From assembly GCA_021789915.1 (NCBI GenBank), contig JAJYIV010000001.1, forward strand, positions 375-64,374: DNA of 64,000 nt, in the 5' to 3' direction. This DNA comes from a bacterium. GTDB taxonomy: Bacteria; Patescibacteriota; Patescibacteriia; UBA9934; GWF2-40-263. Shown in pieces: positions 1 through 64,000 of this stretch (positions are counted from its first letter, which is position 1; each line of letters starts with the position of its first letter). Position numbers and translations under genes: made by a program. The notes beneath the pieces are model-generated. The model worked only from the letters and a program-made list of their open reading frames with translations, had not been told where the DNA came from and did no database searches.

Positions 1-1
1 G

Positions 2-145
2 AAGACCCGCGTCATGAAGCAGGTGACGATCGAGGACGCGGAACGGGCCGACGAGATGTTCGACGTGCTGATGGGCGCCGACGTGGCGCCGCGCAAGCGG
101 TTCATCCAGACGCACGCGAAGAGCGTGGCGAATCTCGACGTATAA
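2..145 (+). CDS. DNA gyrase/topoisomerase IV subunit B, C-terminal fragment (5' end outside window)
   Basis: Frame-2 translation KTRVMKQVTIEDAERADEMFDVLMGADVAPRKRFIQTHAKSVANLDV* matches the conserved GyrB/ParE C-terminal tail (TLMGDxVEPRRxFIExNA). Stop TAA at 143-145. Confidence 0.6.
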   Translation, partial: KTRVMKQVTIEDAERADEMFDVLMGADVAPRKRFIQTHAKSVANLDV

Positions 146-256
146 AGCGGCCACTCCCGAACGTCGGTTCGGGAGTTTTGTTTTGCGCGCAGAACGAACG
201 AAAAAACCGCGCGGCGCTTCCCGAAAGAAGCACGCGCGCGGCAAGGTCGAAAGCGC

Positions 257-1546
257 TCACGCGGCCGGCGGGATGAAGCGCTCGAGCGGGAAGAACCGGG
301 CCAGCTCCTTGAGCGTCAGCTCGCGCGCGAGCACGCGGCGCAGGCCGTCCTCGTACATCGTGCGCATGCCCTGCGCACGGGCGAGCCGGTCGAGCTCGGG
401 GCCGATGCGGTTGCGCAGGATCAGCTCCTGCGCCTCGGGCGCCGCCTCGAAGATCTCGAACAGCGGCAGGCGGCCGTGGGTGCCGCGGAACCGGCAGGCC
501 GGACAGCCTTGCGTCTCGGCCACTTGGCCGACCCACGAGATGCCGTGCGCGGACGCGAACCGCTCGAGCTCTTCGCGGCGATCTTCCGGCGCCAGCGCGA
601 TCGTCCGGCACTTCGCGCACGTGCGGCGCGCAAGCCGCTGGCACGTGGCGGCGACCAGCGCCTCCGACACGAGCAGCGGATCGTCGGCAAGGGCGAGGAG
701 GCGGCGCACGGCGGACAGCGCACTCTGCGCGGTCATGCCGGCGATGACGAGATGGCCCGTCTCGGCCGCCCGCAGCGCGAGCTTCGCCGTCTCCGGATCG
801 TCGAGCGCGTCCACGAAGATGAAGTCCGGATCCTGGCGCAGCACCGCGCGCAGGAGTCCGGAGCGGTCGGCGTGCCGGCCCGTCTCATGGTGCTGCACGA
901 AGTTGACCGGCCACTCCGCGCGCTCCTCGACCGTCGCGAGGCTCACGTCGGCCGTGCTAAGCTTCGCGAGCGCCGCGTACGCCGTCGCGCTCTTGCCCTG
1001 CCCGCCCGGGCTCGTCACGAGCACGAGGCCGCGCGGCTTTCCGATCGCGCGGACGAAGGCGGCCAGCCCCTCCGCGGGAAGATCCAGCTCCTCGAGCGCA
1101 ACCGGCGCGGCGCGGCCGACGAAAGGGCGGCACAGCACGACGCCCTCGCCGTGCACGCCGAGGCACGTATCGACGCGCAGCAAGAACTGACGGCCTTTGC
1201 TGTCGAAGCGGATGCGCCCGGACTGCGGCTGACGAACCTCCGCGAGGTTCATCCCCGCCATCATCTTGAGCCGCGCGACGACGGCCGCCTGCAGCGGCTT
1301 CGGGATCATCGGCCCCGGCTGCAGGATGCTGTCGATGCGGAAGCGCACGCGCACGACCGCCTCCTCCGGCTCGATGTGGATGTCCGTCGCGCGCTCGTCG
1401 ACGGCGCGGAGGATGAGCTGATCCACCAGCTCGACCAGCGGCCCGTGCAGCAGCGACGCCTCTTGATCGTCGCCGCGTCTCACGGATTCTTCGGCCTCGG
1501 CCATGGCCTGCCCGAACGTCTCGTCGAACGTCTGCATGTCTTTCAT
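257..1546 (-). CDS. GspE/PilB-family secretion/type IV pilus assembly ATPase (about 430 aa)
   Basis: Walker A region GGQGKSAT, GspE signature region, and C-terminal tetracysteine CAKC..CPAC. Start set at MKDMQTFDE (ATG 1546), preceded by GGAGG. The upstream part of the 574-aa ORF overlaps the neighbouring gene. Confidence 0.8.
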   Translation of the reverse strand: MKDMQTFDETFGQAMAEAEESVRRGDDQEASLLHGPLVELVDQLILRAVDERATDIHIEPEEAVVRVRFRIDSILQPGPMIPKPLQAAVVARLKMMAGMNLAEVRQPQSGRIRFDSKGRQFLLRVDTCLGVHGEGVVLCRPFVGRAAPVALEELDLPAEGLAAFVRAIGKPRGLVLVTSPGGQGKSATAYAALAKLSTADVSLATVEERAEWPVNFVQHHETGRHADRSGLLRAVLRQDPDFIFVDALDDPETAKLALRAAETGHLVIAGMTAQSALSAVRRLLALADDPLLVSEALVAATCQRLARRTCAKCRTIALAPEDRREELERFASAHGISWVGQVAETQGCPACRFRGTHGRLPLFEIFEAAPEAQELILRNRIGPELDRLARAQGMRTMYEDGLRRVLARELTLKELARFFPLERFIPPAA

Positions 1547-1709
1547 CTCTTCCTCCGGTCGCCCGCCGTGGGCGATGAAGAAACCTTGGACCCGTTCCCA
1601 TGCGTTGTCAACGGACGGGCCGTCGCATTGACACGGCGCCGCCGTCCGGCTACATTGGGCCGTCCCGCATGGGCTGGGACGTTCTTTTCTCGGGAAGAAA
1701 GGAGACGCC

Positions 1710-2621
1710 ATGGACGCGGAATCCCTGTCCACGGCGCTCTCCGCCGCGGACGATCTTGCACGCGCACTCATGGAGCGCGGCGTCGGCCGGCGCGGTCTTG
1801 CGCCGGACGCGACGATCAGGCACATGGTCGATATCGAAGCGGCCCGCGCCTTCGATCGCGACGCCGCCCGGCCGTGGATGGCCGCCTGCGGGTTCCCGCA
1901 GGCGACGCCGGACGAACGGCTCGCGCGCGGCCTGCTGTACGCGGGCATCGCCGGACGGCTGCTGCCGCCGGAAGAGCGCACGCCGGACGGCGCCTTCGTG
2001 CCGTTCGAGCGGATGCACGCCGGCTACTGGGCCGGCGCCAAGGCCCAGCACCTGCTGCATGACGGCCTGCTGGGCGCTTCGCCCGACGGCCGGACCGCCT
2101 TCGCCGCCGCCGTCGACGCCTTGCCGGAGGAGCACGCGCCCATGCGCCGGCACGTCGCGGGCGCCTTGGCCGGCGCGCGCGCCTACCACGCGCTGCGGGC
2201 GTGCGGCCTGCCTCTCAACGTGCGTATCGGCACGCTCTCGGAAGACGTGCTGCGCGCGACGGACATCGTGGCGACAAGAAGGGGCCGCGAGGGCGGCTGC
2301 GTCGTGCAGGTGAAGGCCAACGGCCGTCACTCGCGCGCGCAGGTGCTGCCGGAACGGCAGCGGCCGTTCTTCCTGAGCCGGCTGTTCGACGCGCGATGGG
2401 ACGAAGAGCGGCGGACCGACGCGCTGCGCGGAGCGGAACGCGTGTGGGAGGAGGCGTACCGGCGCGGCAGACGCTGGGCGGCGCTGCTCGTGTACGCGGA
2501 CGTCGCCACGCGGCCGCCCGCCGAGCTGGACGATCCGGAGCTGCGCGATCTGCTGCGCGCCCGCCTTCTCGAAACGCCGATCTTCTCGCCTGACGAACCG
2601 ACGGGCGAGATCATCCCCTAA
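1710..2621 (+). CDS. hypothetical protein
   Basis: 303-aa ORF. AAGGAG 7 nt upstream of the ATG. Followed by a + strand rho-independent terminator hairpin (2626-2650, CCGGTCCTTGCGGCCGG + TTTTTT). Coding-type third-position GC. Confidence 0.5.
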   Translation: MDAESLSTALSAADDLARALMERGVGRRGLAPDATIRHMVDIEAARAFDRDAARPWMAACGFPQATPDERLARGLLYAGIAGRLLPPEERTPDGAFVPFERMHAGYWAGAKAQHLLHDGLLGASPDGRTAFAAAVDALPEEHAPMRRHVAGALAGARAYHALRACGLPLNVRIGTLSEDVLRATDIVATRRGREGGCVVQVKANGRHSRAQVLPERQRPFFLSRLFDARWDEERRTDALRGAERVWEEAYRRGRRWAALLVYADVATRPPAELDDPELRDLLRARLLETPIFSPDEPTGEIIP

Positions 2622-2654
2622 CCCGGTCCTTGCGGCCGGATTTTTTATCGGCGT

Positions 2655-2700
2655 TGGCCCCTACCCCCTTCCCCTTGCCAAAAAACGCGCCTTCGTTTAT
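2655..2700 (+). promoter_or_regulatory. putative sigma70-like promoter for secE-nusG (TTGCCA-N17-TATCCT)
   Basis: TTGCCA aaaaacgcgccttcgtt TATCCT sits between the upstream terminator and secE. Confidence 0.3.
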
Positions 2701-2747
2701 CCTGCAGCCATTGCCCCGCGAGGGGTTTTAAAAATAGACGATTTCTT

Positions 2748-2969
2748 ATGGAAGCCGCCAAAAAGGCCCATCCCTTCGCCTGGCTCGTGCAGTACCTGCG
2801 CGAGTCAAAGGAAGAGCTTGAAAAGGTCGCCTGGCCGTCCCGCCGCGACACCGTCCGTTATTCCCTGCTCGTCATCGGCATCTCGGTCGGCCTCGCCGCC
2901 GCGATCGCCGGGGCCGACTGGCTCCTCTCCTACGGCTTCAACCAGCTGGTTGCGGCCGCGAAGGGGTAA
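2748..2969 (+). CDS. secE: preprotein translocase subunit SecE
   Basis: 73 aa with a single C-terminal TM helix, immediately upstream of nusG (conserved secE-nusG-rplK-rplA order). The N-terminal region is SecE-like. Confidence 0.8.
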   Translation: MEAAKKAHPFAWLVQYLRESKEELEKVAWPSRRDTVRYSLLVIGISVGLAAAIAGADWLLSYGFNQLVAAAKG

Positions 2970-2996
2970 TTCCATCACGCTCGTTTCGGAGGATCT

Positions 2997-3542
2997 ATGC
3001 CAAAGCAAACAGCCAACCAGGGACGCCGCTGGTACGCCATCCACACGTATTCCGGCTACGAGGACAACGTGGCGGAGAACCTGCGCCAGCGCATCGAGAC
3101 GATGGACATGGAGGACAAGATCTTCAACGTGCTCGTCCCGAAGGAAAAGAAGGTCCGCATCAAGAACGGCAAGCGGCGCACGATCGAGGAAAAGATCTTC
3201 CCGGGCTACGTGCTGGTGGAGATGATCGTCACGGACGATTCGTGGTATGTGGTGCGCAACACGCCGAACGTCACCGGCTTCATCGGCACGGGCACGACGC
3301 CGACGCCGGTGTCGCAGGAGGAGATGGACGCCCTGCTGAAGCGCATGCGCGTGGAGGAGCCGGAAACCCAGATCGACATCGAGAAAGGAACCGTGGTCAC
3401 CATCCAGGACGGCCCGTTCAAGAACTTCGAAGGCAAGGTGTCCGACGTGGACCGCGAGCGCGGAAAGGTCAAGGTGCTCGTCAACATGTTCGGCCGCGAG
3501 ACGCCGGTGGAACTCGACTTCCTGCAGGTGAAGAAAACGTAG
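2997..3542 (+). CDS. nusG: transcription termination/antitermination factor NusG
   Basis: 181 aa. NGN domain (RWYAIHTYSGYE) and KOW motif (VVTIQDGPFKNFEGKV). Confidence 0.9.
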   Translation: MPKQTANQGRRWYAIHTYSGYEDNVAENLRQRIETMDMEDKIFNVLVPKEKKVRIKNGKRRTIEEKIFPGYVLVEMIVTDDSWYVVRNTPNVTGFIGTGTTPTPVSQEEMDALLKRMRVEEPETQIDIEKGTVVTIQDGPFKNFEGKVSDVDRERGKVKVLVNMFGRETPVELDFLQVKKT

Positions 3543-3544
3543 GG

Positions 3545-3706
3545 ACCTCTGAAAAAATGATGGATTTTCGTTGTCAGCCAAAGGCTGATCAGCCTCTGGC
3601 TGAAATGGGCTGCCGAGCCCCGCGAACCCTACTGAAACGTAGGGAGAGCGGGGTCGGCGGGCGCCCATGAGACGAAAAGACGCCATTTTGCAGAGGTCCC
3701 CTCTAA
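3545..3706. repeat. R5 element, copy A (about 160 bp, terminal inverted repeats GACCTCTGAAAAA..TTTTGCAGAGGTC)
   Basis: The terminal ~35 bp on each side match the reverse complement of 5343-5480 (GACCTCTGAAAAA-GATGGATTTTCGTTG .. GAGACGAAAAG-CGCC-TTTTGC-GAGGTC). Confidence 0.6.
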
Positions 3707-3780
3707 GAAACAAGGAGGGGATCCTTATTCACCTAGTCTGGTTACCCGCGTACGCGGGAATCCAGTAACCAAAGCATGCT

Positions 3781-4206
3781 ATGGCGAAGAAACTCGTCAC
3801 GCAGATCAAGCTGCAGATCCAGGGCGGCGCCGCCACCCCGGCCCCGCCGGTCGGCCCCGCGCTCGGCCAGCACGGATTGAACATCGCCGGGTTCGTGAAG
3901 CAGTTCAACGACGCGACAGCCAACCGCCGCGGCGAGGTCGTGCCGGTCGTCATCAACGTCTACGACGACCGCACGTTCGACTTCATCATGAAGATCGCGC
4001 CGGCCTCGGAGCTCATCAAAAAGGCGATCGGCCTCGAGAAGGGCTCCGGCAAGCCGCTCACGGACAAAGTCGGCACGCTGTCCAAGGCGCAGCTGCGCGA
4101 GATCGCGCAGAAGAAGCTCCCCGACCTCAACACGACCGACGTCGAAAAGGCGATGAAGATCATTGCCGGCACGGCGCGCCAGATGGGCGTCGCCGTGGAA
4201 GTCTGA
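3781..4206 (+). CDS. rplK: 50S ribosomal protein L11
   Basis: 141 aa. [32 protein letters not shown] is the canonical L11 N-terminus. Confidence 0.95.
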
Positions 4207-4217
4207 ACGACCGCGCT

Positions 4218-4592
4218 ATGTCCAAGGGAGGATCCGTCATCCTGCGCATCTATTTCGCCCTCGTCTCATTCGTGACGCTCATGATCCTCGTCGTCTCGGC
4301 GGGCGATCTGATCAATCTCGGATTGAAGACGTGGGTATTCCCCGCCGCCGACCAGCCCGCCTATGTCGCGCCGTGCCCGACGCCCGTTGCGATGCCGGAC
4401 GGGAAGCCAGCCGTCGCCGACCAGGCCGTCTGCGAACAGCAGCGCGCCGAACAACAGCGCCAGGCCCTCGTGCAGAAAGAGCAGAACGCCGTGCGCGACC
4501 TGTCCTTCCTGCTCGTCGCCGCACCCCTGTTCGCCCTGCACTTCCGCATCGTTCTGCGCGACTGGAAGGAATTGAGGAATGAGAACGCTTAA
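4218..4592 (+). CDS. hypothetical small membrane protein inserted between rplK and rplA
   Basis: 124-aa ORF. Hydrophobic helices at the N- and C-termini. Coding-type codon bias. Fills the rplK-rplA gap exactly. Confidence 0.5.
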   Translation: MSKGGSVILRIYFALVSFVTLMILVVSAGDLINLGLKTWVFPAADQPAYVAPCPTPVAMPDGKPAVADQAVCEQQRAEQQRQALVQKEQNAVRDLSFLLVAAPLFALHFRIVLRDWKELRNENA

Positions 4593-4650
4593 TCCGTTTC
4601 GTGGGAGCCCCGCCCGCAAGCAGGCGGGGCGCCATCACCACATCCATCCT

Positions 4651-5343
4651 ATGTCCGATTCCAAGCGTTTCGCTGCCGTGAAGCAGCTCGTCGACAGGAA
4701 GAAAGCCTACCCGATCGACGAAGCCGTCGCCCTGCTGAAGAAAACCGCGTCCGCCAAGTTCGACGAGGCCGTCGAGCTCCACGTCCGCCTCGGCATCGAC
4801 CCGACCAAGGGCGACCAGCAGGTGCGCGGCGTGATCGCCCTGCCGCACGGCGTGGGCGGCAAGGCCAAGCGTGTCGCCGCGTTCGTGGAAGCCGCCAAAG
4901 AACAGGAGGCCAAGGAAGCCGGCGCCGATCTCGTCGGCGGCGAGGAGCTGATCGGCCAGATCGCCTCCAGCCAGGCCCTGGATTTCGACGTCGCCGTCGC
5001 CACGCCGGCGATGATGCCGAAGCTTGCGAAGCTGGCGAAGCTTTTGGGGCCCAAAGGCCTCATGCCGAACCCGAAGACGGACACGGTGGGACCGAATGTC
5101 GGCAGGATGGTCGCCGAGCAGAAGGCGGGCAAACAGAGCTTCAAGAACGACGCGACGGGCAACATCCACCAGGTGTTCGGCCGCGCGTCCTTCTCCAAAG
5201 CCGACCTGAAAGACAACCTGAACGCGCTTCTGGACGCCATCCGCAAGCTCAAGCCGTCCTCGTCGAAAGGCATCTACCTGCTGAACGCGACGGTGACGAC
5301 GACGATGGGCCCGGGCATCAAGCTCGAAGTCGCGCAGCAATAA
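4651..5343 (+). CDS. rplA: 50S ribosomal protein L1
   Basis: Start placed at MSDSKRFAAVKQ (ATG 4651). L1 motifs present (DPTKGDQQVRG, GxxLGPKGLMPNPKTDTV). The upstream ORF extension carries a hairpin CCCGCC-CGCAAGCA-GGCGGG. Confidence 0.9.
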   Translation: MSDSKRFAAVKQLVDRKKAYPIDEAVALLKKTASAKFDEAVELHVRLGIDPTKGDQQVRGVIALPHGVGGKAKRVAAFVEAAKEQEAKEAGADLVGGEELIGQIASSQALDFDVAVATPAMMPKLAKLAKLLGPKGLMPNPKTDTVGPNVGRMVAEQKAGKQSFKNDATGNIHQVFGRASFSKADLKDNLNALLDAIRKLKPSSSKGIYLLNATVTTTMGPGIKLEVAQQ

Positions 5344-5480
5344 GCGAAGAGACCTCCGCAAAACGGCGCCTTTTCGTCTCGCGGGGCCCCGCCGCCTCCT
5401 CAACGTACGTTTTCAGTACGTTTCGGAGGTCGGCTTCCCCGCTCAACGAAAATCCATCCGTTTTTCAGAGGTCTCTCAAG
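5343..5480. repeat. R5 element, copy B (inverted relative to copy A)
   Basis: Reverse complement aligns with 3545-3706 at both termini. With copy A it brackets rplK-hyp-rplA. Confidence 0.6.
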
Positions 5481-5538
5481 ACAAAACACGACCCCACAAC
5501 GGCCGTGTTTTTGCACGCAAGAAAAACCCGCGCCTTGT

Positions 5539-6174
5539 TCAGGAGCGGGAAAGCGTCTGAATCGCGAGGCGCAAGAGGAGGTCGGCGACGTCGGGCGGCA
5601 GATGCTCCTCCATCTCCGCCCGCGTCATACCCTCAAGCTCGTGGCTGAGGTAGTGGATCCACGGGTCGTCGCCGCCATCCTCGTCGTAAAGGTCGTGACC
5701 GACGCACCAGTAATCGGGCGTCACGTCCATGGGCGGCTGGAAGCGACGGATCTTGTAGTCGTGGACGGCCACCTTGATGTCCGCGCGCGGAATGCCGTGC
5801 TCCATGATCTTGCCGACCAGGTGGTTGATCGTGAGGCCGCGGTCGAAGATGTCGTCGACGAGCAGCACCTTGTCGCCTGCCCGCAGGTGCGCCGGATCGT
5901 AGGTCCAGCCCTCGACGCGCACCTCGTCGCGCTGCCCGAGTCCCGTGTAGGAGCGAGCCGCCACGGCGGCGAACAGGATGCGCCGCAGCTCCGGACGCTG
6001 CGCCCGCACCCACTTGAAGAACTCGCTTACCGGATTGCCGACGGAAGACCCGCCGCGCAGCGCGATGTAGATCACGTCCGGGTAGAAGCCGTCCTGGAAG
6101 ATCCGGGCGGCCATGCGCCAGGCATTGTCTCGCAGGACATTGGCCGGGACAAATATTTTCCGGTGGGTTTCCAC
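5539..6174 (-). CDS. type I phosphoribosyltransferase (hypoxanthine/purine PRTase-like)
   Basis: 211 aa. PRPP-binding motif VLLVDDIFDRGLTINHLV. Divergent from dcd. Confidence 0.7.
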   Translation of the reverse strand: METHRKIFVPANVLRDNAWRMAARIFQDGFYPDVIYIALRGGSSVGNPVSEFFKWVRAQRPELRRILFAAVAARSYTGLGQRDEVRVEGWTYDPAHLRAGDKVLLVDDIFDRGLTINHLVGKIMEHGIPRADIKVAVHDYKIRRFQPPMDVTPDYWCVGHDLYDEDGGDDPWIHYLSHELEGMTRAEMEEHLPPDVADLLLRLAIQTLSRS

Positions 6175-6254
6175 GATTCCTCCGTCGTCACGACAGGTGA
6201 CGTGCGGGCAGCCTAGACGAACGGCGGCGATTTGTCCACGCGCGGCTTGCGTCG

Positions 6255-6345
6255 GAAGCCGTTAGCCGTTAGCCTTTAGCCGTTAGCCTTTAGCCAGATA
6301 AAAAGCGGGCTCGGCTAACAGCCAATAGCTAAGGGCTAACAGCCC
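6255..6345. repeat. R4 hairpin element (GTTAGCCGTTAGCCTTTAGCC .. GGCTAACAGCCAATAGCTAAGGGCTAACAGCC) ending 4 nt before the dcd ATG
   Basis: Long imperfect palindrome. Related copies upstream of dnaE (29657-29725) and the DUF2304 gene (52205-52295). Confidence 0.6.
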
Positions 6346-6348
6346 CCT

Positions 6349-7020
6349 ATGCCCGTCCTCACCCGCCCCGACATTCTCGACCGCATCGCGCGCGGCGACG
6401 TGCGCTTCACGCCCGCGCTCGACGCCTTCCAGCTGCAGCCGCACGCCGTGGACCTGCGCCTCGGCTACAAGTTCCTCATCCCGAAAAACTGGACGCTCGA
6501 CGAGAAAGGCCGGCGCGCGATCTCCGTCTCGATCGAGCGGCCGGACGCGGCGGACGGCCAGTTCGAGGAAGTCGTCCTGAAGCCGGGACAGTATTTCGAG
6601 CTGCTGCCGAACGAATTCGTGATCGGCACGTCGCTGGAAGAGATCGAGCTCTCGGCGCCGGACCTGATGGCCCTGCTCTTCCCGCGCACGTCGACGAACC
6701 GACGCGGCATCGACCTCTCGCTCTCCGGCATCATCGACGCCGGGTACAAGGGCCGCCTCATCTTCCCGATGAAGAACGAGGCGGGCGACCAGGTGCTGCG
6801 CGTGTGGCCCGGCGAGCGCGTGTGCCAGGTGATCTTCGAGACGCTCTCGACGACGATCTCCGCCGAGGAAGCCGATCGTCACGGGCTGGCGTCGGCCAAG
6901 TACAGCGCCAACGGCGCGCAAACGTACCGGCTGGACAAGGAGGAGGAGCGCGAGGCGCTCACGGGCGGCGGGCTGGAGGAGCTCAAAAAGAAATTCGATA
7001 CGCAAAACCGTGCGTCTTGA
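6349..7020 (+). CDS. dcd: dCTP deaminase (dUTPase-fold)
   Basis: 223 aa. dCTP deaminase family pattern (DLRLGYKF.., GxIDAGYKGRL) with a C-terminal extension. Confidence 0.85.
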   Translation: MPVLTRPDILDRIARGDVRFTPALDAFQLQPHAVDLRLGYKFLIPKNWTLDEKGRRAISVSIERPDAADGQFEEVVLKPGQYFELLPNEFVIGTSLEEIELSAPDLMALLFPRTSTNRRGIDLSLSGIIDAGYKGRLIFPMKNEAGDQVLRVWPGERVCQVIFETLSTTISAEEADRHGLASAKYSANGAQTYRLDKEEEREALTGGGLEELKKKFDTQNRAS

Positions 7021-7031
7021 GCGGTTTTCGC

Positions 7032-7946
7032 TCACAGCTGCTTCAGCACGTTTTGCAGCTGGCGCAGACCGTCCGCTTCCGTTTCGTACTCGATGTGATA
7101 GACGACGCTCGGGATGCCGCGCGTGTAGCGCGTGACGCGGCTGTCTTTCTTGGACACGAGAATGATGGGCTTGCCGGCGGCGTGCGCCACGTCCAGCCCC
7201 CCGCCCGTGCCAAGCGACGGATACGTCACGTCGGCGACGACGGCGTCGGCGGCGCGCACCTGCGCCACGTCCATGTCGTAAACCTCGCGCGGCGAAAAAT
7301 GCGCGTGCCTCTCCGGATCGCTGTGCAGATGCGGCACGTACGCACGGACGCCGAGCTCTTCCGCTGCCGCGCCGATGCGCTCGTACCATGCCTTGTGGCC
7401 GTCGCGAACGTCGTCCGGCAAGTTCGTCAGCCCGCCGGAGACGTAGATCGAACGGATCGACGGGCGCATGGCGGCGGTCAACACTTCTTTGGAAAATCGG
7501 CCGTGTGCGTCTTCAAGAAGATAGACATCGCGGATGCCCGCGTCGATCATCGCCTGCCAGCACGGCTCGCAGCACCACCAGTGGCCGTTCATGTACACGT
7601 CCGCGCCTGCCGGATCGATGCCGCACTTCCGGGCGCGCTTGATGAGCATCGGCTCGGCGTGACCGGAGGGCTCGTGGAAATCGCCGCACAGGTCGTAGCC
7701 CGTGCCTGTCGGACAGGAACGGACGAAGCGCGGGCACACATGGCCGCCGTCGCGTCCGCGGGACCACCCGTTGCCCGCGTCCGTCACGACCGCCCCGTCC
7801 TTGACCAGCACGGCGCCGACCGGAAACACGCGGTCGCCGGCAAGCGTGCGGCGCGCTTCCTCGGCCGCTTGCATGAACGGATGGTCCGCCGGAACGTATT
7901 TGAACGCGCGGCCGGGCGGCAGATAGGGATAGTTCGGAGCGGGCAT
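7032..7946 (-). CDS. fusion protein: N-terminal dCMP/cytidine deaminase domain plus C-terminal nucleoside 2-deoxyribosyltransferase/DNPH1-like domain
   Basis: N-terminal zinc-binding deaminase motifs HAEPMLI ... CCEPCWQAM. The C-terminal half (IYVSGG..DMDVAQVRAADAVVADVT..GTGGGLDVAHAAGKPIILV) has an NDT-fold pattern without the canonical catalytic Glu. Confidence 0.7.
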   Translation of the reverse strand: MPAPNYPYLPPGRAFKYVPADHPFMQAAEEARRTLAGDRVFPVGAVLVKDGAVVTDAGNGWSRGRDGGHVCPRFVRSCPTGTGYDLCGDFHEPSGHAEPMLIKRARKCGIDPAGADVYMNGHWWCCEPCWQAMIDAGIRDVYLLEDAHGRFSKEVLTAAMRPSIRSIYVSGGLTNLPDDVRDGHKAWYERIGAAAEELGVRAYVPHLHSDPERHAHFSPREVYDMDVAQVRAADAVVADVTYPSLGTGGGLDVAHAAGKPIILVSKKDSRVTRYTRGIPSVVYHIEYETEADGLRQLQNVLKQL

Positions 7947-7954
7947 ATTTCCTG

Positions 7955-8022
7955 TGTCATCCTAAAGGAATGAAATGACCGAAGGATCTGTTGACGGATC
8001 CTTCGCTCCGCTCAGGATGACA
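7955..8022. repeat. R2 palindromic element, intergenic copy (TGTCATCCT..GAAGGATCTGTTGACGGATCCTTCG..CTCAGGATGACA)
   Basis: Near-perfect palindrome. Two further copies lie inside miaA and miaB. Confidence 0.75.
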
Positions 8023-8593
8023 CAACCTTATAATGTTTCAGCGTCGCGGGGCCGAGCGGCTCCTGCGAAACGAGCGCGAGCCGGCCGAGGTCGAAGCCGG
8101 GCGCCAGCGGCACGCCCGCGCCAAAGTGGACCGGCTCGACTGTCAGGAACGCCTCGTCGACCAAACCGTCGTTCAAGAACCGCGCGTACACCTCCGCGCC
8201 GCCGCAGACGGCGACGGAGGCGACGCCTTCCTTTTCCAGCCGCGCTAGCAGCGCGCGCGTCTCCTCCGAGGTGAACTCCACCGTGCCGTCGTTTCCTCCC
8301 CCGACCCCTCCGCTACGCGGAGGGGTGACCTCGGCTCGAACAGCGCCACCCCTCTCCATGCAATGGAGAGGGTCTGGGTGAGGCCGGTGCGTCAGCACGA
8401 TCAGGCGGCGGCCCGGCAGCGGCTTGCCGATCGTCTCGAACGTCCTGCGTCCCATGATCATCGTGCCGATCTCCTTGGTTTTGGACACGAAAAACGCGTG
8501 GTCTTCCCTGCTGGTCCAATCGAAAGAGTTTTCCGACGCCGCGCGCGCGATGAAGCCGTCCTCCGTGACGGCGGCGATCAGGATGACGCGCAT
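8012..8593 (-). CDS. dihydrofolate reductase family protein (RibD C-terminal/DHFR-like)
   Basis: 193 aa. VILIAAVTEDGFIA..W....D..F N-terminus typical of the RibD_C/DHFR family. A G-rich internal insertion is present. Stop overlaps the thyA start region. Confidence 0.65.
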   Translation of the reverse strand: MRVILIAAVTEDGFIARAASENSFDWTSREDHAFFVSKTKEIGTMIMGRRTFETIGKPLPGRRLIVLTHRPHPDPLHCMERGGAVRAEVTPPRSGGVGGGNDGTVEFTSEETRALLARLEKEGVASVAVCGGAEVYARFLNDGLVDEAFLTVEPVHFGAGVPLAPGFDLGRLALVSQEPLGPATLKHYKVVSS

Positions 8594-8594
8594 A

Positions 8595-9434
8595 TCAATA
8601 GACGTTCACCGTGATTTCCATGCCCTTGATCGCCTCCAGCGGCTGGTACTGCGCCTTCAAGCCGTCGAAGACCTCCTGCACCCATGCCGCGTCGCCGGCG
8701 CGGGCGCGGTCATACGAGTGCGGCGGCAGGGCAAGCTTGATGGGCGGATGATCCGGCGCGCGCCCGACGAGCGCGCGCGCCGCGTCGAAATGATTGTCGT
8801 AGACGTGCGCGTTGCTGATCGAGTGCGTGTAGATGCCGGGACGCACGCCGAGGCGTTGCGCCAGGATCGCCTGCAGCAGCGCAAAGCCGGCGGCATCGTG
8901 CGGGCAGCCGAGCATCATGTCGTTGGAACGGACGATATTGTGCAGATGCAGCCGCCCGCCGGCGATGTTCACCGTGAACGTGTACGGGCACGGCAGGTTT
9001 TTCTTCGCGTCGACACCGAGGCCGTCGCTGGCCGGATCCCACGTGACGACGACGCCGTGGCGCGACGCGGGATTTTCCGTCAGATGCGCGATGAGCGCCT
9101 CGATCTGATGGCGGCCGAAATGCGCGGACCAGCGGTAGCCGTACGCCGCCTTCACCGTTCCGTCCGGCTCGAGGAAATCGTCCCATATTTTCGTGAACGG
9201 CCGCAGCCAGGACGGATCGTTGCCGCCCTGCAGGAACCACGCCTGCTCGGCAATGAAGATCTTGAGCGGGATCCGGCGCAGCGCGAGCAGCGGAAAGGAC
9301 TCCTCCGCGTCCACGCGCAGGGTGATGCCGGGCAGCATGCGCGGCGTGCGGCCGGACCACGGGTTCGGCTGGTCCAAGCCGTGGTCCAGGATGTCCGCGA
9401 CGGCCTGCCGGTACTGGGCGTCGAATGGCTGCAT
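8595..9434 (-). CDS. thyA: thymidylate synthase (ThyA)
   Basis: 279 aa. Hallmark motifs LPCPYTFTVNI and HDAAGFALLQ. Confidence 0.95.
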   Translation of the reverse strand: MQPFDAQYRQAVADILDHGLDQPNPWSGRTPRMLPGITLRVDAEESFPLLALRRIPLKIFIAEQAWFLQGGNDPSWLRPFTKIWDDFLEPDGTVKAAYGYRWSAHFGRHQIEALIAHLTENPASRHGVVVTWDPASDGLGVDAKKNLPCPYTFTVNIAGGRLHLHNIVRSNDMMLGCPHDAAGFALLQAILAQRLGVRPGIYTHSISNAHVYDNHFDAARALVGRAPDHPPIKLALPPHSYDRARAGDAAWVQEVFDGLKAQYQPLEAIKGMEITVNVY

Positions 9435-9514
9435 ACGCGCTCGAGCGTAGCAAAAGGCGGCGGCGCTTCCCAGTGGATAACCTCCGCGGCCGATTGCGCT
9501 AGAATGTCCGGCGT

Positions 9515-9946
9515 ATGGAGTGGCTCACGATACGGCTGAAGCGACTGGACCCGCAGGTACCCATGCCCGCGTACAAGACGCCGGGAGCCGCCGCTTTCGA
9601 CCTCGCCGTCGTCGAAGGAGGCGTCCTGGCGCCCGGGGAGCGGCGGCTGTTCCGGACGGGGCTGGCGATGGAAATCCCCGCCGACCACGCCCTGTTCATC
9701 TTCGCGCGCTCGAGCAATGCCAAAAAAGGCGTCGCCTTGGCCAACGGCGTCGGCGTTCTTGACCACGATTTTTGCGGACCGGAGGACGAGCTGCGCCTCG
9801 CCCTGCACAATATCGGGGGTGCGCCCTATGAGATCCAGCCGTACGAGCGCCTGGCCCAGGGGATGATTTTGCCGGTGCCGCACGTCGTGTTCCTCGAGAG
9901 CGAACTCACGGACGCCAATCGCGGTTCGTTTGGGTCGACGGGATAA
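9515..9946 (+). CDS. dut: dUTP diphosphatase
   Basis: 143 aa. dUTPase motifs (AAFDLAV, RSSNAKKGV, GVLDHDFCG, RGSFGSTG). Confidence 0.85.
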   Translation: MEWLTIRLKRLDPQVPMPAYKTPGAAAFDLAVVEGGVLAPGERRLFRTGLAMEIPADHALFIFARSSNAKKGVALANGVGVLDHDFCGPEDELRLALHNIGGAPYEIQPYERLAQGMILPVPHVVFLESELTDANRGSFGSTG

Positions 9947-9992
9947 ATCTGGTACTCTTCGCACAGGTCTTTTTGAAGCGGAGGAAACCGTT

Positions 9993-10721
9993 ATGGGCAA
10001 CGGAACGTTCATCATGTTCGACGGCATCGGCGGCAGCGGGAAAACAACCGTCGTCCGTGCCGTGGCGTCGGCGCTGGCGGCACGAGGCGCACGGCTGTTT
10101 TGGCAGGCGGCGTGGGAACAGGCGCACGGTGCCACGCCGACCCTTGCAGACGCCGGGGACGCGGACGTTCTGCTCACGGCGGAACCGACGAAGGCCTGGA
10201 TCGGCGCCGCCATTCGCGGCGAGCTGTCGCGCGCGGACGATCCCTACGGCGGCACGGCGGCGGCGCACGCGTTCGCCTTGGATCGCGAGATCCTGTACCG
10301 CCGGCTCGTCATCCCGGCGCTCGCGGCGGGGAAAACCGTGCTGCAGGATCGGGGCGTATGCACGTCGCTCGCCTACCAGCCGCTCATGGAGGGCGGCCTT
10401 CCCGCCGAAGAGATCGCGTCCCTCCCCGGCAACCGCCTGGCCCTCGCGCATGCGCCGCACGTCCTCGTGCTGGTGCGCGTCTCGCCGGAGACGGCGGCGC
10501 GGCGGCTTGCCGCGCGGACGGAACCAGCCAAGGGCGTCTACGGCGATCCGGTGTTCCTGGCGCGCGTGGCGCGGGAATCGTACGACGATCCCGCGTTCCG
10601 CGACCGCTTCGCCCGGCTCGGGACAAAGGTTCTGACGCTCGAGGCGGAGGATGGGCCGGAGGAGGTCGCCGCTTCCGCGATCCGCCTGCTCCGGGAATTC
10701 CTGCCAAGCCTCCGCTCCTAG
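9993..10721 (+). CDS. tmk: thymidylate kinase
   Basis: Start at MGNGTFIMFDGIGGSGKTT (P-loop) after GGAGG. Terminator hairpin GACCGCCCGCGCGGTC + T-run at 10724-10752. Confidence 0.85.
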   Translation: MGNGTFIMFDGIGGSGKTTVVRAVASALAARGARLFWQAAWEQAHGATPTLADAGDADVLLTAEPTKAWIGAAIRGELSRADDPYGGTAAAHAFALDREILYRRLVIPALAAGKTVLQDRGVCTSLAYQPLMEGGLPAEEIASLPGNRLALAHAPHVLVLVRVSPETAARRLAARTEPAKGVYGDPVFLARVARESYDDPAFRDRFARLGTKVLTLEAEDGPEEVAASAIRLLREFLPSLRS

Positions 10722-10784
10722 GACCGCCCGCGCGGTCTTCTTTTTTTCCAGCCCTTTTTGTAAAATGGCATCAACATCCATCCT

Positions 10785-11669
10785 ATGCCACGCCCCATCT
10801 CCATCCGCCTCAGCGAATTGATCGACCGCGCCTGGGAACAGTACCGCGGCGCGTTCGGAACCTATCTCCGCGTCACGGCGTGGCTGCTCGTCCCCGGCCT
10901 CCTGTTCATCATCTCCCTGCTCCTGTATCCGACGGCGGACACGCTGTTTTCGGGCCAAGGATTGACGGGGTTGCAGCTCTCCGGCGCCATTCTTTATTTC
11001 ACGACCTACGCGCTCATCCTGCCGCTGACGGCCCTGTGGGCGTACGTGACCATGGTCCAATGGTCGCTCGCGCGCCTGCGCGGCGGCCGGAAGGATCTCC
11101 GCGCGTCGATGCGCGAAGGCGTTCGCCGGCTACTGCCCGTTCTGGGCGCCACGGCGCTCCTCGTCCTGTCCATCGCGGCCGCTTATGTCGGTCCGCTCGT
11201 TCCCGGATTCCTCCTCTCGCTGACGATCGGCCATTATGACGCCGCCTGGATGATGGTGTTGCGTTCGCTGGTCCTCCTCATCGGCGTGCCGGCCGCGTTC
11301 GCCCTGGCGGTCTACGCCTTCGGCGTCCTGCAATTCGCGCCGGTCGCCGTGGCCGCCGGCGATGCGAAAGCGGCGGCGTCCCTCAAGGAGAGCTTCCGCC
11401 TGGTTCGCGGACGGTTCTGGGGCGTGCTGTTCCGCTCGCTGATCGCCAAAGGCCTCTTCCTTCTGCTCGGCGGCGTCGCCTTGTGGATCGCGGGAAGCCT
11501 GTTGAGCGCCGTCACGAGCCTGGCGCTGCCGTCGTCGCCCTTCGCGGCCCTGCGCCTGGTGACCATCATCTTCAGCCTGCTGTCCTGGATCATCGTCCCG
11601 ATGTTCGTCACGCCGGCCGTCACGCTGGTCGACGTAAACCTCTACCGAAGCCTCAAGGAGAACGTATGA
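10785..11669 (+). CDS. hypothetical polytopic membrane protein (paralog 1)
   Basis: 294 aa with multiple TM helices. N-terminus L..L..RAWEQYR. Confidence 0.6.
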   Translation: MPRPISIRLSELIDRAWEQYRGAFGTYLRVTAWLLVPGLLFIISLLLYPTADTLFSGQGLTGLQLSGAILYFTTYALILPLTALWAYVTMVQWSLARLRGGRKDLRASMREGVRRLLPVLGATALLVLSIAAAYVGPLVPGFLLSLTIGHYDAAWMMVLRSLVLLIGVPAAFALAVYAFGVLQFAPVAVAAGDAKAAASLKESFRLVRGRFWGVLFRSLIAKGLFLLLGGVALWIAGSLLSAVTSLALPSSPFAALRLVTIIFSLLSWIIVPMFVTPAVTLVDVNLYRSLKENV

Positions 11670-12388
11670 TCCCGTCCGTCGCCGATCTCCTGCGCGCCGC
11701 CTGGCGGCTGTATCGGTCCACGCTGGCCCTGCTGTCCGGCTACCTGGCCTGGCTTCTCCTGCCGATCATCGCGCTCGTCCTACTCTCCTTCGCCCCGGCG
11801 GGAGTCGCCGCCGACGCGGCGAGCCTTCTCATCCAATTGGGCGGCGCCGTGCTGTCGATTTGGATTTCGCTCATCGTCATCCGCATCCTTTCCGCCTCGG
11901 CAACCGGCCGGCACGAGGCGCTGCCGGCCGTCATCCGGTCGTCGCGCGAGCGCTTCGGGCCGTTTTTGACGGTCAGCGTGCTGCAAGGAATTGTCGTCCT
12001 GGGCGGCTTCATCCTGCTCATCGTCCCCGGTTTGATCTTCCTCGTGTGGTACGCATTCGCTTCGCTGGAGGCGGCGCTCTCCGGTCGACACGGGCTTGCG
12101 GCCCTCGCGGCAAGCCGGAACCTCGCGCGCGACCGGTTTTGGCCGGTGATGTGGCGCCTGGCGGCCGGCCCCGTCGTGCTCACCGCGTGGTACGCCATCC
12201 TTATGGGGATCATCTTCATTCCGCTCCTCGTCGCCACGGGCACCACGATCGCGGCGGTGACCGGCGACCACCCGCCCATTTGGTTCCTCGCCTTCGACGC
12301 GCTCGGTCAGACGTTCTTCCTCACGCCGCTCTTGCTCGCCTATTCGGTCCTGCTCTACCATTCGCTGGCTGGTGAACGTGAGACGTAG
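11666..12388 (+). CDS. hypothetical polytopic membrane protein (paralog 2)
   Basis: ATGA overlap with the upstream gene. AAGGAG RBS. N-terminus LLRAAWRLYRSTL resembles paralog 1. Confidence 0.6.
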   Translation: MIPSVADLLRAAWRLYRSTLALLSGYLAWLLLPIIALVLLSFAPAGVAADAASLLIQLGGAVLSIWISLIVIRILSASATGRHEALPAVIRSSRERFGPFLTVSVLQGIVVLGGFILLIVPGLIFLVWYAFASLEAALSGRHGLAALAASRNLARDRFWPVMWRLAAGPVVLTAWYAILMGIIFIPLLVATGTTIAAVTGDHPPIWFLAFDALGQTFFLTPLLLAYSVLLYHSLAGERET

Positions 12389-12555
12389 AAAACGTAGAAA
12401 GCGCAGAATCGCTCGTCATAGTCGGAGCCAAACTCGCTCGTAGAAACGACGCGGATGAGACGCTTCTACGATTTCTACGTTCTACGAGCGAGCCGAAGGC
12501 GAGCGATTCTACGTTCTACGAGCCTGGCGCAGCCGGGCGATTCTACGTCTTCAAC
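12389..12555 (+). repeat. R1 element copy 1 (CGTAGAA/TTCTACG-rich, internally inverted)
   Basis: Shares the core TCGCTCGTCA..ACTCGCTCGTAGAAACGACGCGG..GAGACGCTTCTACGA..GAGCGAGCCGAAGGCGAGCGATTCTACG with four other copies. Confidence 0.8.
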
Positions 12556-12569
12556 GCTTCGCGTCCTCT

Positions 12570-14099
12570 ATGTCCCTCGAACCCGTCATCGGGCTGGAAA
12601 TCCATCTCCAGCTCAAAACGAAGTCCAAGATGTTCTGCGGCTGCGCCGCGCACGAGCAGGGTGCGGCGCCCAACGCGAACGTGTGTTCGATTTGCCTGGG
12701 CCATCCCGGGACGCTGCCGGTTCCGAACGCCGAAGCCGTGCGCTTCGGCGTCATGCTCGGATTGGCGCTGAACGCCGAGATTGCCAAACGGTCGAAGTTC
12801 GACCGCAAGAATTATTTCTATCCGGACCTCCCGAAGGCGTACCAGATTTCGCAATACGACCTGCCGATCGCGCAGCATGGATTCCTGGAGTTCGACACGC
12901 CCGCCGGCGTGCGGCGCATCTCCATCGTCCGCGCGCATTTGGAAGAGGACGCGGCGAAGAACACGCACAGCGGCGACGGCAGCACGCTGGTGGATTTCAA
13001 TCGCGCCGGCACGCCGCTCGTGGAAACCGTCACGGGGCCGGATTTCCGCTCGCCGCAGGAAGCCAAGCTCTTTCTGCAAGAGCTGCGGCTCATCGCGCGC
13101 TACCTCGGCGTGTCCGACGCCGACATGGAAAAAGGCCATCTGCGCTGCGACGCCAATATCTCGCTGCGCCAGCGCGACGAGGCCGGGAACGTCGTCGGCA
13201 AGGAGTTCAACCCGAAGACGGAAATCAAGAACCTCAATTCGTTCCGCCACGTGGAGCGCGCGCTGGCATACGAAATCCAGCGGCAGACCAAGCTGTGGCA
13301 GGCCGGTTCGCCGCCCGCCGTCACGACGACGCGCGGCTGGAACGACGCCAAGCAAGTGACCGTCGAACAGCGCGTGAAGGAGAGCGAGGCGGACTACCGA
13401 TACTTCCCCGAGCCGGACATCCCGATGCTCGAGCTTGCCGCGCTCGCGGACGACGCGCGGCATCATCTGCCGGAACTCCCCGCCGCCCGCCGCGCACGCT
13501 TCGTCGAGGAGTATCGCCTGAAGCCAGAGGACGCGCGCCAGCTGTGCGACGATCCGGCGCTGAGCGATTTCACGGAACGCGTCTTCTCCGAGCTGCAAGG
13601 CTGGCTGAATGCGCTGCCGGAACTCGACGGCGCCCAGGACGAACAATGGGAGACCGAGCGCAAAAAGCTCGGCCGGCTCGTGTCGACGTGGACGCTCACC
13701 AAACTGCTCGGCGTGCTCGCCGAGCGTGCGGCGGACATCCGCGTCGCCAAGCTCACGCCGGAGCACTTCGCGGAGCTCATCACCCTAATCGCCACGAAGA
13801 AGCTCAACGCCACGTCGGCGCTCACGGTGCTGAACGCCATGCTCGACGACGGCGCCGATCCGTCGCACGTCATGGAAGACAAGCAGCTCGGGATGATGGA
13901 GGACGTGGACGCGCTCGCGGACGCGATCGACCGCGTGATCGCGCAGAATCCGGCGGAAGCCGCGCGCTACCGCGCCGGCGAGAAGCAGCTGCTCGCCTTC
14001 TTCGTCGGCCAGGTGATGCGGGCGACGGAAGGCACGGCGGACGCGAAGGAAACGCGCAATCTGCTCGCCGTGAAGCTGGACGACATCGGCGCGGAATAA
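12570..14099 (+). CDS. gatB: Asp/Glu-tRNA amidotransferase subunit B
   Basis: 509 aa. N-terminus MSLEPVIGLEIHLQL and C-terminal GatB/YqeY domain. Confidence 0.95.
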   Translation: MSLEPVIGLEIHLQLKTKSKMFCGCAAHEQGAAPNANVCSICLGHPGTLPVPNAEAVRFGVMLGLALNAEIAKRSKFDRKNYFYPDLPKAYQISQYDLPIAQHGFLEFDTPAGVRRISIVRAHLEEDAAKNTHSGDGSTLVDFNRAGTPLVETVTGPDFRSPQEAKLFLQELRLIARYLGVSDADMEKGHLRCDANISLRQRDEAGNVVGKEFNPKTEIKNLNSFRHVERALAYEIQRQTKLWQAGSPPAVTTTRGWNDAKQVTVEQRVKESEADYRYFPEPDIPMLELAALADDARHHLPELPAARRARFVEEYRLKPEDARQLCDDPALSDFTERVFSELQGWLNALPELDGAQDEQWETERKKLGRLVSTWTLTKLLGVLAERAADIRVAKLTPEHFAELITLIATKKLNATSALTVLNAMLDDGADPSHVMEDKQLGMMEDVDALADAIDRVIAQNPAEAARYRAGEKQLLAFFVGQVMRATEGTADAKETRNLLAVKLDDIGAE

Positions 14100-14100
14100 G

Positions 14101-14130
14101 AAAAACGCCCCACCCGGGGCGTTTTTTTGC
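14101..14130 (+). terminator. rho-independent terminator after gatB
   Basis: AACGCCCC-ACCCG-GGGGCGTT followed by TTTTTTT. Confidence 0.7.
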
Positions 14131-14149
14131 AAACCCAACCACCCCGACG

Positions 14150-14395
14150 TATCCGTCAAGGTGGTGGCTGGTCCCGGGGTTGTGGACCCGACGGGGTTCG
14201 AACCCGTAACTTCCGTTGTCAACACAGATGAAGTTGCCATTTACTTCCACGAGCCCAAGGTCCTGACCCGGGATAAAAACGGAAAAGTCCTCCACCGCAT
14301 ATCTGCCGGTGGAGGACCGTTCCGTGACAACGGAAGCAAGTTCCCGTGAGGAACCTCACCTGTGTATCTACAGTCAATCAGAAAAAATCCTGCTT
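14150..14395. ncRNA. candidate structured ncRNA of unknown class (tRNA-like T-arm)
   Basis: No ORF with coding signature. Contains ACGGG-TTCGAAC-CCCGT (T-arm-like, minus strand), an 11-bp hairpin GTCCTCCACCG..CGGTGGAGGAC (14288-14318), and long-range complementarity 14209-14220/14323-14334. Confidence 0.25.
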
Positions 14396-14396
14396 G

Positions 14397-15510
14397 TCAA
14401 TGACTGGTCTGTGGATGAAGAAAAATGTCGACGAGCGTTTCGGCTTCGCTCGGCGCTTTCACCCAGTGAATGCGTGCGTCGCGCTTGAACCACGTCAGCT
14501 GGCGCTTGGCGTATGCGCGCGTGTCGCGCTTGATGTCTTCGATCGCCGCGGCGAGATTCGCTTTGCCGTTCAGGAAAAAAGCGATCTGACGATAGCCGAT
14601 GCCCGTCATGGCGACGGGCAATGCGCCGAGCGTCGGAACCCCCTCAGACTCCCCCTTGGCAGGGGGAGATGACGCAGGCATTAATCCCCGCACTTCGTTC
14701 ACCAGGCCCTTGGCGATCATCTCGTCCACGCGGTCGTCGATGCGGCGGTTCAGTTCGTCGCGCTCGACGTCGAGACCGATCTTGAGCACGTCGTATTTCA
14801 GCTCGCCCTTCACCTGCATCGCGGAGAACGGCTTGCCCGTGACGCGGCAGACTTCCAGCGCGCGCACGAGGCGGCGCTTGTTGTGGCGGTCGATCTGCTC
14901 GGCGCCAAGCGGATCCAAGCGCTTGTATTCGGCGAAGAGATCGTCGAGCGAGCGCGGCTCCAGCTCGGCACGGATCGCCGGATCGGGCGGGACTTCCGGA
15001 ATGGACAGGTTGTCGACCAACGCATCGACCCACAAGCCGGTGCCGCCGACGACGATGGGAAGGTGGCCGCGCTTCACGATTTCCGCGATGCGCGCCTCGG
15101 CATACGCCTTGAATTGCGAGACGTTGAAATCCTCGTCCGGGTCGGCCACGTCGATGCCCCAGTGCGGCACGCCGTCGACCATATACGGCTTTGGGCGGAA
15201 GAGGTCGTGAATGGAGAGACGGCCTGCTCTTGCCTTGCCTTTGTCATCCTGAGCTCCGCCCGCACGCAGACGGGGCGAAGGATCTGACGGATTCTTCGCT
15301 TCGCTCAGAATGACAATGGGGACGGCCCTGTCGCGGATCGGCTTCGCCGTGCCGATGTCCATGCCGCGATAGATCTGGCGCGAATCCGCGGAGATGATTT
15401 CAGCTCCGTTTCCGCCAAAGGCGGATCCGCCTCCGGCGGAGAACCGTTTTGCCAACGCAATGCCGAGCGCGGTTTTCCCGCTCGCCGTCGGCCCGACGAT
15501 CACGATGAGT

Positions 15511-15527
<17 letters not shown>
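14397..15527 (-). CDS. miaA: tRNA dimethylallyltransferase with in-frame repeat-element insertions
   Basis: P-loop GPTASGKT, and SADS.QIYRGMDIGTAKP. Carries the in-frame R2 insertion (PIVILSEAKNPSDPSPRLRAGGAQDDKGKA) and a small G/C palindrome insertion (SSPPAKGESEG). Confidence 0.9.
14649..14668. repeat. R3-like short G/C-run palindrome inside miaA (CTCCCCCTTGGCAGGGGGAG)
   Basis: Same architecture as the R3 copies in thrS, GT4 and the subtilase. Encodes SPPAKGE in the miaA frame. Confidence 0.5.
15242..15315. repeat. R2 palindromic element inserted in frame in miaA
   Basis: TGTCATCCTGAGCTCC..CGAAGGATCTGACGGATTCTTCG..CTCAGAATGACA. Length is a multiple of 3 and the reading frame is maintained. 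Confidence 0.75.
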
Positions 15528-17022
<1,495 letters not shown>

Positions 17023-17045
17023 AGCGCGCAGACGATACCAAAAGC

Positions 17046-17080
17046 GTCGCAAAGAAAAAAGCCCCGACCGATGCGATCGG
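17046..17080 (-). terminator. rho-independent terminator (minus strand) between the hypothetical gene and miaB
   Basis: Minus-strand read CCTGACCGATCGCATCGGTCGGGGC + TTTTTT. Confidence 0.5.
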
Positions 17081-17638
17081 TCAGGACGAGAGCAGAATGA
17101 CGAAGACAGCTTCGAGGAAAGGCCAGACCGTCTCGCGGTTCGGTTCACCGGACAGACAAAGGGCGATGTCGGCCTCCAGACTCGTCAACGGATCGCGCCG
17201 CAGCCAGCGCCTGGCCGTGGATCGCACCAAGGCCCTTGCGGCTTCAATAGAACCGCCTGGCGGCGCCAGCGCCAGGATGGAGGCGCGCGCCGCGCCGACA
17301 TTGAACGTCGACCAGTCCTTCGGCAACGCGGACAGATTCTGGCGCAGGACCATCCTGTGTCCCCTGGCGAGGACGCGCCCCTCGCCCGCCGCGCGGCGGA
17401 GGGACGCATCATCCCGATGCCCGGCAAACGCCTCGTCCTCTTCCGGCGTAAAGAGAAGCGCATCGAGGAAATCGTCCAGTCCGGCCATGCGCTCGTCAGG
17501 CCCTCCGGCCGGACGCTCTTCTTCCGTCTCTCGAGCAAGATGCAATCCCATGAACGTCCCTCCGCGGCCGCCGCGATTCGGCGGCCGACGGGGCAAGGTA
17601 GCGGATCCTTCGGAAACCGTCAAATCCTGCACCTGCAT
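17081..17638 (-). CDS. hypothetical protein
   Basis: 185-aa ORF ending at the minus-strand terminator. Start uncertain (alternative MGLHL at 17551). Confidence 0.4.
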   Translation of the reverse strand: MQVQDLTVSEGSATLPRRPPNRGGRGGTFMGLHLARETEEERPAGGPDERMAGLDDFLDALLFTPEEDEAFAGHRDDASLRRAAGEGRVLARGHRMVLRQNLSALPKDWSTFNVGAARASILALAPPGGSIEAARALVRSTARRWLRRDPLTSLEADIALCLSGEPNRETVWPFLEAVFVILLSS

Positions 17639-17675
17639 CCTGCGCCGGCATTCGCCTCTTGCGCGGAAAAGTGCT

Positions 17676-19493
17676 ATGATGCAATCAAACTATTTCCATT
17701 CTTCTATGCCCAATCTTGAACGCCTGCCCTCACGCAAAGGGCCGGAGGTCCCGCCTATTCCCGGCGAACGGGCGCAAACGCCGGAGCAGCGCGCCGCCGC
17801 GCTGGAACGTCTGAAAAACATCAAAAAGGAAGCCAAAGAAACCCTGGCGAGGGCGTCGGAAGAAGCGCGCCGCCTGTCCAAACGTCTGAGGCTGGGCGAA
17901 CAGAAAGCCTTGGCGGAAGAAGAGCAGGCAAACGCGGAAGGAATGCCGGTGGAATCCCCGTCCGTCGCAAAGAAGGGGTTGTTCGGGCGCTTGGCAAAAC
18001 TGTTCCGCCGCTCGCCGGAAAAGGCCGAGTTCAAGCGGATGATGAAAGAAGGGAAAAAAATGGCGCGGGTGGAAAAGGAGGAAGCGGCTGCCTGGGCCGT
18101 GCATGAGAAGGAAGAGGCCCTTGCGCAGATGACCGTCGCGGAGCACGAGGCGGCATTCGGCAAGGCGGGCGCCAAAGCCGCAGAACGGGCGCGCAAAGCC
18201 GAGGCCGCCGAGGCCGCGGCGGCGGGGAAACGGGCACGGACGGAAATGGCGGAAGAGTTCGCAGCCATGAAAGAAAGGGAGGGAAAGATGTCTGCAGAGG
18301 CGAAACGGGCCGAAGGGTACATGAGGGAGGGGAATGAGCGTTTCATGGAGCTGATCGCCGAGGGGAAAGAACCGGAGGAAGCCGTACGCCTGATGGGACC
18401 GACCATGGCGGAGCTGGCCGCGGCCGGGCTGCGCCGCGCCGGCGAACAAGCGAAGCGCGCCGGTGGCGCCGCCGCCAGGGGCCTTGACGTCGGCCTCGGA
18501 TGGACGGAAAAGCAGCTGACGGGTTCACGGGGCCTCTTGGCGCACGGGGTGGAAACGTACAACAAGGCGAGCAAGGCGGTGAACGAGAAACTCGATGATC
18601 TCACCCTCGCCGCCGGACGCGGCGTGGCCAAGGGCGCCCGAGCCGGCGTCGAGGCCGCCAAATTCGTGCGGGCGCAGACGAAGCGCGGGCCGACGGTGAG
18701 CGAGGCAGCGCGGAGTGTGGCGGAAAGCGCAGCAGCCTTGCGCGCCAGGACGACTGGCCGCGGACCGACGATTGGAGAAGCGGCGCGCATGGGGAAAGAA
18801 GTCATCGGACGAGGCGTCGGCAAGGCGGGCGAGCTCGCGGCGGCTGGATTGGAAAAGGGCGCCGGGCTCACGGCGGCCGGACTGGAAAAGGCGGCCGCGA
18901 AAGCGCGGGGCTTCGAGCAACGCCGCGGACGAAAGCCCGACGAGGAAGAGGAACTCGGCCCCGTGGAGATCGAAGAAGAAGCCGTGATGGAGGGCGCGCC
19001 GGAATCCATCGACATCGCGTCGGCCGTGGCCGAAGCGGCGGACAAGCGCCGCCTTCCGCGCAATTTCGACGAAGAGTTGCGCCGGCTCATCTCGTTCAAA
19101 GCGGATTCCCACAAGCTGTATACTCCGGCCATCGACGCCATCGAGCGTCTGATCGAAGGGACGGGAAACGAGTCCGACGCGCACGTGCGGGAGCTGTACT
19201 TCGACGGCTGGACGAACGCGCAGCTCGAAGCGCTGGTCGAGCGCGCGGAAGGCGGCGTGAACCAGCTCGAGTTCCGCGCTACCCTCAAGAACCTCGTCAG
19301 CTGGGCGAAGCGATATCCCGTCGCGTATGAACGCGAAATGGACAATATCAAACGGTATGCGGCCGGACAGAATCTGGAAGGGCGCGCCGTCAAATACCCC
19401 CGGTGGACGAATGAAGATTTCCAAGCCTTGCTCAACGAAGTGACGGGCCAGGTCGAACGGCAAAACGCACGCAGAACCGCGAGCAACGAGTAA
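17676..19493 (+). CDS. hypothetical Ala/Glu/Lys-rich coiled-coil protein
   Basis: About 605 aa, low complexity (AEEA, KRAEA repeats) with a more complex C-terminal region. TATGAT -10-like hexamer overlaps the first ATG, so the true start may be the downstream Met at 17706. Confidence 0.55.
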   Translation: MMQSNYFHSSMPNLERLPSRKGPEVPPIPGERAQTPEQRAAALERLKNIKKEAKETLARASEEARRLSKRLRLGEQKALAEEEQANAEGMPVESPSVAKKGLFGRLAKLFRRSPEKAEFKRMMKEGKKMARVEKEEAAAWAVHEKEEALAQMTVAEHEAAFGKAGAKAAERARKAEAAEAAAAGKRARTEMAEEFAAMKEREGKMSAEAKRAEGYMREGNERFMELIAEGKEPEEAVRLMGPTMAELAAAGLRRAGEQAKRAGGAAARGLDVGLGWTEKQLTGSRGLLAHGVETYNKASKAVNEKLDDLTLAAGRGVAKGARAGVEAAKFVRAQTKRGPTVSEAARSVAESAAALRARTTGRGPTIGEAARMGKEVIGRGVGKAGELAAAGLEKGAGLTAAGLEKAAAKARGFEQRRGRKPDEEEELGPVEIEEEAVMEGAPESIDIASAVAEAADKRRLPRNFDEELRRLISFKADSHKLYTPAIDAIERLIEGTGNESDAHVRELYFDGWTNAQLEALVERAEGGVNQLEFRATLKNLVSWAKRYPVAYEREMDNIKRYAAGQNLEGRAVKYPRWTNEDFQALLNEVTGQVERQNARRTASNE

Positions 19494-19626
19494 TTCGCAG
19501 GTTCCGGACCCGTCCCTTCCGGAAATACGTACGGCGTGGTCCGAGCATATCCGGACGGGAGAATTCCAAAGACGCGAAAAAGGGGTTCACTGTAGGCATA
19601 TTATTTTAGAATAATACCCTTTTTCT

Positions 19627-20640
19627 ATGCCCTTCGCTCTCATCGCCATCCTCGTCGTTTTGTTCGCGGGCGGCGGCGTCACGGCCGCTGCAAACCAGGC
19701 CAAGCCGGGCGACGCGCTGTACGGCTACAAGCTGGCGATCAACGAGCCGGTCGAGACGGCCCTCGCCGGATCGGACGCCGTCAAGGCCGCCCTTGAAGCC
19801 GCGCTCGCGAACCGGCGCCTGGCCGAAGCGGAATCGACGGCGGCCGCCGGCACGCTGACGCCGGCGCTGCAACAGGAAATCCAGGCCAACTTTCAAGCCC
19901 GCGTGGCGGCGGTCCAGCAGCTCGTCCACGCGCTCCAATTCCAAAAGAACTTCCAGGCCGCGTCGACCATCGCCGCGGATCTCGGCACGTCGCTCAGCGC
20001 GCATGCGCAGATACTCGCGCAGCTCTCCGCGAAGGCGGACAAGCCACAGGAAAAAACGTCGCTGGAGGATTTGCAGAGCGCCGTCAAGCAGGAAAGCGAG
20101 CGCGCGGACGCCCAGGACGCGAGCGTCCAGGAGGACGCGTCAAAACAGGCGCCGCCGGACGTGCAGGCCGCCGCGCTCGGCCGCCAAAAATCGGCGCAGA
20201 ACAAAATCGACGAAGTGCAGAAGTACCTCGACACCGTGAAGGACAGGATCGGCGCGGACGCGTATGCCAAGGCTTCCGCGCAGCTCGACGTGGCGAAGGC
20301 CTCCATGAAGGACGGGCAGGCCAAGCTTGACGCGAAGGATGACGCGGGAGCCTTTTCCCTGTTCTCCGCCGCCAGCCGCCAGGCGCAGTCCGCCCAGGAG
20401 ATGGCCCAGGCGAAGGACGAGCTGAACGTGGAGATTGACCTGGAGGAGCAGGGCGAATCCGGCGCGGAGGCGCAACAGGAAACGACGGAGGGCACAAAAG
20501 AACAGGAGCAGAAACAGCAGCAGAAACAGGAGATGGAGAAGCAGCAGGAACAGGAGAAGCAGCCGCAGGAAGCGGCGCCTGAAAAAAGCGGCGCGTCAGC
20601 CGACGTGAACGTGCGCGCCAACGTGCAGCTGGGCGAGTAA
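19627..20640 (+). CDS. DUF5667-domain protein (N-terminal TM anchor, PGDALYGYK motif)
   Basis: 337 aa. N-terminal TM helix. Conserved PGD.LY..K motif typical of DUF5667 proteins. Q/E/K-rich C-terminus. AT-rich promoter-like region 19590-19626. Confidence 0.7.
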   Translation: MPFALIAILVVLFAGGGVTAAANQAKPGDALYGYKLAINEPVETALAGSDAVKAALEAALANRRLAEAESTAAAGTLTPALQQEIQANFQARVAAVQQLVHALQFQKNFQAASTIAADLGTSLSAHAQILAQLSAKADKPQEKTSLEDLQSAVKQESERADAQDASVQEDASKQAPPDVQAAALGRQKSAQNKIDEVQKYLDTVKDRIGADAYAKASAQLDVAKASMKDGQAKLDAKDDAGAFSLFSAASRQAQSAQEMAQAKDELNVEIDLEEQGESGAEAQQETTEGTKEQEQKQQQKQEMEKQQEQEKQPQEAAPEKSGASADVNVRANVQLGE

Positions 20641-20643
20641 GCG

Positions 20644-21039
20644 TTACGCAGGATGGAATGTCAGCGCCGCGCCGTTGATGCAGAAGCGCTTCCCCGTCGT
20701 CTCGCGCGGCCCGTCGTCGAACACGTGGCCCAGATGGCCGCCGCAGCGCGCGCATGTGACTTCAAGGCGATCCATGCCGTGCGATGTGTCGCGCGTGAAG
20801 ATGACGTTTCCCTCACGCACCGGACGATCGAAGCTGGGCCATCCGCAATGCGCGTCAAACTTGTTCCCCGACGAGAACAGCTCGGCGCCACAGGCAGCGC
20901 AGACATACACGCCCCGATCGTTTTTCGACACGTACGCGCTCGAGAACGGCGGTTCGGTCTCCTTCTTGCGCAGGACACGGTATTGCTCGGGCGTCAATTC
21001 CTTCTTCCATTCGGCGTCGGTTTTTTCGGCAGGCTGCAT
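20644..21039 (-). CDS. msrB: peptide-methionine (R)-S-oxide reductase MsrB
   Basis: Start at MQPAEKTD. Two CxxC pairs ([20 protein letters not shown]) and the catalytic Cys region FCINGAAL. Confidence 0.9.
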
Positions 21040-21053
21040 AGATTGACAGGCTC

Positions 21054-22895
21054 TTATTCCGGCCGCTTGGCCGCCTCGACCGCGCGCGCAATGAAGTCCG
21101 GCTGCGGGATCACGAGATCTTCTTCCTGCCCGAAGACGTTGACCTTGAAGTCCATCCCTTCGGCTTCCTTCTGGCCGATCACGACCGTCCACGGCACCTT
21201 CATCATCGCCGCGTCGCGGATCTTCTTGCCGACCTTTTCCGGGCTGTCGTCCAGCGCCACGCGCAGGCCCGCCGCCGCGAGCTTCTCCTTCAGGTCGTTC
21301 GCGAAGGGAATGAAATCATCCGAGACGGTCGCGAGACGGATCTGCTCCGGCGCGAGCCACAGCGGGAACGCGCCCGCGAGATGCTCGATCAGCACCGCGG
21401 CAAAGCGTTCGATCGAGCCCATGATCGCGCAATGGATCATCACGATGCGCTCGGATTCTCCTTTTTCGTTGATGCACGAAAGGTCGAAACGCTCCGGCAG
21501 GTTCAGGTCCAGCTGGATCGTCGCGACCTGGTGCTCGCGGCCGAGCGCGTCCATCGCCATGAAATCGAGCTTCGGCCCGTACATCGCCGCCTCGCCCTGG
21601 GCGACGAAGAAATCGGCCTGGCGCGCCCGGGCGATCTTCTCGAGCGCGCGTTCGGCCTCGGCCCAGATTTCCGGCGTGCCGAGGTACTTCTCCGCGCGCG
21701 CCGGATCGTGGAACGAAAGGCGCACGCGGAGCGTGAAGCCGAACGCGCGGTAAAAGCGGTCGATGATCGACCAGATGTTCGCGAATTCCTGCTCGACCTG
21801 GCGGTGCCGGCAGAAGATGTGCGAATCGTCCTGCGTGATCGAGAGGACGCGCGTGAGGCCGCCGAGCTCGCCGGACTGCTCGTCGCGGTAGACCATCGTC
21901 GTCTCGCTGTAGCGCTTCGGCAGCTCGCGGTAGCTGTGCGGCTTGCGCGCGTAGATCTGCGTGTGGTGCGGGCAGTTCATCGGCTTGAGCGCGTACTCGC
22001 GGCCCTCGCGCGCCGCGATGTGGAAGAGCTCGTCGGCGAATTTCGCCCAGTGGCCGGACGTTTCGTAAAGGCTGCGCTTCGTGATGTGCGGAATGGTGAC
22101 GCCCTCGTAGCCGAACGCGGCGCGCAGGTCCTGCACGAAACGGTCGAGCTCGCGGCGCACGATCGTACCGCGCGGCGTCCACAGCGGCAGGCCGCCGCCG
22201 ACCAATTCCGAGAACGTGAACAGGTCGAGTTCCTTGCCGAGCTTGCGGTGGTCGCGCTTCTTCGCTTCCTCGAGCATGGCGAGATATTCGTCGAGCGCCG
22301 CCTGCGTCGCGAAGCAATAGCCGTAGACGCGCTGCAGCTGCGGATTCTTCTCGTTGCCGCGCCAGTATGCGCCGGCGAGCTTGGCGAGCGTGAACGCGCC
22401 GATCTCGCCCGCGTTCGCGACGTGCGGCCCGCGGCACAAGTCGACGAACGGGCCGGTGTAATACACCGACGCCGTTTCGGCTCCCACCCCCCCGCCAGCC
22501 GCCGTGGAACCAGCCGGCAGCCCCCCCTCGGGCAGGGGGGGAATCCCCACATCCTGCGCCTCCTCGGGACGGATGGCCGTGGTCCCCTTCTCCTTCAGCG
22601 CCTTGAGCAGCTCGACCTTGAACGGCTGGTCGCGCTTCTCGAAGAAGACGATCGCGTCGTCGATCGGCATTTCCTCGCGCCGGAACGCGTCGCCGCGCTT
22701 GATGATCTCGCGCATCTTCGCTTCGATCTTCGGAAAATCCTCCTCCGTGATCGGCGCGGGCGTGAGGATGTCGTAATAAAATCCGTCCTCGACGACCGGC
22801 CCGACGCCGAACTTGGCGCCCGGGTAGAGCTCGCTCACCGCGGCGGCGAGCACGTGCGCGGCGGAGTGCCGCATGGCATGGAGTTTCTCATCCAT
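21054..22895 (-). CDS. thrS: threonine--tRNA ligase (no N-terminal TGS domain) with in-frame R3 insertion
   Basis: Start at [17 protein letters not shown] (tRNA_SAD/editing domain). Class II catalytic core and anticodon-binding domain present. Insertion [21 protein letters not shown]. Confidence 0.9.
22485..22548. repeat. R3 G/C-run palindromic element inserted in frame in thrS
   Basis: CCCACCCCCCCGCC..GCCGGCAGCCCCCCCTCGGGCAGGGGGGG. The reverse complement matches the GT4 copy at 50921-50982. Confidence 0.7.
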
Positions 22896-23238
22896 ACGTG
22901 TTGAACAAAAAAGAACCCAATCCTCTTGAGTTCTCGGGACCCTGCCGCGAAGGCGGGGCGGTTCCACCCGATTTGCCGCACGCCGATGGCTCCGGCGCGG
23001 GCCGCTTCTTTGCGAACGGAAAGCCTCCGTCCAGGCCGCTCGAGAGGCGGTACGGCTCCCCGCGCGTTCTTCCGGCTTGCAGTCACGGCCGGAAGTCCCT
23101 GGAAACGCGCGAACGGGAGGGCATGTCCTCTGTCATTGCGATAGAAACAGGGTACCAAGCTGTCTGCACGCGTCAAGGCAAAAAAGAAAAGATCCGCAAG
23201 GAGAAGCGGATCAGGACGCGGAGACGGCGCGGCGGTCG
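22896..23238 (-). promoter_or_regulatory. long thrS 5' leader with T-box-like motif and leader terminator
   Basis: Minus-strand read contains GGGTGGAACCGC (T-box consensus GGGTGGNACCGCG) followed by hairpin AGAACTCAAGAGGATTGGGTTCT + TTTTTT immediately 5' of the ATG. 343-nt leader. Confidence 0.3.
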
Positions 23239-23553
23239 TCAGGAAACGATGACGTCGTAGGCGAGCGCCCCGTCGGGACGAGGCGCGCGGGAGAAGCGGA
23301 CGGAATGGCCCTGGCGCTCGAGGCCGCGTGCCACCGCCAGGGCGATGCCGCCGTCCAACTCGTGGCGCGCCACCTCCGGCGGAGCGTGAAGCCGCACGCT
23401 CGGACAAAAGCCCGAGGCCGGATCGTCGCCGCGCAAGGTGGTGAGGCGGAAATGGCGGTCGCCCTCACGGATGTGGCGCTTCGCCTCTCCGAGAAGCAGG
23501 CTGACGGTCTCGTCTCTCGGGACGACGGGCAGATCGATCACGTTCGAAGACAT
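23239..23553 (-). CDS. hypothetical small protein
   Basis: Start at MSSNVIDLPV after GGAG. 104 aa. Confidence 0.4.
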   Translation of the reverse strand: MSSNVIDLPVVPRDETVSLLLGEAKRHIREGDRHFRLTTLRGDDPASGFCPSVRLHAPPEVARHELDGGIALAVARGLERQGHSVRFSRAPRPDGALAYDVIVS

Positions 23554-23709
23554 GCGATTCTCCTCCGGCAAGCTAAACGCCGGACCGGCAGCGTAGCCGA
23601 TCCGGCAAGGCGCGTCAAACGTCGCGCACGAAAAGAAAAGACGGCCTTGTCCAGGCCGTCGACGTGCGGCGGGGAGAACGCGCATGACGTTGCGCGCCTC
23701 CCCGTCCGT

Positions 23710-24552
23710 TCACTTCCCAAGTTTCTTCGCCGCCCAGTCGGGCAGCGCGCCGCGCACGCAGCGCAGCGCCTCCTCGACGGTCATGCCAGCGAGATCCCTG
23801 GTATATTCCTCCGCCGTAGCCGCCGCCGCGGAGACGTCGACGCGGCCTTCCAAGTACTCGGCCAGGCGCCGACCGCGCGGCGTCGCGAGAAGCGCCCGGG
23901 CCTCCTCACGCTCCAGGTGGAGCACGCCGTCTGCGCCCTTGCGCGCGGTGACCCAGTCCGTGAGAGCTTTCGCCGCCTCGACGTCCAGCTCTTCTTCGCC
24001 TTCGTCTGGAACGGCGATCGGCTCCGTGAACCACCAGTGCCTTTCGGGCACTGGCGTCTCGAGCTTCAGCGCCAGAGCGGAGCGGGCAGGGGCGAGCACG
24101 CGCAGGCGCGGCAGCAGCGCGCGGATCTTCGCGTCCAGCCGCGCGAGCAGCGGAGCGTCTTCGGGGACGGCGATGCCGAGCGCCTGCGCCGCCCGCGCCA
24201 GCCGGTGCAGCGACTCGCGCAGCCGCAGCGCGTCGATCACCCACGCCTGCGTCTTCTCCGCCTTGAACGGATCCGGCGCCAGGACGGGCGGCAACAGCTC
24301 GTCGTCGGGGATGCCCTCTCGGAGCATCACACCGAGTACCCGCGTGCCTTGCATGAACTCGCGGCGCGCCTCCGCCGCCAGCGTCCTGCGCGACGCCTCG
24401 TCCAACGCCTCGACGCTCTCGGCGACGGCGTCCGGCTCCCGCTCGCCGCGGTCTCCCAGCTCGAGCAGCGCCGCGTTGGCCGCCTCCTCGAGATCATCTT
24501 CCGTCGTCGCGTCGAGCAGCGCGCTTGCCGCCGTGCGCAGTGTCTCCTCCAT
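23710..24552 (-). CDS. hypothetical protein (acidic, Ala/Leu-rich)
   Basis: Start at MEETLRT after GGAGGAAGAG, downstream of terminator hairpin AGGCCTCTTTTGGCAATCATGCCGAAGAGGCCT + TTTTT (minus strand). Confidence 0.5.
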   Translation of the reverse strand: MEETLRTAASALLDATTEDDLEEAANAALLELGDRGEREPDAVAESVEALDEASRRTLAAEARREFMQGTRVLGVMLREGIPDDELLPPVLAPDPFKAEKTQAWVIDALRLRESLHRLARAAQALGIAVPEDAPLLARLDAKIRALLPRLRVLAPARSALALKLETPVPERHWWFTEPIAVPDEGEEELDVEAAKALTDWVTARKGADGVLHLEREEARALLATPRGRRLAEYLEGRVDVSAAAATAEEYTRDLAGMTVEEALRCVRGALPDWAAKKLGK

Positions 24553-24623
24553 CTCTTCCTCCAAGGAAAAAGGCCTCTTCGGCATGATTGCCAAAAGAGG
24601 CCTACCATATTTTTCGCCTTTCG

Positions 24624-25853
24624 TCAAGGCGTAAGCTCCACGGTGATGTGATCCTTGAACCGCGGCACCGTGCGGATGAAGGGCGGCGTGAACTTCACCT
24701 GAACGTCCGTCGCCAGGCCTTCGTCGACAAGCGTCTTCTTCACCTGATCGGCCGTCATGCCGGCGAAGCGCGCGGGGTCAAGCCCGGCGCTTGCGGTGGA
24801 CGGCACGGCCTGGCCGTCAAGATAGACCTGGATATTGGCGCGCTCGCCGGTCAAATCCACCTTTTCCACCGTCACTTGCAAGCCGGCGGCGTTCACATTG
24901 GAGAATCGTTTCCCTGCCGGCAGATTTTGGAACAGACGGCGCGACGCCAAATCTTGTACGGCCGCCTGATCGTAGAACACCCCTACGACCTGCAGCGTCA
25001 TCGAGAGGTCGAAATGATCCGCCTGGGTCCCGACAGGGACGCTCGTTTTTTGGCTCACGACCGTCACGTCGTAGGAGACGCCCTTCAGCGTGTCGTCCGC
25101 CTGCTGGCGCAAGGCTGCCTCGGCGTCCGCCGTCAATTTCCCTTTCAGGTCATTGGCAGCCTGGTCGATGTCCACTTGCCCGATGGCTGCCACCTGCGCT
25201 TCCCCGCCGGTGAAGGCCGCGGCGTTGTCGGCGTAAATCACCGCCTGCTTGGCGGCGTTCAAACCAGGAATCGTAAAATGCGTGCCCGCGGGAAGATCGC
25301 CGGAAGCGCCTTTCTTGTCCGCATACGCCGGCGCGTCGACGGTCCCGTGGGCCGGCACGGTCACGCCGACATCCAGGCGCATGAGCGTGCCGTCAGGAGC
25401 GAGCAGGCGCGTGGTGCGCACCAGCGGCTGGCGGGAACCCGTCTCGTTGTGCAGCGTAACGGTGCCGCGCGCCGTGCCGATGACCGTTTTGGCCCCCTGT
25501 CCGCCCGGCTGATACGTGGCCGTGCGCGACAGCGCGGTGGACAGCACGCGGCCGCGGATCTCATGATCGGCCGTCGGCGTGCGCACGACGTCCAGGAGGA
25601 AATTCGTCTTGACCGTCTCGACGGTCGGCGTGACGAGAATGTCGGCCTGCACGGTGGAGACGTACACGACGATGACGAGCAGAACGGCCACCACGGCGAC
25701 GAAGCCGAAGGCGATCCGGCGATACAGGCGCAGCGACGGCGACGGCGGAACCGGCTCGCCGGCGCGGCGCACGGAAACGTGTTTGGAAACGGGTTTTTTC
25801 GGCGACATAACGGGCGTGTCGACGTCCTCCTTAAGTGATCTTGTCTGAAGCAT
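24624..25853 (-). CDS. hypothetical membrane-anchored protein (single N-terminal TM helix, large extracytoplasmic domain)
   Basis: TM segment IAFGFVAVVAVLLVIVVYV. Start uncertain (25853 or 25808). Confidence 0.5.
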   Translation of the reverse strand: MLQTRSLKEDVDTPVMSPKKPVSKHVSVRRAGEPVPPSPSLRLYRRIAFGFVAVVAVLLVIVVYVSTVQADILVTPTVETVKTNFLLDVVRTPTADHEIRGRVLSTALSRTATYQPGGQGAKTVIGTARGTVTLHNETGSRQPLVRTTRLLAPDGTLMRLDVGVTVPAHGTVDAPAYADKKGASGDLPAGTHFTIPGLNAAKQAVIYADNAAAFTGGEAQVAAIGQVDIDQAANDLKGKLTADAEAALRQQADDTLKGVSYDVTVVSQKTSVPVGTQADHFDLSMTLQVVGVFYDQAAVQDLASRRLFQNLPAGKRFSNVNAAGLQVTVEKVDLTGERANIQVYLDGQAVPSTASAGLDPARFAGMTADQVKKTLVDEGLATDVQVKFTPPFIRTVPRFKDHITVELTP

Positions 25854-26008
25854 AGCAGAAAAGCCGCGGCGGCGCGAGCGGAACGGTGGCGGGCATTTGG
25901 CAACTGACATCTGGCTGTTGGTTCGCGGCGGGGAACCCGCCTGCGTCCTTCGAACTACGGCGGGCAGGCAAGCCCCGCGCTACGTGCCTCGCCCTAGCTA
26001 CGAGCTGC

Positions 26009-29000
26009 TTACTCCTCCTTCCGCCCCGACTCCACATTCTGCCGGCCCACCACGGACGCAATCTGGTCCAACGTGTCCGGCGACACGGAGACGCGATAGT
26101 CCGTCTCGATCCGACGCAGCCGCCCGCCCGCTTCCACAAGGAAGCAGACGCGCTCCGTCCCGGCGTTCGATTGGAAAATGGCGCGCAGCTTTTCGACCGT
26201 CTCCTGGCTTGGACGTCCGCGCAAAGCGATGGACAAGCCCCCGCGATGCATCAGCGCGGGCTTGGCCGGCGCCGCGGGAGCGGCATCGCCTCCGAACACG
26301 GGGCGCGCGGCACGCGCGGGCGACTCGCTCGGCGATCCCTGCCCGGCCGTCGCTCCTGGCGCCCATTGGCCGTCGCGCAGCATGCGCTCGAGCGCCTCCG
26401 CATCATCCTCCCCGGCGATGACGAAGCTGTTGACGAGAAGCTTCACGTCGGCGGCGGCCGGCGCTTCCGTCTCGAATGCATCCGGCTCATCCGAGGGCTT
26501 CCGACGCCGCCCGCCGTTGGCGGACCGGTCGACTTTCGCCGACGCCAGGACGACTTTGTCCATCAAATCCACGCCCTTGTACTCGGCCCACGTGCGCGGA
26601 AAGGCAATGGCTTCCACGGACCCGCGCAGATCCTGCACCGTCAAGAAGGCCATCGTATCCCCCTTCTTCGTCAGGATTTCTTTGACGGACGCCACCACGC
26701 CGCCGACTTTCACGAATTGCCCGTCCGGCACTTTTGCGAGACCGCTGCAAGGGACAAGAAAGGCGCCGAGGCGTCTGGCGTATTCCGCAAACGGATGCGA
26801 CGAAACGTACAGCCCGAGCAATTCCTTCTCCCACGCCAGGCGCTCCGCCATTCGGGCCGGCGGACACGGTTTCAGCGACAGCGCCGCCGCCCCCGCGTCC
26901 GCCGGGGCCAGGGAAAAGAGGCTCGCCTGGTTCTGCTCGCGCTCGCGCTGCGCCGCCTTGTTATAGAGCAGGACGCGATCCATGTTGGCGAGCAGCTGCG
27001 CGCGCTCGCCGAAACGGTCCATGGCCCCGGCCTTGATGAGCGACTCAAGCGCCTTCTTGTTGAAGGCCTTGTGATGCATGCGGCGCGCGAAATCCGCCAG
27101 GTCGGCGAACGGACCGTTCTGCGTGCGCTCCGCGACGATGGCGCGCACGACTTCGCCGCCCAGGTTCTTGATCGCCACCAGCCCGAAGCGGATCGACGCG
27201 TCCGACATGCAGGTGAACGTCTCGTAGGATTCGTTGACGTCCGGCGGCAGCACGCCGATCCCCAGGCGCTGGCACTCGTGCACGGCCTCGGCAACCGTTT
27301 CCAAATCGAAGGATTCGGCCGTCATGAGCGCCGTCATGTACTCGGCCGGATAATTCGCCTTCAAATACGCCGTCTCGTACGCGACCATGCCGTAGCTTGC
27401 GGCATGCGCCTTGTTGAATCCGTACGCCGCGAACGGCTCGATCAGCTTCCACAGCTCCTGCGCCGTCTTCTCGTCCATGCCGTTCGCAAGGAATCCCTGG
27501 TGCAGCTTTTCCTTCTGCGCCTGCATCTCCTCCGGGATCTTCTTGCCCATGGCCTTGCGCAGCTTGTCGGCTTCCAGCCACGAGTAGCCGGCCAGCTTGA
27601 TCGAGATGAGCATGACGTCGTCCTGGTACACGATGACGCCGTAGGTCGGCTCCAAAATCTCCTTGAGCCGCGGATCGAGGTAGCTGGCGAGCGACGGGTT
27701 GTTTTTGCGCTTGATATATTCCGGGATGGAATCGATCGGGCCGGGACGGTAGAGCGCCACCATGACCATGATGTCCTCGATGCGTTCCGGCTTCAGCTCC
27801 ATGAGGTATTTCGTCATCCCGTCGCCGTTCAGCTGGAACGTGCCCATGGTCTGGCCGGTAGAGAGCAGCTCGAAGGTTTTCCGGTCATCCACCGGCACGC
27901 GCTCGATGTCGACGTCCGCGCCCTTGAGCTTCTTGACGAGCTTCACGGCGTCCCCGATGATCGAAAGGTTGCGGATGCCGAGGAAGTCCATCTTCAGGAG
28001 GCCCGCCGCCTCGACGGACTTCATCTCGTACTGGGTGATGACCTTGCCCTCGCGCGTGTCGACCTGCAGCGGCGTGAAATCCGTGAGCGGCGACGGGGCG
28101 ATGACGGTGCCGGCGGCGTGGATGGACACGTGGCGCGCGCAGCCTTCGATCATGCGCGCGGCGTCGATCACGCGGCGGACGTCGGCGTCCGTGTCGTAGA
28201 GTTTCTTCAAGTCCGGGGTCTCCTCCAAGGCGCGCGCGAGCGTCATCGGGAAGCCCTGGCTGCCCATCGGCACCTGCTTGGCCACCCGGTCGGCGAACGC
28301 CGGCGGGAAGCCGAGCGCGCGGGCCGTGTCGCGCACGCTGCCGCGCGCCATCATGGTGCCGAACGTGCAGATCTGCGCCACCTTGTCGGCGCCGTACTTC
28401 TCCGTGACGTATCTGATCACCTCGTCGCGGCGGTTGTCGGCGAAGTCGCCGTCCACGTCCGGCGCGCTGGGGCGCTCCGGGTTGAGGAAGCGCTCGAACG
28501 GCAGGCGGTAGCGCAGCGGGTTGATGCTGGAGATGCCGATCGCGTAGCCGACCAGCGATCCGGCCGCCGAGCCGCGCGTGGTCGTGACGATGCCGTGGCG
28601 GCGCGACCACTCGATGTAGTCGGACACGATGAGGAAATACGGCGCGAAGCCTTTCTTCTCGATGACGGACAGCTCGTAATTGAGGCGGTCCACGACCGTC
28701 TGGTCCACGGCGTCGACTTTATCCTTGATCTCGGCGAACGCGCGCGCACGCAACACGTCGAGAAAGGTCTTACCTTCCGGGATCTTGTAGTCGGCGAAAT
28801 TCCACGCGCCCAATTTCAAGTCCACGCGGCAGCGGTCCGCGATGCGGCGCGTGTTCTCGATCGCCTCCGGCACGTCCTTGAAACGCTCCTCCATGTCCTC
28901 CGCCGAGACGAGCGAAGCGTCGTACTCGTACGGCTGCAGGCGTTCGAAATCCTCCAGCGTCTTGCCGCCCTTGATGCAGTTGAGGATCTTCCAGCCCTCG

Positions 29001-29650
29001 ACGTCCGACGGGTGCAGGTAGAAGGCGTTCTTGGTTGCCACCACGGGCACGCCAAGTTCGCGGCCGAGCTCGATCAGCTGCGCGTTCACGGCTTCCTGCT
29101 CCGGGATCTCCGGACGGTCGACGAGCTCCAGGAAGAAATGCTCCGCGCCGAAAATCTCGAGATATTCGCGGACCAGCCGGCGCGCCTCGTCCTTGGCGCC
29201 GTGCGCGAGCTGTTCCTCGATTTCGCCTTGGTGGCCGCCGGAGAGCGCGATCAGCCCCGAGGCATGCGCGCGCAGAATCTCTTTGTCGATGCGCGGCTTG
29301 TAGTAAAAGCCCTCCAGGAAACCGATGGACGACAGCTTCACCAGGTTCCTGTAGCCTTCGTTGTTTTCCGCCAGCAGCACCAGGCGGTTGGGCCTGGTGT
29401 CGATGCGCGCGCGTTTTTGCCGGCGGCCGTCGCGGGCGAGATAGGCGTCCATGCCAAGGATCGGGTTGAGCTCCGCCTCCTTCGCTTTTTGATAGAACTC
29501 GATGGCGCCGTAGAGGACGCCGTTGTCCGTGAGCGCCAGGGCGTCCATGTCCATCTTTTTTGCCTGCTTAATCAAGGCCTTGACCTTGGGCAGGGCCTCA
29601 AGCAGCGAGTAGTGGCTATGGACGTGCAGGTGTACGAAACGGGACGGCAT
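26009..29650 (-). CDS. dnaE: DNA polymerase III subunit alpha
   Basis: 1213 aa. PHP domain N-terminus HLHVHSHYSLL, polymerase core, OB-fold and C-terminal tail. Confidence 0.95.
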   Translation of the reverse strand: MPSRFVHLHVHSHYSLLEALPKVKALIKQAKKMDMDALALTDNGVLYGAIEFYQKAKEAELNPILGMDAYLARDGRRQKRARIDTRPNRLVLLAENNEGYRNLVKLSSIGFLEGFYYKPRIDKEILRAHASGLIALSGGHQGEIEEQLAHGAKDEARRLVREYLEIFGAEHFFLELVDRPEIPEQEAVNAQLIELGRELGVPVVATKNAFYLHPSDVEGWKILNCIKGGKTLEDFERLQPYEYDASLVSAEDMEERFKDVPEAIENTRRIADRCRVDLKLGAWNFADYKIPEGKTFLDVLRARAFAEIKDKVDAVDQTVVDRLNYELSVIEKKGFAPYFLIVSDYIEWSRRHGIVTTTRGSAAGSLVGYAIGISSINPLRYRLPFERFLNPERPSAPDVDGDFADNRRDEVIRYVTEKYGADKVAQICTFGTMMARGSVRDTARALGFPPAFADRVAKQVPMGSQGFPMTLARALEETPDLKKLYDTDADVRRVIDAARMIEGCARHVSIHAAGTVIAPSPLTDFTPLQVDTREGKVITQYEMKSVEAAGLLKMDFLGIRNLSIIGDAVKLVKKLKGADVDIERVPVDDRKTFELLSTGQTMGTFQLNGDGMTKYLMELKPERIEDIMVMVALYRPGPIDSIPEYIKRKNNPSLASYLDPRLKEILEPTYGVIVYQDDVMLISIKLAGYSWLEADKLRKAMGKKIPEEMQAQKEKLHQGFLANGMDEKTAQELWKLIEPFAAYGFNKAHAASYGMVAYETAYLKANYPAEYMTALMTAESFDLETVAEAVHECQRLGIGVLPPDVNESYETFTCMSDASIRFGLVAIKNLGGEVVRAIVAERTQNGPFADLADFARRMHHKAFNKKALESLIKAGAMDRFGERAQLLANMDRVLLYNKAAQREREQNQASLFSLAPADAGAAALSLKPCPPARMAERLAWEKELLGLYVSSHPFAEYARRLGAFLVPCSGLAKVPDGQFVKVGGVVASVKEILTKKGDTMAFLTVQDLRGSVEAIAFPRTWAEYKGVDLMDKVVLASAKVDRSANGGRRRKPSDEPDAFETEAPAAADVKLLVNSFVIAGEDDAEALERMLRDGQWAPGATAGQGSPSESPARAARPVFGGDAAPAAPAKPALMHRGGLSIALRGRPSQETVEKLRAIFQSNAGTERVCFLVEAGGRLRRIETDYRVSVSPDTLDQIASVVGRQNVESGRKEE

Positions 29651-29656
29651 GGGGAA

Positions 29657-29725
29657 GCGTCTTTAGGCGTTAGGCGTGATCCCTTGCCTAACGGCTAACA
29701 GCTAAAGGCTAACGGTTGGAGAATA
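29657..29725. repeat. R4 hairpin element directly upstream of the dnaE start codon
   Basis: In gene orientation: CCGTTAGCCTTTAGCTGTTAGCCGTTAGG..CACGCCTAACGCCTAAAGA, then 10 nt, then ATG. Same arm sequences and placement as the dcd copy. Confidence 0.6.
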
Positions 29726-29767
29726 ACATCGCCGGCCGCCGGACGGAAGCAGCATGCAGGCGACACG

Positions 29768-30439
29768 TCAGCGCAAGGTAAGGACCTGTATGAGTCCGTC
29801 GTCGAAGTACCAGTCCCCGCCGCCGTTGAATCCCCAAAGCGTCGGATAACCGATGCGCGCCGTGGTCTCGGTCTGGACCGTCCCGGCATCCGCAAGCGTC
29901 CGCGCGGCGAAATCCCGCTCTCCATCGACATTCGGCGAAACGTGGTGCGTCGGCAACGCCGTCGTCCCGCTCAGCTCGATGCCCGAGTCATAGGAGGCCG
30001 AGCCGATCCACAGCGGCTTGCCCGATACGAGCATGGTCGTCCGCCAAAGCCGCACGTGATGCCGTTCACGCGCCGAGCCGGCAGGCAGCTCGAACGCCAA
30101 ATCCTGCACGCGGCCGAACAGGCGCAAGTCGCTCACGGGCGCCGAGGGATAGGGGGCGTCCAAGGCGCTCGCCGCCGCCATCTTCAAGGCGCTCGCCGCC
30201 GTGACGGGTTCGGGGACCAGCCAGCGCGCGGCGTGAAAGGCACGAATGATGGATGCCTCATCCCCGACGAAGGCGACGTTGACCGGATCTCCCGCGTGGC
30301 CGAAGGAAGCCGTCGTCGCGACAGGGAGCGACGAAAAAAGAGGGCTGGGCCGCATGAGCCATGCGAAGGCCAGCGCCCCCGCGGACGCGCACGTCGCGAC
30401 GAGGAGCAGGATGCTGCGCGCCCGAAGTCTTTTAAACAT
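29768..30439 (-). CDS. LssY C-terminal domain-like exported protein
   Basis: Start at MFKRLRARSILLLVATCASAGALAFA (signal peptide/TM). Alternative start 30466. Confidence 0.5.
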   Translation of the reverse strand: MFKRLRARSILLLVATCASAGALAFAWLMRPSPLFSSLPVATTASFGHAGDPVNVAFVGDEASIIRAFHAARWLVPEPVTAASALKMAAASALDAPYPSAPVSDLRLFGRVQDLAFELPAGSARERHHVRLWRTTMLVSGKPLWIGSASYDSGIELSGTTALPTHHVSPNVDGERDFAARTLADAGTVQTETTARIGYPTLWGFNGGGDWYFDDGLIQVLTLR

Positions 30440-30575
30440 ACGCGAACCGCGCTTGAAAGATAGCATCGCGGGCCGCGGGACGGAAGGCGGCGCGAGGACG
30501 TCCCCTTCTTGACGCGGCGAGGGCGGCATGATTGTCTGCAGACACGCGGACCGTGACGGTTCTCCGGAGGAATCC

Positions 30576-30929
30576 ATGGACCTCTTCTGGAACATCGCCT
30601 GGGGTTCACTCCCCGTTCTGTACGTCGGCCTGATCGCGTACCGCATCTTCGTCCGCGGTCCACGCGTCGAACGAGAGCGGATCGTCCTCAACGGTCTTTT
30701 GGACGGTCGGAAACGGACGGAGCAGCAAATCATCGCCTTCGTCGTCGACTGGCATGAGATGGAGGCGGGGAAAAAGAGGATGCGGCCGAAACACGCGTGG
30801 CCGGCGCGTCCCGTCCTGCGGCGGTTGGAAGGCAAGAATGCCGTCCGACGCATCCGCCGGAACGGGCGCGACGTCTACCGCCTCGGCCCCGCCGGCAAGC
30901 TGGTGCACGCGCAATCGTTCGACCTCTGA
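30576..30929 (+). CDS. hypothetical small protein (N-terminal TM, basic C-terminus)
   Basis: Start at MDLFWNIAWG after GGAGG. Confidence 0.45.
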   Translation: MDLFWNIAWGSLPVLYVGLIAYRIFVRGPRVERERIVLNGLLDGRKRTEQQIIAFVVDWHEMEAGKKRMRPKHAWPARPVLRRLEGKNAVRRIRRNGRDVYRLGPAGKLVHAQSFDL

Positions 30930-30979
30930 CGCCTCCCCGGCGTCTTTTTTCTTCCAGACGCGAAGAAAATCCCGCCCTC

Positions 30980-31570
30980 TCAAGGCGAGGGGCGGGCGTG
31001 GCGGCGGGCGGCGGCGCGCGCCATGTGCAGGCGGCGCAGCGGATCGAAGACGCGGCGCTTGAACGCCGGGGACAGCAGGGCGCCGACGGCAAGCACCGTG
31101 CCGGGCAGATGGCGCAGGCGGGCGAAGAACGGGCGGCCCATGGCCGAGTCGAACGCGACAGGCTCGACGCGCGCGTTCGGCAAGAGGAAGCGGCACAGGA
31201 TCCGCACGCGGTCCTGCCGCGCGTACTCGCAGAAGACGACGGCTCTGACTTCCCGTCCCTCGCACCGGACCAGCCCCTCAAGGTTCCCCAGGAGATCCGT
31301 CCCCTCGATATGCTTGACGAGGAAGCGGTCCGGCTCAACCCTGTTGAGATCCAGCAGCCAGCGTACGGCCCGCTCCATTTCGGCCGCCTCGGTCACCGAA
31401 GGCCGCATCGGATCGGTCGCGCCGCCGGCGAGATACAGACGCAGCGGGCCGGGCGCGCGTCTGGCAATGCGCACGACGCGAGAAAGGTATCGGAGGGAAA
31501 GCTCGTCCGACATGATGTCCAAAGGGACACCGTATCCGTTCACGCAAAAGACCGCAGGCAGCGCATCCAT
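30980..31570 (-). CDS. hypothetical protein, DUF218/YdcF-like
   Basis: Pattern AVFCVNGYG ... LYLAGGATD loosely fits the DUF218 Rossmann-like fold. Confidence 0.4.
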   Translation of the reverse strand: MDALPAVFCVNGYGVPLDIMSDELSLRYLSRVVRIARRAPGPLRLYLAGGATDPMRPSVTEAAEMERAVRWLLDLNRVEPDRFLVKHIEGTDLLGNLEGLVRCEGREVRAVVFCEYARQDRVRILCRFLLPNARVEPVAFDSAMGRPFFARLRHLPGTVLAVGALLSPAFKRRVFDPLRRLHMARAAARRHARPSP

Positions 31571-31837
31571 GGCGTCCTCCTGCCCATATTTCACGCTGCC
31601 CGGCTCATGGCGTCAAGCCTTTGCATGCCGTCAAAATCCTTTGTTGAACAAACTTTTTGGGTTCTCTGCTTGAACACGATTTGTCCCCATGAGGTCATCA
31701 ACGCGCCGAGCGCACTTGATGAATTCACGTGTTCATGACAAGATAAAGCCCGTCCGTGCAATAATGGTTTCGGAGGAAGAGGGGATGAAAGACTTTGCAC
31801 CGCAGGCAGGTTTTCAAAAATTCTAATCATTTATCCT

Positions 31838-32059
31838 ATGACAAAGGTCAAGGACCATACGCAGAGCAAGCTGGCGGAGAATATCAAAAAGCACCGAGCC
31901 AAGCTCGGCATTTCGCAAGACAAGCTGTCCAAGCTGGCAGATGTCACCTACAACACCATCATCAAGCTCGAATCCGGGGCAAATGAGAATCCGACCATTA
32001 CGACCCTGCTGAAAATCGCGCTGGCGCTCAATACCGGCGTGGACGAACTGATCAAGTAA
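31838..32059 (+). CDS. XRE-family helix-turn-helix transcriptional regulator
   Basis: 73 aa. Classic Cro/C1 HTH (QSKLAENIKKHRAKLGISQDKLSKLADVTYNTIIKLESG). GC much lower (about 50%) than its surroundings. Confidence 0.75.
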   Translation: MTKVKDHTQSKLAENIKKHRAKLGISQDKLSKLADVTYNTIIKLESGANENPTITTLLKIALALNTGVDELIK

Positions 32060-32081
32060 AACCGCCGGAAGGCGGTTTTCT
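32060..32081. terminator. bidirectional terminator hairpin
   Basis: AAACCGCCGGAAGGCGGTTTT between convergent genes. Confidence 0.6.
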
Positions 32082-32083
32082 CT

Positions 32084-32434
32084 TCAGGCTTGATCTTCTT
32101 CGTCTTCCATCACGTCCTGAAGACGGCGGCGGGCTGGCAGGCGGCGGCGCGCCTGGACGATCTGGTCTTTTTTCTCGTGGGCGTACTCGATGACGCCCTT
32201 CAGTCCTTCCACCAGGAGCGTCGTCATGGACGTCAGGCTTTCAAAACGGCTCTTCATGGCCGTAATGGCGCTTTCGATGCGCGCGATCTTCTCCTGCGCC
32301 ATCTCCAGCGTATCGTTGACGCTGCGCAAGATGCTGCCCAGCTGCCAGATGAGCCAGAACACGGCGACGGAGAGCCACAGCGCGCAGAACGCCAGCACGA
32401 TGTATAGGATATCGAGCGGGGTAAATGATGGCAT
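32084..32434 (-). CDS. DUF948-like small membrane protein
   Basis: 116 aa. N-terminal TM helix, then coiled-coil. Confidence 0.55.
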   Translation of the reverse strand: MPSFTPLDILYIVLAFCALWLSVAVFWLIWQLGSILRSVNDTLEMAQEKIARIESAITAMKSRFESLTSMTTLLVEGLKGVIEYAHEKKDQIVQARRRLPARRRLQDVMEDEEDQA

Positions 32435-32448
32435 ATCCTCCTTGAAAA

Positions 32449-32642
32449 TGAAGCGAGCCGAAGGCGAGCGATTCTACGGAAAACGTAGAACGTAGAATCG
32501 CTCGTCACGGTTGGGGCCGAACTCGCTCGTAGAAACGACGCGGACGAGACGCTTCTACGAGCGAGCCGAAGGCGAGCGGTTCTACGTCTTCTACGTTCTA
32601 CGAGCCCGCCGCAGCCGGGCGATTCCACGTCTTCTACGTCCG
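32449..32642 (+). repeat. R1 element copy 2
   Basis: Same core as the other R1 copies. Its terminal TTCTACG motif provides the TAG stop codon of pheT. Confidence 0.8.
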
Positions 32643-35072
32643 CATCATAGCATGGAATCGCGACGCAAGCACGTCGCGCAGCTTTCGCATCTCCGTCTCG
32701 ACGTCATCCGAAGACAGCGTGCGGTCGGCGGCACGGAAGACGAGATGCAGGGCGAGCGACTTCTGCCCCGCAGGCACGCCTTCGCCCTCGTACACGTCGA
32801 ACAGCGCGACCTCGTGCAGCAGCGGCGACGCCTCCCGCAGCGCCTGTTCGACGCGGGCGTATTCGATCTTGCGGTCCACGACGAACGCAAGATCGCGCTT
32901 GCTCTCCGGGAACGCCGGGATGGGCCGGTACGCCGTCGACGAGGACGCGTGGCGCACCAGACGGTCGAACGACGCGTCGACCAGGAACGCCGGCTGCTCG
33001 AGCCCGAACGCCGCCGCCGTGGCGCGGGACACCTGCCCGATCATGCCGACATGCTCGTGCTCGCCGATCCACACGGCCGCCGAGCGCATGCGGTGCCAGC
33101 GCGGATCGTCCGTGCCCGAGGCCAGGCGTTCCATCCGCAGCGTGCGGATGCCGAGCGCCGCGGCGAGGCGCTCCAGGGCGCCCTTCGCGCGGCGGAATCC
33201 AACGTCCCCGTCGACGCCGGCGAAGGCCATCGCGAGGCGCAGCGTCTGCGCCGGCAATTCGTCCTTCGACGGCTCATACGCGGGCGCCAGCTCGAACAAA
33301 TCCAGGCGCGGCTGACGGCGCTGGTTGGCCTCGACGACCGTGAGCAGCGACGGGACGAGCGACGGGCGCATGAATTCCTGGTCCGCCGACAGCGGGTTGT
33401 CGATCTTCACGGCCAGATCCGTCGACAGGCCGTAGCGTTCCAATTGCCTGGCCGAGACGAAACTGGAGTTATAGCTCTCCGTCAAGCCCGCGCCGGCCAG
33501 GATCTCCTTCGTCCGGCGCTCCCAGCCGATGAGCGGATCCGCCGGCGCGGCGGCGGCCGTGCTGCACGGCAGCGTGGACGGAATATGGGCGTAGCCGTAC
33601 AGACGGGCGATCTCCTCGACGAAGTCGCGCGGACCTTCGATGTCGTGGTCGCGCCAATACGGCACGGTGCAGCGATAGACGCGGCCTCTCCCTTTTTCCA
33701 AGGGGGAGTCGGATGGGGTTGCCGGCGCCAGCGCGAACCCGAGGCGCTTCAGGAGCGCGACCTGTTCCTTGGCGGGGATTTCCACGCCTATGAGCGCCGA
33801 GGCCTTCTGCGGATCAAACGGGAAGGCGGGCGTCTGATACGGCTTGGTTTCGATCGAGGAAACCTGCGAGGCCACGCGCGCGCCGGCCACGGTGCGCAGC
33901 AATTCGACCGCGCGGGCCAGCGCCGGGCCGGCCGCTTGCGCGGACAGGCCCTTTTCAAACAGCGACGACGCGTCGGTTTGCAGGTTGAGCGCGCGGGCCG
34001 TTCGGCGGATGCTCACCGGATCGAAGACGGCCGACTCGAGCACGACGCGCGTCGTCGCGGCGGTCGTGCCGCTCGCCCGGCCGCCGATCACGCCGGCGAT
34101 CGCCGCGGGCTTGTCGCGGTCGGCGATCACGAGCATGTCCGGCGTGAGCGCGTGGGTTTTCCCGTCCAGAGCCTCGATCGATTCCCCCGCCCGCGCGCGG
34201 CGCACGAAGATGCCGGCTCCGGCGAGCGCACCCGCGTCGAAGGCGTGCAGCGGATGGCCGAGCTCGAGCAGGACGTAGTTCGTAACGTCCACGACGTTGT
34301 TGATCGGCGCATGGCCCGCCAAGAGCAGCGCGCGCTGCAGCCACCACGGCGACGGGCCGACCTTGACGTGATCCAGCACCACGGCCTCGTACTTGGGCGC
34401 GAGCTCCGGCGCGTCCACCGTGACCGGCAGCGTCGGCACGTCGGCCGGGACGGCCGGCAGGCGCTTGGGCTTCCACGTGAACTTCCCGCCCACGGCGGCG
34501 AACCCTTCGCGCGCCTGGCCCACGATGCTCATGCCATCCGGGCGGTTGCCCGTGACTTCGATGTCCAGGATCACGTCGTTCAACCCCAAGGCGTCCGCGA
34601 GCGGCGTGCCCGCCTCGGCGCGCGTGAGCTTCGTCAGATCCCAAATCGGGCGCTCGCCTTCGAGCGCCAGGTCGAAGCCCAGCTCTTCGGGCGCGCAAAT
34701 CATGCCATGGCTCTTCTGTCCGCGGATTTCCGTCTCCTGCAGCACGACCGGCTCCCCTTCCCCGTGCCAGCGCACGGACGATCCCGGCAGGGCGACGGCG
34801 ACGCGCTGATTTTTTTTGAGATTGGTGCCGCCGCACACGATCTGCACCGCGGCCGTGCCGATGTCCACCCGGCAGACGCGCAGCTTGTCGGCGTTGGGAT
34901 GCTTCTCGACGGAATCAATCACGCCGACGACGATGTGGTCGAAGCGCGCGGCGACGTCTTCCATGCGCTCGACGCCGTTGCCGGCGGCCGTCGTGCGGCG
35001 CGCGAACTCCTCGACGGTCAGATCCGTCTTCAGGTATTCGCGGATCCAGTTGTAGGAGGCGAGGAGGTTCAT
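32634..35072 (-). CDS. pheT: phenylalanine--tRNA ligase beta subunit
   Basis: About 812 aa. N-terminal tRNA-binding domain, B3/B4, B5 (FDP..), and FDX-ACB C-terminus. ATGA overlap with the four-helix-bundle gene. Confidence 0.9.
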   Translation of the reverse strand: MNLLASYNWIREYLKTDLTVEEFARRTTAAGNGVERMEDVAARFDHIVVGVIDSVEKHPNADKLRVCRVDIGTAAVQIVCGGTNLKKNQRVAVALPGSSVRWHGEGEPVVLQETEIRGQKSHGMICAPEELGFDLALEGERPIWDLTKLTRAEAGTPLADALGLNDVILDIEVTGNRPDGMSIVGQAREGFAAVGGKFTWKPKRLPAVPADVPTLPVTVDAPELAPKYEAVVLDHVKVGPSPWWLQRALLLAGHAPINNVVDVTNYVLLELGHPLHAFDAGALAGAGIFVRRARAGESIEALDGKTHALTPDMLVIADRDKPAAIAGVIGGRASGTTAATTRVVLESAVFDPVSIRRTARALNLQTDASSLFEKGLSAQAAGPALARAVELLRTVAGARVASQVSSIETKPYQTPAFPFDPQKASALIGVEIPAKEQVALLKRLGFALAPATPSDSPLEKGRGRVYRCTVPYWRDHDIEGPRDFVEEIARLYGYAHIPSTLPCSTAAAAPADPLIGWERRTKEILAGAGLTESYNSSFVSARQLERYGLSTDLAVKIDNPLSADQEFMRPSLVPSLLTVVEANQRRQPRLDLFELAPAYEPSKDELPAQTLRLAMAFAGVDGDVGFRRAKGALERLAAALGIRTLRMERLASGTDDPRWHRMRSAAVWIGEHEHVGMIGQVSRATAAAFGLEQPAFLVDASFDRLVRHASSSTAYRPIPAFPESKRDLAFVVDRKIEYARVEQALREASPLLHEVALFDVYEGEGVPAGQKSLALHLVFRAADRTLSSDDVETEMRKLRDVLASRFHAMMRT

Positions 35073-35461
35073 AGGGGGCGGCATTCGGCGCTCGGCGCTC
35101 GGCGCTCGGATTCAAGAGAAGCAATGAGTCGATTGAGCATGCGCATCACGTCGTCGAGCAATCGAACGGAAGGTTCACCGTCCGACGTTTGGATGAAAGC
35201 AAGTCGTGTCGCGATGAGCAATTGCGTTTCGAGTTCCCCACCGGATCCAAAGGCGATAAGGAGAAACCTACGAAATTCAAAAGGGCTTCCCCGAAGTTTC
35301 CCCTCCGCGATATTTGAAGGAATGGAAATGGCCGACCGACGCATCTGGCTTGCCAAGCCGTATCGTTCCTCTTGGGGGAAAGACGATGTCACGCGATAAA
35401 TCTCCAAAGACAAGGCAACGGACTTCTGCCATACGTCCAAATCCTTGTACGTGTTCCCCAT
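35069..35461 (-). CDS. four-helix-bundle protein (23S rRNA intervening-sequence protein family) inserted between pheS and pheT
   Basis: Start at MGNTYKDLDVWQKS. Family signature DL.VWQKS...YR....FP.EE.Y.L.SQ.RRSA.SI..NIAEG. Local GC about 50%. Confidence 0.7.
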   Translation of the reverse strand: MGNTYKDLDVWQKSVALSLEIYRVTSSFPQEERYGLASQMRRSAISIPSNIAEGKLRGSPFEFRRFLLIAFGSGGELETQLLIATRLAFIQTSDGEPSVRLLDDVMRMLNRLIASLESERRAPSAECRPL

Positions 35462-35495
35462 ACCGAGAGCCGAAAGCCGAGTGCCGAGCGCCTTT

Positions 35496-36551
35496 TTAAA
35501 ACTGTTCGACGAACCGCAAATCATCCCGATACAAGATGCGGATGTCGTCGATCGCCATGCCCTGCCGCATGGTCAACGTACGCTCCACGCCCCAGCCGAA
35601 GGCGAAGCCGGTGTAGACGTCCGGATCCACGCCGCCGGACTTCAGCACGTTCGGATGCACCATGCCGGCGCCGCCGAGCTCCAGCCAGCCGGACTTGCAC
35701 ACGCGGCAGGAACCCCCCCGCCCGCCGCACAGGTCGCAGGAAATGTCGATCTCGAACGACGGTTCGGTAAAACGGAAATGATGAGGCCGCAGGCGCGCGG
35801 CACGCGCGGGGCCGAAATACGCGCGCACGAAATGCTCGAGCACGCCCTTCAGGTCGCCGATCGTCAGGTTCTTGTCCACCATCAATCCTTCAAACTGATG
35901 GAACATCGGCGTGTGCGTCACATCCGACTGGCGGCGGTACACGCGGTTGATGTTGATGAGGCGCAGCGGCAAGACGCCCTTCTCCAGCGCGCGCACCTGC
36001 ACGTTGGTCGTGTGCGGCGTCAGCACGACCTTGCCCTTGGCGCCCTGCGCGGATTGCGTCCTTGTCTCCGCCACGAAGAACGTCTCCCAATCGTCCCGCG
36101 CGGGGTGGTCCTTGGGCATGTTGAGCGCCTCGAACGCGTACCAATCCCAATCGATCTCCGGCGCGCGTACGCGCGTGAACCCAACCGTGGAAAAAATATC
36201 CGTGATCTCGGCGATCGCGGCCGATACGGGATGCAGATGCCCGGCCGCGGGCCACTGCCCGGGCTCCGTGACGTCGATCCACTCGCGCTCCTCGCGCGCG
36301 GCCGATTCGCGCTCGTCCAATGCGGCGCGCGCGGCGGCGAATGCCCGTTCCATCTCCGCCTTTGCCTCATTGGCGGCGCGCCCCGCGGCGGCCCGCTCGG
36401 CCTCCGGCTGCGCGGCGACTTCCGCCATCAGGGCGCCGAGCCTGCCCTTGCGTCCCAAAAACGCGATGCGCACGGCCTCCAGAGCCGGGGCATCCTGCGC
36501 GCCGGCGAGCGCGGCGCGGAACTCCTTCTTCGCATCCTCGAACGAGGGCAT
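35496..36551 (-). CDS. pheS: phenylalanine--tRNA ligase alpha subunit
   Basis: Start at MPSFEDAKKEFRAAL. Class II motifs (FRFTEPSFEID, GWGVER..M). The 717-aa ORF extends antisense into rseP and is not used. Confidence 0.9.
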   Translation of the reverse strand: MPSFEDAKKEFRAALAGAQDAPALEAVRIAFLGRKGRLGALMAEVAAQPEAERAAAGRAANEAKAEMERAFAAARAALDERESAAREEREWIDVTEPGQWPAAGHLHPVSAAIAEITDIFSTVGFTRVRAPEIDWDWYAFEALNMPKDHPARDDWETFFVAETRTQSAQGAKGKVVLTPHTTNVQVRALEKGVLPLRLININRVYRRQSDVTHTPMFHQFEGLMVDKNLTIGDLKGVLEHFVRAYFGPARAARLRPHHFRFTEPSFEIDISCDLCGGRGGSCRVCKSGWLELGGAGMVHPNVLKSGGVDPDVYTGFAFGWGVERTLTMRQGMAIDDIRILYRDDLRFVEQF

Positions 36552-36562
36552 AGCATGGGGGA

Positions 36563-37654
36563 TCAGGTCTTGACGCCAAGATGCAGGAAATCGTGGACCG
36601 TGACAAGCAGGATCAGCGCGAGCAGGACGAGAAAACCGATGTTGTGGACGAGGGCTTCCACGCGCTCGTCCGCGGGCTTGCCGCGCAGTTTTTCCATCGC
36701 CAAAAAGAGGATGCGGCCGCCGTCCAGCGCCGGGAACGGCAGCGCATTGATGACGGCGAGATTGGCCGAAAGCACGGCCACGAACGGCAGCACGTAGAGG
36801 ACGCCGAGCTTGGCCACGTCGCCCGTCATGACGGCGATGCCGACCGGACCGGATAGCTCCGCGCTCACCTGGTGCTGGACGATGAGCTGGCGGATCAAGC
36901 CGATCAGGCCGAGCACGACGTCGCGCACCATGCCCGCCGCCCCGGCGAATCCCTGCGCGACGGCGGGACCGAACGGCAGCGAGACGATGCCCGTGGCCAA
37001 CAGGCCGACGCCGACGGCACGGGCGCGGCCGGCGGCCGGGAGCGGCGCGGGGACGAGCGTGAGCGTGCGGACGGACCCGGACGCGGCGCGTACGACCGCC
37101 GTTACGCCGTCGGGGTGCGCCTGAATGTACGCGCGCGCGGCTTCCTCGCCGGCGATCGCCTGGCCGCCCAGCGAGACGAGCGCGTCGCCCGGCCGAATGC
37201 CGGCCTTGTCCGCCGGGCTGCCGGCGACGACCGTCTCGATTTGCAGCTGCGCGTCGCGCACGGAAGCGCCGGCCGGAAGCGCGCCGCCGGAGAGCGCCGA
37301 CGGCGCTCCGATCATGAGGCTGGCCGACAGGACGACGGCCGCGGCCAGGAAATTCATCGCCACGCCCGCGACGAGCACGAGGAAGCGGCGCCAGACCGGC
37401 TTGGAGGCGAAGCTGTCCGGCGCGCGCCGCTCCTCGCCGTTCTCGCCCTTGAGCCGCACGAAGCCGCCGAGCGGGATCCAGTTGACGCTGTACGTCGTGC
37501 CGCCGCGTTTGACGCTCCAGGCGCGCGGCGGAAAGCCGAAGCCGAACTCCTCCACCGCCATGCCCATCTTTTTGGCGACGAAAAAATGCCCGGCCTCGTG
37601 GACGAACACGAGGAAGGACAGGATGGCGAGAAAGAGGATGATGGTCCACATCAT
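36563..37654 (-). CDS. RseP-like site-2 protease (M50 family with PDZ domain)
   Basis: HEAGH zinc motif in TM1, PDZ region, LDGG motif. Confidence 0.85.
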   Translation of the reverse strand: MMWTIILFLAILSFLVFVHEAGHFFVAKKMGMAVEEFGFGFPPRAWSVKRGGTTYSVNWIPLGGFVRLKGENGEERRAPDSFASKPVWRRFLVLVAGVAMNFLAAAVVLSASLMIGAPSALSGGALPAGASVRDAQLQIETVVAGSPADKAGIRPGDALVSLGGQAIAGEEAARAYIQAHPDGVTAVVRAASGSVRTLTLVPAPLPAAGRARAVGVGLLATGIVSLPFGPAVAQGFAGAAGMVRDVVLGLIGLIRQLIVQHQVSAELSGPVGIAVMTGDVAKLGVLYVLPFVAVLSANLAVINALPFPALDGGRILFLAMEKLRGKPADERVEALVHNIGFLVLLALILLVTVHDFLHLGVKT

Positions 37655-37729
37655 GCGCCTGCTATCGTAGCGTCTGAACGGCCGCGAATCAAGGAAGTAT
37701 ACAAAGAAAAACGCCTCCGCCCGATCGGG

Positions 37730-38491
37730 CTAGAGGCGGCGGGAGACGGCCTCGAAGGTGTGGGCCAGGATGACGCGCTGGTCGGCATCCGGGTAGTCGG
37801 TGACGGTGCGGTAGCCCCAGCCGTCGCGGAACCACCGATAGGACGTGGACGGCGGATTGCGCTTGGTGCGCATCACATAGACGGCGAGGTCGCGCGCCGC
37901 AAAGCCCGCATGGCGGGCGGCAAAGAGCCGCTTGCCGAGCCCCTGTCTCTGGAATTCGGGACGCAGGAAGATCTCGTCCTGGTAGGCGAAGCGCTCGACG
38001 CCCGGGTACATGGCCCGGAGCGTCGCGGCAACGTCCGGCGCGCACACGTGGGCCGCGAGCCCGTGGTTGAGGTGCTCGTCCAGGCCCTCGGGCGTGGCCG
38101 AGAATCCCCAGCAACCGCCGATGACCGCCTCGCCCTGGCGCAGCACGGCGCACACGGCGTCGGGACGGGCCAGCTCTTGGCGCATGTCGGCCAGGATCTG
38201 AGAGATCGGCCAGAAGTCGGCGACCTCGCCGCCGCAGTCGGAACAGCGGCCATCCGGCGGCGCGTCGAGGAAATTCCACTTCTTCGGCGCGCCGGGTCGC
38301 GAGCAAGCGTGGCAGATCTTGCCCTCGCTCCAGGCTCGGTCGGTGCCGAAGACAAGCTGGTAGCACTTGGCGATGGGCCGTGCCTCGCGGTCGAACATGG
38401 GGTCGTCCGGGGAAACCTCGAAGAGGCTGGCGTCAATCGGCAGGGCCGATGACGCCGCGGGATGGTGATCCGTGCCTGCATGCGCATCCAT
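37730..38491 (-). CDS. GNAT-like N-acetyltransferase with Cys-rich (zinc-ribbon-like) insertion
   Basis: Start at MDAHAGTD after AGGAG. CHAC..x19..CSDC cluster. Acetyl-CoA-binding-like QRQGLGKRLF. Confidence 0.5.
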   Translation of the reverse strand: MDAHAGTDHHPAASSALPIDASLFEVSPDDPMFDREARPIAKCYQLVFGTDRAWSEGKICHACSRPGAPKKWNFLDAPPDGRCSDCGGEVADFWPISQILADMRQELARPDAVCAVLRQGEAVIGGCWGFSATPEGLDEHLNHGLAAHVCAPDVAATLRAMYPGVERFAYQDEIFLRPEFQRQGLGKRLFAARHAGFAARDLAVYVMRTKRNPPSTSYRWFRDGWGYRTVTDYPDADQRVILAHTFEAVSRRL

Positions 38492-38593
38492 GGAAGGATC
38501 TCCTGAAAACGGGCTCCAAAACGGTAACAACGGAACGGGGCGGCTGTCAAACTGACGAGACCGAACGAAAAGCGCGGCCAGGACGGCGGCGTC

Positions 38594-39361
38594 TTACGGC
38601 TCGCGGTGCCTGGCGACGTCGGCGGCGTCCATCAGGCGCATCTTGTAGCCAGTGAGTCCGGCGAATTTCCCGAACAGCAGGGCGACGAAGCGCTCGCCCT
38701 GGCGGCTGCGGGCCGGTCGGAAGTCCCGCAGCTTGGAAGGATCCGTAACTTCCTGCGGATCGATGGTCGCGTACACGTGGAAGAACCTCTTGCCTTTCGG
38801 CAGCGCCGTCTTGCGGCGCAATGCTTTCTCCTGGGCGGGGATCAGATCCAGATTTTTCAAGAAGACCTTCAACACGCGCTGAAGCTTCCGCTGCGTCTTT
38901 CCGAACGACGTCTTTGTCCCGGATTCAACTTCGAGCCCGCGCGGAACGAATTGAGTGAGTGGACCCGTGGGCTTCCCGGAAGGCCAGTACAGGATATCCG
39001 CAACTGGAAACGCGGACGCGAGGGCCAAGGTGCGCGGCGTGAGTTTCATCAGGATCAAAATCATGCGGTCATTCGCCCGTGTCTCGTGCAAATCGACGAC
39101 ATAACGATACGGCTTGAATTGGCGCATGAGCTCGAACGCCCGGCGCTCTTCGTACGCCTTTCCTTTTGCCCTGCCGGGGGCGGACCGGTTCAAGTCCGCT
39201 TCGAGGTAGCGCTTGCCGCCGGCCAGCGCCTTCGGATTGCCGATGACGTAATCAAAGAGCGCGGCCGCAGGGGTCAAGGACAGGCGTTCCATCGTTTCTT
39301 TGCCGATCGGTTCGTCCCCATGCGTGCAGGCGACGAAGCAGACCGATGTACGTCTCGGCAT
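38594..39361 (-). CDS. succinylglutamate desuccinylase/aspartoacylase (AstE/AspA) family zinc hydrolase
   Basis: HGDEP ... E.DLNR ... DLHE motifs. Confidence 0.6.
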   Translation of the reverse strand: MPRRTSVCFVACTHGDEPIGKETMERLSLTPAAALFDYVIGNPKALAGGKRYLEADLNRSAPGRAKGKAYEERRAFELMRQFKPYRYVVDLHETRANDRMILILMKLTPRTLALASAFPVADILYWPSGKPTGPLTQFVPRGLEVESGTKTSFGKTQRKLQRVLKVFLKNLDLIPAQEKALRRKTALPKGKRFFHVYATIDPQEVTDPSKLRDFRPARSRQGERFVALLFGKFAGLTGYKMRLMDAADVARHREP

Positions 39362-39442
39362 ATAGATAAATGCAACGATGTCCGCATGATAAATCAAGTG
39401 ACGGAAAAAGCCGATACTCCAACATATTACAAAAAGAAAACC

Positions 39443-39462
39443 GGGTATTCACCCGGTTAGTT
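39443..39462 (-). terminator. rho-independent terminator
   Basis: AACCGGGTGAATACCCGGTT + T-run on the minus strand, in an AT-rich gap. Confidence 0.6.
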
Positions 39463-39998
39463 CATGGGTTGAGCGCCAGGTACCAGTACTCATGATACGT
39501 ACCGGGAGTGGATGAAGTAACCCGAATTCCGGTGCGGAGAAAGCCTGCCCGCTCGTTGACCGCAATGATGCGTTTGTTGTCTGCCCGCATACGTGTCAAG
39601 CAGATTGCGTTAGAAAGGTGGCAACGCACATGGACGATTCCTTCCGACTTCAAGCGACCTGCGATTCCGCGACCTTGGGCCTGAGGATCCACGATGGTAT
39701 CGCGAATCCATACGATTGGGCGCGCATCGAACCGATCTTGGACAAACTGGGCAAGTTTGTCCCCACGTTCGGCTGCAAGTTCACCGAGAGACGGCGTATC
39801 CCACCAACTCGCTCCAAGCAATTGCCCGCCGTCTTCGGCGACGATACAGCAGAAGCCTGGTTTTGTGCTTGCAACCACCCACCGGCGCAGAAGTTCTACC
39901 TCACCCAAGGCTTCATACCAAGGAGGACCCGCAAACGCCCTCCCCATGATGCCTTGAATGACCGAACCTTCGTTGGGATTGAATGAGCGAATGTTCAT
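39462..39998 (-). CDS. GNAT family N-acetyltransferase
   Basis: 178 aa. QGRGIAGRL motif. Confidence 0.65.
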   Translation of the reverse strand: MNIRSFNPNEGSVIQGIMGRAFAGPPWYEALGEVELLRRWVVASTKPGFCCIVAEDGGQLLGASWWDTPSLGELAAERGDKLAQFVQDRFDARPIVWIRDTIVDPQAQGRGIAGRLKSEGIVHVRCHLSNAICLTRMRADNKRIIAVNERAGFLRTGIRVTSSTPGTYHEYWYLALNP

Positions 39999-40460
39999 CA
40001 GACGTGTCCTCTCTTTGGACGCATATGCGTCGCTGGAACTTCAGGCCGCCACCTCACGCATGGCCATCTCGACTGCCTCCTCCGGGGTCGCGTACGGATG
40101 ATGTTGCTCGGATCGCCCATGATCGCCTCGACCGAACCGTCGCTCGTGAGACGACGCAGGATGCGATCGCGCAACTCGAGAAATTCCTCGTCCGGCGACG
40201 TTCCGGTCGCGAACGTTTGCACGTGGCCGTTGCCGAAGAGCCGCACAACCGCGCCGCGTTCCGCCACGATCGGCCCATTCATGCCGAAAGGTCGTAATGG
40301 CGCAACAGAACGGGCACGGGGCTGTCGGAATTGAGCCCGACGACGTGTCCGCGTTCTCTGGCCCGCCGAACCGCTGCGGCCATCCCGTCGTCCGTGTACT
40401 GGTACTGAACGTTAATGAGGGTTTTGTCGAGATCAAAAAGGACAAGCATCCGTGTTTCCT
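39998..40460 (-). pseudogene. degenerate HAD-like hydrolase remnant (in-frame TGA plus frameshift)
   Basis: Segment MLVLFDLDKTLINVQ..GLNSDSPV (HAD motifs I/II) ends at a TGA that is in frame with MNGPIVAERG.... A further frame shift leads to ..YATPEEAVEMAMREVAA. Confidence 0.35.
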
Positions 40461-40473
40461 CCTGCAGAGAAGC

Positions 40474-41139
40474 CTACGGAACATCATGGGATGCGTCAAA
40501 CGGCAAGAGAAGGATTTCGCGAACATTCGAGACGCGGAAATCCGCGGATGTTTTCTCTTCTCCCACGCGAATCGTTCTTAATCCAGCCGCCCGCGCGAGG
40601 ATGATATCGCTTTCCTCCTGGTCGCCGACGGAATAGACGTCACCGGGCGGACCCCCAAGCGCATCGACGACCTCGCGAAAAGCGCCAATGGACGGCTTGC
40701 GCACGTCCGGCTCGCCCGTGAAGAGCGCGTCGCGCACTAACTCGTACACGTTCAAGAAGCGCAAGGCGGCCTCGGCCCAGACGCGAGGTGCCTCGGTAAG
40801 CACGGCGGCACGTCCTCTGAGGGCGGACAAAACCATACGCGCGTCGTCGTTCGGCTCAATGTACGTTGCCGGCGGCACGTTCCAGGTTGCCGCGAAATAC
40901 CGTCCCCGGTCGACATTGAATTCTTTCTCCACTCCCAGACTCACGTGGCCGCGATAATCGCGCTTCAACCGATCATACGTTTCCTGAACTCGATCCGCAG
41001 GCACCCCCAGCTCGTCTTTCAAAAACGCCAAAATATTCCGTCTGATGTCGGCATAAAATGCCGAGATGGCGAAGGTCGGCCCGCCCTTATAGCGGTACAG
41101 CGTCCCATCCAGGTCGAAAATAAATTTTCGTTCGGACAT
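40474..41139 (-). CDS. HAD-superfamily hydrolase
   Basis: FDLDGTLY motif I. SVGDQEESDI (motif IV-like). Confidence 0.7.
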   Translation of the reverse strand: MSERKFIFDLDGTLYRYKGGPTFAISAFYADIRRNILAFLKDELGVPADRVQETYDRLKRDYRGHVSLGVEKEFNVDRGRYFAATWNVPPATYIEPNDDARMVLSALRGRAAVLTEAPRVWAEAALRFLNVYELVRDALFTGEPDVRKPSIGAFREVVDALGGPPGDVYSVGDQEESDIILARAAGLRTIRVGEEKTSADFRVSNVREILLLPFDASHDVP

Positions 41140-41160
41140 ACGAATGAAAAACGGATCGTG

Positions 41161-42081
41161 CTAGACGATCCGGCAGAGGGATGCTTCGAACCGCTCGCGC
41201 ATGAGATCGTGCAGCCATGCGCGTTCGATTGCCAAGCAGTAATCACAACGACAGGCAGCGTAGACGGAGTAGGCATGCGCGCGACACAGGTCGAACATGA
41301 ACTCGTTGAATGCGCCTTTCTCAACCAAGCCCGCGATGATGTCTTGGAATCTTTCCGCAAGAGCGAACGGGGGAAGACCCTTCCGCTTGCCCTCCAGTTC
41401 CTTCCGCTCGAGACTGACCAGGAAGGCAGCGGCATCGATGGCGGCGGAACCGAAGGCCGGCGGGCCGGCGGAAGCCCCGGGCATACGCGTACGAGGATCG
41501 ATGAGGCGCACGTCCCCGTTTGACCCGCACATCACGTTGGGAGCAGACAGGTCGCGATGGCACACCCCAGGGACGAATGCCGCTCGCCGATGACATATGT
41601 CCGCGTCTGGGATGAACGAGGATCCGGCCCTCATCGCATTGTGCGAAATGGCCTCGATGATCTCCTCGAGCGTCGCGTCTACGGACGACGAAAGCATGTC
41701 CGACGGAACACGCAGGGCTCCGAACCGCGCAAGGATCTCTCCCACACGTTCGACGACGGCCGATGGTTCGATGGCACAATAACGCGTGGGGTTCGCGAGT
41801 ACGGCCTCGAACGTGGAGTCGCCAAGGTACTCGAGCTCGGTCACGAAGGAACCGTCGACCTCACCCAAGTCGCGGAATCGCGGAAGACACAGGGCATGGG
41901 CAGGACCCAGCTGCTTCTCAAGCCAGCAGAGCAGCTCCGACTCGGAACGGTCTGGAGCGAACTTGAGAATGCCAGTGATTCTGAGCGTTGCGGAGGCACC
42001 GGTTTCACTCAACCGTTCCGTGCGCGCGAGCGCGAGGCCCGCCGTCTTGCGAATCGCATCAGGGGCAATTTCGTGAGGCAT
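41161..42081 (-). CDS. APH/ChoK-like small-molecule kinase (phosphotransferase enzyme family)
   Basis: Catalytic loop VCHRDLSAPNVM and Mg-binding IDP. Confidence 0.6.
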   Translation of the reverse strand: MPHEIAPDAIRKTAGLALARTERLSETGASATLRITGILKFAPDRSESELLCWLEKQLGPAHALCLPRFRDLGEVDGSFVTELEYLGDSTFEAVLANPTRYCAIEPSAVVERVGEILARFGALRVPSDMLSSSVDATLEEIIEAISHNAMRAGSSFIPDADICHRRAAFVPGVCHRDLSAPNVMCGSNGDVRLIDPRTRMPGASAGPPAFGSAAIDAAAFLVSLERKELEGKRKGLPPFALAERFQDIIAGLVEKGAFNEFMFDLCRAHAYSVYAACRCDYCLAIERAWLHDLMRERFEASLCRIV

Positions 42082-42148
42082 GCCAGGATTCTCCTCTCAA
42101 AAAGAGCCGGCTCCAACCTAACGGGATGCCGGCTCTTTGTCAACCAAC

Positions 42149-42685
42149 TTATGGTTGGCTTGCCTCGCGGATCACCATCTCAACGGCCTCCTCCGGGGTC
42201 GCGGCCGCAAGCACGGGGCGGCGCTTGCGGGCGTCGATGAATTCGCCGGCCAACTTTTCGGACCAACCGCCGACCCCCGTGAGGGCGACCATGGGGATGT
42301 TCGACTGATAGGCGATGGCGAGCTCCGTGAGCGTGCCGGAGCCGCCGGAAATCGCGATGATCGCGTCGCACGAGTTCACGAGCACGAATTCACGCCCGCC
42401 GCCGCGTTCAAGACCCGTCACGACAACGACATCGGTATTCCCTTCCTTGTCCCAAATGTCCTTGCCCTTGCCGTAGGTGACGCCGATCGTGAGGCCGCCT
42501 TTGCGTTTCGCCCCGCGCGCGGCGGCCGTCGACAGCGAATCATAATCCTTCTCGGCACCGTAGACGGTAACGGCACCCCGTTCGGCGAGCAGTTCGCCCA
42601 CGCGTTCGGCGAGTGACGCCACGCCGTCAGAATAGTTCAGGTCGGCGGCGGAACCCATGACTCCGATTTGAAGCTTGCGTTTCAT
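42149..42685 (-). CDS. LOG/TIGR00725-family (SLOG) Rossmann protein
   Basis: 178 aa. GVMGSA...GGGSGTLTELA pattern. Confidence 0.7.
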   Translation of the reverse strand: MKRKLQIGVMGSAADLNYSDGVASLAERVGELLAERGAVTVYGAEKDYDSLSTAAARGAKRKGGLTIGVTYGKGKDIWDKEGNTDVVVVTGLERGGGREFVLVNSCDAIIAISGGSGTLTELAIAYQSNIPMVALTGVGGWSEKLAGEFIDARKRRPVLAAATPEEAVEMVIREASQP

Positions 42686-42690
42686 AGTGG

Positions 42691-44223
42691 TTATTTGAGA
42701 GGCCCCGCGGCATGCTCGACGGCCTCGAGCAAGGTATCAGGCACAAGTCGCATCAGCGCCTCGATGTCATAGTACAGGATTCGGTCTTTCTCGAGGAACG
42801 GGACATGCTGTCGAATGAGCCGATAGGCGGCGTCCGTGCCGCGACCGAGCGCGAGCGGTTTGCGGAAATCGGCGCCTTGGGCGGCGCAAAGCAGTTCGAT
42901 GGCCGCCACTTTTTTGGCATTGGATACGATCTCGGCGGCCTGGCGCGCGGCGATCGTCCCCATGCTCACGTGATCCTCCTGGTTCGCCGAGGTCGGGATC
43001 GAATCCACGGAGGCCGGATGCGCCAGCACCTTGTTTTCGGACACGAGGGCGGCGGCGACATATTGCGGGATCATGAAGCCGGAGGACAGCCCCGCCTGTT
43101 CCGACGGGACGAGAAACGCGGGCAAGCCCTCCGAGAGATGCGCATCGACCAGGCGCGCGACGCGGCGTTCCGAAATGTTCGCCAGTTCGCTCACGGCGAT
43201 TTTCAAGAAATCCATCGCCTGGGCGATCGGCTCGCCGTGGAATTGTCCGGCGCTGATGGCAATGTCGTCATCCGGAAACAGCAACGGGTTGTCTGTGACG
43301 GCGTTCAACTCGCGCTCAAGAACCGTCCGTACGTACGCGATGCCGTCGCGCGAGGCCCCGTGGACCTGCGGCGCGCAGCGCAGCGAATAGGCATCCTGCA
43401 CGCGGCCACAGCCGCGATGCGACTCGATGATCGCCGAGTCCGCGCATAACCGGCGCACGTTCTCCGCGACCTGCGCCTGACCTGGGTGCGGACGCAGGGC
43501 GTGCACGCGCGGATCGCAGGGAGCGACGGACCCCATCATGACCTCCAGCGACATGGCATACGCGACGTCAAAGACATTCGCCAACTGCGCCGCGTCGTGC
43601 GCGGCCAAGGCGCCGATCGCCGTTTGGACGGCCGTCCCGTTGTTCAACGCCAATCCTTCCTTCGATTGCAACACGACCGTGCCGAGGCCCTTCTCGCGCA
43701 AGACCTGCGCGGCGGGACGGCGGCGGCCCTCTACGATCACTTCGCCCTCGCCCATCAGCACCAGCATGATGTGCGACAAAGGGGCCAAGTCACCGGAAGA
43801 TCCGACGGAACCCTGCGAAGGAACGAATGGATAGATGTCGTAATTGAGCAAATCCACCAACCGGTCGGCGACGGCCGGACGCACGCCGGAATGTCCGCGC
43901 AGCAGGCCGTTGACGCGCAAGACGATGGCCGCGCGCACCGCCGCTTCCGGCAATGGCGCTCCCACGCCGGTCGCATGGGAACGGATGAGATTGGCTTGCA
44001 GCGTCTCCGTCTGATCCGGCGAAATGACGACGTTCTTGAACTGGCCGCACCCGGTCGTCACGCCGTAGACCACCTGTTTCTCGGCCACGAGACGATCCAC
44101 GAACGCGCGTGCTTTTTCCAAAGCGCCGCGGGCCGACGGATCAATGGAAACCCGTTCACGGCCGCGCGCCACGCGAACGACCTCCTCGATCGTCAGGCCA
44201 TTTCCCTTCAACATGATGGACAT
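42691..44223 (-). CDS. aromatic amino acid/histidine ammonia-lyase (MIO-dependent HAL/PAL family)
   Basis: 511 aa. MIO region GSVGSSGDLAPLSH (Ser-Ser-Gly where Ala-Ser-Gly is canonical). Lyase_aromatic fold throughout. Confidence 0.85.
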   Translation of the reverse strand: MSIMLKGNGLTIEEVVRVARGRERVSIDPSARGALEKARAFVDRLVAEKQVVYGVTTGCGQFKNVVISPDQTETLQANLIRSHATGVGAPLPEAAVRAAIVLRVNGLLRGHSGVRPAVADRLVDLLNYDIYPFVPSQGSVGSSGDLAPLSHIMLVLMGEGEVIVEGRRRPAAQVLREKGLGTVVLQSKEGLALNNGTAVQTAIGALAAHDAAQLANVFDVAYAMSLEVMMGSVAPCDPRVHALRPHPGQAQVAENVRRLCADSAIIESHRGCGRVQDAYSLRCAPQVHGASRDGIAYVRTVLERELNAVTDNPLLFPDDDIAISAGQFHGEPIAQAMDFLKIAVSELANISERRVARLVDAHLSEGLPAFLVPSEQAGLSSGFMIPQYVAAALVSENKVLAHPASVDSIPTSANQEDHVSMGTIAARQAAEIVSNAKKVAAIELLCAAQGADFRKPLALGRGTDAAYRLIRQHVPFLEKDRILYYDIEALMRLVPDTLLEAVEHAAGPLK

Positions 44224-44348
44224 ACGAAGGAATTCATGAGAATCTCGCTTCAACCTTCCACCCAACTATGGATGTCGTCAACCCAATCTCCCTTGACAAC
44301 GAGTTCCCTCTTCCGGAAGATGATCGCGGCCCTTTCCAGGAGGAAACC

Positions 44349-45749
44349 ATGAACAGCCAAAACGGCCTGATCAAGCCCGCCCTGCCGGGGGGATTCCAAG
44401 ACTTCGGTCCGCGCGAAATGCTCGCGCGCGAACGCATGCTGCGCGCCATCGAGCGGATCTACCGCTCCTTCGGCTTCGTGCCGTTGCAGACGTCCATCGG
44501 CCAGCGGCGCGAGGTGCTGACCGGCGGCAAGCCCGCCTCCATGCGGATGTGGGACCTGCGCGTGGATGCGTCGCGAGACACGACGGACGAGGCGCAGCGG
44601 GTAACCGCGCGCTTCGACCTCACCGTGCCGCTCGCGCGCTACGTCGCGGAGAACATGGGAAGCATCCGCTTCCCGTTCCGCCGCTTCGAGTCGGGCGACG
44701 TGTTCCGTGGTGAATCCCCGCAGAAGGGGCGTTACTGCGAATTCCGCCAGTTCGACGCCGACATCGTGGGGGCCCCGACGGGCCCGGCGGACGCGGAGAT
44801 CATGCTCTGCATGACCTCGGTGATGCGGGCGCTCGGCATCGAGCGCTTCCTCATCAAGGTCAACGACCGGAAGGTCCTGAACGGCTTCGCCGCCCGCGTG
44901 GGCTTCGAGCCGGGGAGCGACCAGGCGGCCGCCCTGCTGCGCGTCATGGACAAGGTCGACAAGATCGGCTTGGACGGCGTCTTGGCCGAGTTGGCGGGAA
45001 AGGCCGCATCTGATGAGGGTTCCTTCGCATTTGGCCCGGAGCAGCTGGAGGCCGTTCGCGGCTTCATGACGCTGACCGACGGCCTCGCTGACAACGCGCA
45101 GCGGCTGGCCAGGCTCAAGGGCTACTTCGCCGAAGGCGGCGTCGGCGCCGAGGGCGTGACCGAGCTCGAGACGATCGCGTCGCTGCTCTCGGCCGGCGGC
45201 ATGCCGTCCGACCGCTGGACGGTGGATCCGTCCATCGCGCGAGGACTCGGGTATTACACCGGTCCCGTGTTCGAGACCGTCCTGCTCGACGCGCCGAAAT
45301 TCGGTTCCGTCTACTCGGGCGGCCGCTTCGACGATCTCGTGGCCCGCTTCACGGGCATGTCGCTGCCGGCCGTGGGCGCCTCCGTCGGCGTGGACCGGCT
45401 CTTCGCCGCCCTGCAGGAGCTGAAGGCCGTCTCCGCCACCGAGCCGGACGTCGACGCCTTCATCATCCGTATGGACGAGGCGCTGATGCCGGAGTACTTC
45501 GCCCTGGCGGCCGAGCTGCGCGCCAACGGCCTCCGGGCCGAGATCGGCATGAGCCACCAGGACATGTCGACCAAGGCCCAGATGGCCACGGCCCTCGACC
45601 GGCGCGCCCCGTTCATCCTGTTCCTCGGCGGCAACGAGATCGCTGCCGGCACGGTGCAGGTGAAGGACACGGCCACGCGCCGGCAGACGCAAGTGCCGCG
45701 CACCGCCTTGGCGCAGGAGCTCTTGACGCGGCTGGACCGCACGGCCTAA
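44349..45749 (+). CDS. hisS: histidine--tRNA ligase
   Basis: Start MNSQNGLIKP after AGGAGG. Class II motif 2 (FRRFESGDVFRGESPQKGRYCEFRQFDADIVG) and motif 3 (GGRFDDL). Anticodon-binding domain present. Confidence 0.85.
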   Translation: MNSQNGLIKPALPGGFQDFGPREMLARERMLRAIERIYRSFGFVPLQTSIGQRREVLTGGKPASMRMWDLRVDASRDTTDEAQRVTARFDLTVPLARYVAENMGSIRFPFRRFESGDVFRGESPQKGRYCEFRQFDADIVGAPTGPADAEIMLCMTSVMRALGIERFLIKVNDRKVLNGFAARVGFEPGSDQAAALLRVMDKVDKIGLDGVLAELAGKAASDEGSFAFGPEQLEAVRGFMTLTDGLADNAQRLARLKGYFAEGGVGAEGVTELETIASLLSAGGMPSDRWTVDPSIARGLGYYTGPVFETVLLDAPKFGSVYSGGRFDDLVARFTGMSLPAVGASVGVDRLFAALQELKAVSATEPDVDAFIIRMDEALMPEYFALAAELRANGLRAEIGMSHQDMSTKAQMATALDRRAPFILFLGGNEIAAGTVQVKDTATRRQTQVPRTALAQELLTRLDRTA

Positions 45750-45763
45750 GCTCGTTCCGCGGC

Positions 45764-45841
45764 GTGCCCGTAGCTCAGCTGGTTCAGAGCATCGGATTGT
45801 GACTCCGAGGGTCATGGGTTCGAACCCCATCGGGCACACCA
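45764..45841 (+). tRNA. tRNA-His (anticodon GTG), encoded CCA, A73, no encoded G-1
   Basis: Cloverleaf by hand: acceptor GTGCCCG/CGGGCAC, D-arm GCTC-AGCTGGTTC-AGAGC, anticodon arm TCGGA-TTGTGAC-TCCGA, T-arm ATGGG-TTCGAAC-CCCAT, then A-CCA. The residue 5' of position 1 is C. Confidence 0.85.
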
Positions 45842-45866
45842 TCTTTTCCGCGGAAAGGAGGCCGCC

Positions 45867-46133
45867 ATGTACGTTCTGCTCACGGTGTGGGAGTCGCCGG
45901 ACGAAAAGGATGTCCACGTTTTGGACATCCCGAACGCCGTGGCGGCCGATCTGCGTCGCTACGCCGACGAAGGCGTTTGCACCGACAAGGACCTGGAGCG
46001 CGCGCTCCTCAACCTCCAGGCGCAGACGAAAGAGACCGACGCCAAGACGGCGCGTTCGGCCGCCGTCGGAACCTGGCTCCAGAGGCACGGACGCCGGACC
46101 GATCTTCCGACGTTTACCGCCGTCGAGTACTAA
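45867..46133 (+). CDS. hypothetical small protein
   Basis: 88 aa. AAAGGAGG RBS. Confidence 0.45.
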   Translation: MYVLLTVWESPDEKDVHVLDIPNAVAADLRRYADEGVCTDKDLERALLNLQAQTKETDAKTARSAAVGTWLQRHGRRTDLPTFTAVEY

Positions 46134-46205
46134 ACCCGCCGTTCCCTTCTCGGGATCCGGCGGGTGTTTTTCTTTTCCGCGCCGCCCTATACACTTACCG
46201 TGCGT

Positions 46206-47012
46206 ATGAAAATCACGGATCTGACAAAACTCAAGCCCAAGAAGCTCGTCGTCTTCGATCTGGACGGCACGCTCGCCCTTACCAAGGCCGTCATGGACCC
46301 CGAAATGGCTGATCTGATGAAACAGCTGCTCGGAAGGATGCGCGTCGCCGTGATCGGCGGCGGCAAGTACGGGCTCTTCAAGGAACAATTGCTCGGGCCG
46401 CTGAGGGGCGCGCCCACGGCGCTGCTCAAAAACCTGTCGCTCTTCCCCACCACCTCGACGCGCTTCTACCGCTACGACCGCGGCTGGAAAAAAGTGTACG
46501 CGCACGAGCTGCCCAAGGCCGACCGCGCCAAAATCAAGAAGGCGTTTTATCAGGTGTTCGACGAAGTCGGGTACCGGCAGCCGGAAAAAATCTACGGCCG
46601 ACTGATCGAGGACCGCGGGACGCAGGTTACGTGGTCGGCGCTCGGCCAGGACGTGGTCAAGACGCTCGGGAAAAAAGGCGTGGGACTCAAGGAGGAGTGG
46701 AAACGGAAATACACGCCGATGAAATTGAAGATCGCTAAGGCGCTGGCCAAGAAATTGCCGACGCTCGAAGTGCGCGCCGCCGGCCACACATCGGTGGACG
46801 TCACCAAGAAAGGCATCGACAAGGCCTACGGCATGAAGCAGATCGAGAAATACCTGCGCGCCGCGAGGAAGGACATCGTGTTCATCGGCGACGCGATATT
46901 CCCGGGCGGCAACGATTATGCAATCGTCAAAACCGGCGTGGATTATATCCCCGTCAACGGCCCGGAGGAGACCAAGCGGGCCATCCAATTTTTGTTGCAG
47001 CAAGCGGATTGA
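46206..47012 (+). CDS. HAD-IIB family hydrolase (phosphomannomutase/sugar-phosphatase-like)
   Basis: VVFDLDGTLALTK motif I. GDAIFPGGNDYAIV motif IV. Confidence 0.7.
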   Translation: MKITDLTKLKPKKLVVFDLDGTLALTKAVMDPEMADLMKQLLGRMRVAVIGGGKYGLFKEQLLGPLRGAPTALLKNLSLFPTTSTRFYRYDRGWKKVYAHELPKADRAKIKKAFYQVFDEVGYRQPEKIYGRLIEDRGTQVTWSALGQDVVKTLGKKGVGLKEEWKRKYTPMKLKIAKALAKKLPTLEVRAAGHTSVDVTKKGIDKAYGMKQIEKYLRAARKDIVFIGDAIFPGGNDYAIVKTGVDYIPVNGPEETKRAIQFLLQQAD

Positions 47013-47075
47013 CGGGAACGGACGGCTTTCGTAGGATGAAGCCAACGCGTTAACGCCTTTGTTTTGCGAAAAAAT

Positions 47076-47630
47076 ATGTCCACCGGCATCTGGATCGTCG
47101 TCCTCATCCTGCTCATCGTCGTCATCTGGTTCATGTCCACGTACAACGGCCTGGTGAAGCTGCGCAACCTGGTCGAGGAGGGATGGTCGGACATCAACGT
47201 CCAGCTCAAGCGGCGCTACGACCTGATCCCGAACTTGGTGAACGCCGTGAAGGGGTATGCCGCCCACGAGTCCGGGGTGTTTGAGAAAGTGACGGAGGCG
47301 CGCGCCGCCGCCATGAACGCGACCGTCCCCGCCGATCGGGCGCAGGCCGAGAACCAGCTCTCGCAGACGCTCAAGTCGCTGTTCGCCGTGGCCGAGGCGT
47401 ATCCGCAGCTGCAGGCCGCGGGCAATTTCGCGGAGCTGCAGCAGGAACTGACGGACACGGAAAACAAGATCGAATCCTCGCGCCGCTTCTATAATGGCGC
47501 CGTGCGCGACTTCGACATCAAGCTCCAAGTTTTCCCCACCAATCTGATCGCCGGCACCTTCGGCTTTGCCAAGAAGGATTTCTTCCAGGCGCCGGATGAC
47601 GTCAACGCCGCGCCGGAGGTCAAGTTCTAG
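47076..47630 (+). CDS. LemA family protein
   Basis: N-terminal TM, then the conserved LemA core (VKLRNLVEEGWSDINVQLKRRYDLIPNLV, RRFYNGAVRDFD). Alternative start 47064. Confidence 0.85.
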   Translation: MSTGIWIVVLILLIVVIWFMSTYNGLVKLRNLVEEGWSDINVQLKRRYDLIPNLVNAVKGYAAHESGVFEKVTEARAAAMNATVPADRAQAENQLSQTLKSLFAVAEAYPQLQAAGNFAELQQELTDTENKIESSRRFYNGAVRDFDIKLQVFPTNLIAGTFGFAKKDFFQAPDDVNAAPEVKF

Positions 47631-47900
47631 GAGAATCGCTTGTAGAACGTAGAAGACGTAGAATCGCTCGGCCTTCGGCCTCGTTCGTAGAACGTAGAAG
47701 ACGTAGAATCGCTCGGCTGCGCCGGGCTCGTAGAGCGTAGAAATCGTAGGAATGTCTCGTCCGCGTCGTTTCTACGTTTTCTACGTCTTCTACGCTTTCT
47801 ACGTTGAAACGCCGTCCGAACCGCGTCGTTTCTCCGAGCGAGTCTGGCCCCAACCGTGACGAGCGATTCTCCGTTCTACGCTTTCTACGTTTCTACATCT
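47631..47900 (-). repeat. R1 element copy 3 (inverted orientation)
   Basis: Starts immediately after the LemA stop codon. Reverse complement aligns with copy 4. Supplies the TAG stop of gene 47893-48930. Confidence 0.8.
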
Positions 47901-48930
47901 TCTTCGGCGCGAGCAGGCGCTTCGCGTAGGCGTAGGCCTCGTTCGCTTCGTTGTACAACGAGCCGGAGGCGGACTTGATGAAGCGCACGTAGAACGTCAG
48001 CGCCTCCTCCGCCGACACGGTTTGGCCGAACACGCGCGCAAGACGCAGAGCCAGGCGGAACCTGCCCTTGTTCAACGCGCTTGGAACCGCCCACCTGGCC
48101 GCCGACGCGAGGACGGCGTCTGCTTGAGGATCATGGGCGGCCGCCCAGCGGAGCGTCTGCACAAGATCGTCGGCCACCACCCGCTTCAGCCGGAACACCT
48201 CCAGACGGAAGGCGACGTTGTCGGAATCGATCGGCACGTCGAGCTGCCGGGCCGTCCGCTCGATCGTTCGGAACGGAACGTCCATGCGCGAAACGACGAG
48301 CTGCCGCACGAACGCCCTCGACATGGGTTTGTGCGCAAGCGCGCGCATCAGGGAGCGCAACCGCGGGAACGAATGGTCGCGCATGAGCGCCTGCGACAGG
48401 AGGCGCCGCTTCTCCTCGTTCCACAGCGGATCGTTCAGCCGCGCGGCCATCCGCCGGGCGACGACGCCGTTGCCGACCCACACGGCCCGCCGGCGCAGGA
48501 AGCGCCGGCCGTCCTCGAGGCGCCCCGCCTTGCGAAAGGCCGCTTCCGCCGCGCGCACGTCCGCGTCGAACGGCGTCATCTTGCGCGCGACATTGCAGCC
48601 GTAGCGCCACCAGTCCGCCGGACGGAAGAAGCCGCGCGGTCGCGCCTTGACGCGCGCAAAGACGTCCACGCCGTGCGGCGCCTCGACGAGCAGGCGATGC
48701 AAGGGACGCAGATCCCCGTGCTGGGCCGCGATGGCTTCCGCCCAGACGACGGCATGGGAGCCGTGCAACGCGGTGGCGTTCAAGCGCGCGGCTTCCTTCA
48801 TGTGCCCGATTGGAAGCGGCGGAATGGCGGACGGCTCCGAGTACTCGAAGGTCAGCTCCCGCGTTCCCGTGCGAAGGGCCAGCGCCTCGAGCGCCGCCTC
48901 CGCGGCAACGGTCTGATCGCTTTTTTCCAT
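47893..48930 (-). CDS. hypothetical protein
   Basis: Start at MEKSDQTVAAE after GGAGTGAG. Arg-rich alpha-helical. Confidence 0.5.
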   Translation of the reverse strand: MEKSDQTVAAEAALEALALRTGTRELTFEYSEPSAIPPLPIGHMKEAARLNATALHGSHAVVWAEAIAAQHGDLRPLHRLLVEAPHGVDVFARVKARPRGFFRPADWWRYGCNVARKMTPFDADVRAAEAAFRKAGRLEDGRRFLRRRAVWVGNGVVARRMAARLNDPLWNEEKRRLLSQALMRDHSFPRLRSLMRALAHKPMSRAFVRQLVVSRMDVPFRTIERTARQLDVPIDSDNVAFRLEVFRLKRVVADDLVQTLRWAAAHDPQADAVLASAARWAVPSALNKGRFRLALRLARVFGQTVSAEEALTFYVRFIKSASGSLYNEANEAYAYAKRLLAPKKM

Positions 48931-49008
48931 CGTCTCACTCCTCCGGCGCCTGATGGCGCCCATGGGCCCCGTGCCCGCGCGCGACTTAAGCACGCGCGGG
49001 GCGGCATG

Positions 49009-50223
49009 TCAAGGCGAAGCGATCGCCTCGGCCATGAGCTGCTCCAGCCGGTCGACGTAATGGCCCAAGCGGTACGGCTCCATCGCCTGCTGGATCTCTC
49101 CCGCCTTGGCGCGCCACGCGTCGGCCTCCGCGTTCAGCCGGCGGAAGGCGGCCAGCCATTCGTCGCGCCGGCCCGGCGTCACGAGCAAGCCGTTTTTTTC
49201 ATCGCGCACCAGCTCCCCCACGCCGCCGAGGCGCGAGGCGACGACCGGCACGCCAGCCAGCAGCGCCTCGTAGATGACCGTCGGGGAATTCTCATAGCAC
49301 AGGGACGGGACGACGGCGGCGTCGGAGATGGCGAAGAGCTTCATCAGATTGTCCAGCGAGACGAATCCGTGGTACACGACGCGCGGATCATGCCGGGCCC
49401 AGGCGGCGACTTCGCGCGACAGCGTGCCGTCGCCCGCCACGTGCAGGAGGAACGGAACGTCGAGCGCGCCCAGCGTCTTCAGGAGGAAGCGCAAACCCTT
49501 GTGCTCCTCGAGCTGCCCGGCAAACAGCAGGCTCAGCGGCGCGCCGTCGGGACGGCTGCCGCGGGGGCCCGGCGGCATTTCCGGGGCCGGGTTTGGCAGA
49601 ACCTCCATGCGGCTGCCCCCGAAAAGATGCCGTGAACGGTAAAAGTCCGCCAGCCAATGGGACGGCGAGATGACGACGCCGGGCGAGCCGACGGTGCGGC
49701 GCACCTGGCCTTCGTACCACCAGCGGCAGGCGCCGCGGTTCAGGAACGCGTCTTCGCGTCCGTACATGAGGAGGCCGCTCGGCACCGACAGCTGCACGTC
49801 GTGCAGCGTGTGCACGTGCGGCAGCCCCAGGCGGCGTATGGCCGCGGCGATCTGCAATCCGATGCCTTTGAGATTGTGGGTCAGCACGGCGTCCGGCCGT
49901 TCCTCCGCCGCCAGGCGGCGGAACATGCCGGCCGGCAGGGGGCTGTACAAATCGATCAGATGCCACAGCGCGCGCGCCGGAAACGGATGCGCGGCGGCCG
50001 ACAGCGGATGGTACAGGTTGGGCGGGTAGAAGCGGTAAACCGTCTCCAGCTGCGGTTCGGCCTCCAGACGGAACGCCGAAAACGGCCCGCCGTACGGCAT
50101 GGTGGACAGCACGGACACCTTGTGGCCGCGCGCGTACAGCGCGTGCGCCGTGCGCCAGGCGATCTGTTCGGCGCCGCCGCGGGCGTAAGGCGGATAGAGA
50201 TTGGAGACGATGGCGAGGCGCAT
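49009..50223 (-). CDS. glycosyltransferase family 4
   Basis: 404 aa. N-terminus MRLAIVSNLYPPYARGGAE. C-terminal EX7E-type GT4 domain. Confidence 0.85.
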   Translation of the reverse strand: MRLAIVSNLYPPYARGGAEQIAWRTAHALYARGHKVSVLSTMPYGGPFSAFRLEAEPQLETVYRFYPPNLYHPLSAAAHPFPARALWHLIDLYSPLPAGMFRRLAAEERPDAVLTHNLKGIGLQIAAAIRRLGLPHVHTLHDVQLSVPSGLLMYGREDAFLNRGACRWWYEGQVRRTVGSPGVVISPSHWLADFYRSRHLFGGSRMEVLPNPAPEMPPGPRGSRPDGAPLSLLFAGQLEEHKGLRFLLKTLGALDVPFLLHVAGDGTLSREVAAWARHDPRVVYHGFVSLDNLMKLFAISDAAVVPSLCYENSPTVIYEALLAGVPVVASRLGGVGELVRDEKNGLLVTPGRRDEWLAAFRRLNAEADAWRAKAGEIQQAMEPYRLGHYVDRLEQLMAEAIASP

Positions 50224-50470
50224 AGCGGGGAGCGTAGAAAACGTAGAACGTAGGATCGCTCGTCACGGTTGGGGCCAGACTCGCTCGTAGAAACGACGCG
50301 GTTCGGACGGCGTTTCAACGTAGAAAGCGTAGAAGACGTAGAAAACGTAGAAACGACGCGGACGAGACATTCCTACGATTTCTACGCTCTACGAGCCCGG
50401 CGCAGCCGGGCGATTCTACGTCTTGTACGTTCTACGAACGAGGCCGAAGGCCGAGCGATTCTACGCCTTC
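50224..50470 (+). repeat. R1 element copy 4
   Basis: Begins at the nucleotide after the GT4 start codon and contains the stop codon of the next GT4. Core identical to copy 5. Confidence 0.8.
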
Positions 50471-51655
50471 GCGATACACCTCCTCCAACCGATCCATCAG
50501 CGGATCCCAGGCGTAATCGCGCAGGACGCGCGCCCGCGCCGCCAAGCCGAGACGCTCGCGCAACGCCGCGTCGGGAAGCAGCGTCCGCAGGGCGTCCGCC
50601 AGCGCGGCGGCGTCGCCCGCCGGCACGCACCAACCGGTTTCCCCGTGCAGCACGACGCTGCGCACACCCGGGAGGTCGGACACGACGCTCGGCACGCCCG
50701 AGGCGGCGGCCTCGAGCGCGACCAGGCCGAAGGCTTCCCCGCTGGAAACGGACGGCAGCACGTGGACCTGCGAGGCGCGGTAGAGGTCCGGCAATGCCTC
50801 GTCCGCCACGGCGCCGAGGAATCGCACGCGTTCCGCCATGCCGAGACGCCGCGCCTCGGCCTCGTAGGCCGCGCGCAAATCCCCGTCGCCGACGATGAGG
50901 GCGTTCCACGGCGCCACGCGCCCCCCCCTGCCCGAGGGGGGGCTGCCGGCCGGCCGCAAGGCGGCAGGCGGGGGGGTGGGAGCGGCCGCGATGCGGGCCA
51001 GCGCTTCCAGCAGCACCGGCACGCCCTTGAACGCGTGCGCCTCGTCCAACCCGCCGACGAACAGGACCGTCGGCCCGCTCCCCAGCGAGAGCCGCGCGCG
51101 CGTCTCCGACGCGTCGCCCGGATGGAATCGCTCGCCGTCCACGCCGAACGGCAGCTCGACGAGGCGGTCGGCCAGCTTCGGCAGCGCGGCGAGCGCCGAG
51201 GAGCGGGCGTAATCGAGCGAGCTCACGAGCACGCGGTCCGCCCGCGCGATGAGCCACGGGAACAGCGCGCGCCGGTGCGCCTCGAACGCCAGCCCCTTCA
51301 GCCCGTTGGCATGCGTATCCATGTGGTACGTCACGACGAGCGCCTGATCGCCCCGCAGCGCCTTGCGCACGATGGTCGGCTCCGCGCCGCCGAAGAACGG
51401 ATAATGCAGGTGCACCAAATCAAAACCGGACAGGCGGCGGAACAGCGACGGCACGGCAGCGGCGTTGCCGACCGAGAGCGGCGACGGCACGCGGTGGACG
51501 AAATCCGGATCTTCCGGAATCTCGCGGTCGAAGCGCGGCGTGAACACGTGGACGTCCTCGCCGCGCGCGCGCAAACGCTCCGTGTACGCGTGCGCCACGT
51601 TTCCCATGCCGCCGTGGTACGGCGGGTAGGTTGAGACGACCTGGGCGATGTTCAT
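50432..51655 (-). CDS. glycosyltransferase family 4 with in-frame R3 insertion; C-terminus encoded by R1
   Basis: MNIAQVVSTYPPYHGGMGN. Insertion [26 protein letters not shown]-terminal ..ESLGLRPRS* lies inside the R1 repeat. Confidence 0.85.
   Translation of the reverse strand: MNIAQVVSTYPPYHGGMGNVAHAYTERLRARGEDVHVFTPRFDREIPEDPDFVHRVPSPLSVGNAAAVPSLFRRLSGFDLVHLHYPFFGGAEPTIVRKALRGDQALVVTYHMDTHANGLKGLAFEAHRRALFPWLIARADRVLVSSLDYARSSALAALPKLADRLVELPFGVDGERFHPGDASETRARLSLGSGPTVLFVGGLDEAHAFKGVPVLLEALARIAAAPTPPPAALRPAGSPPSGRGGRVAPWNALIVGDGDLRAAYEAEARRLGMAERVRFLGAVADEALPDLYRASQVHVLPSVSSGEAFGLVALEAAASGVPSVVSDLPGVRSVVLHGETGWCVPAGDAAALADALRTLLPDAALRERLGLAARARVLRDYAWDPLMDRLEEVYREGVESLGLRPRS
50921..50982. 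repeat. R3 G/C-run palindromic element inserted in frame in GT4
   Basis: CCCCCCCCTGCCCGAGGGGGGGCTGCCGGC..GCGGCAGGCGGGGGGGTGGG is the reverse complement of the thrS copy. Confidence 0.7.
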
Positions 51656-51861
51656 AACGGACGTAGAAAACGTAGAATCGCTCGTCGCGGTTGGGGCCAG
51701 ACTCGCTCGTAGAACGTAGAAAGCGTAGAAGACGTAGAAAACGCAGAAACGACGCGGGTGAGACGCTTCGACGCTTCTACGCCTTCTACGAGCGAGCCGA
51801 AGGCGAGCGATTCTACGCCTTCTACGCTCTACGAGCGAGGCCGAAGGCCGAGCGATTCTAC
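51656..51861 (+). repeat. R1 element copy 5
   Basis: Begins right after the GT4 start codon. Terminal TTCTAC provides the TAG stop of the DUF2304 gene. Confidence 0.8.
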
Positions 51862-52196
51862 TCCTGTTTCCTCTCTAAATCCTTCAGCGCCAGCGCGCGC
51901 ACGAGCTTGGTGATCTCGCGCTGCGTTTCCTCGATCTTCACGAACAGGCGGAAGGACAGATAGAACAACAGCGCGAGGGCGGCGTAGATGACGAGATCGG
52001 AGCCGCGGCCGACGCCCACGGCATTGGCCAGCCACGTCGTCGACTGCGGCAGCAGCGCCACGGCGGCCACGGCCATCCACAGGATGATGAATCCGAGCAG
52101 CCCGGCGGCGCGCAGCCTGCCGGCGCGAAACTGCGCCGCGGCGCGCGCGACGGCGAAAACGGCGAAGGCGAGGATGAGAAGCTGGATGGGAAGCAT
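51858..52196 (-). CDS. DUF2304-like small membrane protein (GT2 partner)
   Basis: Start MLPIQLLILAFAVFAV. Three TM helices. Sits downstream of a GT2 gene, as is usual for DUF2304. Confidence 0.6.
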   Translation of the reverse strand: MLPIQLLILAFAVFAVARAAAQFRAGRLRAAGLLGFIILWMAVAAVALLPQSTTWLANAVGVGRGSDLVIYAALALLFYLSFRLFVKIEETQREITKLVRALALKDLERKQE

Positions 52197-52204
52197 GGGG
52201 AAAG

Positions 52205-52295
52205 ATTTTAGCCGCCAGGCGTCAGGGGCGTAGGCGTTAGGCGTTCGCCCGCGTTTCCCACCTGATGGCTGACGGCTGATGGCTCGCGGCGTTCT
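52205..52295. repeat. R4-related hairpin element upstream of the DUF2304 gene start
   Basis: In gene orientation: GCCATCAGCCGTCAGCCATCAGG...CGCCTAACGCCTACGCC..., then about 30 nt, then ATG. Confidence 0.45.
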
Positions 52296-52318
52296 GCAGG
52301 GCAACCACCCCTAACCCT

Positions 52319-52987
52319 TTACTCGAACAGCCGCCTCACGACCATGCGTCCGAGCATCTTCACGCCAACGAAGAATCCCTGCCCTTTTGACAGCGAATAC
52401 TCGGTGTAGATGGCCCTGATCGGGATCTCGCGCAGGCGCAAGCCGTGGCGCCGCGCTTCCGCGACGATCTCCGAGGACACTTCCATGCGGTCGCTTTGCA
52501 CGTGAATGGCGTCCAGGGCGCGCCGCGACAAGGCACGGAAACCGGACTGGCTGTCCGTCACCCATGCGCCGTAGAGGACCGCCGTCGCGAGATTGCCAAG
52601 CCGGTTGGCGGCGACGCGGTGCCAGGGCATGGGGGCGCAGTTCCCCAGCAGCCGCGAGCCGATGACGACGTCCGCTCCCTCGCGCAGGGCCTCCGCGAAA
52701 CGCGGGATCTCTTCCGGCTCATGCTGGCCGTCGGCGTCCAGCGTGACGACCGCGTCCGCCCCCAGGCGGCGCGCGGCGGCGAATCCCGTTCCCAAGGCGG
52801 CGCCAAGACCGCGGTTCACGGCATGCCGCAGCACCGTGGCGCCGACGCGCGCCGCCGCTTCGGACGTCCCGTCCGCCGACCCGTCGTCAACCGCGACCAC
52901 ACGGTCGACGAACGGCCGCGCGCGCGAAACCACGGCCCCCACGTGCGTCGCCTCGTTGAAGGCCGGAATGACGGCGATGATCTTCAT
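52319..52987 (-). CDS. glycosyltransferase family 2 (dolichyl-phosphate sugar transferase/GtrB-like)
   Basis: IIAVIPAFNE, VDDGSADGT, DADGQH motifs. Confidence 0.85.
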   Translation of the reverse strand: MKIIAVIPAFNEATHVGAVVSRARPFVDRVVAVDDGSADGTSEAAARVGATVLRHAVNRGLGAALGTGFAAARRLGADAVVTLDADGQHEPEEIPRFAEALREGADVVIGSRLLGNCAPMPWHRVAANRLGNLATAVLYGAWVTDSQSGFRALSRRALDAIHVQSDRMEVSSEIVAEARRHGLRLREIPIRAIYTEYSLSKGQGFFVGVKMLGRMVVRRLFE

Positions 52988-53052
52988 ACGGCCAAACTAT
53001 CATCTGTTTCCGCGGGAACGTCAAACCGCGGCGCGCCGCCCGGGACGGGCGG

Positions 53053-54066
53053 CTAACCCATCGTCAACAGCAGTTTGTTCTCCCGCACGTATTCCACGGT
53101 TTTGCGCAGGCCGTCTTCCAGCCGCACCAGCGGCAGCCAGCCCAAATCCTTGGCCCGGCCGATGCGCGGCGCCGGAAGCTCCGAGAGGAACAGCAGGTCG
53201 GCGCCCGCCACGATTTTGGAAGACGAGCCGACCAGGGCGATCACTTCCCTGGCGACGTCGGAGATGTTCACTTCGGCGTCATGGCCGAAATTGACGACGT
53301 CGGGCGCCTGCGGCGCGGCCATCAGCCGGACGAGGCCGTCCACGACGTCATCCACGTACACGAGCGACGTGCGGAGTTCCCCGTTCCCGTAAATCACGAG
53401 GTCCTTGTTTTCCATCGCGTTCAGCACGAAATCCGGGATGAGCTGGCCGTCGAACAGCGGCAGGCGCGGGCCGTAGGTGCGGAAGACGCGCGCGATGCGC
53501 ACGTCCAGCCGATGGACCTGGCGGTACGTGGCGCACATCGTCTCCGCGAAGCGCTTGCCCTCGTCGTAGCAGGCGCGCGGCGACAGCTGGTCGACGGCGC
53601 CGAACTGCGTCTCTTCGACGAACGGGTCGTCGGCGCGGCGCGGGCCGTACACGACGGAGCTCGAGGTGAAGACGACCCTGGCGCGGTACCGGCGCGCGAT
53701 CTCCAGCGGAACGTACATCCCGAGGGCGTTGGCCAGCAGCGTCTGCATGCGGAACTGGTCGAATCCCGCGATCGACATGGGGCAGGCCAGGTGATAGATC
53801 TCCTGCACGCCCTGGAACGGGATTTTGAAGGCGGCGAGCTCCGCGAAGGATTCCAGATCGAGCGGCTGCGTCACATCCGCGCGCAGGAATTGGAAATCGG
53901 GATTGGACAGCAGCGCCTCGATGTTGCGCTCGTGGCCGGTGGAGAAATTGTCCACGCAGATCACGCGATGGCCATCGCGCAGCAGGCGCTCGCACAGGTG
54001 CGAACCGATGAATCCGGCCCCGCCGGTCACGAGGACGTTCTTTTTTTCGAAGATGGGATCGGGCAT
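53053..54066 (-). CDS. UDP-glucuronate decarboxylase/UDP-xylose synthase-like NAD-dependent epimerase-dehydratase
   Basis: VLVTGGAGFIGSHL, YxxxK, and the overall UXS pattern (VICVDNFSTG, NIEAL). Confidence 0.85.
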   Translation of the reverse strand: MPDPIFEKKNVLVTGGAGFIGSHLCERLLRDGHRVICVDNFSTGHERNIEALLSNPDFQFLRADVTQPLDLESFAELAAFKIPFQGVQEIYHLACPMSIAGFDQFRMQTLLANALGMYVPLEIARRYRARVVFTSSSVVYGPRRADDPFVEETQFGAVDQLSPRACYDEGKRFAETMCATYRQVHRLDVRIARVFRTYGPRLPLFDGQLIPDFVLNAMENKDLVIYGNGELRTSLVYVDDVVDGLVRLMAAPQAPDVVNFGHDAEVNISDVAREVIALVGSSSKIVAGADLLFLSELPAPRIGRAKDLGWLPLVRLEDGLRKTVEYVRENKLLLTMG

Positions 54067-54189
54067 ACGTGTGCATTGTACGCCATTGGGTCCGATCGCT
54101 GTAGGGGCTGGCCCCCGTGCCCGCCCGCCGTATCGCGGGCACCCACAGGGAGTTGCCCCCTACGGGGGCGGCGCATCCGACCCATTCCT

Positions 54190-56064
54190 TCATCCTCCTA
54201 CCAGCACCTGCCGGCTGAAGACGTCGTCGCTTTGCGCCGACAGCGGCAGGCCTTCGGGCAGCGTCTCCCAGGAGCCGGCGAGCATGCGCACGAACAAGCG
54301 TTCGAAATGGTTCGCCGCGAGATCCGTCACGCGCCGCCGCGTTCCCCGGTCGACGTACCAGGCGTCGGTCGATCCCGGCGCTTCCATGAGCGCCCCGGAC
54401 GGCCAGGATGAGGAAAGCGCGGCCTGGTCGATATCCGGCCCCTGGCGGAACTTGGTGAAATAGGTCGGCTCGACGTCGATGACGCGCGACGCCCAATCGG
54501 GCCCTCCCAGCGCGCGCGCCGCCGCTTCGTCCTTGATCCAGCGCAGCGTATAACCGTCGGGCGAGACGAAATACGTCCTCGGGTCGCTGGCGATCTTTAC
54601 CCAGTACGTGCCGGGCCGTACGAGGACGGGAGCGCCCAACGGAATCGCCGCCATGTCGGAAGGCGGAATCGTCCTCACGCTGGAAAAATCAGGGAACCAG
54701 CTGCGGAAGATGACGGCGTTCGGGAACGGATGGCGCTTGCCGTCCAGGCCGACGATATAGACCGTCGGCAAGGCGGCAAGGCGGATCAAGGAATCGACGG
54801 GAGCCGACGCAGGCAAAGCGGCATTGGCGGCCGCGCGGTCGTACGCGGACGGCGAGGATTCCCCTCCTGCCAAGCCTGTCCTGAGCGAAGTCGAAGGAGG
54901 GGGGCTGCCTGCTGGCCGCCCGTTGACAGGCGGGGGGGTCTGCATCGCGACCGGCACGGCGGCGCCCGTGTGGTCGAAGGAGCCCGCGATCTGCAGCGCC
55001 CGCCCGACATTCAGCCGGCCCGCGCCGACGGCGCCGACGGGTGCGCCGCCCGTCGACGTGATCGGATCCGCCGACAGCTGCAGGATGGTGCGGATCTGGT
55101 CCGGCGTGAGCGTCGGGTGGACGGAAAGCAGCAGGGCGGCCGCGCCGGAAACCAGCGGCGCGGCGAAGGACGTGCCGGACCAGCCGTCGTCGTACGGCTT
55201 GGTGAAATCGCCGTATTGCGGCCGGTAAAGCTCCGTGCTGAAGACGTCCGTCCCCGGCGCCGCGATGTCCACGCATCCGCCGCCGTAGTTGGAGAAGCTC
55301 GCGCGCGCGTCATTCGCATCCGTCGCGGCGACGCCGATGACCGGCCGGACGCCGTTGGCGTTGAAACAGGCCGGGTAATCCGGCGCCTGCGACAGGTCCG
55401 TTCCCCCGTCGGCATTCCCGACGGCCGCGACGACCACCACTCCTTGCCGATAGGCCCGCTCGATTTCCGTTTCGAGGTCCGGATCCAGGCTGGTGCCGCT
55501 GAAACTCAGGTTGATGACGCGGGCGCCGTGGTCGACGGCGTAGCGGATGGCCGGCACCACGTTGGCGCTGTCCCCGCGCCCGAAGGCGTCCACGATGCGC
55601 AGCGGCATGATTTGGACGCCGAAAGCCAGTCCGGCGATGCCCTGGGCGTTGTCGGCCGTCGCGGCGATTTCGCCGGCGATGATGGTTCCGTGGTCGGCGC
55701 CGTCCGGCAGCCAGCCCTGCGACAGGTCCGGCTCCGGGTCATTGGTGTTTTCCACGAAGTCCCAGCCGTGCACGTCGTCCACGTAGCCGTCATGGTCGTC
55801 GTCGATGCCGTTGCCGGGAATCTCCCCGGGATTCGTCCAGATATGATCCTTGAGGTCGGGATGCGAGAGGTCCACGCCGGAATCCAGGATGGCAACGATG
55901 ACGCTCGAGGAGCCGCGCGCATAGTCCCAGGCCGCGGGAGCGCCGACGCGCGCCAAGTAATCCTGCTTGGCGAAGTCAGGATCGTTCGGGACATAGGCCA
56001 GGGCCGTGAGCGGGATGAACCACGCGGCGAGCAGGGCGGCGATCAGGCGTTTCATGCGACGCAT
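54190..56064 (-). CDS. secreted S8 subtilisin-like serine protease with C-terminal extension and in-frame R2/R3 composite insertion
   Basis: Signal peptide MKRLIAALLAAWFIPLTALA. Catalytic triad motifs (AILDSGVD, HGT, GTSFAAP). Confidence 0.85.
   Translation of the reverse strand: MRRMKRLIAALLAAWFIPLTALAYVPNDPDFAKQDYLARVGAPAAWDYARGSSSVIVAILDSGVDLSHPDLKDHIWTNPGEIPGNGIDDDHDGYVDDVHGWDFVENTNDPEPDLSQGWLPDGADHGTIIAGEIAATADNAQGIAGLAFGVQIMPLRIVDAFGRGDSANVVPAIRYAVDHGARVINLSFSGTSLDPDLETEIERAYRQGVVVVAAVGNADGGTDLSQAPDYPACFNANGVRPVIGVAATDANDARASFSNYGGGCVDIAAPGTDVFSTELYRPQYGDFTKPYDDGWSGTSFAAPLVSGAAALLLSVHPTLTPDQIRTILQLSADPITSTGGAPVGAVGAGRLNVGRALQIAGSFDHTGAAVPVAMQTPPPVNGRPAGSPPPSTSLRTGLAGGESSPSAYDRAAANAALPASAPVDSLIRLAALPTVYIVGLDGKRHPFPNAVIFRSWFPDFSSVRTIPPSDMAAIPLGAPVLVRPGTYWVKIASDPRTYFVSPDGYTLRWIKDEAAARALGGPDWASRVIDVEPTYFTKFRQGPDIDQAALSSSWPSGALMEAPGSTDAWYVDRGTRRRVTDLAANHFERLFVRMLAGSWETLPEGLPLSAQSDDVFSRQVLVGG
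54861..54950. repeat. composite R2-fragment/R3 element inserted in frame in the subtilase
   Basis: CTGTCCTGAGCGAAGTCGAAGG (R2-like) joined to GAGGGGGGCTGCC..GGCGGGGGGGTCTGC (R3). Confidence 0.6.
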
Positions 56065-56099
56065 TGTAACACACGGGGAGGCTGCGGCGCGGATTCGCA

Positions 56100-56330
56100 C
56101 GCAGGACTCCCCCTTGCCTCTCCTTGCCAAGTCGGAACTCCCCCTAACCCCCTCTTGAAAAGAGGGGGTGCGCGTTCCGGACCGCGCCATTCCCCTCTTA
56201 CGAAGAGAGGGTGCGCGGGTTCCCATGATCCATCCCCCTCTCTCGGAGAGAGAGTCCGGGGGAGTTCCGGCAAGAAACGAAAAACACGGAGCCCGCTGGA
56301 GAACGGACCCCGTGTTTTCATATTCTCGAA
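56100..56330. repeat. tandem hairpin repeats between the subtilase and giant-protein genes
   Basis: Three related hairpins (CCCCTCTTGAAAAGAGGGGGTGCGCG, CCCCTCTTACGAAGAGAGGGTGCGCGG, CCCCCTCTCTCGGAGAGAGAGTCCGGGGG) plus AAAACACGG..CCGTGTTTTC. Confidence 0.55.
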
Positions 56331-56331
56331 C

Positions 56332-59300
56332 CTACGATTTCGGATTCAAGGCCGTGCGCGTGGCCGCGTCCAGCGCGCCCGTGACGGGCAGCCGCCAGCC
56401 GGCCTGCAATGCCTTCAGCGCGGCGCGGGTCGCCCCGCCGAAGTAGCCGTAGGCGATGCCCTTCGGGATCGTGAGCAGATGCTTGGCGACCAGGAATTGC
56501 TGCAGGGCCGTCACGTCGTCGCCCTTCGAGCCGACCGCAAGGTTCTTGAGATACGCGTGGACGGCTTTGGCGACGGGCGAGGCCGGAGGAGCCGCGGGAG
56601 CGGCGGCAGCTGCCTTCGGATTCAAGGCCGTGCGCGTGGCCGCGTCCAGCGCGCCCGTGACGGGCAGCCGCCAGCCGGCCTGCAATGCCTTCAATGCGTC
56701 GCGCGTCAGCGCGCCGAAGCGGCCGAAGGCCACGCCCTTGGGCATCTTGAGCAGGCCCTTGGCGACCAGGAATTGCTGCAGGGCCGTCACGTCATCGCCG
56801 GTGGAACCGACCGCCAGGTTCTTCAGATACGCGTGAAGCGCCTTGGCGACGGGCTGCGCCGGCGTGGCCGGGGTGGCCGGGGTCGCAGGCGTGGCCGGCG
56901 TCGTCGATGTGGCGGGCGTGGCCGGGGTTGCAGGGGTTGCCGGCGTCGCGGGCGTTGTCGCCGCTGCTGCAGCGACGATGGAGAAGACGCCCGAGATGCC
57001 CGTCGCCTGCGTCACGCCGCTCGCATCGCGGCACTCGATTTTCACCCGGGCCGACGACGTCGCCGCGCTCGGCACCGTCCACGCATAGGATCCCGTATTC
57101 GCCACGCCGGCGGACGCGATGAGCGTGTAGGCGCTGCCGTCCGCCGAGTAGGAGAGCAGGACATCGTGGATGTCCGAGCCGGAGGACGTCCAGACGATGG
57201 ATTGGGCGGCGCCTTCCGTGAGCGAAGCGCCCGCGGCCGGCATGCTTACCGTGCAGGAATCCGTCGCCGGCGCGACATACCCGCCGCCGCCTCCGCTCGC
57301 GCCGCCGGAAGACGGCGTCCGCACGGACGCGGAAGCCGATGCGGCGGATTCGGCGCTGCCGTTCATCGAGGTGATCTCGTAGTAGTACGTCGTGCCGCCC
57401 ACGACCGTCGTGTCCGCGTAGGTCGTCGTCGCGCCGGAAGAAACAGTGGGCTCGCTGCCGACACGGCTGAAGGTCCCCGTGGGGGACGTGCTGCGGTAGA
57501 TGTCGTAGCCGGAGGCGCCGGTGATGGCTCCCCACGAGAGGTTCACCTGCGTGGAGCCGGTCGTCGTCGGCGTGGCAAGGGTCGGCGCCGAAAGAGACCC
57601 CGTGTCGCCGCTGGTCGGCGCATACGTCGACAAGTGGTCGGTGACGGCCGCGATGGTGATGGAGCCGACATTCCCCAGGTTGGCATCCACCGTCTTGCCG
57701 GAGCTGCCGTCCAGGATGCCGCCGCTCGCGTCCTTGTAGATCACGGCCGACGGGAGCGTCGTCCAGTCGCCGCTGGCGTCGTCCTGATACGACATCTTCA
57801 AGGCATCGGCCGCCGTCTTCGTATTGATGCCGGAAGCGGAAAGATCCGACGACGTGAACGTCTTCTCGACGGTGCCGGTGCCGCTCGGCATGGCGTCGAG
57901 CGAATTGTTGTCCGAATCCTTGGCGGTGATGTCCACGGCGGAAGGCACGGTGGAGCTGCCGATCGCCGACTTCAGCACGGTGGCCGTGCCCGTGGAGAGG
58001 ACGCCGCTCGTCTCGTCGCTCTTCACGCTGCCGCTCGACGTCGAGGAGCCGTAGGCGCCGCCGTTGATGACGAGGCTCGCGTCCGCCGAAGCGTCCTTGA
58101 GGACGCCGCCGGAAGCGGGCGCGAACGGCATGGAGGCGGGCGACGTCGCCGAGACGGTCGAGGAGAGGGTGACGGTATTGCCCGTTGCGGAGGGCGCGCT
58201 GCCGGACGTCGTGACCAGGCTGGAAAGCGCCGAGGATTGGTAGCCGTCCGCCGATCCGGAAACCTTCCACGTGCCGTCGGTCACGTGCAGCGTGTAGGCG
58301 CCGGTGGAATCGGTCTGCGCGCTGACGAATCCGCCGCCCAACTTGCTCGCCTGCACGGTGGCGTTCGCGATCGGATTGCCGGAACCGTCAACTGCCGTCC
58401 CCGAAATGGTGTCCGAGGCGATCGGCAGAGTCACACCCAAGGTCGGATTCTCCGCGCTGGTCTTATGCGTCGCGTCGACCGTGACGGACGCGGGAGCGAA
58501 GGCATAGCCCGGCTTGGTGACCGCCATCGTGTACGTCCCGTCTGCCAGATTGGCGGCGTAATTGCCGGAGGCGTCGGTCTGCACGTCCGTGCGGACGCCG
58601 TCGGACGCCGTGAAGGCCACCTGTGCATTCGACACGGCGGCCGGCGTTCCCGCATTGTCATCCACCGTTCCGCTGACGCTCTCAACGCTTGCAGGCGTCG
58701 TCAGCGTCAAGGAGATAGGGCTGCTGGCGACGGTGAGGAGGCCCGCCGCATACCCGCTGCCGCTGAAATCAGACGCGGCGACGGTCATGCCGGGAATGTC
58801 CGCCTGCACGAGATAGGTGCCGGCGGGCAGCGACGTCGTGAAGGTGTTGTTGCCGGACGTCACGTCCTTCAGCCGGAGGAAGGACTGCTGCGCGGCGCCG
58901 CTGCCGCTCGAGACGAAGCTCACCAGGCCGCTCGGGACCTTCGTGATGCCGGTGAGGGCGATCGTGAGCGTAACCGTCACGGCCCCGCTGCCGGAGACCG
59001 CGAAGTTCTTGCCGGACTGATCCGCCGACGCGTCGAAGGCGGCGAGCGGCGGGAGCTGGCCGACGCCCGGCAGGGTGGCCGTCAGAGTGTAGCAGTTCGT
59101 TCCGGAGGTCGTGCAGGCCGGCGCCTTGAAGGAATAGTTGCCGCTGCTGTCCGTTGCCGCCTGGTTGAACGTGCCGTTCGTGCCGACCAGCGAAACGAAC
59201 GCGCCCGGGACGGCGGAGCCGTTCGTCACGGATCCGGAGATCGTCACGAACGTTCCGGTGCCCGTCTGGGACGGAGCGAAATTGACGCCCGTCTGGCCCG

Positions 59301-62300
59301 AGGATCCGGAGGCGATCGTCACCGTCTGCTCGGCGAGCTGGCCGTATTGCGGCAGGAAGGAGCCGACGTTCCAGGTGCCCGCGGCGACGTAGAGCGTGTA
59401 GGCGCCCGTGGAATCGGTCTGCGCGCTGGCGCCGCCCGGCGCGTCCGTGCGGTAGGCGTACACCGTGGCTCCGCTGATGACGTTGGTGCCGTCCGTCACC
59501 TTGCCGGAGATGCTGGAAGACGGTTTGGCGATGGTGAGGGTCATGGCGGAGAAGGCCGGCGTGACGGCCGAAGCGCCGTTGATGGCGTCATTGCCGCTGC
59601 CGTCCACGACGACCGGCACGATCTGCGAAGGCGGCGCGCCGGCGAAGGAGGCGCCCACCATGAAGCTGCCCGCGGCGACGTTCAGCGTGAACGTGCCGTC
59701 GGTCGCGCTCGTCGTGTGCGTGCCCGTCCCGCCCTGCGGCGAGAAGGCGAACACGTCGGCGTTCGCCACGACCTTGGACGTGCCGGTCGTCCCGTCCTTC
59801 ACGGTGCCCTTGATCGTCTTGAGCGACGAGCCGGACGTCAGCGAAACCGCCAAGGAACCGCAGGCCGTGGCCGTGCCGTTCACCGTGCACGCGGGAGAGG
59901 CCGTGTGGTCAATCACCAGCTCCTGCGGCTTCGGCGGGAGGAAATCCATGACCGGCGCCGGCCCGAACTGGTTTCCGGCGTTCATGTGCGGCCCGACGCC
60001 CAGGTGCCAGCGTCCGTCCGTGAGATTCAGCGTGGCCGACCCGGCGCCGCTGCCGTTCAGCGGCACCTCTTTGAGGCGGAACCCTTGGGTGTTGGACGCA
60101 TTGGCGAACACGTCAAGGTCGCCGCTGTCCGGTCCGCCCGATACGGCCACCGTCACGCTCGTGCCGCCGCTCATGGACGCAAGCGTGTAGGTTTTCGTCA
60201 CGTCGCTCCCGTTGATGTTGACGTGGTCCGGGAACGTCAGGCCGACATAGGAGTTGCTGCCGGAGGTGACGGTCTGGTCGGTGGAGATGAAGTAGTCCCC
60301 CGGCGGAAGCGTGTTGAACGTGTACGACGCGGTGCCGCTCGAGAACGCCGGAGACGCGCTGAACGAGCCCGCCTGCGGAGAATTGAGGTAGACGTTCATC
60401 GTGTCGCCGTCGGCGGCGCCGGCGGCGGCGAAGCTCACGGTCAGGTTTTTGGAACCGGTCGTGGGCTGGATGTAGAACGGCGAGGACGTCAGGGACTCGA
60501 GCACGGTCGAGCCGTTCATCGTCTTGATGTCCACGGTGTAGCCGGAGGAGTTCACGTCCGCCGGCACGCTGGTGTTCTTGATGCCGGCGATATCGATCGA
60601 CAGGAAATCGTGCCCGTCGGATCCGTTCAAAGCCGTCGCGCCGGAAAGGTTCACGGTGACGGTGCGGGACGCGACGTTCACGGTGACGCCGTCATGGGCA
60701 GCGCCTCCCTGCGTGGCGGCCGCTGAATCCTCTGCGACGGACGTCCCGCCGCAGGACGCTCCGGTCGGAGCGCTCGCGGACGTGCACTTGAACGTCACCG
60801 TGCCGCCGGCCGGCCCGTCCAAATCCTTCCGCATCGGGCTGTTCACGTCCTGCTTGGCGCCCGAGACGTCGAAGCCCGCCGGGAACGTGAGGACGACGGT
60901 GCCGCCGTCGGGAATCTGCTGGGAGATCGGCAGCCGGACGCCGTAGATGGTGGTCTGCCCGGGCAGCGTGTTGAACGGCTTGACGTCCACCGGCGGGGCG
61001 AAGCCGAACGTGCCGGACGAGAAGTTCTGCGGCACGAAGGCGCCCGCCATCTGCTGATTGGTCGCCATGCCGCCGCCGAAGGCGGGCCCGAGCACGCCCT
61101 TGGTGGTTCCGCTGGCCTGAATGGGCGCGACGCCGACGTTGGACGAACCGATGGCATTGCCCGACACGTCCTTGACGCCCGTGACCGTTACGGAAATCTT
61201 CTGGCCGTCCAGCGCGGATGCGCTGAGGCCGTTGTAGCCCGCGATGCTGGCCGTCATCGACATCGGATCATACGTGACCACCGCCGTCGTCGGAATCGAG
61301 ATCGGGGTTCCCGTTCCGTCCGCGCCGTAGGTCAGCGCGTAGTTCCCCGCCTTGAGGACGCTCGCGCCGAAATTCGTCGTGTCCGTCGCCTGCGCGGCGT
61401 TCATCGGCTTGGAGAACGTGACGGCGAGATTGTAGTCGTCGGCGCCGACGAATTTCACCGCGGGCGCGGACGTGTCCGCGTCGCCCGTCGTGAAGCTGCG
61501 CGTCTGCGCCGCGATCGCCTGGCCGTTCAGCGCCGTGACGCCGGCGCCGACATTGAGCGTGTAGGTGGTGTTCGGACTGAGCGCGGAAAGCGGGAATATG
61601 TAGGCCTGCTGCTCCGTCGGATGGTACTCGACCTTCGCGTTCACGACGGAGGAGCCGATCGAGAGGTACAGGCTGCTCGACGTGATCGTCGAGGCGTCCA
61701 TGCTTTCGCTGAATCCGACGTTGACGGCCGGCAGCAGGACGGGCACGCCCGTCGCGCCGTTGTCGGGATAGGAGCCGACGATGGTCGGCGCCGCGGTGCT
61801 GCTCGTGTCGGACGTCGTGAAGTCCGACGTATAGACGACGTTCGACGCCGTATTGGCCAGCGCCATGCCGTTGGCCGCCAGCGCGCCGCCGAGGATCTTG
61901 ACGCGATAATGCGTGTTGCTCGACAGAGGGCTGAACGTGACGACCGCGTTCTTCTTGGAAGCATCGAGCGTCGCCGAAACGACTCCGTTCGTCACGCTCG
62001 TTTCCGCGCCGGAAGCGACGGTGAAGAGCTGCACGTTGCTCTTCAAGGAGTAGGAGCCGGCATCATCCGCCATCAGATCCGAGAAGTTGATGACGGCGTT
62101 CGTGTTTTTCGGCACGCCCAGGGAGCCGGAGGACGGCGTCAGGCCCGTGACGAACGGTGCCGTGTACGCGCCCTGCCCGTACGTACCGACGGTCGTCCCG
62201 CCGCTTGTGAAGGTGCCGTCCGAGTTGAACGTGGCGCCGCCGCCGCCGGTGCCGCTGAACATGTTCACGGAGGAGCCCGTCGTGAAGCCGAAGGCGTACG

Positions 62301-63990
62301 TGCCGTCCGGCTGATTGCCCTGGATGCCGTTGCCGGAGGTGTCCGTCACGCTCTTGGCGATGACGACGCCGATGTTCGCATTGTCGCCGAACGTGTTGGG
62401 GGACGTAAGAGACCACACGGCCATGTTGGCGTTGGACGGCACGCCGTCGATCCGCGTGGACGGCGCGCTGTCGTAGTAGGTCCACGTGCCATGGTCGGTG
62501 ATGGGGAGCAAGGAGCCGGACGAATTGAAGCTCTCGACGGTCAGCGCGTTGGGAGCCGTCACCGTCGCCTGGCTCATCGGCTTGTCGAAGACGACGTAGA
62601 TCTTCGCGTCCGAACTCTCCCCGGGGACATTGGTGCTGCCGTCGGTCGGTCCCGTCATCTGCACGTGCGGCTGCGAGCCGTCGCCGCCGAAGCCGCCGCC
62701 CCCGCCGTTCAACGCGAGGGCAAGGCCGCTGGAGCCGGTCGTGATGCCCTGCAGGTGCGCCGTTCCATTCCCGTTGTAGAAGGCGTCGACGTCATAGGTG
62801 CCGGGAGGCAAACTCGAAAAGCTGAAGGATCCGTCCACGCCGCCGACGGTGGCCGTCGTCGCCGAGAATCCCGTGCCGTCCAGGTAAACGGTCGCTCCGT
62901 TGACGCCGGTACCGTTGTTCGTCACGGTGCCGGAGAGAGTCGCCGAGCCGGACAAGGAGGCGGACGTCAGCTGGAAAGGCGTGTTATCCGGCTGCATGAA
63001 CGTCTTCGTGTTCGTGCCGTCGGAGGCCAACAACTCGTACCGGACGACCGTGCCGGCGGTGCTGATCGCGGATCCCGGGATCGCGTACGAGAAGTACCCG
63101 GCGCCTACGGAAGTCCCGTCGACTCTGGTCGTCGGCGGGCAGCCGCTGCCGGCGCAGTAGAGAAGCCAGGACGTCAGCGCCGGCGTCGATGTCGGCGTGG
63201 CGACGTCGTCGAATACCTGCGCGTATAGGGTGAGCGTGGCGCTGGCCGCCGCCTGGAACACCGGACGGAACTGGAAGCCCGGCGGCTGCGTGTCGGTGAC
63301 GGACGCCGTCGTGGTGAAGCCGGAGGCCGGTGTCGTTTCAAGCGCCGAGGATGACGTCGTCCAGGCGCCTGGGCCGTCGGCATAGGTTTGCACTTCCCAG
63401 TAATACGTCGTGTTCGCCGCCAATGGCATGGGCGGCGTAATCGTGCGGAACTGCCCCGCGCCGTATCCCAGGTTGCAGTTGCCCGGCGGAGCCTGGCAAT
63501 GGCTCGACGGATTCAGCCCGTATGACGGGAAGATGTAATCCCACATCGTCGAACCCGACGTGAAGGACGACGAGTTGCTGACCGTGACGCGATAGCTCGA
63601 TGGCGAAAGCGCGCTGGTCGAGAAATTGAAGCCGGGCGTGGTCTGCACGCCGGTGGCGCCGGAGGACGGCAGCTGCAGGTTCAACCCGCTGCCCGAGCCC
63701 GAGGCGAAAACACTGAAGCCGCCCGGGAGCGTGACGACTTCCGAGCCGGTCGATACTTTCACGGTATACGAACCGGCAGGCGTCGATCCACCGTTATTGA
63801 TGGAGAGGGACAGGACGAGGCTTGTCGAAGTGGTGGCGGAAGTCGGCGTGGCGACGATCGTGGTATCCGGCGTGCCGCCGGAAGCGAAACTGACGGTGCT
63901 GACTGTGCCGGAGGCGCTGAAATGCGTGTTGGATCCCGCGATGGTCACCGTCTGCGGCGACGCGGTCGTCGTGGCGACGCCATTGGGCAT
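56332..63990 (-). CDS. giant cell-surface protein (>2550 aa, 5' end beyond window) with Ig-like/beta-sandwich repeats, PAT linker and two C-terminal peptidoglycan-binding (PG_binding_1-like) domains
   Basis: Thr/Ser/Gly-rich beta-strand repeats throughout. TPATPATPATPAT linker. Two C-terminal copies of ..GDDVTALQQFLVAKGLL..GxFGxxTRxALKALQAGWRLPVTG... Confidence 0.8.
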   Translation of the reverse strand: MPNGVATTTASPQTVTIAGSNTHFSASGTVSTVSFASGGTPDTTIVATPTSATTSTSLVLSLSINNGGSTPAGSYTVKVSTGSEVVTLPGGFSVFASGSGSGLNLQLPSSGATGVQTTPGFNFSTSALSPSSYRVTVSNSSSFTSGSTMWDYIFPSYGLNPSSHCQAPPGNCNLGYGAGQFRTITPPMPLAANTTYYWEVQTYADGPGAWTTSSSALETTPASGFTTTASVTDTQPPGFQFRPVFQAAASATLTLYAQVFDDVATPTSTPALTSWLLYCAGSGCPPTTRVDGTSVGAGYFSYAIPGSAISTAGTVVRYELLASDGTNTKTFMQPDNTPFQLTSASLSGSATLSGTVTNNGTGVNGATVYLDGTGFSATTATVGGVDGSFSFSSLPPGTYDVDAFYNGNGTAHLQGITTGSSGLALALNGGGGGFGGDGSQPHVQMTGPTDGSTNVPGESSDAKIYVVFDKPMSQATVTAPNALTVESFNSSGSLLPITDHGTWTYYDSAPSTRIDGVPSNANMAVWSLTSPNTFGDNANIGVVIAKSVTDTSGNGIQGNQPDGTYAFGFTTGSSVNMFSGTGGGGATFNSDGTFTSGGTTVGTYGQGAYTAPFVTGLTPSSGSLGVPKNTNAVINFSDLMADDAGSYSLKSNVQLFTVASGAETSVTNGVVSATLDASKKNAVVTFSPLSSNTHYRVKILGGALAANGMALANTASNVVYTSDFTTSDTSSTAAPTIVGSYPDNGATGVPVLLPAVNVGFSESMDASTITSSSLYLSIGSSVVNAKVEYHPTEQQAYIFPLSALSPNTTYTLNVGAGVTALNGQAIAAQTRSFTTGDADTSAPAVKFVGADDYNLAVTFSKPMNAAQATDTTNFGASVLKAGNYALTYGADGTGTPISIPTTAVVTYDPMSMTASIAGYNGLSASALDGQKISVTVTGVKDVSGNAIGSSNVGVAPIQASGTTKGVLGPAFGGGMATNQQMAGAFVPQNFSSGTFGFAPPVDVKPFNTLPGQTTIYGVRLPISQQIPDGGTVVLTFPAGFDVSGAKQDVNSPMRKDLDGPAGGTVTFKCTSASAPTGASCGGTSVAEDSAAATQGGAAHDGVTVNVASRTVTVNLSGATALNGSDGHDFLSIDIAGIKNTSVPADVNSSGYTVDIKTMNGSTVLESLTSSPFYIQPTTGSKNLTVSFAAAGAADGDTMNVYLNSPQAGSFSASPAFSSGTASYTFNTLPPGDYFISTDQTVTSGSNSYVGLTFPDHVNINGSDVTKTYTLASMSGGTSVTVAVSGGPDSGDLDVFANASNTQGFRLKEVPLNGSGAGSATLNLTDGRWHLGVGPHMNAGNQFGPAPVMDFLPPKPQELVIDHTASPACTVNGTATACGSLAVSLTSGSSLKTIKGTVKDGTTGTSKVVANADVFAFSPQGGTGTHTTSATDGTFTLNVAAGSFMVGASFAGAPPSQIVPVVVDGSGNDAINGASAVTPAFSAMTLTIAKPSSSISGKVTDGTNVISGATVYAYRTDAPGGASAQTDSTGAYTLYVAAGTWNVGSFLPQYGQLAEQTVTIASGSSGQTGVNFAPSQTGTGTFVTISGSVTNGSAVPGAFVSLVGTNGTFNQAATDSSGNYSFKAPACTTSGTNCYTLTATLPGVGQLPPLAAFDASADQSGKNFAVSGSGAVTVTLTIALTGITKVPSGLVSFVSSGSGAAQQSFLRLKDVTSGNNTFTTSLPAGTYLVQADIPGMTVAASDFSGSGYAAGLLTVASSPISLTLTTPASVESVSGTVDDNAGTPAAVSNAQVAFTASDGVRTDVQTDASGNYAANLADGTYTMAVTKPGYAFAPASVTVDATHKTSAENPTLGVTLPIASDTISGTAVDGSGNPIANATVQASKLGGGFVSAQTDSTGAYTLHVTDGTWKVSGSADGYQSSALSSLVTTSGSAPSATGNTVTLSSTVSATSPASMPFAPASGGVLKDASADASLVINGGAYGSSTSSGSVKSDETSGVLSTGTATVLKSAIGSSTVPSAVDITAKDSDNNSLDAMPSGTGTVEKTFTSSDLSASGINTKTAADALKMSYQDDASGDWTTLPSAVIYKDASGGILDGSSGKTVDANLGNVGSITIAAVTDHLSTYAPTSGDTGSLSAPTLATPTTTGSTQVNLSWGAITGASGYDIYRSTSPTGTFSRVGSEPTVSSGATTTYADTTVVGGTTYYYEITSMNGSAESAASASASVRTPSSGGASGGGGGYVAPATDSCTVSMPAAGASLTEGAAQSIVWTSSGSDIHDVLLSYSADGSAYTLIASAGVANTGSYAWTVPSAATSSARVKIECRDASGVTQATGISGVFSIVAAAAATTPATPATPATPATPATSTTPATPATPATPATPAQPVAKALHAYLKNLAVGSTGDDVTALQQFLVAKGLLKMPKGVAFGRFGALTRDALKALQAGWRLPVTGALDAATRTALNPKAAAAAPAAPPASPVAKAVHAYLKNLAVGSKGDDVTALQQFLVAKHLLTIPKGIAYGYFGGATRAALKALQAGWRLPVTGALDAATRTALNPKS
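56343..56880. repeat. tandem direct duplication (about 273 bp, two copies) encoding the two PG-binding domains
   Basis: GGATTCAAGGCCGTGCGCGTGGCCGCGTCCAGCGCGCCCGTGACGGGCAGCCGCCAGCCGGCCTGCAATGCCTTCA.. occurs at 56343 and 56617. Confidence 0.8.
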
Positions 63991-64000
63991 GACGGATTGG

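Follow-up and report, generated by a model that had tools for sequence, protein, structure and literature searches.

Palindromic heptamer-array repeats of probable REP/BIME/MITE kind at gene junctions of an Uhrbacteria-like CPR bacterium

The genomes of CPR/Patescibacteria are considered to be small and densely packed, with little mobile DNA. The MIRUs of Mycobacterium are repeats located in the gene junctions of operons, where their ends adjoin or contain the stop and start codons of the neighbouring genes; they are built from direct tandem units of 40-100 bp with small coupled ORFs and are not palindromes. Short repeated words can also be protein targets: the omega repressor of pSM19035 acts on unspaced heptads of DNA, and multi-subunit UAG-binding proteins act on RNA. 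The GTAG-tagged REPs and BIMEs were surveyed by Di Nocera, De Gregorio and Rocco 2013 (PMC3733652); the termini of these REPs often provide a flanking ORF with a TAG stop, and the abstract of that survey reports tagged REPs in eight phyla and does not name CPR among them. Intergenic heptanucleotide repeats have been described as TAACTGA in Beggiatoaceae (PMC4679880) and as arrays in Geobacter, where they are mostly paired and were proposed to be 'global regulator sites' (PMC2700814). The literature searched did not describe any REP- or MITE-like family in CPR.

The R1 repeat family and its architecture

The window (the whole 64-kb stretch of DNA that was analysed) contained 53 occurrences of the heptamer CGTAGAA/TTCTACG on both strands, compared to 3.4 +/- 1.7 in shuffled sequences, and 51 of them fell inside five copies of a repeat family, R1, of 176-266 nt each (Table 1). 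An nhmmer profile was made from an alignment of the copies and run on the window. It returned the same five copies that the first-pass annotation had claimed (12371-12562; 32478-32650, plus a fragment at 32452-32478; 47632-47902, inverted; 50221-50477; 51649-51873) with E-values between 9e-52 and 3e-80, and no copy beyond those five. R1 is a multi-copy family, with six copies in approximately 71 kb of sequence from the window's species, and it occupies about 1.7% of the 64-kb stretch.

Each copy is a modular long palindrome composed of (i) heptamer arrays, (ii) small GC hairpins, and (iii) a shared 32-nt core. The arms are CGTAGAA arrays with a spacing of 7 or 9 nt that read inward from both ends, and between the heptamers there are stem-loops of the form GGCC-loop-GGCC or CCCGG-loop-CCGGG, whose stems are only 4-5 bp long (GGCC-TTC-GGCC, CCCGG-CTGCG-CCGGG). 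Heptamers flank each of these hairpins (GTAGAA-TCG-hairpin-CTCG-TAGAA), and the main pairing is that of heptamer array with heptamer array over the 176-266 nt. GTAG lies within every heptamer, is thus repeated many times per copy, and takes part in the pairing of the predicted fold. The core pattern TCGCTCGT..GT.GG.GCC..ACTCGCTCG was present in all five copies, which together with the clustering of the heptamers confirmed the shared core and palindromic arms described previously. Among the loci compared it matched in the window's own species only, with zero matches in the JGI metagenome contigs. Copies differ in length and module content, and the number of heptamers per arm varies.

The predicted fold has a minimum free energy of -112 kcal/mol (z = -6.6) on the minus strand and a z-score of -4.8 on the plus strand. 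Reading inward from either end of R1, the median distance to a stop codon was 36 nt versus 180 nt in controls.

Table 1. Positions of R1 copies and of associated features in the window.
Feature	Coordinates	Strand	Context
c1	12381..12556	+	membrane-protein ORF (ends 12388, +) / gatB (starts 12570, +)
c2	32449..32640	+	pheT (32634-35084, -) / 116-aa gene (32084-32434, -)
c3	47631..47896	-	inverted relative to the other copies; convergent LemA (47064-47630, +) / ORFan hyp345 (47893-48930, -)
c4	50233..50472	+	within the last few GT4b codons, directly upstream of the GT4a start codon
c5	51660..51861	+	DUF2304 stop / GT4b start codon
32-nt core TCGCTCGTCACGGTTGGGGCCAGACTCGCTCG	50256..50287	+	family-specific; c4 version, aligned in 5/5 copies
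TAG stop of upstream ORF	12386-12388	+	in first heptamer of c1
TAG stop of pheT	32634..32636	-	overlaps outermost c2 heptamer
TAG stop of hyp345	47893..47895	-	in outermost c3 heptamer
GVESLGLRPRS tail and TAG stop of GT4b	50432..50467	-	encoded by repeat c4
TAG stop of DUF2304	51858..51860	-	in outermost (degenerate) c5 heptamer; TGA or TAA in relatives

Four of the five copies in the window lie at co-directional junctions and one at a convergent junction, with none at a divergent one. The genes flanking R1-type elements are functionally unrelated (gatB, pheT, LemA, glycosyltransferases, NifU, IscS, RseP). The 116-aa gene beside c2 retains its own AAGGAGG ribosome-binding site. As annotated earlier, c4 and c5 are a direct pair around GT4b, and c3 and c4 are an inverted pair around GT4a and hyp345; the latter two are 97% identical (as complements) over 238 nt and evidently represent one recent duplication. 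The copies had also been said to start immediately after the GT4 start codons. These codons end at 50223 and 51655, and the homology begins 9 and 6 nt beyond them, with the first heptamers at 50233 (c4) and 51662 (c5).

Empty orthologous sites and the ends of flanking genes

The epimerase-GT2-DUF2304-GT4-GT4 operon is conserved in three relatives at 60-78% protein identity. In these (L123, L124/L125 and L126) the DUF2304, GT4b and GT4a proteins are collinear at their termini with those of the window, and the genes keep their order and orientation with no repeats between them, either 1-2 nt apart or with a 4-nt ATGA overlap. In L123, L124 and L126 the c4 site (GT4b|GT4a) is empty, with an ATGA overlap, and the c5 site (DUF2304|GT4b) is also empty, with a 1-2 nt gap or a 4-nt overlap, whereas the window carries R1 elements of about 200 nt exactly at both junctions. 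The gap between pheT and the next gene, the c2 site, is 8 nt in L313 and 20 nt in L314 compared to 199 nt in the window. The search for empty sites in relatives that had been proposed was thus successful for three copies. Judged against these orthologous sites, R1 is an insertion, and its copies have by the same comparison physically separated ancestral stop/start overlaps.

The GT2-DUF2304-GT4b-GT4a synteny is kept, with the ORFan hyp345 as the sole extra gene. Since the relatives share the operon without repeats, the GT4 genes are syntenic residents and not cassettes; the repeats came to the genes rather than the genes with the repeats, because all three relatives keep the gene order free of repeats. 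This refutes the earlier proposal of a mobile cassette boundary around the glycosyltransferases. It also makes it highly improbable that the repeats are att or recombination boundaries of such cassettes, or alternatively a riboswitch, leader or small-RNA gene, a view to which the inverted c3/c4 and direct c4/c5 arrangements and the strong RNA fold would lend themselves. Two other copies flank gatB and pheT, and R1 occurs in both orientations relative to transcription with an inconsistent advantage of sense folding (sense better in 8 cases, antisense in 4, ties in 2). At the gathering threshold, a search against Rfam 15 gave no match but a tRNA, and in 47500-52000 there was none even at E <= 1; promoter or terminator signals did not rise above background. 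A cis-regulatory RNA or known ncRNA was rejected on the absence of an Rfam match, the empty orthologous junctions and the lack of a fixed orientation; with no consistent sense fold either, the suggested conserved regulatory or ncRNA module was left unsupported.

The two insertions reconstructed against the three empty-site relatives have the flanks GAAGGC|...|CTCCCC (c4) and CAGGAG|...|TCCGTT (c5), and no target-site duplication was found at either. We therefore consider it quite unlikely that R1 is a classical MITE, i.e., a deletion derivative of a DDE-type IS mobilised in trans via terminal inverted repeats. The size of 176-266 nt, the inverted termini, the copy number and the insertion polymorphism relative to relatives would all agree with such an origin, but length and module content are much more variable than in typical MITEs, and no IS with matching ends was detected in the 64-kb window or the related loci. 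The label MITE-like, given in the first-pass annotation, holds in so far as R1 is non-coding, multi-copy, palindromic and present or absent between relatives; a target-site duplication was not seen at the two reconstructed sites, nor a parent IS or transposase in the window and loci.

All six gene ends that touch R1 stop at a TAG in the outermost heptamer, whereas TAG is used by 5 of 46 other genes (Fisher p = 2.3e-5). The repeats had been credited with supplying the TAG of four genes. The TAGs do lie in terminal heptamers, but in six genes, the two additional ones being the ORF ending at 12388 and LemA, which ends at 47630, and the TAG of pheT is native rather than donated, since two relatives without the element have it at the identical codon. 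GT4b has gained an 11-residue tail, which is element sequence because the aligned orthologues end approximately 5 residues past a conserved ..VY. The ending ESLGLRPRS was noted before for GT4b and for the ORF 51829-52080; both indeed end in GVESLGLRPRS, but the latter is out of frame and overlaps the real DUF2304. The second codon of GT4a is no longer the A-initial AAC that in relatives forms the overlapping ATGA/TGA stop, a change that fits a GT4b stop now placed inside the element. The TAG of pheT aside, R1 has supplied TAG stops and short tails.

Proposed spread and putative function of R1

Homologous elements with the same heptamer occur outside the window (nhmmer E-values of 3e-19 to 2e-6) in Uhrbacteria MAGs, one Kaiserbacteria MAG and JGI metagenome contigs with 44-50% GC. 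They share the CGTAGA|TCTACG centre and the GGCC hairpin modules with R1; every readable context of R1-type elements was between co-directional or convergent genes, and the junction pattern of gene end and TAG also holds in CPR loci. At a different junction (epimerase|GT2), L123 carries a small hairpin of heptamer variants (three CGTGGAA facing two TTCTACG), with a TAG stop in the first heptamer and an ATG 2 nt after the last; nhmmer did not score this hairpin as a family member.

Our preferred reading, which we hold to be probable, is that R1 elements belong to the REP/BIME/MITE kind of repeat, as a non-coding and modular family with long palindromes, in Uhrbacteria-like CPR bacteria. Copies would have been added in this lineage at gene 3' ends and tight intra-operon junctions and, because of this placement, would be co-transcribed with the flanking genes, able to fold into a very stable hairpin. 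The spread, which leaves no duplication, may have proceeded by single-strand HUH/Y1 (RAYT-like) transposition, or by template switching or gene conversion between copies, with heptamer slippage altering the length of the arms. The hairpin could affect the operon mRNA as in REP/BIMEs, i.e., by blocking 3'-exonucleases, serving as RNase III substrate or reducing translation of the downstream gene, and the copies may also act as recombination substrates. A scan of 25 proteins from the window and the loci found no transposase, RAYT or parent IS.

Movement between sites would be dispensable if R1 behaved like a palindromic minisatellite, with short seeds growing where they stand through heptamer slippage and hairpin-templated copying. 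The number of heptamers varies between arms, slippage occurs readily in tandem units of 7 or 9 nt, and triple arrays of arbitrary heptamers are common (40 and 83 for permuted controls vs 51 for CGTAGAA in viral contigs). Furthermore, the 'empty' pheT junction of L313 reads GTGTAGAAATCGCT, one heptamer plus ATCGCT, and may represent a seed or a footprint. A complex 32-nt core with ordered modules is nevertheless common to five copies at unrelated loci, and c3 and c4 retain their near identity; for these reasons sequence must have been copied between sites, and growth in place is very unlikely.

The heptamer is conserved letter for letter in CPR genomes of 40-66% GC. This suggests that a conserved factor recognises it, and could favour a host function over selfish spread. 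The arrays might then be binding sites of a conserved sequence-specific protein, acting on DNA like the omega repressor or as proposed for the Geobacter sites, or on RNA like the UAG-binding proteins, and thus regulatory or architectural modules of the host. Conservation of the word itself, beyond complementarity, and its regular spacing of 7 or 9 nt argue for this. On the other hand, close relatives have nothing at the orthologous junctions, which shows that the flanking genes can do without R1; these genes are functionally unrelated, no candidate binding protein was identified, and a conserved recognition word is equally expected of a transposase substrate. We regard host binding sites as possible but unlikely. 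Somewhat more speculative, and doubtful in our view, is that the CGTAGAA hairpin is a conserved CPR device controlling operon mRNA processing or translation re-initiation, the same word being kept across 40-66% GC because the lineage-wide factor that reads it is conserved. Were this true, the base of the hairpin would set the upstream stop within a few nt of the downstream start in genomes that are poor in Shine-Dalgarno sequences.

R1 splits translationally coupled genes and rewrites stop codons and C-termini. That Uhrbacteria with widely differing base composition keep one 7-nt word suggests a protein partner, which would be a binding factor or a mobilising enzyme. Assemblies made independently from the same population end or conflict with one another precisely at R1, and inside c3 they break or diverge. 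R1-type elements are in practice a source of MAG fragmentation, possible chimeric joins and mis-called gene ends.

Comparison with known repeat families

R1 shares with MITEs and with ERIC, Correia and BOX elements that these are non-autonomous repeats of 100-300 nt with inverted ends in transcribed intergenic regions, which are polymorphic between relatives, can be modular (BOX) and can change the ends of neighbouring ORFs. It differs from them in that no target-site duplication was seen and no parent IS recognised, and its arms are made of a short tandem word, not of a unique terminal inverted repeat. Its inverted termini are heptamer arrays for which no matching IS was present in the window and loci, a small search space.

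Tandem 7-nt words confined to intergenic DNA are likewise found in the cyanobacterial STRR and in the repeats of Beggiatoaceae and Geobacter. Those are mostly simple direct arrays. R1, by contrast, consists of two arrays in inverted orientation, into which GC hairpins and a core are embedded, and the comparison with relatives demonstrates that it is an insertion. Like MIRUs, R1 lies in operon junctions with flanking stop and start codons, but it is palindromic and MIRUs are not.

With REP/BIMEs, R1 has in common that they are small, GC-rich, palindromic, non-coding repeats with a GTAG word, which join head to head or tail to tail and can then fold into larger hairpins. Like R1, they are located between ORFs that run in one direction or converge, and give TAG stops from their termini; that some REP/BIME members lie inside genes is a further likeness. 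REPs are not known to leave a target-site duplication, and none was seen at the two reconstructed R1 insertions. In contrast, the unit of a REP comprises one imperfect palindrome, 20-40 bp long, with a stem of 6-13 bp and a short loop, compared to the 4-5 bp stems of R1. Its GTAG (or a close variant) is an unpaired tag at one end of the stem-loop; in R1, GTAG flanks each GC hairpin but sits inside arms that are predicted to pair, in a 7-nt unit repeated in tandem with a 7- or 9-nt period, within whole elements of 176-266 nt that have a family-specific core. REPs usually exceed 100 copies per genome; for R1, six copies were counted in the ~71 kb of this species. Genomes with REPs have a RAYT (Y1/HUH transposase) gene, typically flanked by REPs, and there was none among the 25 proteins scanned. 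The host of R1 is a CPR bacterium, a group that the abstract of the REP survey does not name among the phyla with tagged REPs (PMC3733652). The closest known kind is that of the GTAG-tagged REP/BIME repeats, from which R1 differs in architecture.

Copies, anatomy and predicted folding of R1

A repeat search placed the R1 family at five sites in the window (copies c1 to c5), and the sequence there reads as the first-pass annotation had described it. On both strands of the window the heptamer CGTAGAA was counted 53 times against an expectation of 3.4 +/- 1.7 from dinucleotide-preserving shuffles, the only occurrences outside the R1 clusters (table) being at 24971 and 47988. A profile built on the alignment of c1 to c5 and searched against the 64 kb matched the five copies alone (E = 9e-52 to 3e-80), which together take up 1.7% of the window (1,076 nt). 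Pairwise global identity among the copies was 0.55-0.73 with the exception of c3 and c4 (0.88), which the repeat search reported as an inverted pair (47652-47889 and 50233-50470, 238 nt, 97% complementary). Their 97% identity across these ungapped 238 nt indicates that the two are the product of a recent copying event.

In R1, CGTAGAA heptamers run inward from the left end and TTCTACG heptamers toward the right end at a start-to-start spacing of 7 or 9 nt. A core of 32 nt, TCGCTCGTCACGGTTGGGGCCAGACTCGCTCG, is common to all five copies and the centre has the form CGTAGAA-ACGACGCGGACGAGACGC-TTCTACG. Each copy holds one to three small GC stem-loops, GTAGAA-TCG-(GGCC TTC GGCC or CCCGG CTGCG CCGGG)-CTCG-TAGAA, and since module number varies among copies their lengths range from 176 to 266 nt. 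Single-stranded copies were predicted to fold into long branched hairpins, with c4 at -112.2 kcal/mol on the - strand (z = -6.6) and -108.3 kcal/mol on the + strand (z = -4.8). When folding energy and G-U pair counts were compared between strands for 14 elements, the sense strand was better in 8 and the antisense strand in 4, with 2 ties. Scans for promoter and terminator consensus sequences inside R1 elements gave no signal over the shuffle background. The suggestion that R1 might be a known riboswitch or ncRNA found no backing in Rfam 15, which had no match to R1 when the whole window was searched at gathering thresholds or positions 47500-52000 at E <= 1.

Repeat features located in the window and in L001, a locus of the same species
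Feature	Position	Location	Remark
CGTAGAA cluster 1	12384-12547	c1, before gatB	heptamer count
CGTAGAA cluster 2	32472-32638	c2, between pheT and a 116-aa gene	heptamer count
CGTAGAA cluster 3	47648-47889	c3, between LemA and hyp345	heptamer count
CGTAGAA cluster 4	50233-50465	c4, GT4b/GT4a junction	heptamer count
CGTAGAA cluster 5	51662-51826	c5, DUF2304/GT4b junction	heptamer count
G7/C7 repeat	50922-50983	inside GT4b	
G7/C7 repeat	22480-22541	inside gene 21054-22967	inverted
G7/C7 repeat	54899-54939	inside S8 peptidase gene	
G7/C7 repeat	L001 14737-14795, 17730-17780, 18116-18156		
Hairpins of other heptamer	6258-6340, 29660-29715	intergenic	
Third, MITE-like family	3543-3700, 5344-5480	around genes 3781-5343	copies inverted

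Further repeats were observed in the window. A second family, marked by G7/C7 runs and about 62-69 nt long, occurs within protein-coding genes and in both orientations; in the glycosyltransferase gene GT4b it is a clean in-frame insertion of 23 residues relative to three orthologues, in the S8 peptidase gene it sits in a variable linker and is ambiguous, and as an in-gene repeat it resembles the Rickettsia palindromic elements. Hairpins of the R1 design were also seen with another heptamer, (C/G)TTAGCC facing GGCTAA(C/G), and a third, MITE-like family has the ends GGACCTCTG...CAGAGGTCC.

Gene order, gene ends and the R1 junctions

The GC content of the window is about 65%, the second glycosyltransferase and pheT have their nearest named homologues in Candidatus Uhrbacteria and "Patescibacteria group" genomes, and proteins identical to those of the window occur in GCA_027328745.1 and one ENA assembly. 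The operon epimerase-GT2-DUF2304-GT4b-GT4a was compared with that of three relatives, L123 (Logan SRR22388057), L124/L125 (GCA_964499955.1) and L126 (GCA_964616135.1), whose GC content is 63-66% and whose operon proteins are 60-78% identical to those of the window. In all three the DUF2304/GT4b junction is a 4-nt overlap or a gap of 1-2 nt, where the window has c5 (202 nt), and the GT4b/GT4a junction is an ATGA overlap, where the window has c4 (about 240 nt). Likewise, the gap between pheT and the next gene is 199 nt in the window, where it holds c2, and 8 and 20 nt in the comparison loci L313 and L314. By this comparison of gene order the R1 elements are insertions and the flanking glycosyltransferase genes are residents. 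The mobile glycosyltransferase cassettes envisaged earlier are contradicted by the same gene order, with no element at either GT4 junction, in the three relatives, the sole extra gene being hyp345. Reconstruction against the empty sites revealed no target-site duplication at the flanks of c4 (GAAGGC, CTCCCC) or c5 (CAGGAG, TCCGTT).

Protein alignment with the relatives gave DUF2304 its usual length and GT4b and GT4a their usual N-termini, and showed that GVESLGLRPRS, read from the element, has replaced about five native residues at the C-terminus of GT4b. The start of GT4a is ATGAAC in the relatives, giving GT4b its overlapping TGA, and ATGCGC in the window, which fits a GT4b stop now lying within c4. 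Among 52 rough gene calls in the window, all six gene ends touching R1 have a TAG stop in the outermost heptamer, compared with TAG in 5 of the 46 other genes (Fisher p = 2.3e-5). Because the heptamers face inward and their spacing alternates between 7 and 9 nt, an open reading frame entering R1 from either side runs for a median of 36 nt before its stop, compared with 180 nt in control windows; the "donated" stops are accounted for in this way, as is the short tail held in common. The ORF at 51829-52080, noted at first pass for that tail, does end in the same peptide as GT4b and lies out of frame over the real DUF2304 gene. The TAG of pheT, by contrast with the earlier view of it as repeat-derived, is native and abutted by the element, since the same codon is TAG in L313 and L314, both without one. 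The "empty" junction of L313 (8440-8460) carries GTGTAGAAATCGCTATG, in which a single heptamer is followed by ATCGCT, as heptamers are in R1. This sequence overlaps the native TAG and may represent a seed, a footprint or a coincidence. A GGAG, GAGG, AGGA or AAGG motif was seen within 20 nt upstream of only about one quarter of the rough gene calls, so the lack of a Shine-Dalgarno sequence before GT4a, GT4b and gatB, just downstream of R1, is not unusual here.

The epimerase/GT2 junction, empty in the window, holds a small hairpin of its own in L123, built from variants of the heptamer (CGTGGAA x3 facing TTCTACG x2), with a TAG stop in the first heptamer and an ATG 2 nt past the last. This hairpin was not scored as a family member by nhmmer; were it to belong, R1 would be a dynamic family, with lineages filling different junctions.

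The 345-aa ORF hyp345 (47893-48930, - strand, high GC3) lies between GT4a and c3 and is not found in the three relatives. It had no Pfam or NCBIfam match and no homologue besides itself in a collection of 5.8 billion proteins, and was set aside as a possible mobilising enzyme. Its single-sequence AlphaFold model was all-helical and, at pLDDT 56, too poor for a fold search.

At c3 the order of genes differs between assemblies. L001 is 99.993% identical to window positions 61655-47642 and departs from it 11 nt short of the LemA-proximal end of c3, continuing into a short sixth copy (c6), a 790-aa gene and a CDP-alcohol phosphatidyltransferase gene, in the order seen in relatives. The window thus reads LemA, c3, hyp345 and L001 reads hyp345, c3, c6, 790-aa gene, and in the relative L313 the gene after LemA encodes a Clp-type ATPase. 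The window order across c3 (47631-47650; L001 14005-14180) conflicts with this second same-species assembly and, on either side, with the gene order of relatives. In addition, two contigs of one ENA assembly end within c3, one per side, at window positions 47747 and about 47797 (the second by coordinate arithmetic). Given the differing order and these contig ends, the join of LemA to c3 reflects either R1 copies that recombined with each other or an assembly that became chimeric across the repeat.

Distribution beyond the window

The exact core of the R1 family was absent from JGI metagenome contigs, and the module pattern TTCTACGAG-N8-24-CGATTCTACG-N0-2-TTCTACG was found in five metagenome contigs with a GC content of 44-50%. 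A heptamer scan of species-representative genomes identified elements in MAGs of Uhrbacteria (L022, L025, L071, L074), Kaiserbacteria (L032) and Patescibacteria (L076). These and the metagenome elements have the R1 design, namely (CGTAGAA NN)n, a centre of CGTAGA abutting TCTACG, (NN TTCTACG)n and embedded TCGGCC-loop-GGCCT hairpins, and they matched the R1 profile with E = 3e-19 to 2e-6, scores that are inflated by the repeated words. They occupy gaps separating housekeeping genes that are co-directional or convergent, and in several cases the TAG stop comes from the element. The genes adjoining the CPR elements belonged to housekeeping families only, with no Y1/HUH or other transposases among them.

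A scan of the genome collection for triple heptamers returned at least 120 loci from many phyla. CGTAGAA triple arrays were rejected as a universal motif after two permuted heptamers gave 40 and 83 hits in viral-contig controls, compared with 51 for CGTAGAA. Such arrays therefore form a common background whatever the heptamer, many being coding repeats of 9 nt, and the breadth of these loci was not used as evidence. Paired arrays of the form (TTCTACG)n ... 30-130 nt ... TTAA(CGTAGAA)n were observed in Geobacter/Geomonas and Syntrophorhabdaceae (L016, L045, L066, L083, L093, L105, L121) and in Acidobacteriota and an unclassified MAG (L014, L054). They lie upstream of unrelated housekeeping genes at several loci per genome, one array reaching about 55 units, and resemble the paired heptanucleotide "global regulator sites" of Geobacter metallireducens (PMC2700814).

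Nature of R1 and comparison with known repeats

The observations fit best with R1 being a palindromic, non-coding repeat of the REP/BIME/MITE kind that has been added at operon junctions and at the 3' ends of genes. The MITE-like character proposed at first pass holds in this broad sense, and a DDE-type MITE is disfavoured because target duplications are lacking at c4 and c5. Spread by single-strand HUH/Y1 transposition, or by template switching and gene conversion, would be compatible with the missing duplications. By analogy with REP/BIME sequences, the hairpin in mRNA might act as an exonuclease barrier or RNase III substrate and might entail loss of translational coupling.

In the main rival reading a putative conserved host protein recognises the heptamer, which would explain how this word is kept across 40-66% GC; a conserved reader has likewise been proposed for the Geobacter heptanucleotide arrays (PMC2700814) and the TAACTGA repeats of Beggiatoaceae (PMC4679880). 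The orthologous junctions are, however, empty in relatives, and the neighbouring genes are therefore independent of the element. The REP/BIME/MITE-kind repeat is retained as the preferred reading. The finding is solid and of use in annotating CPR MAGs.

Full-text literature searches with heptamer strings returned primer and oligonucleotide matches only, and no paper in the searched library had CPR terms together with terms for REPs or MITEs. The closest published description is that of the GTAG-tagged REP super-family, whose GTAG-bearing members form head-to-head or tail-to-tail dimers that give larger hairpins (PMC3733652). R1 differs in that its unit does not form the stem-loop by which a REP is recognised and in that its GTAG lies within a tandemly repeated heptamer whose own bases are paired, and it is not filed as a REP here. 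R1 is thus a known kind of repeat in a new form, and would come as a surprise only were a dedicated partner of the conserved heptamer to emerge.
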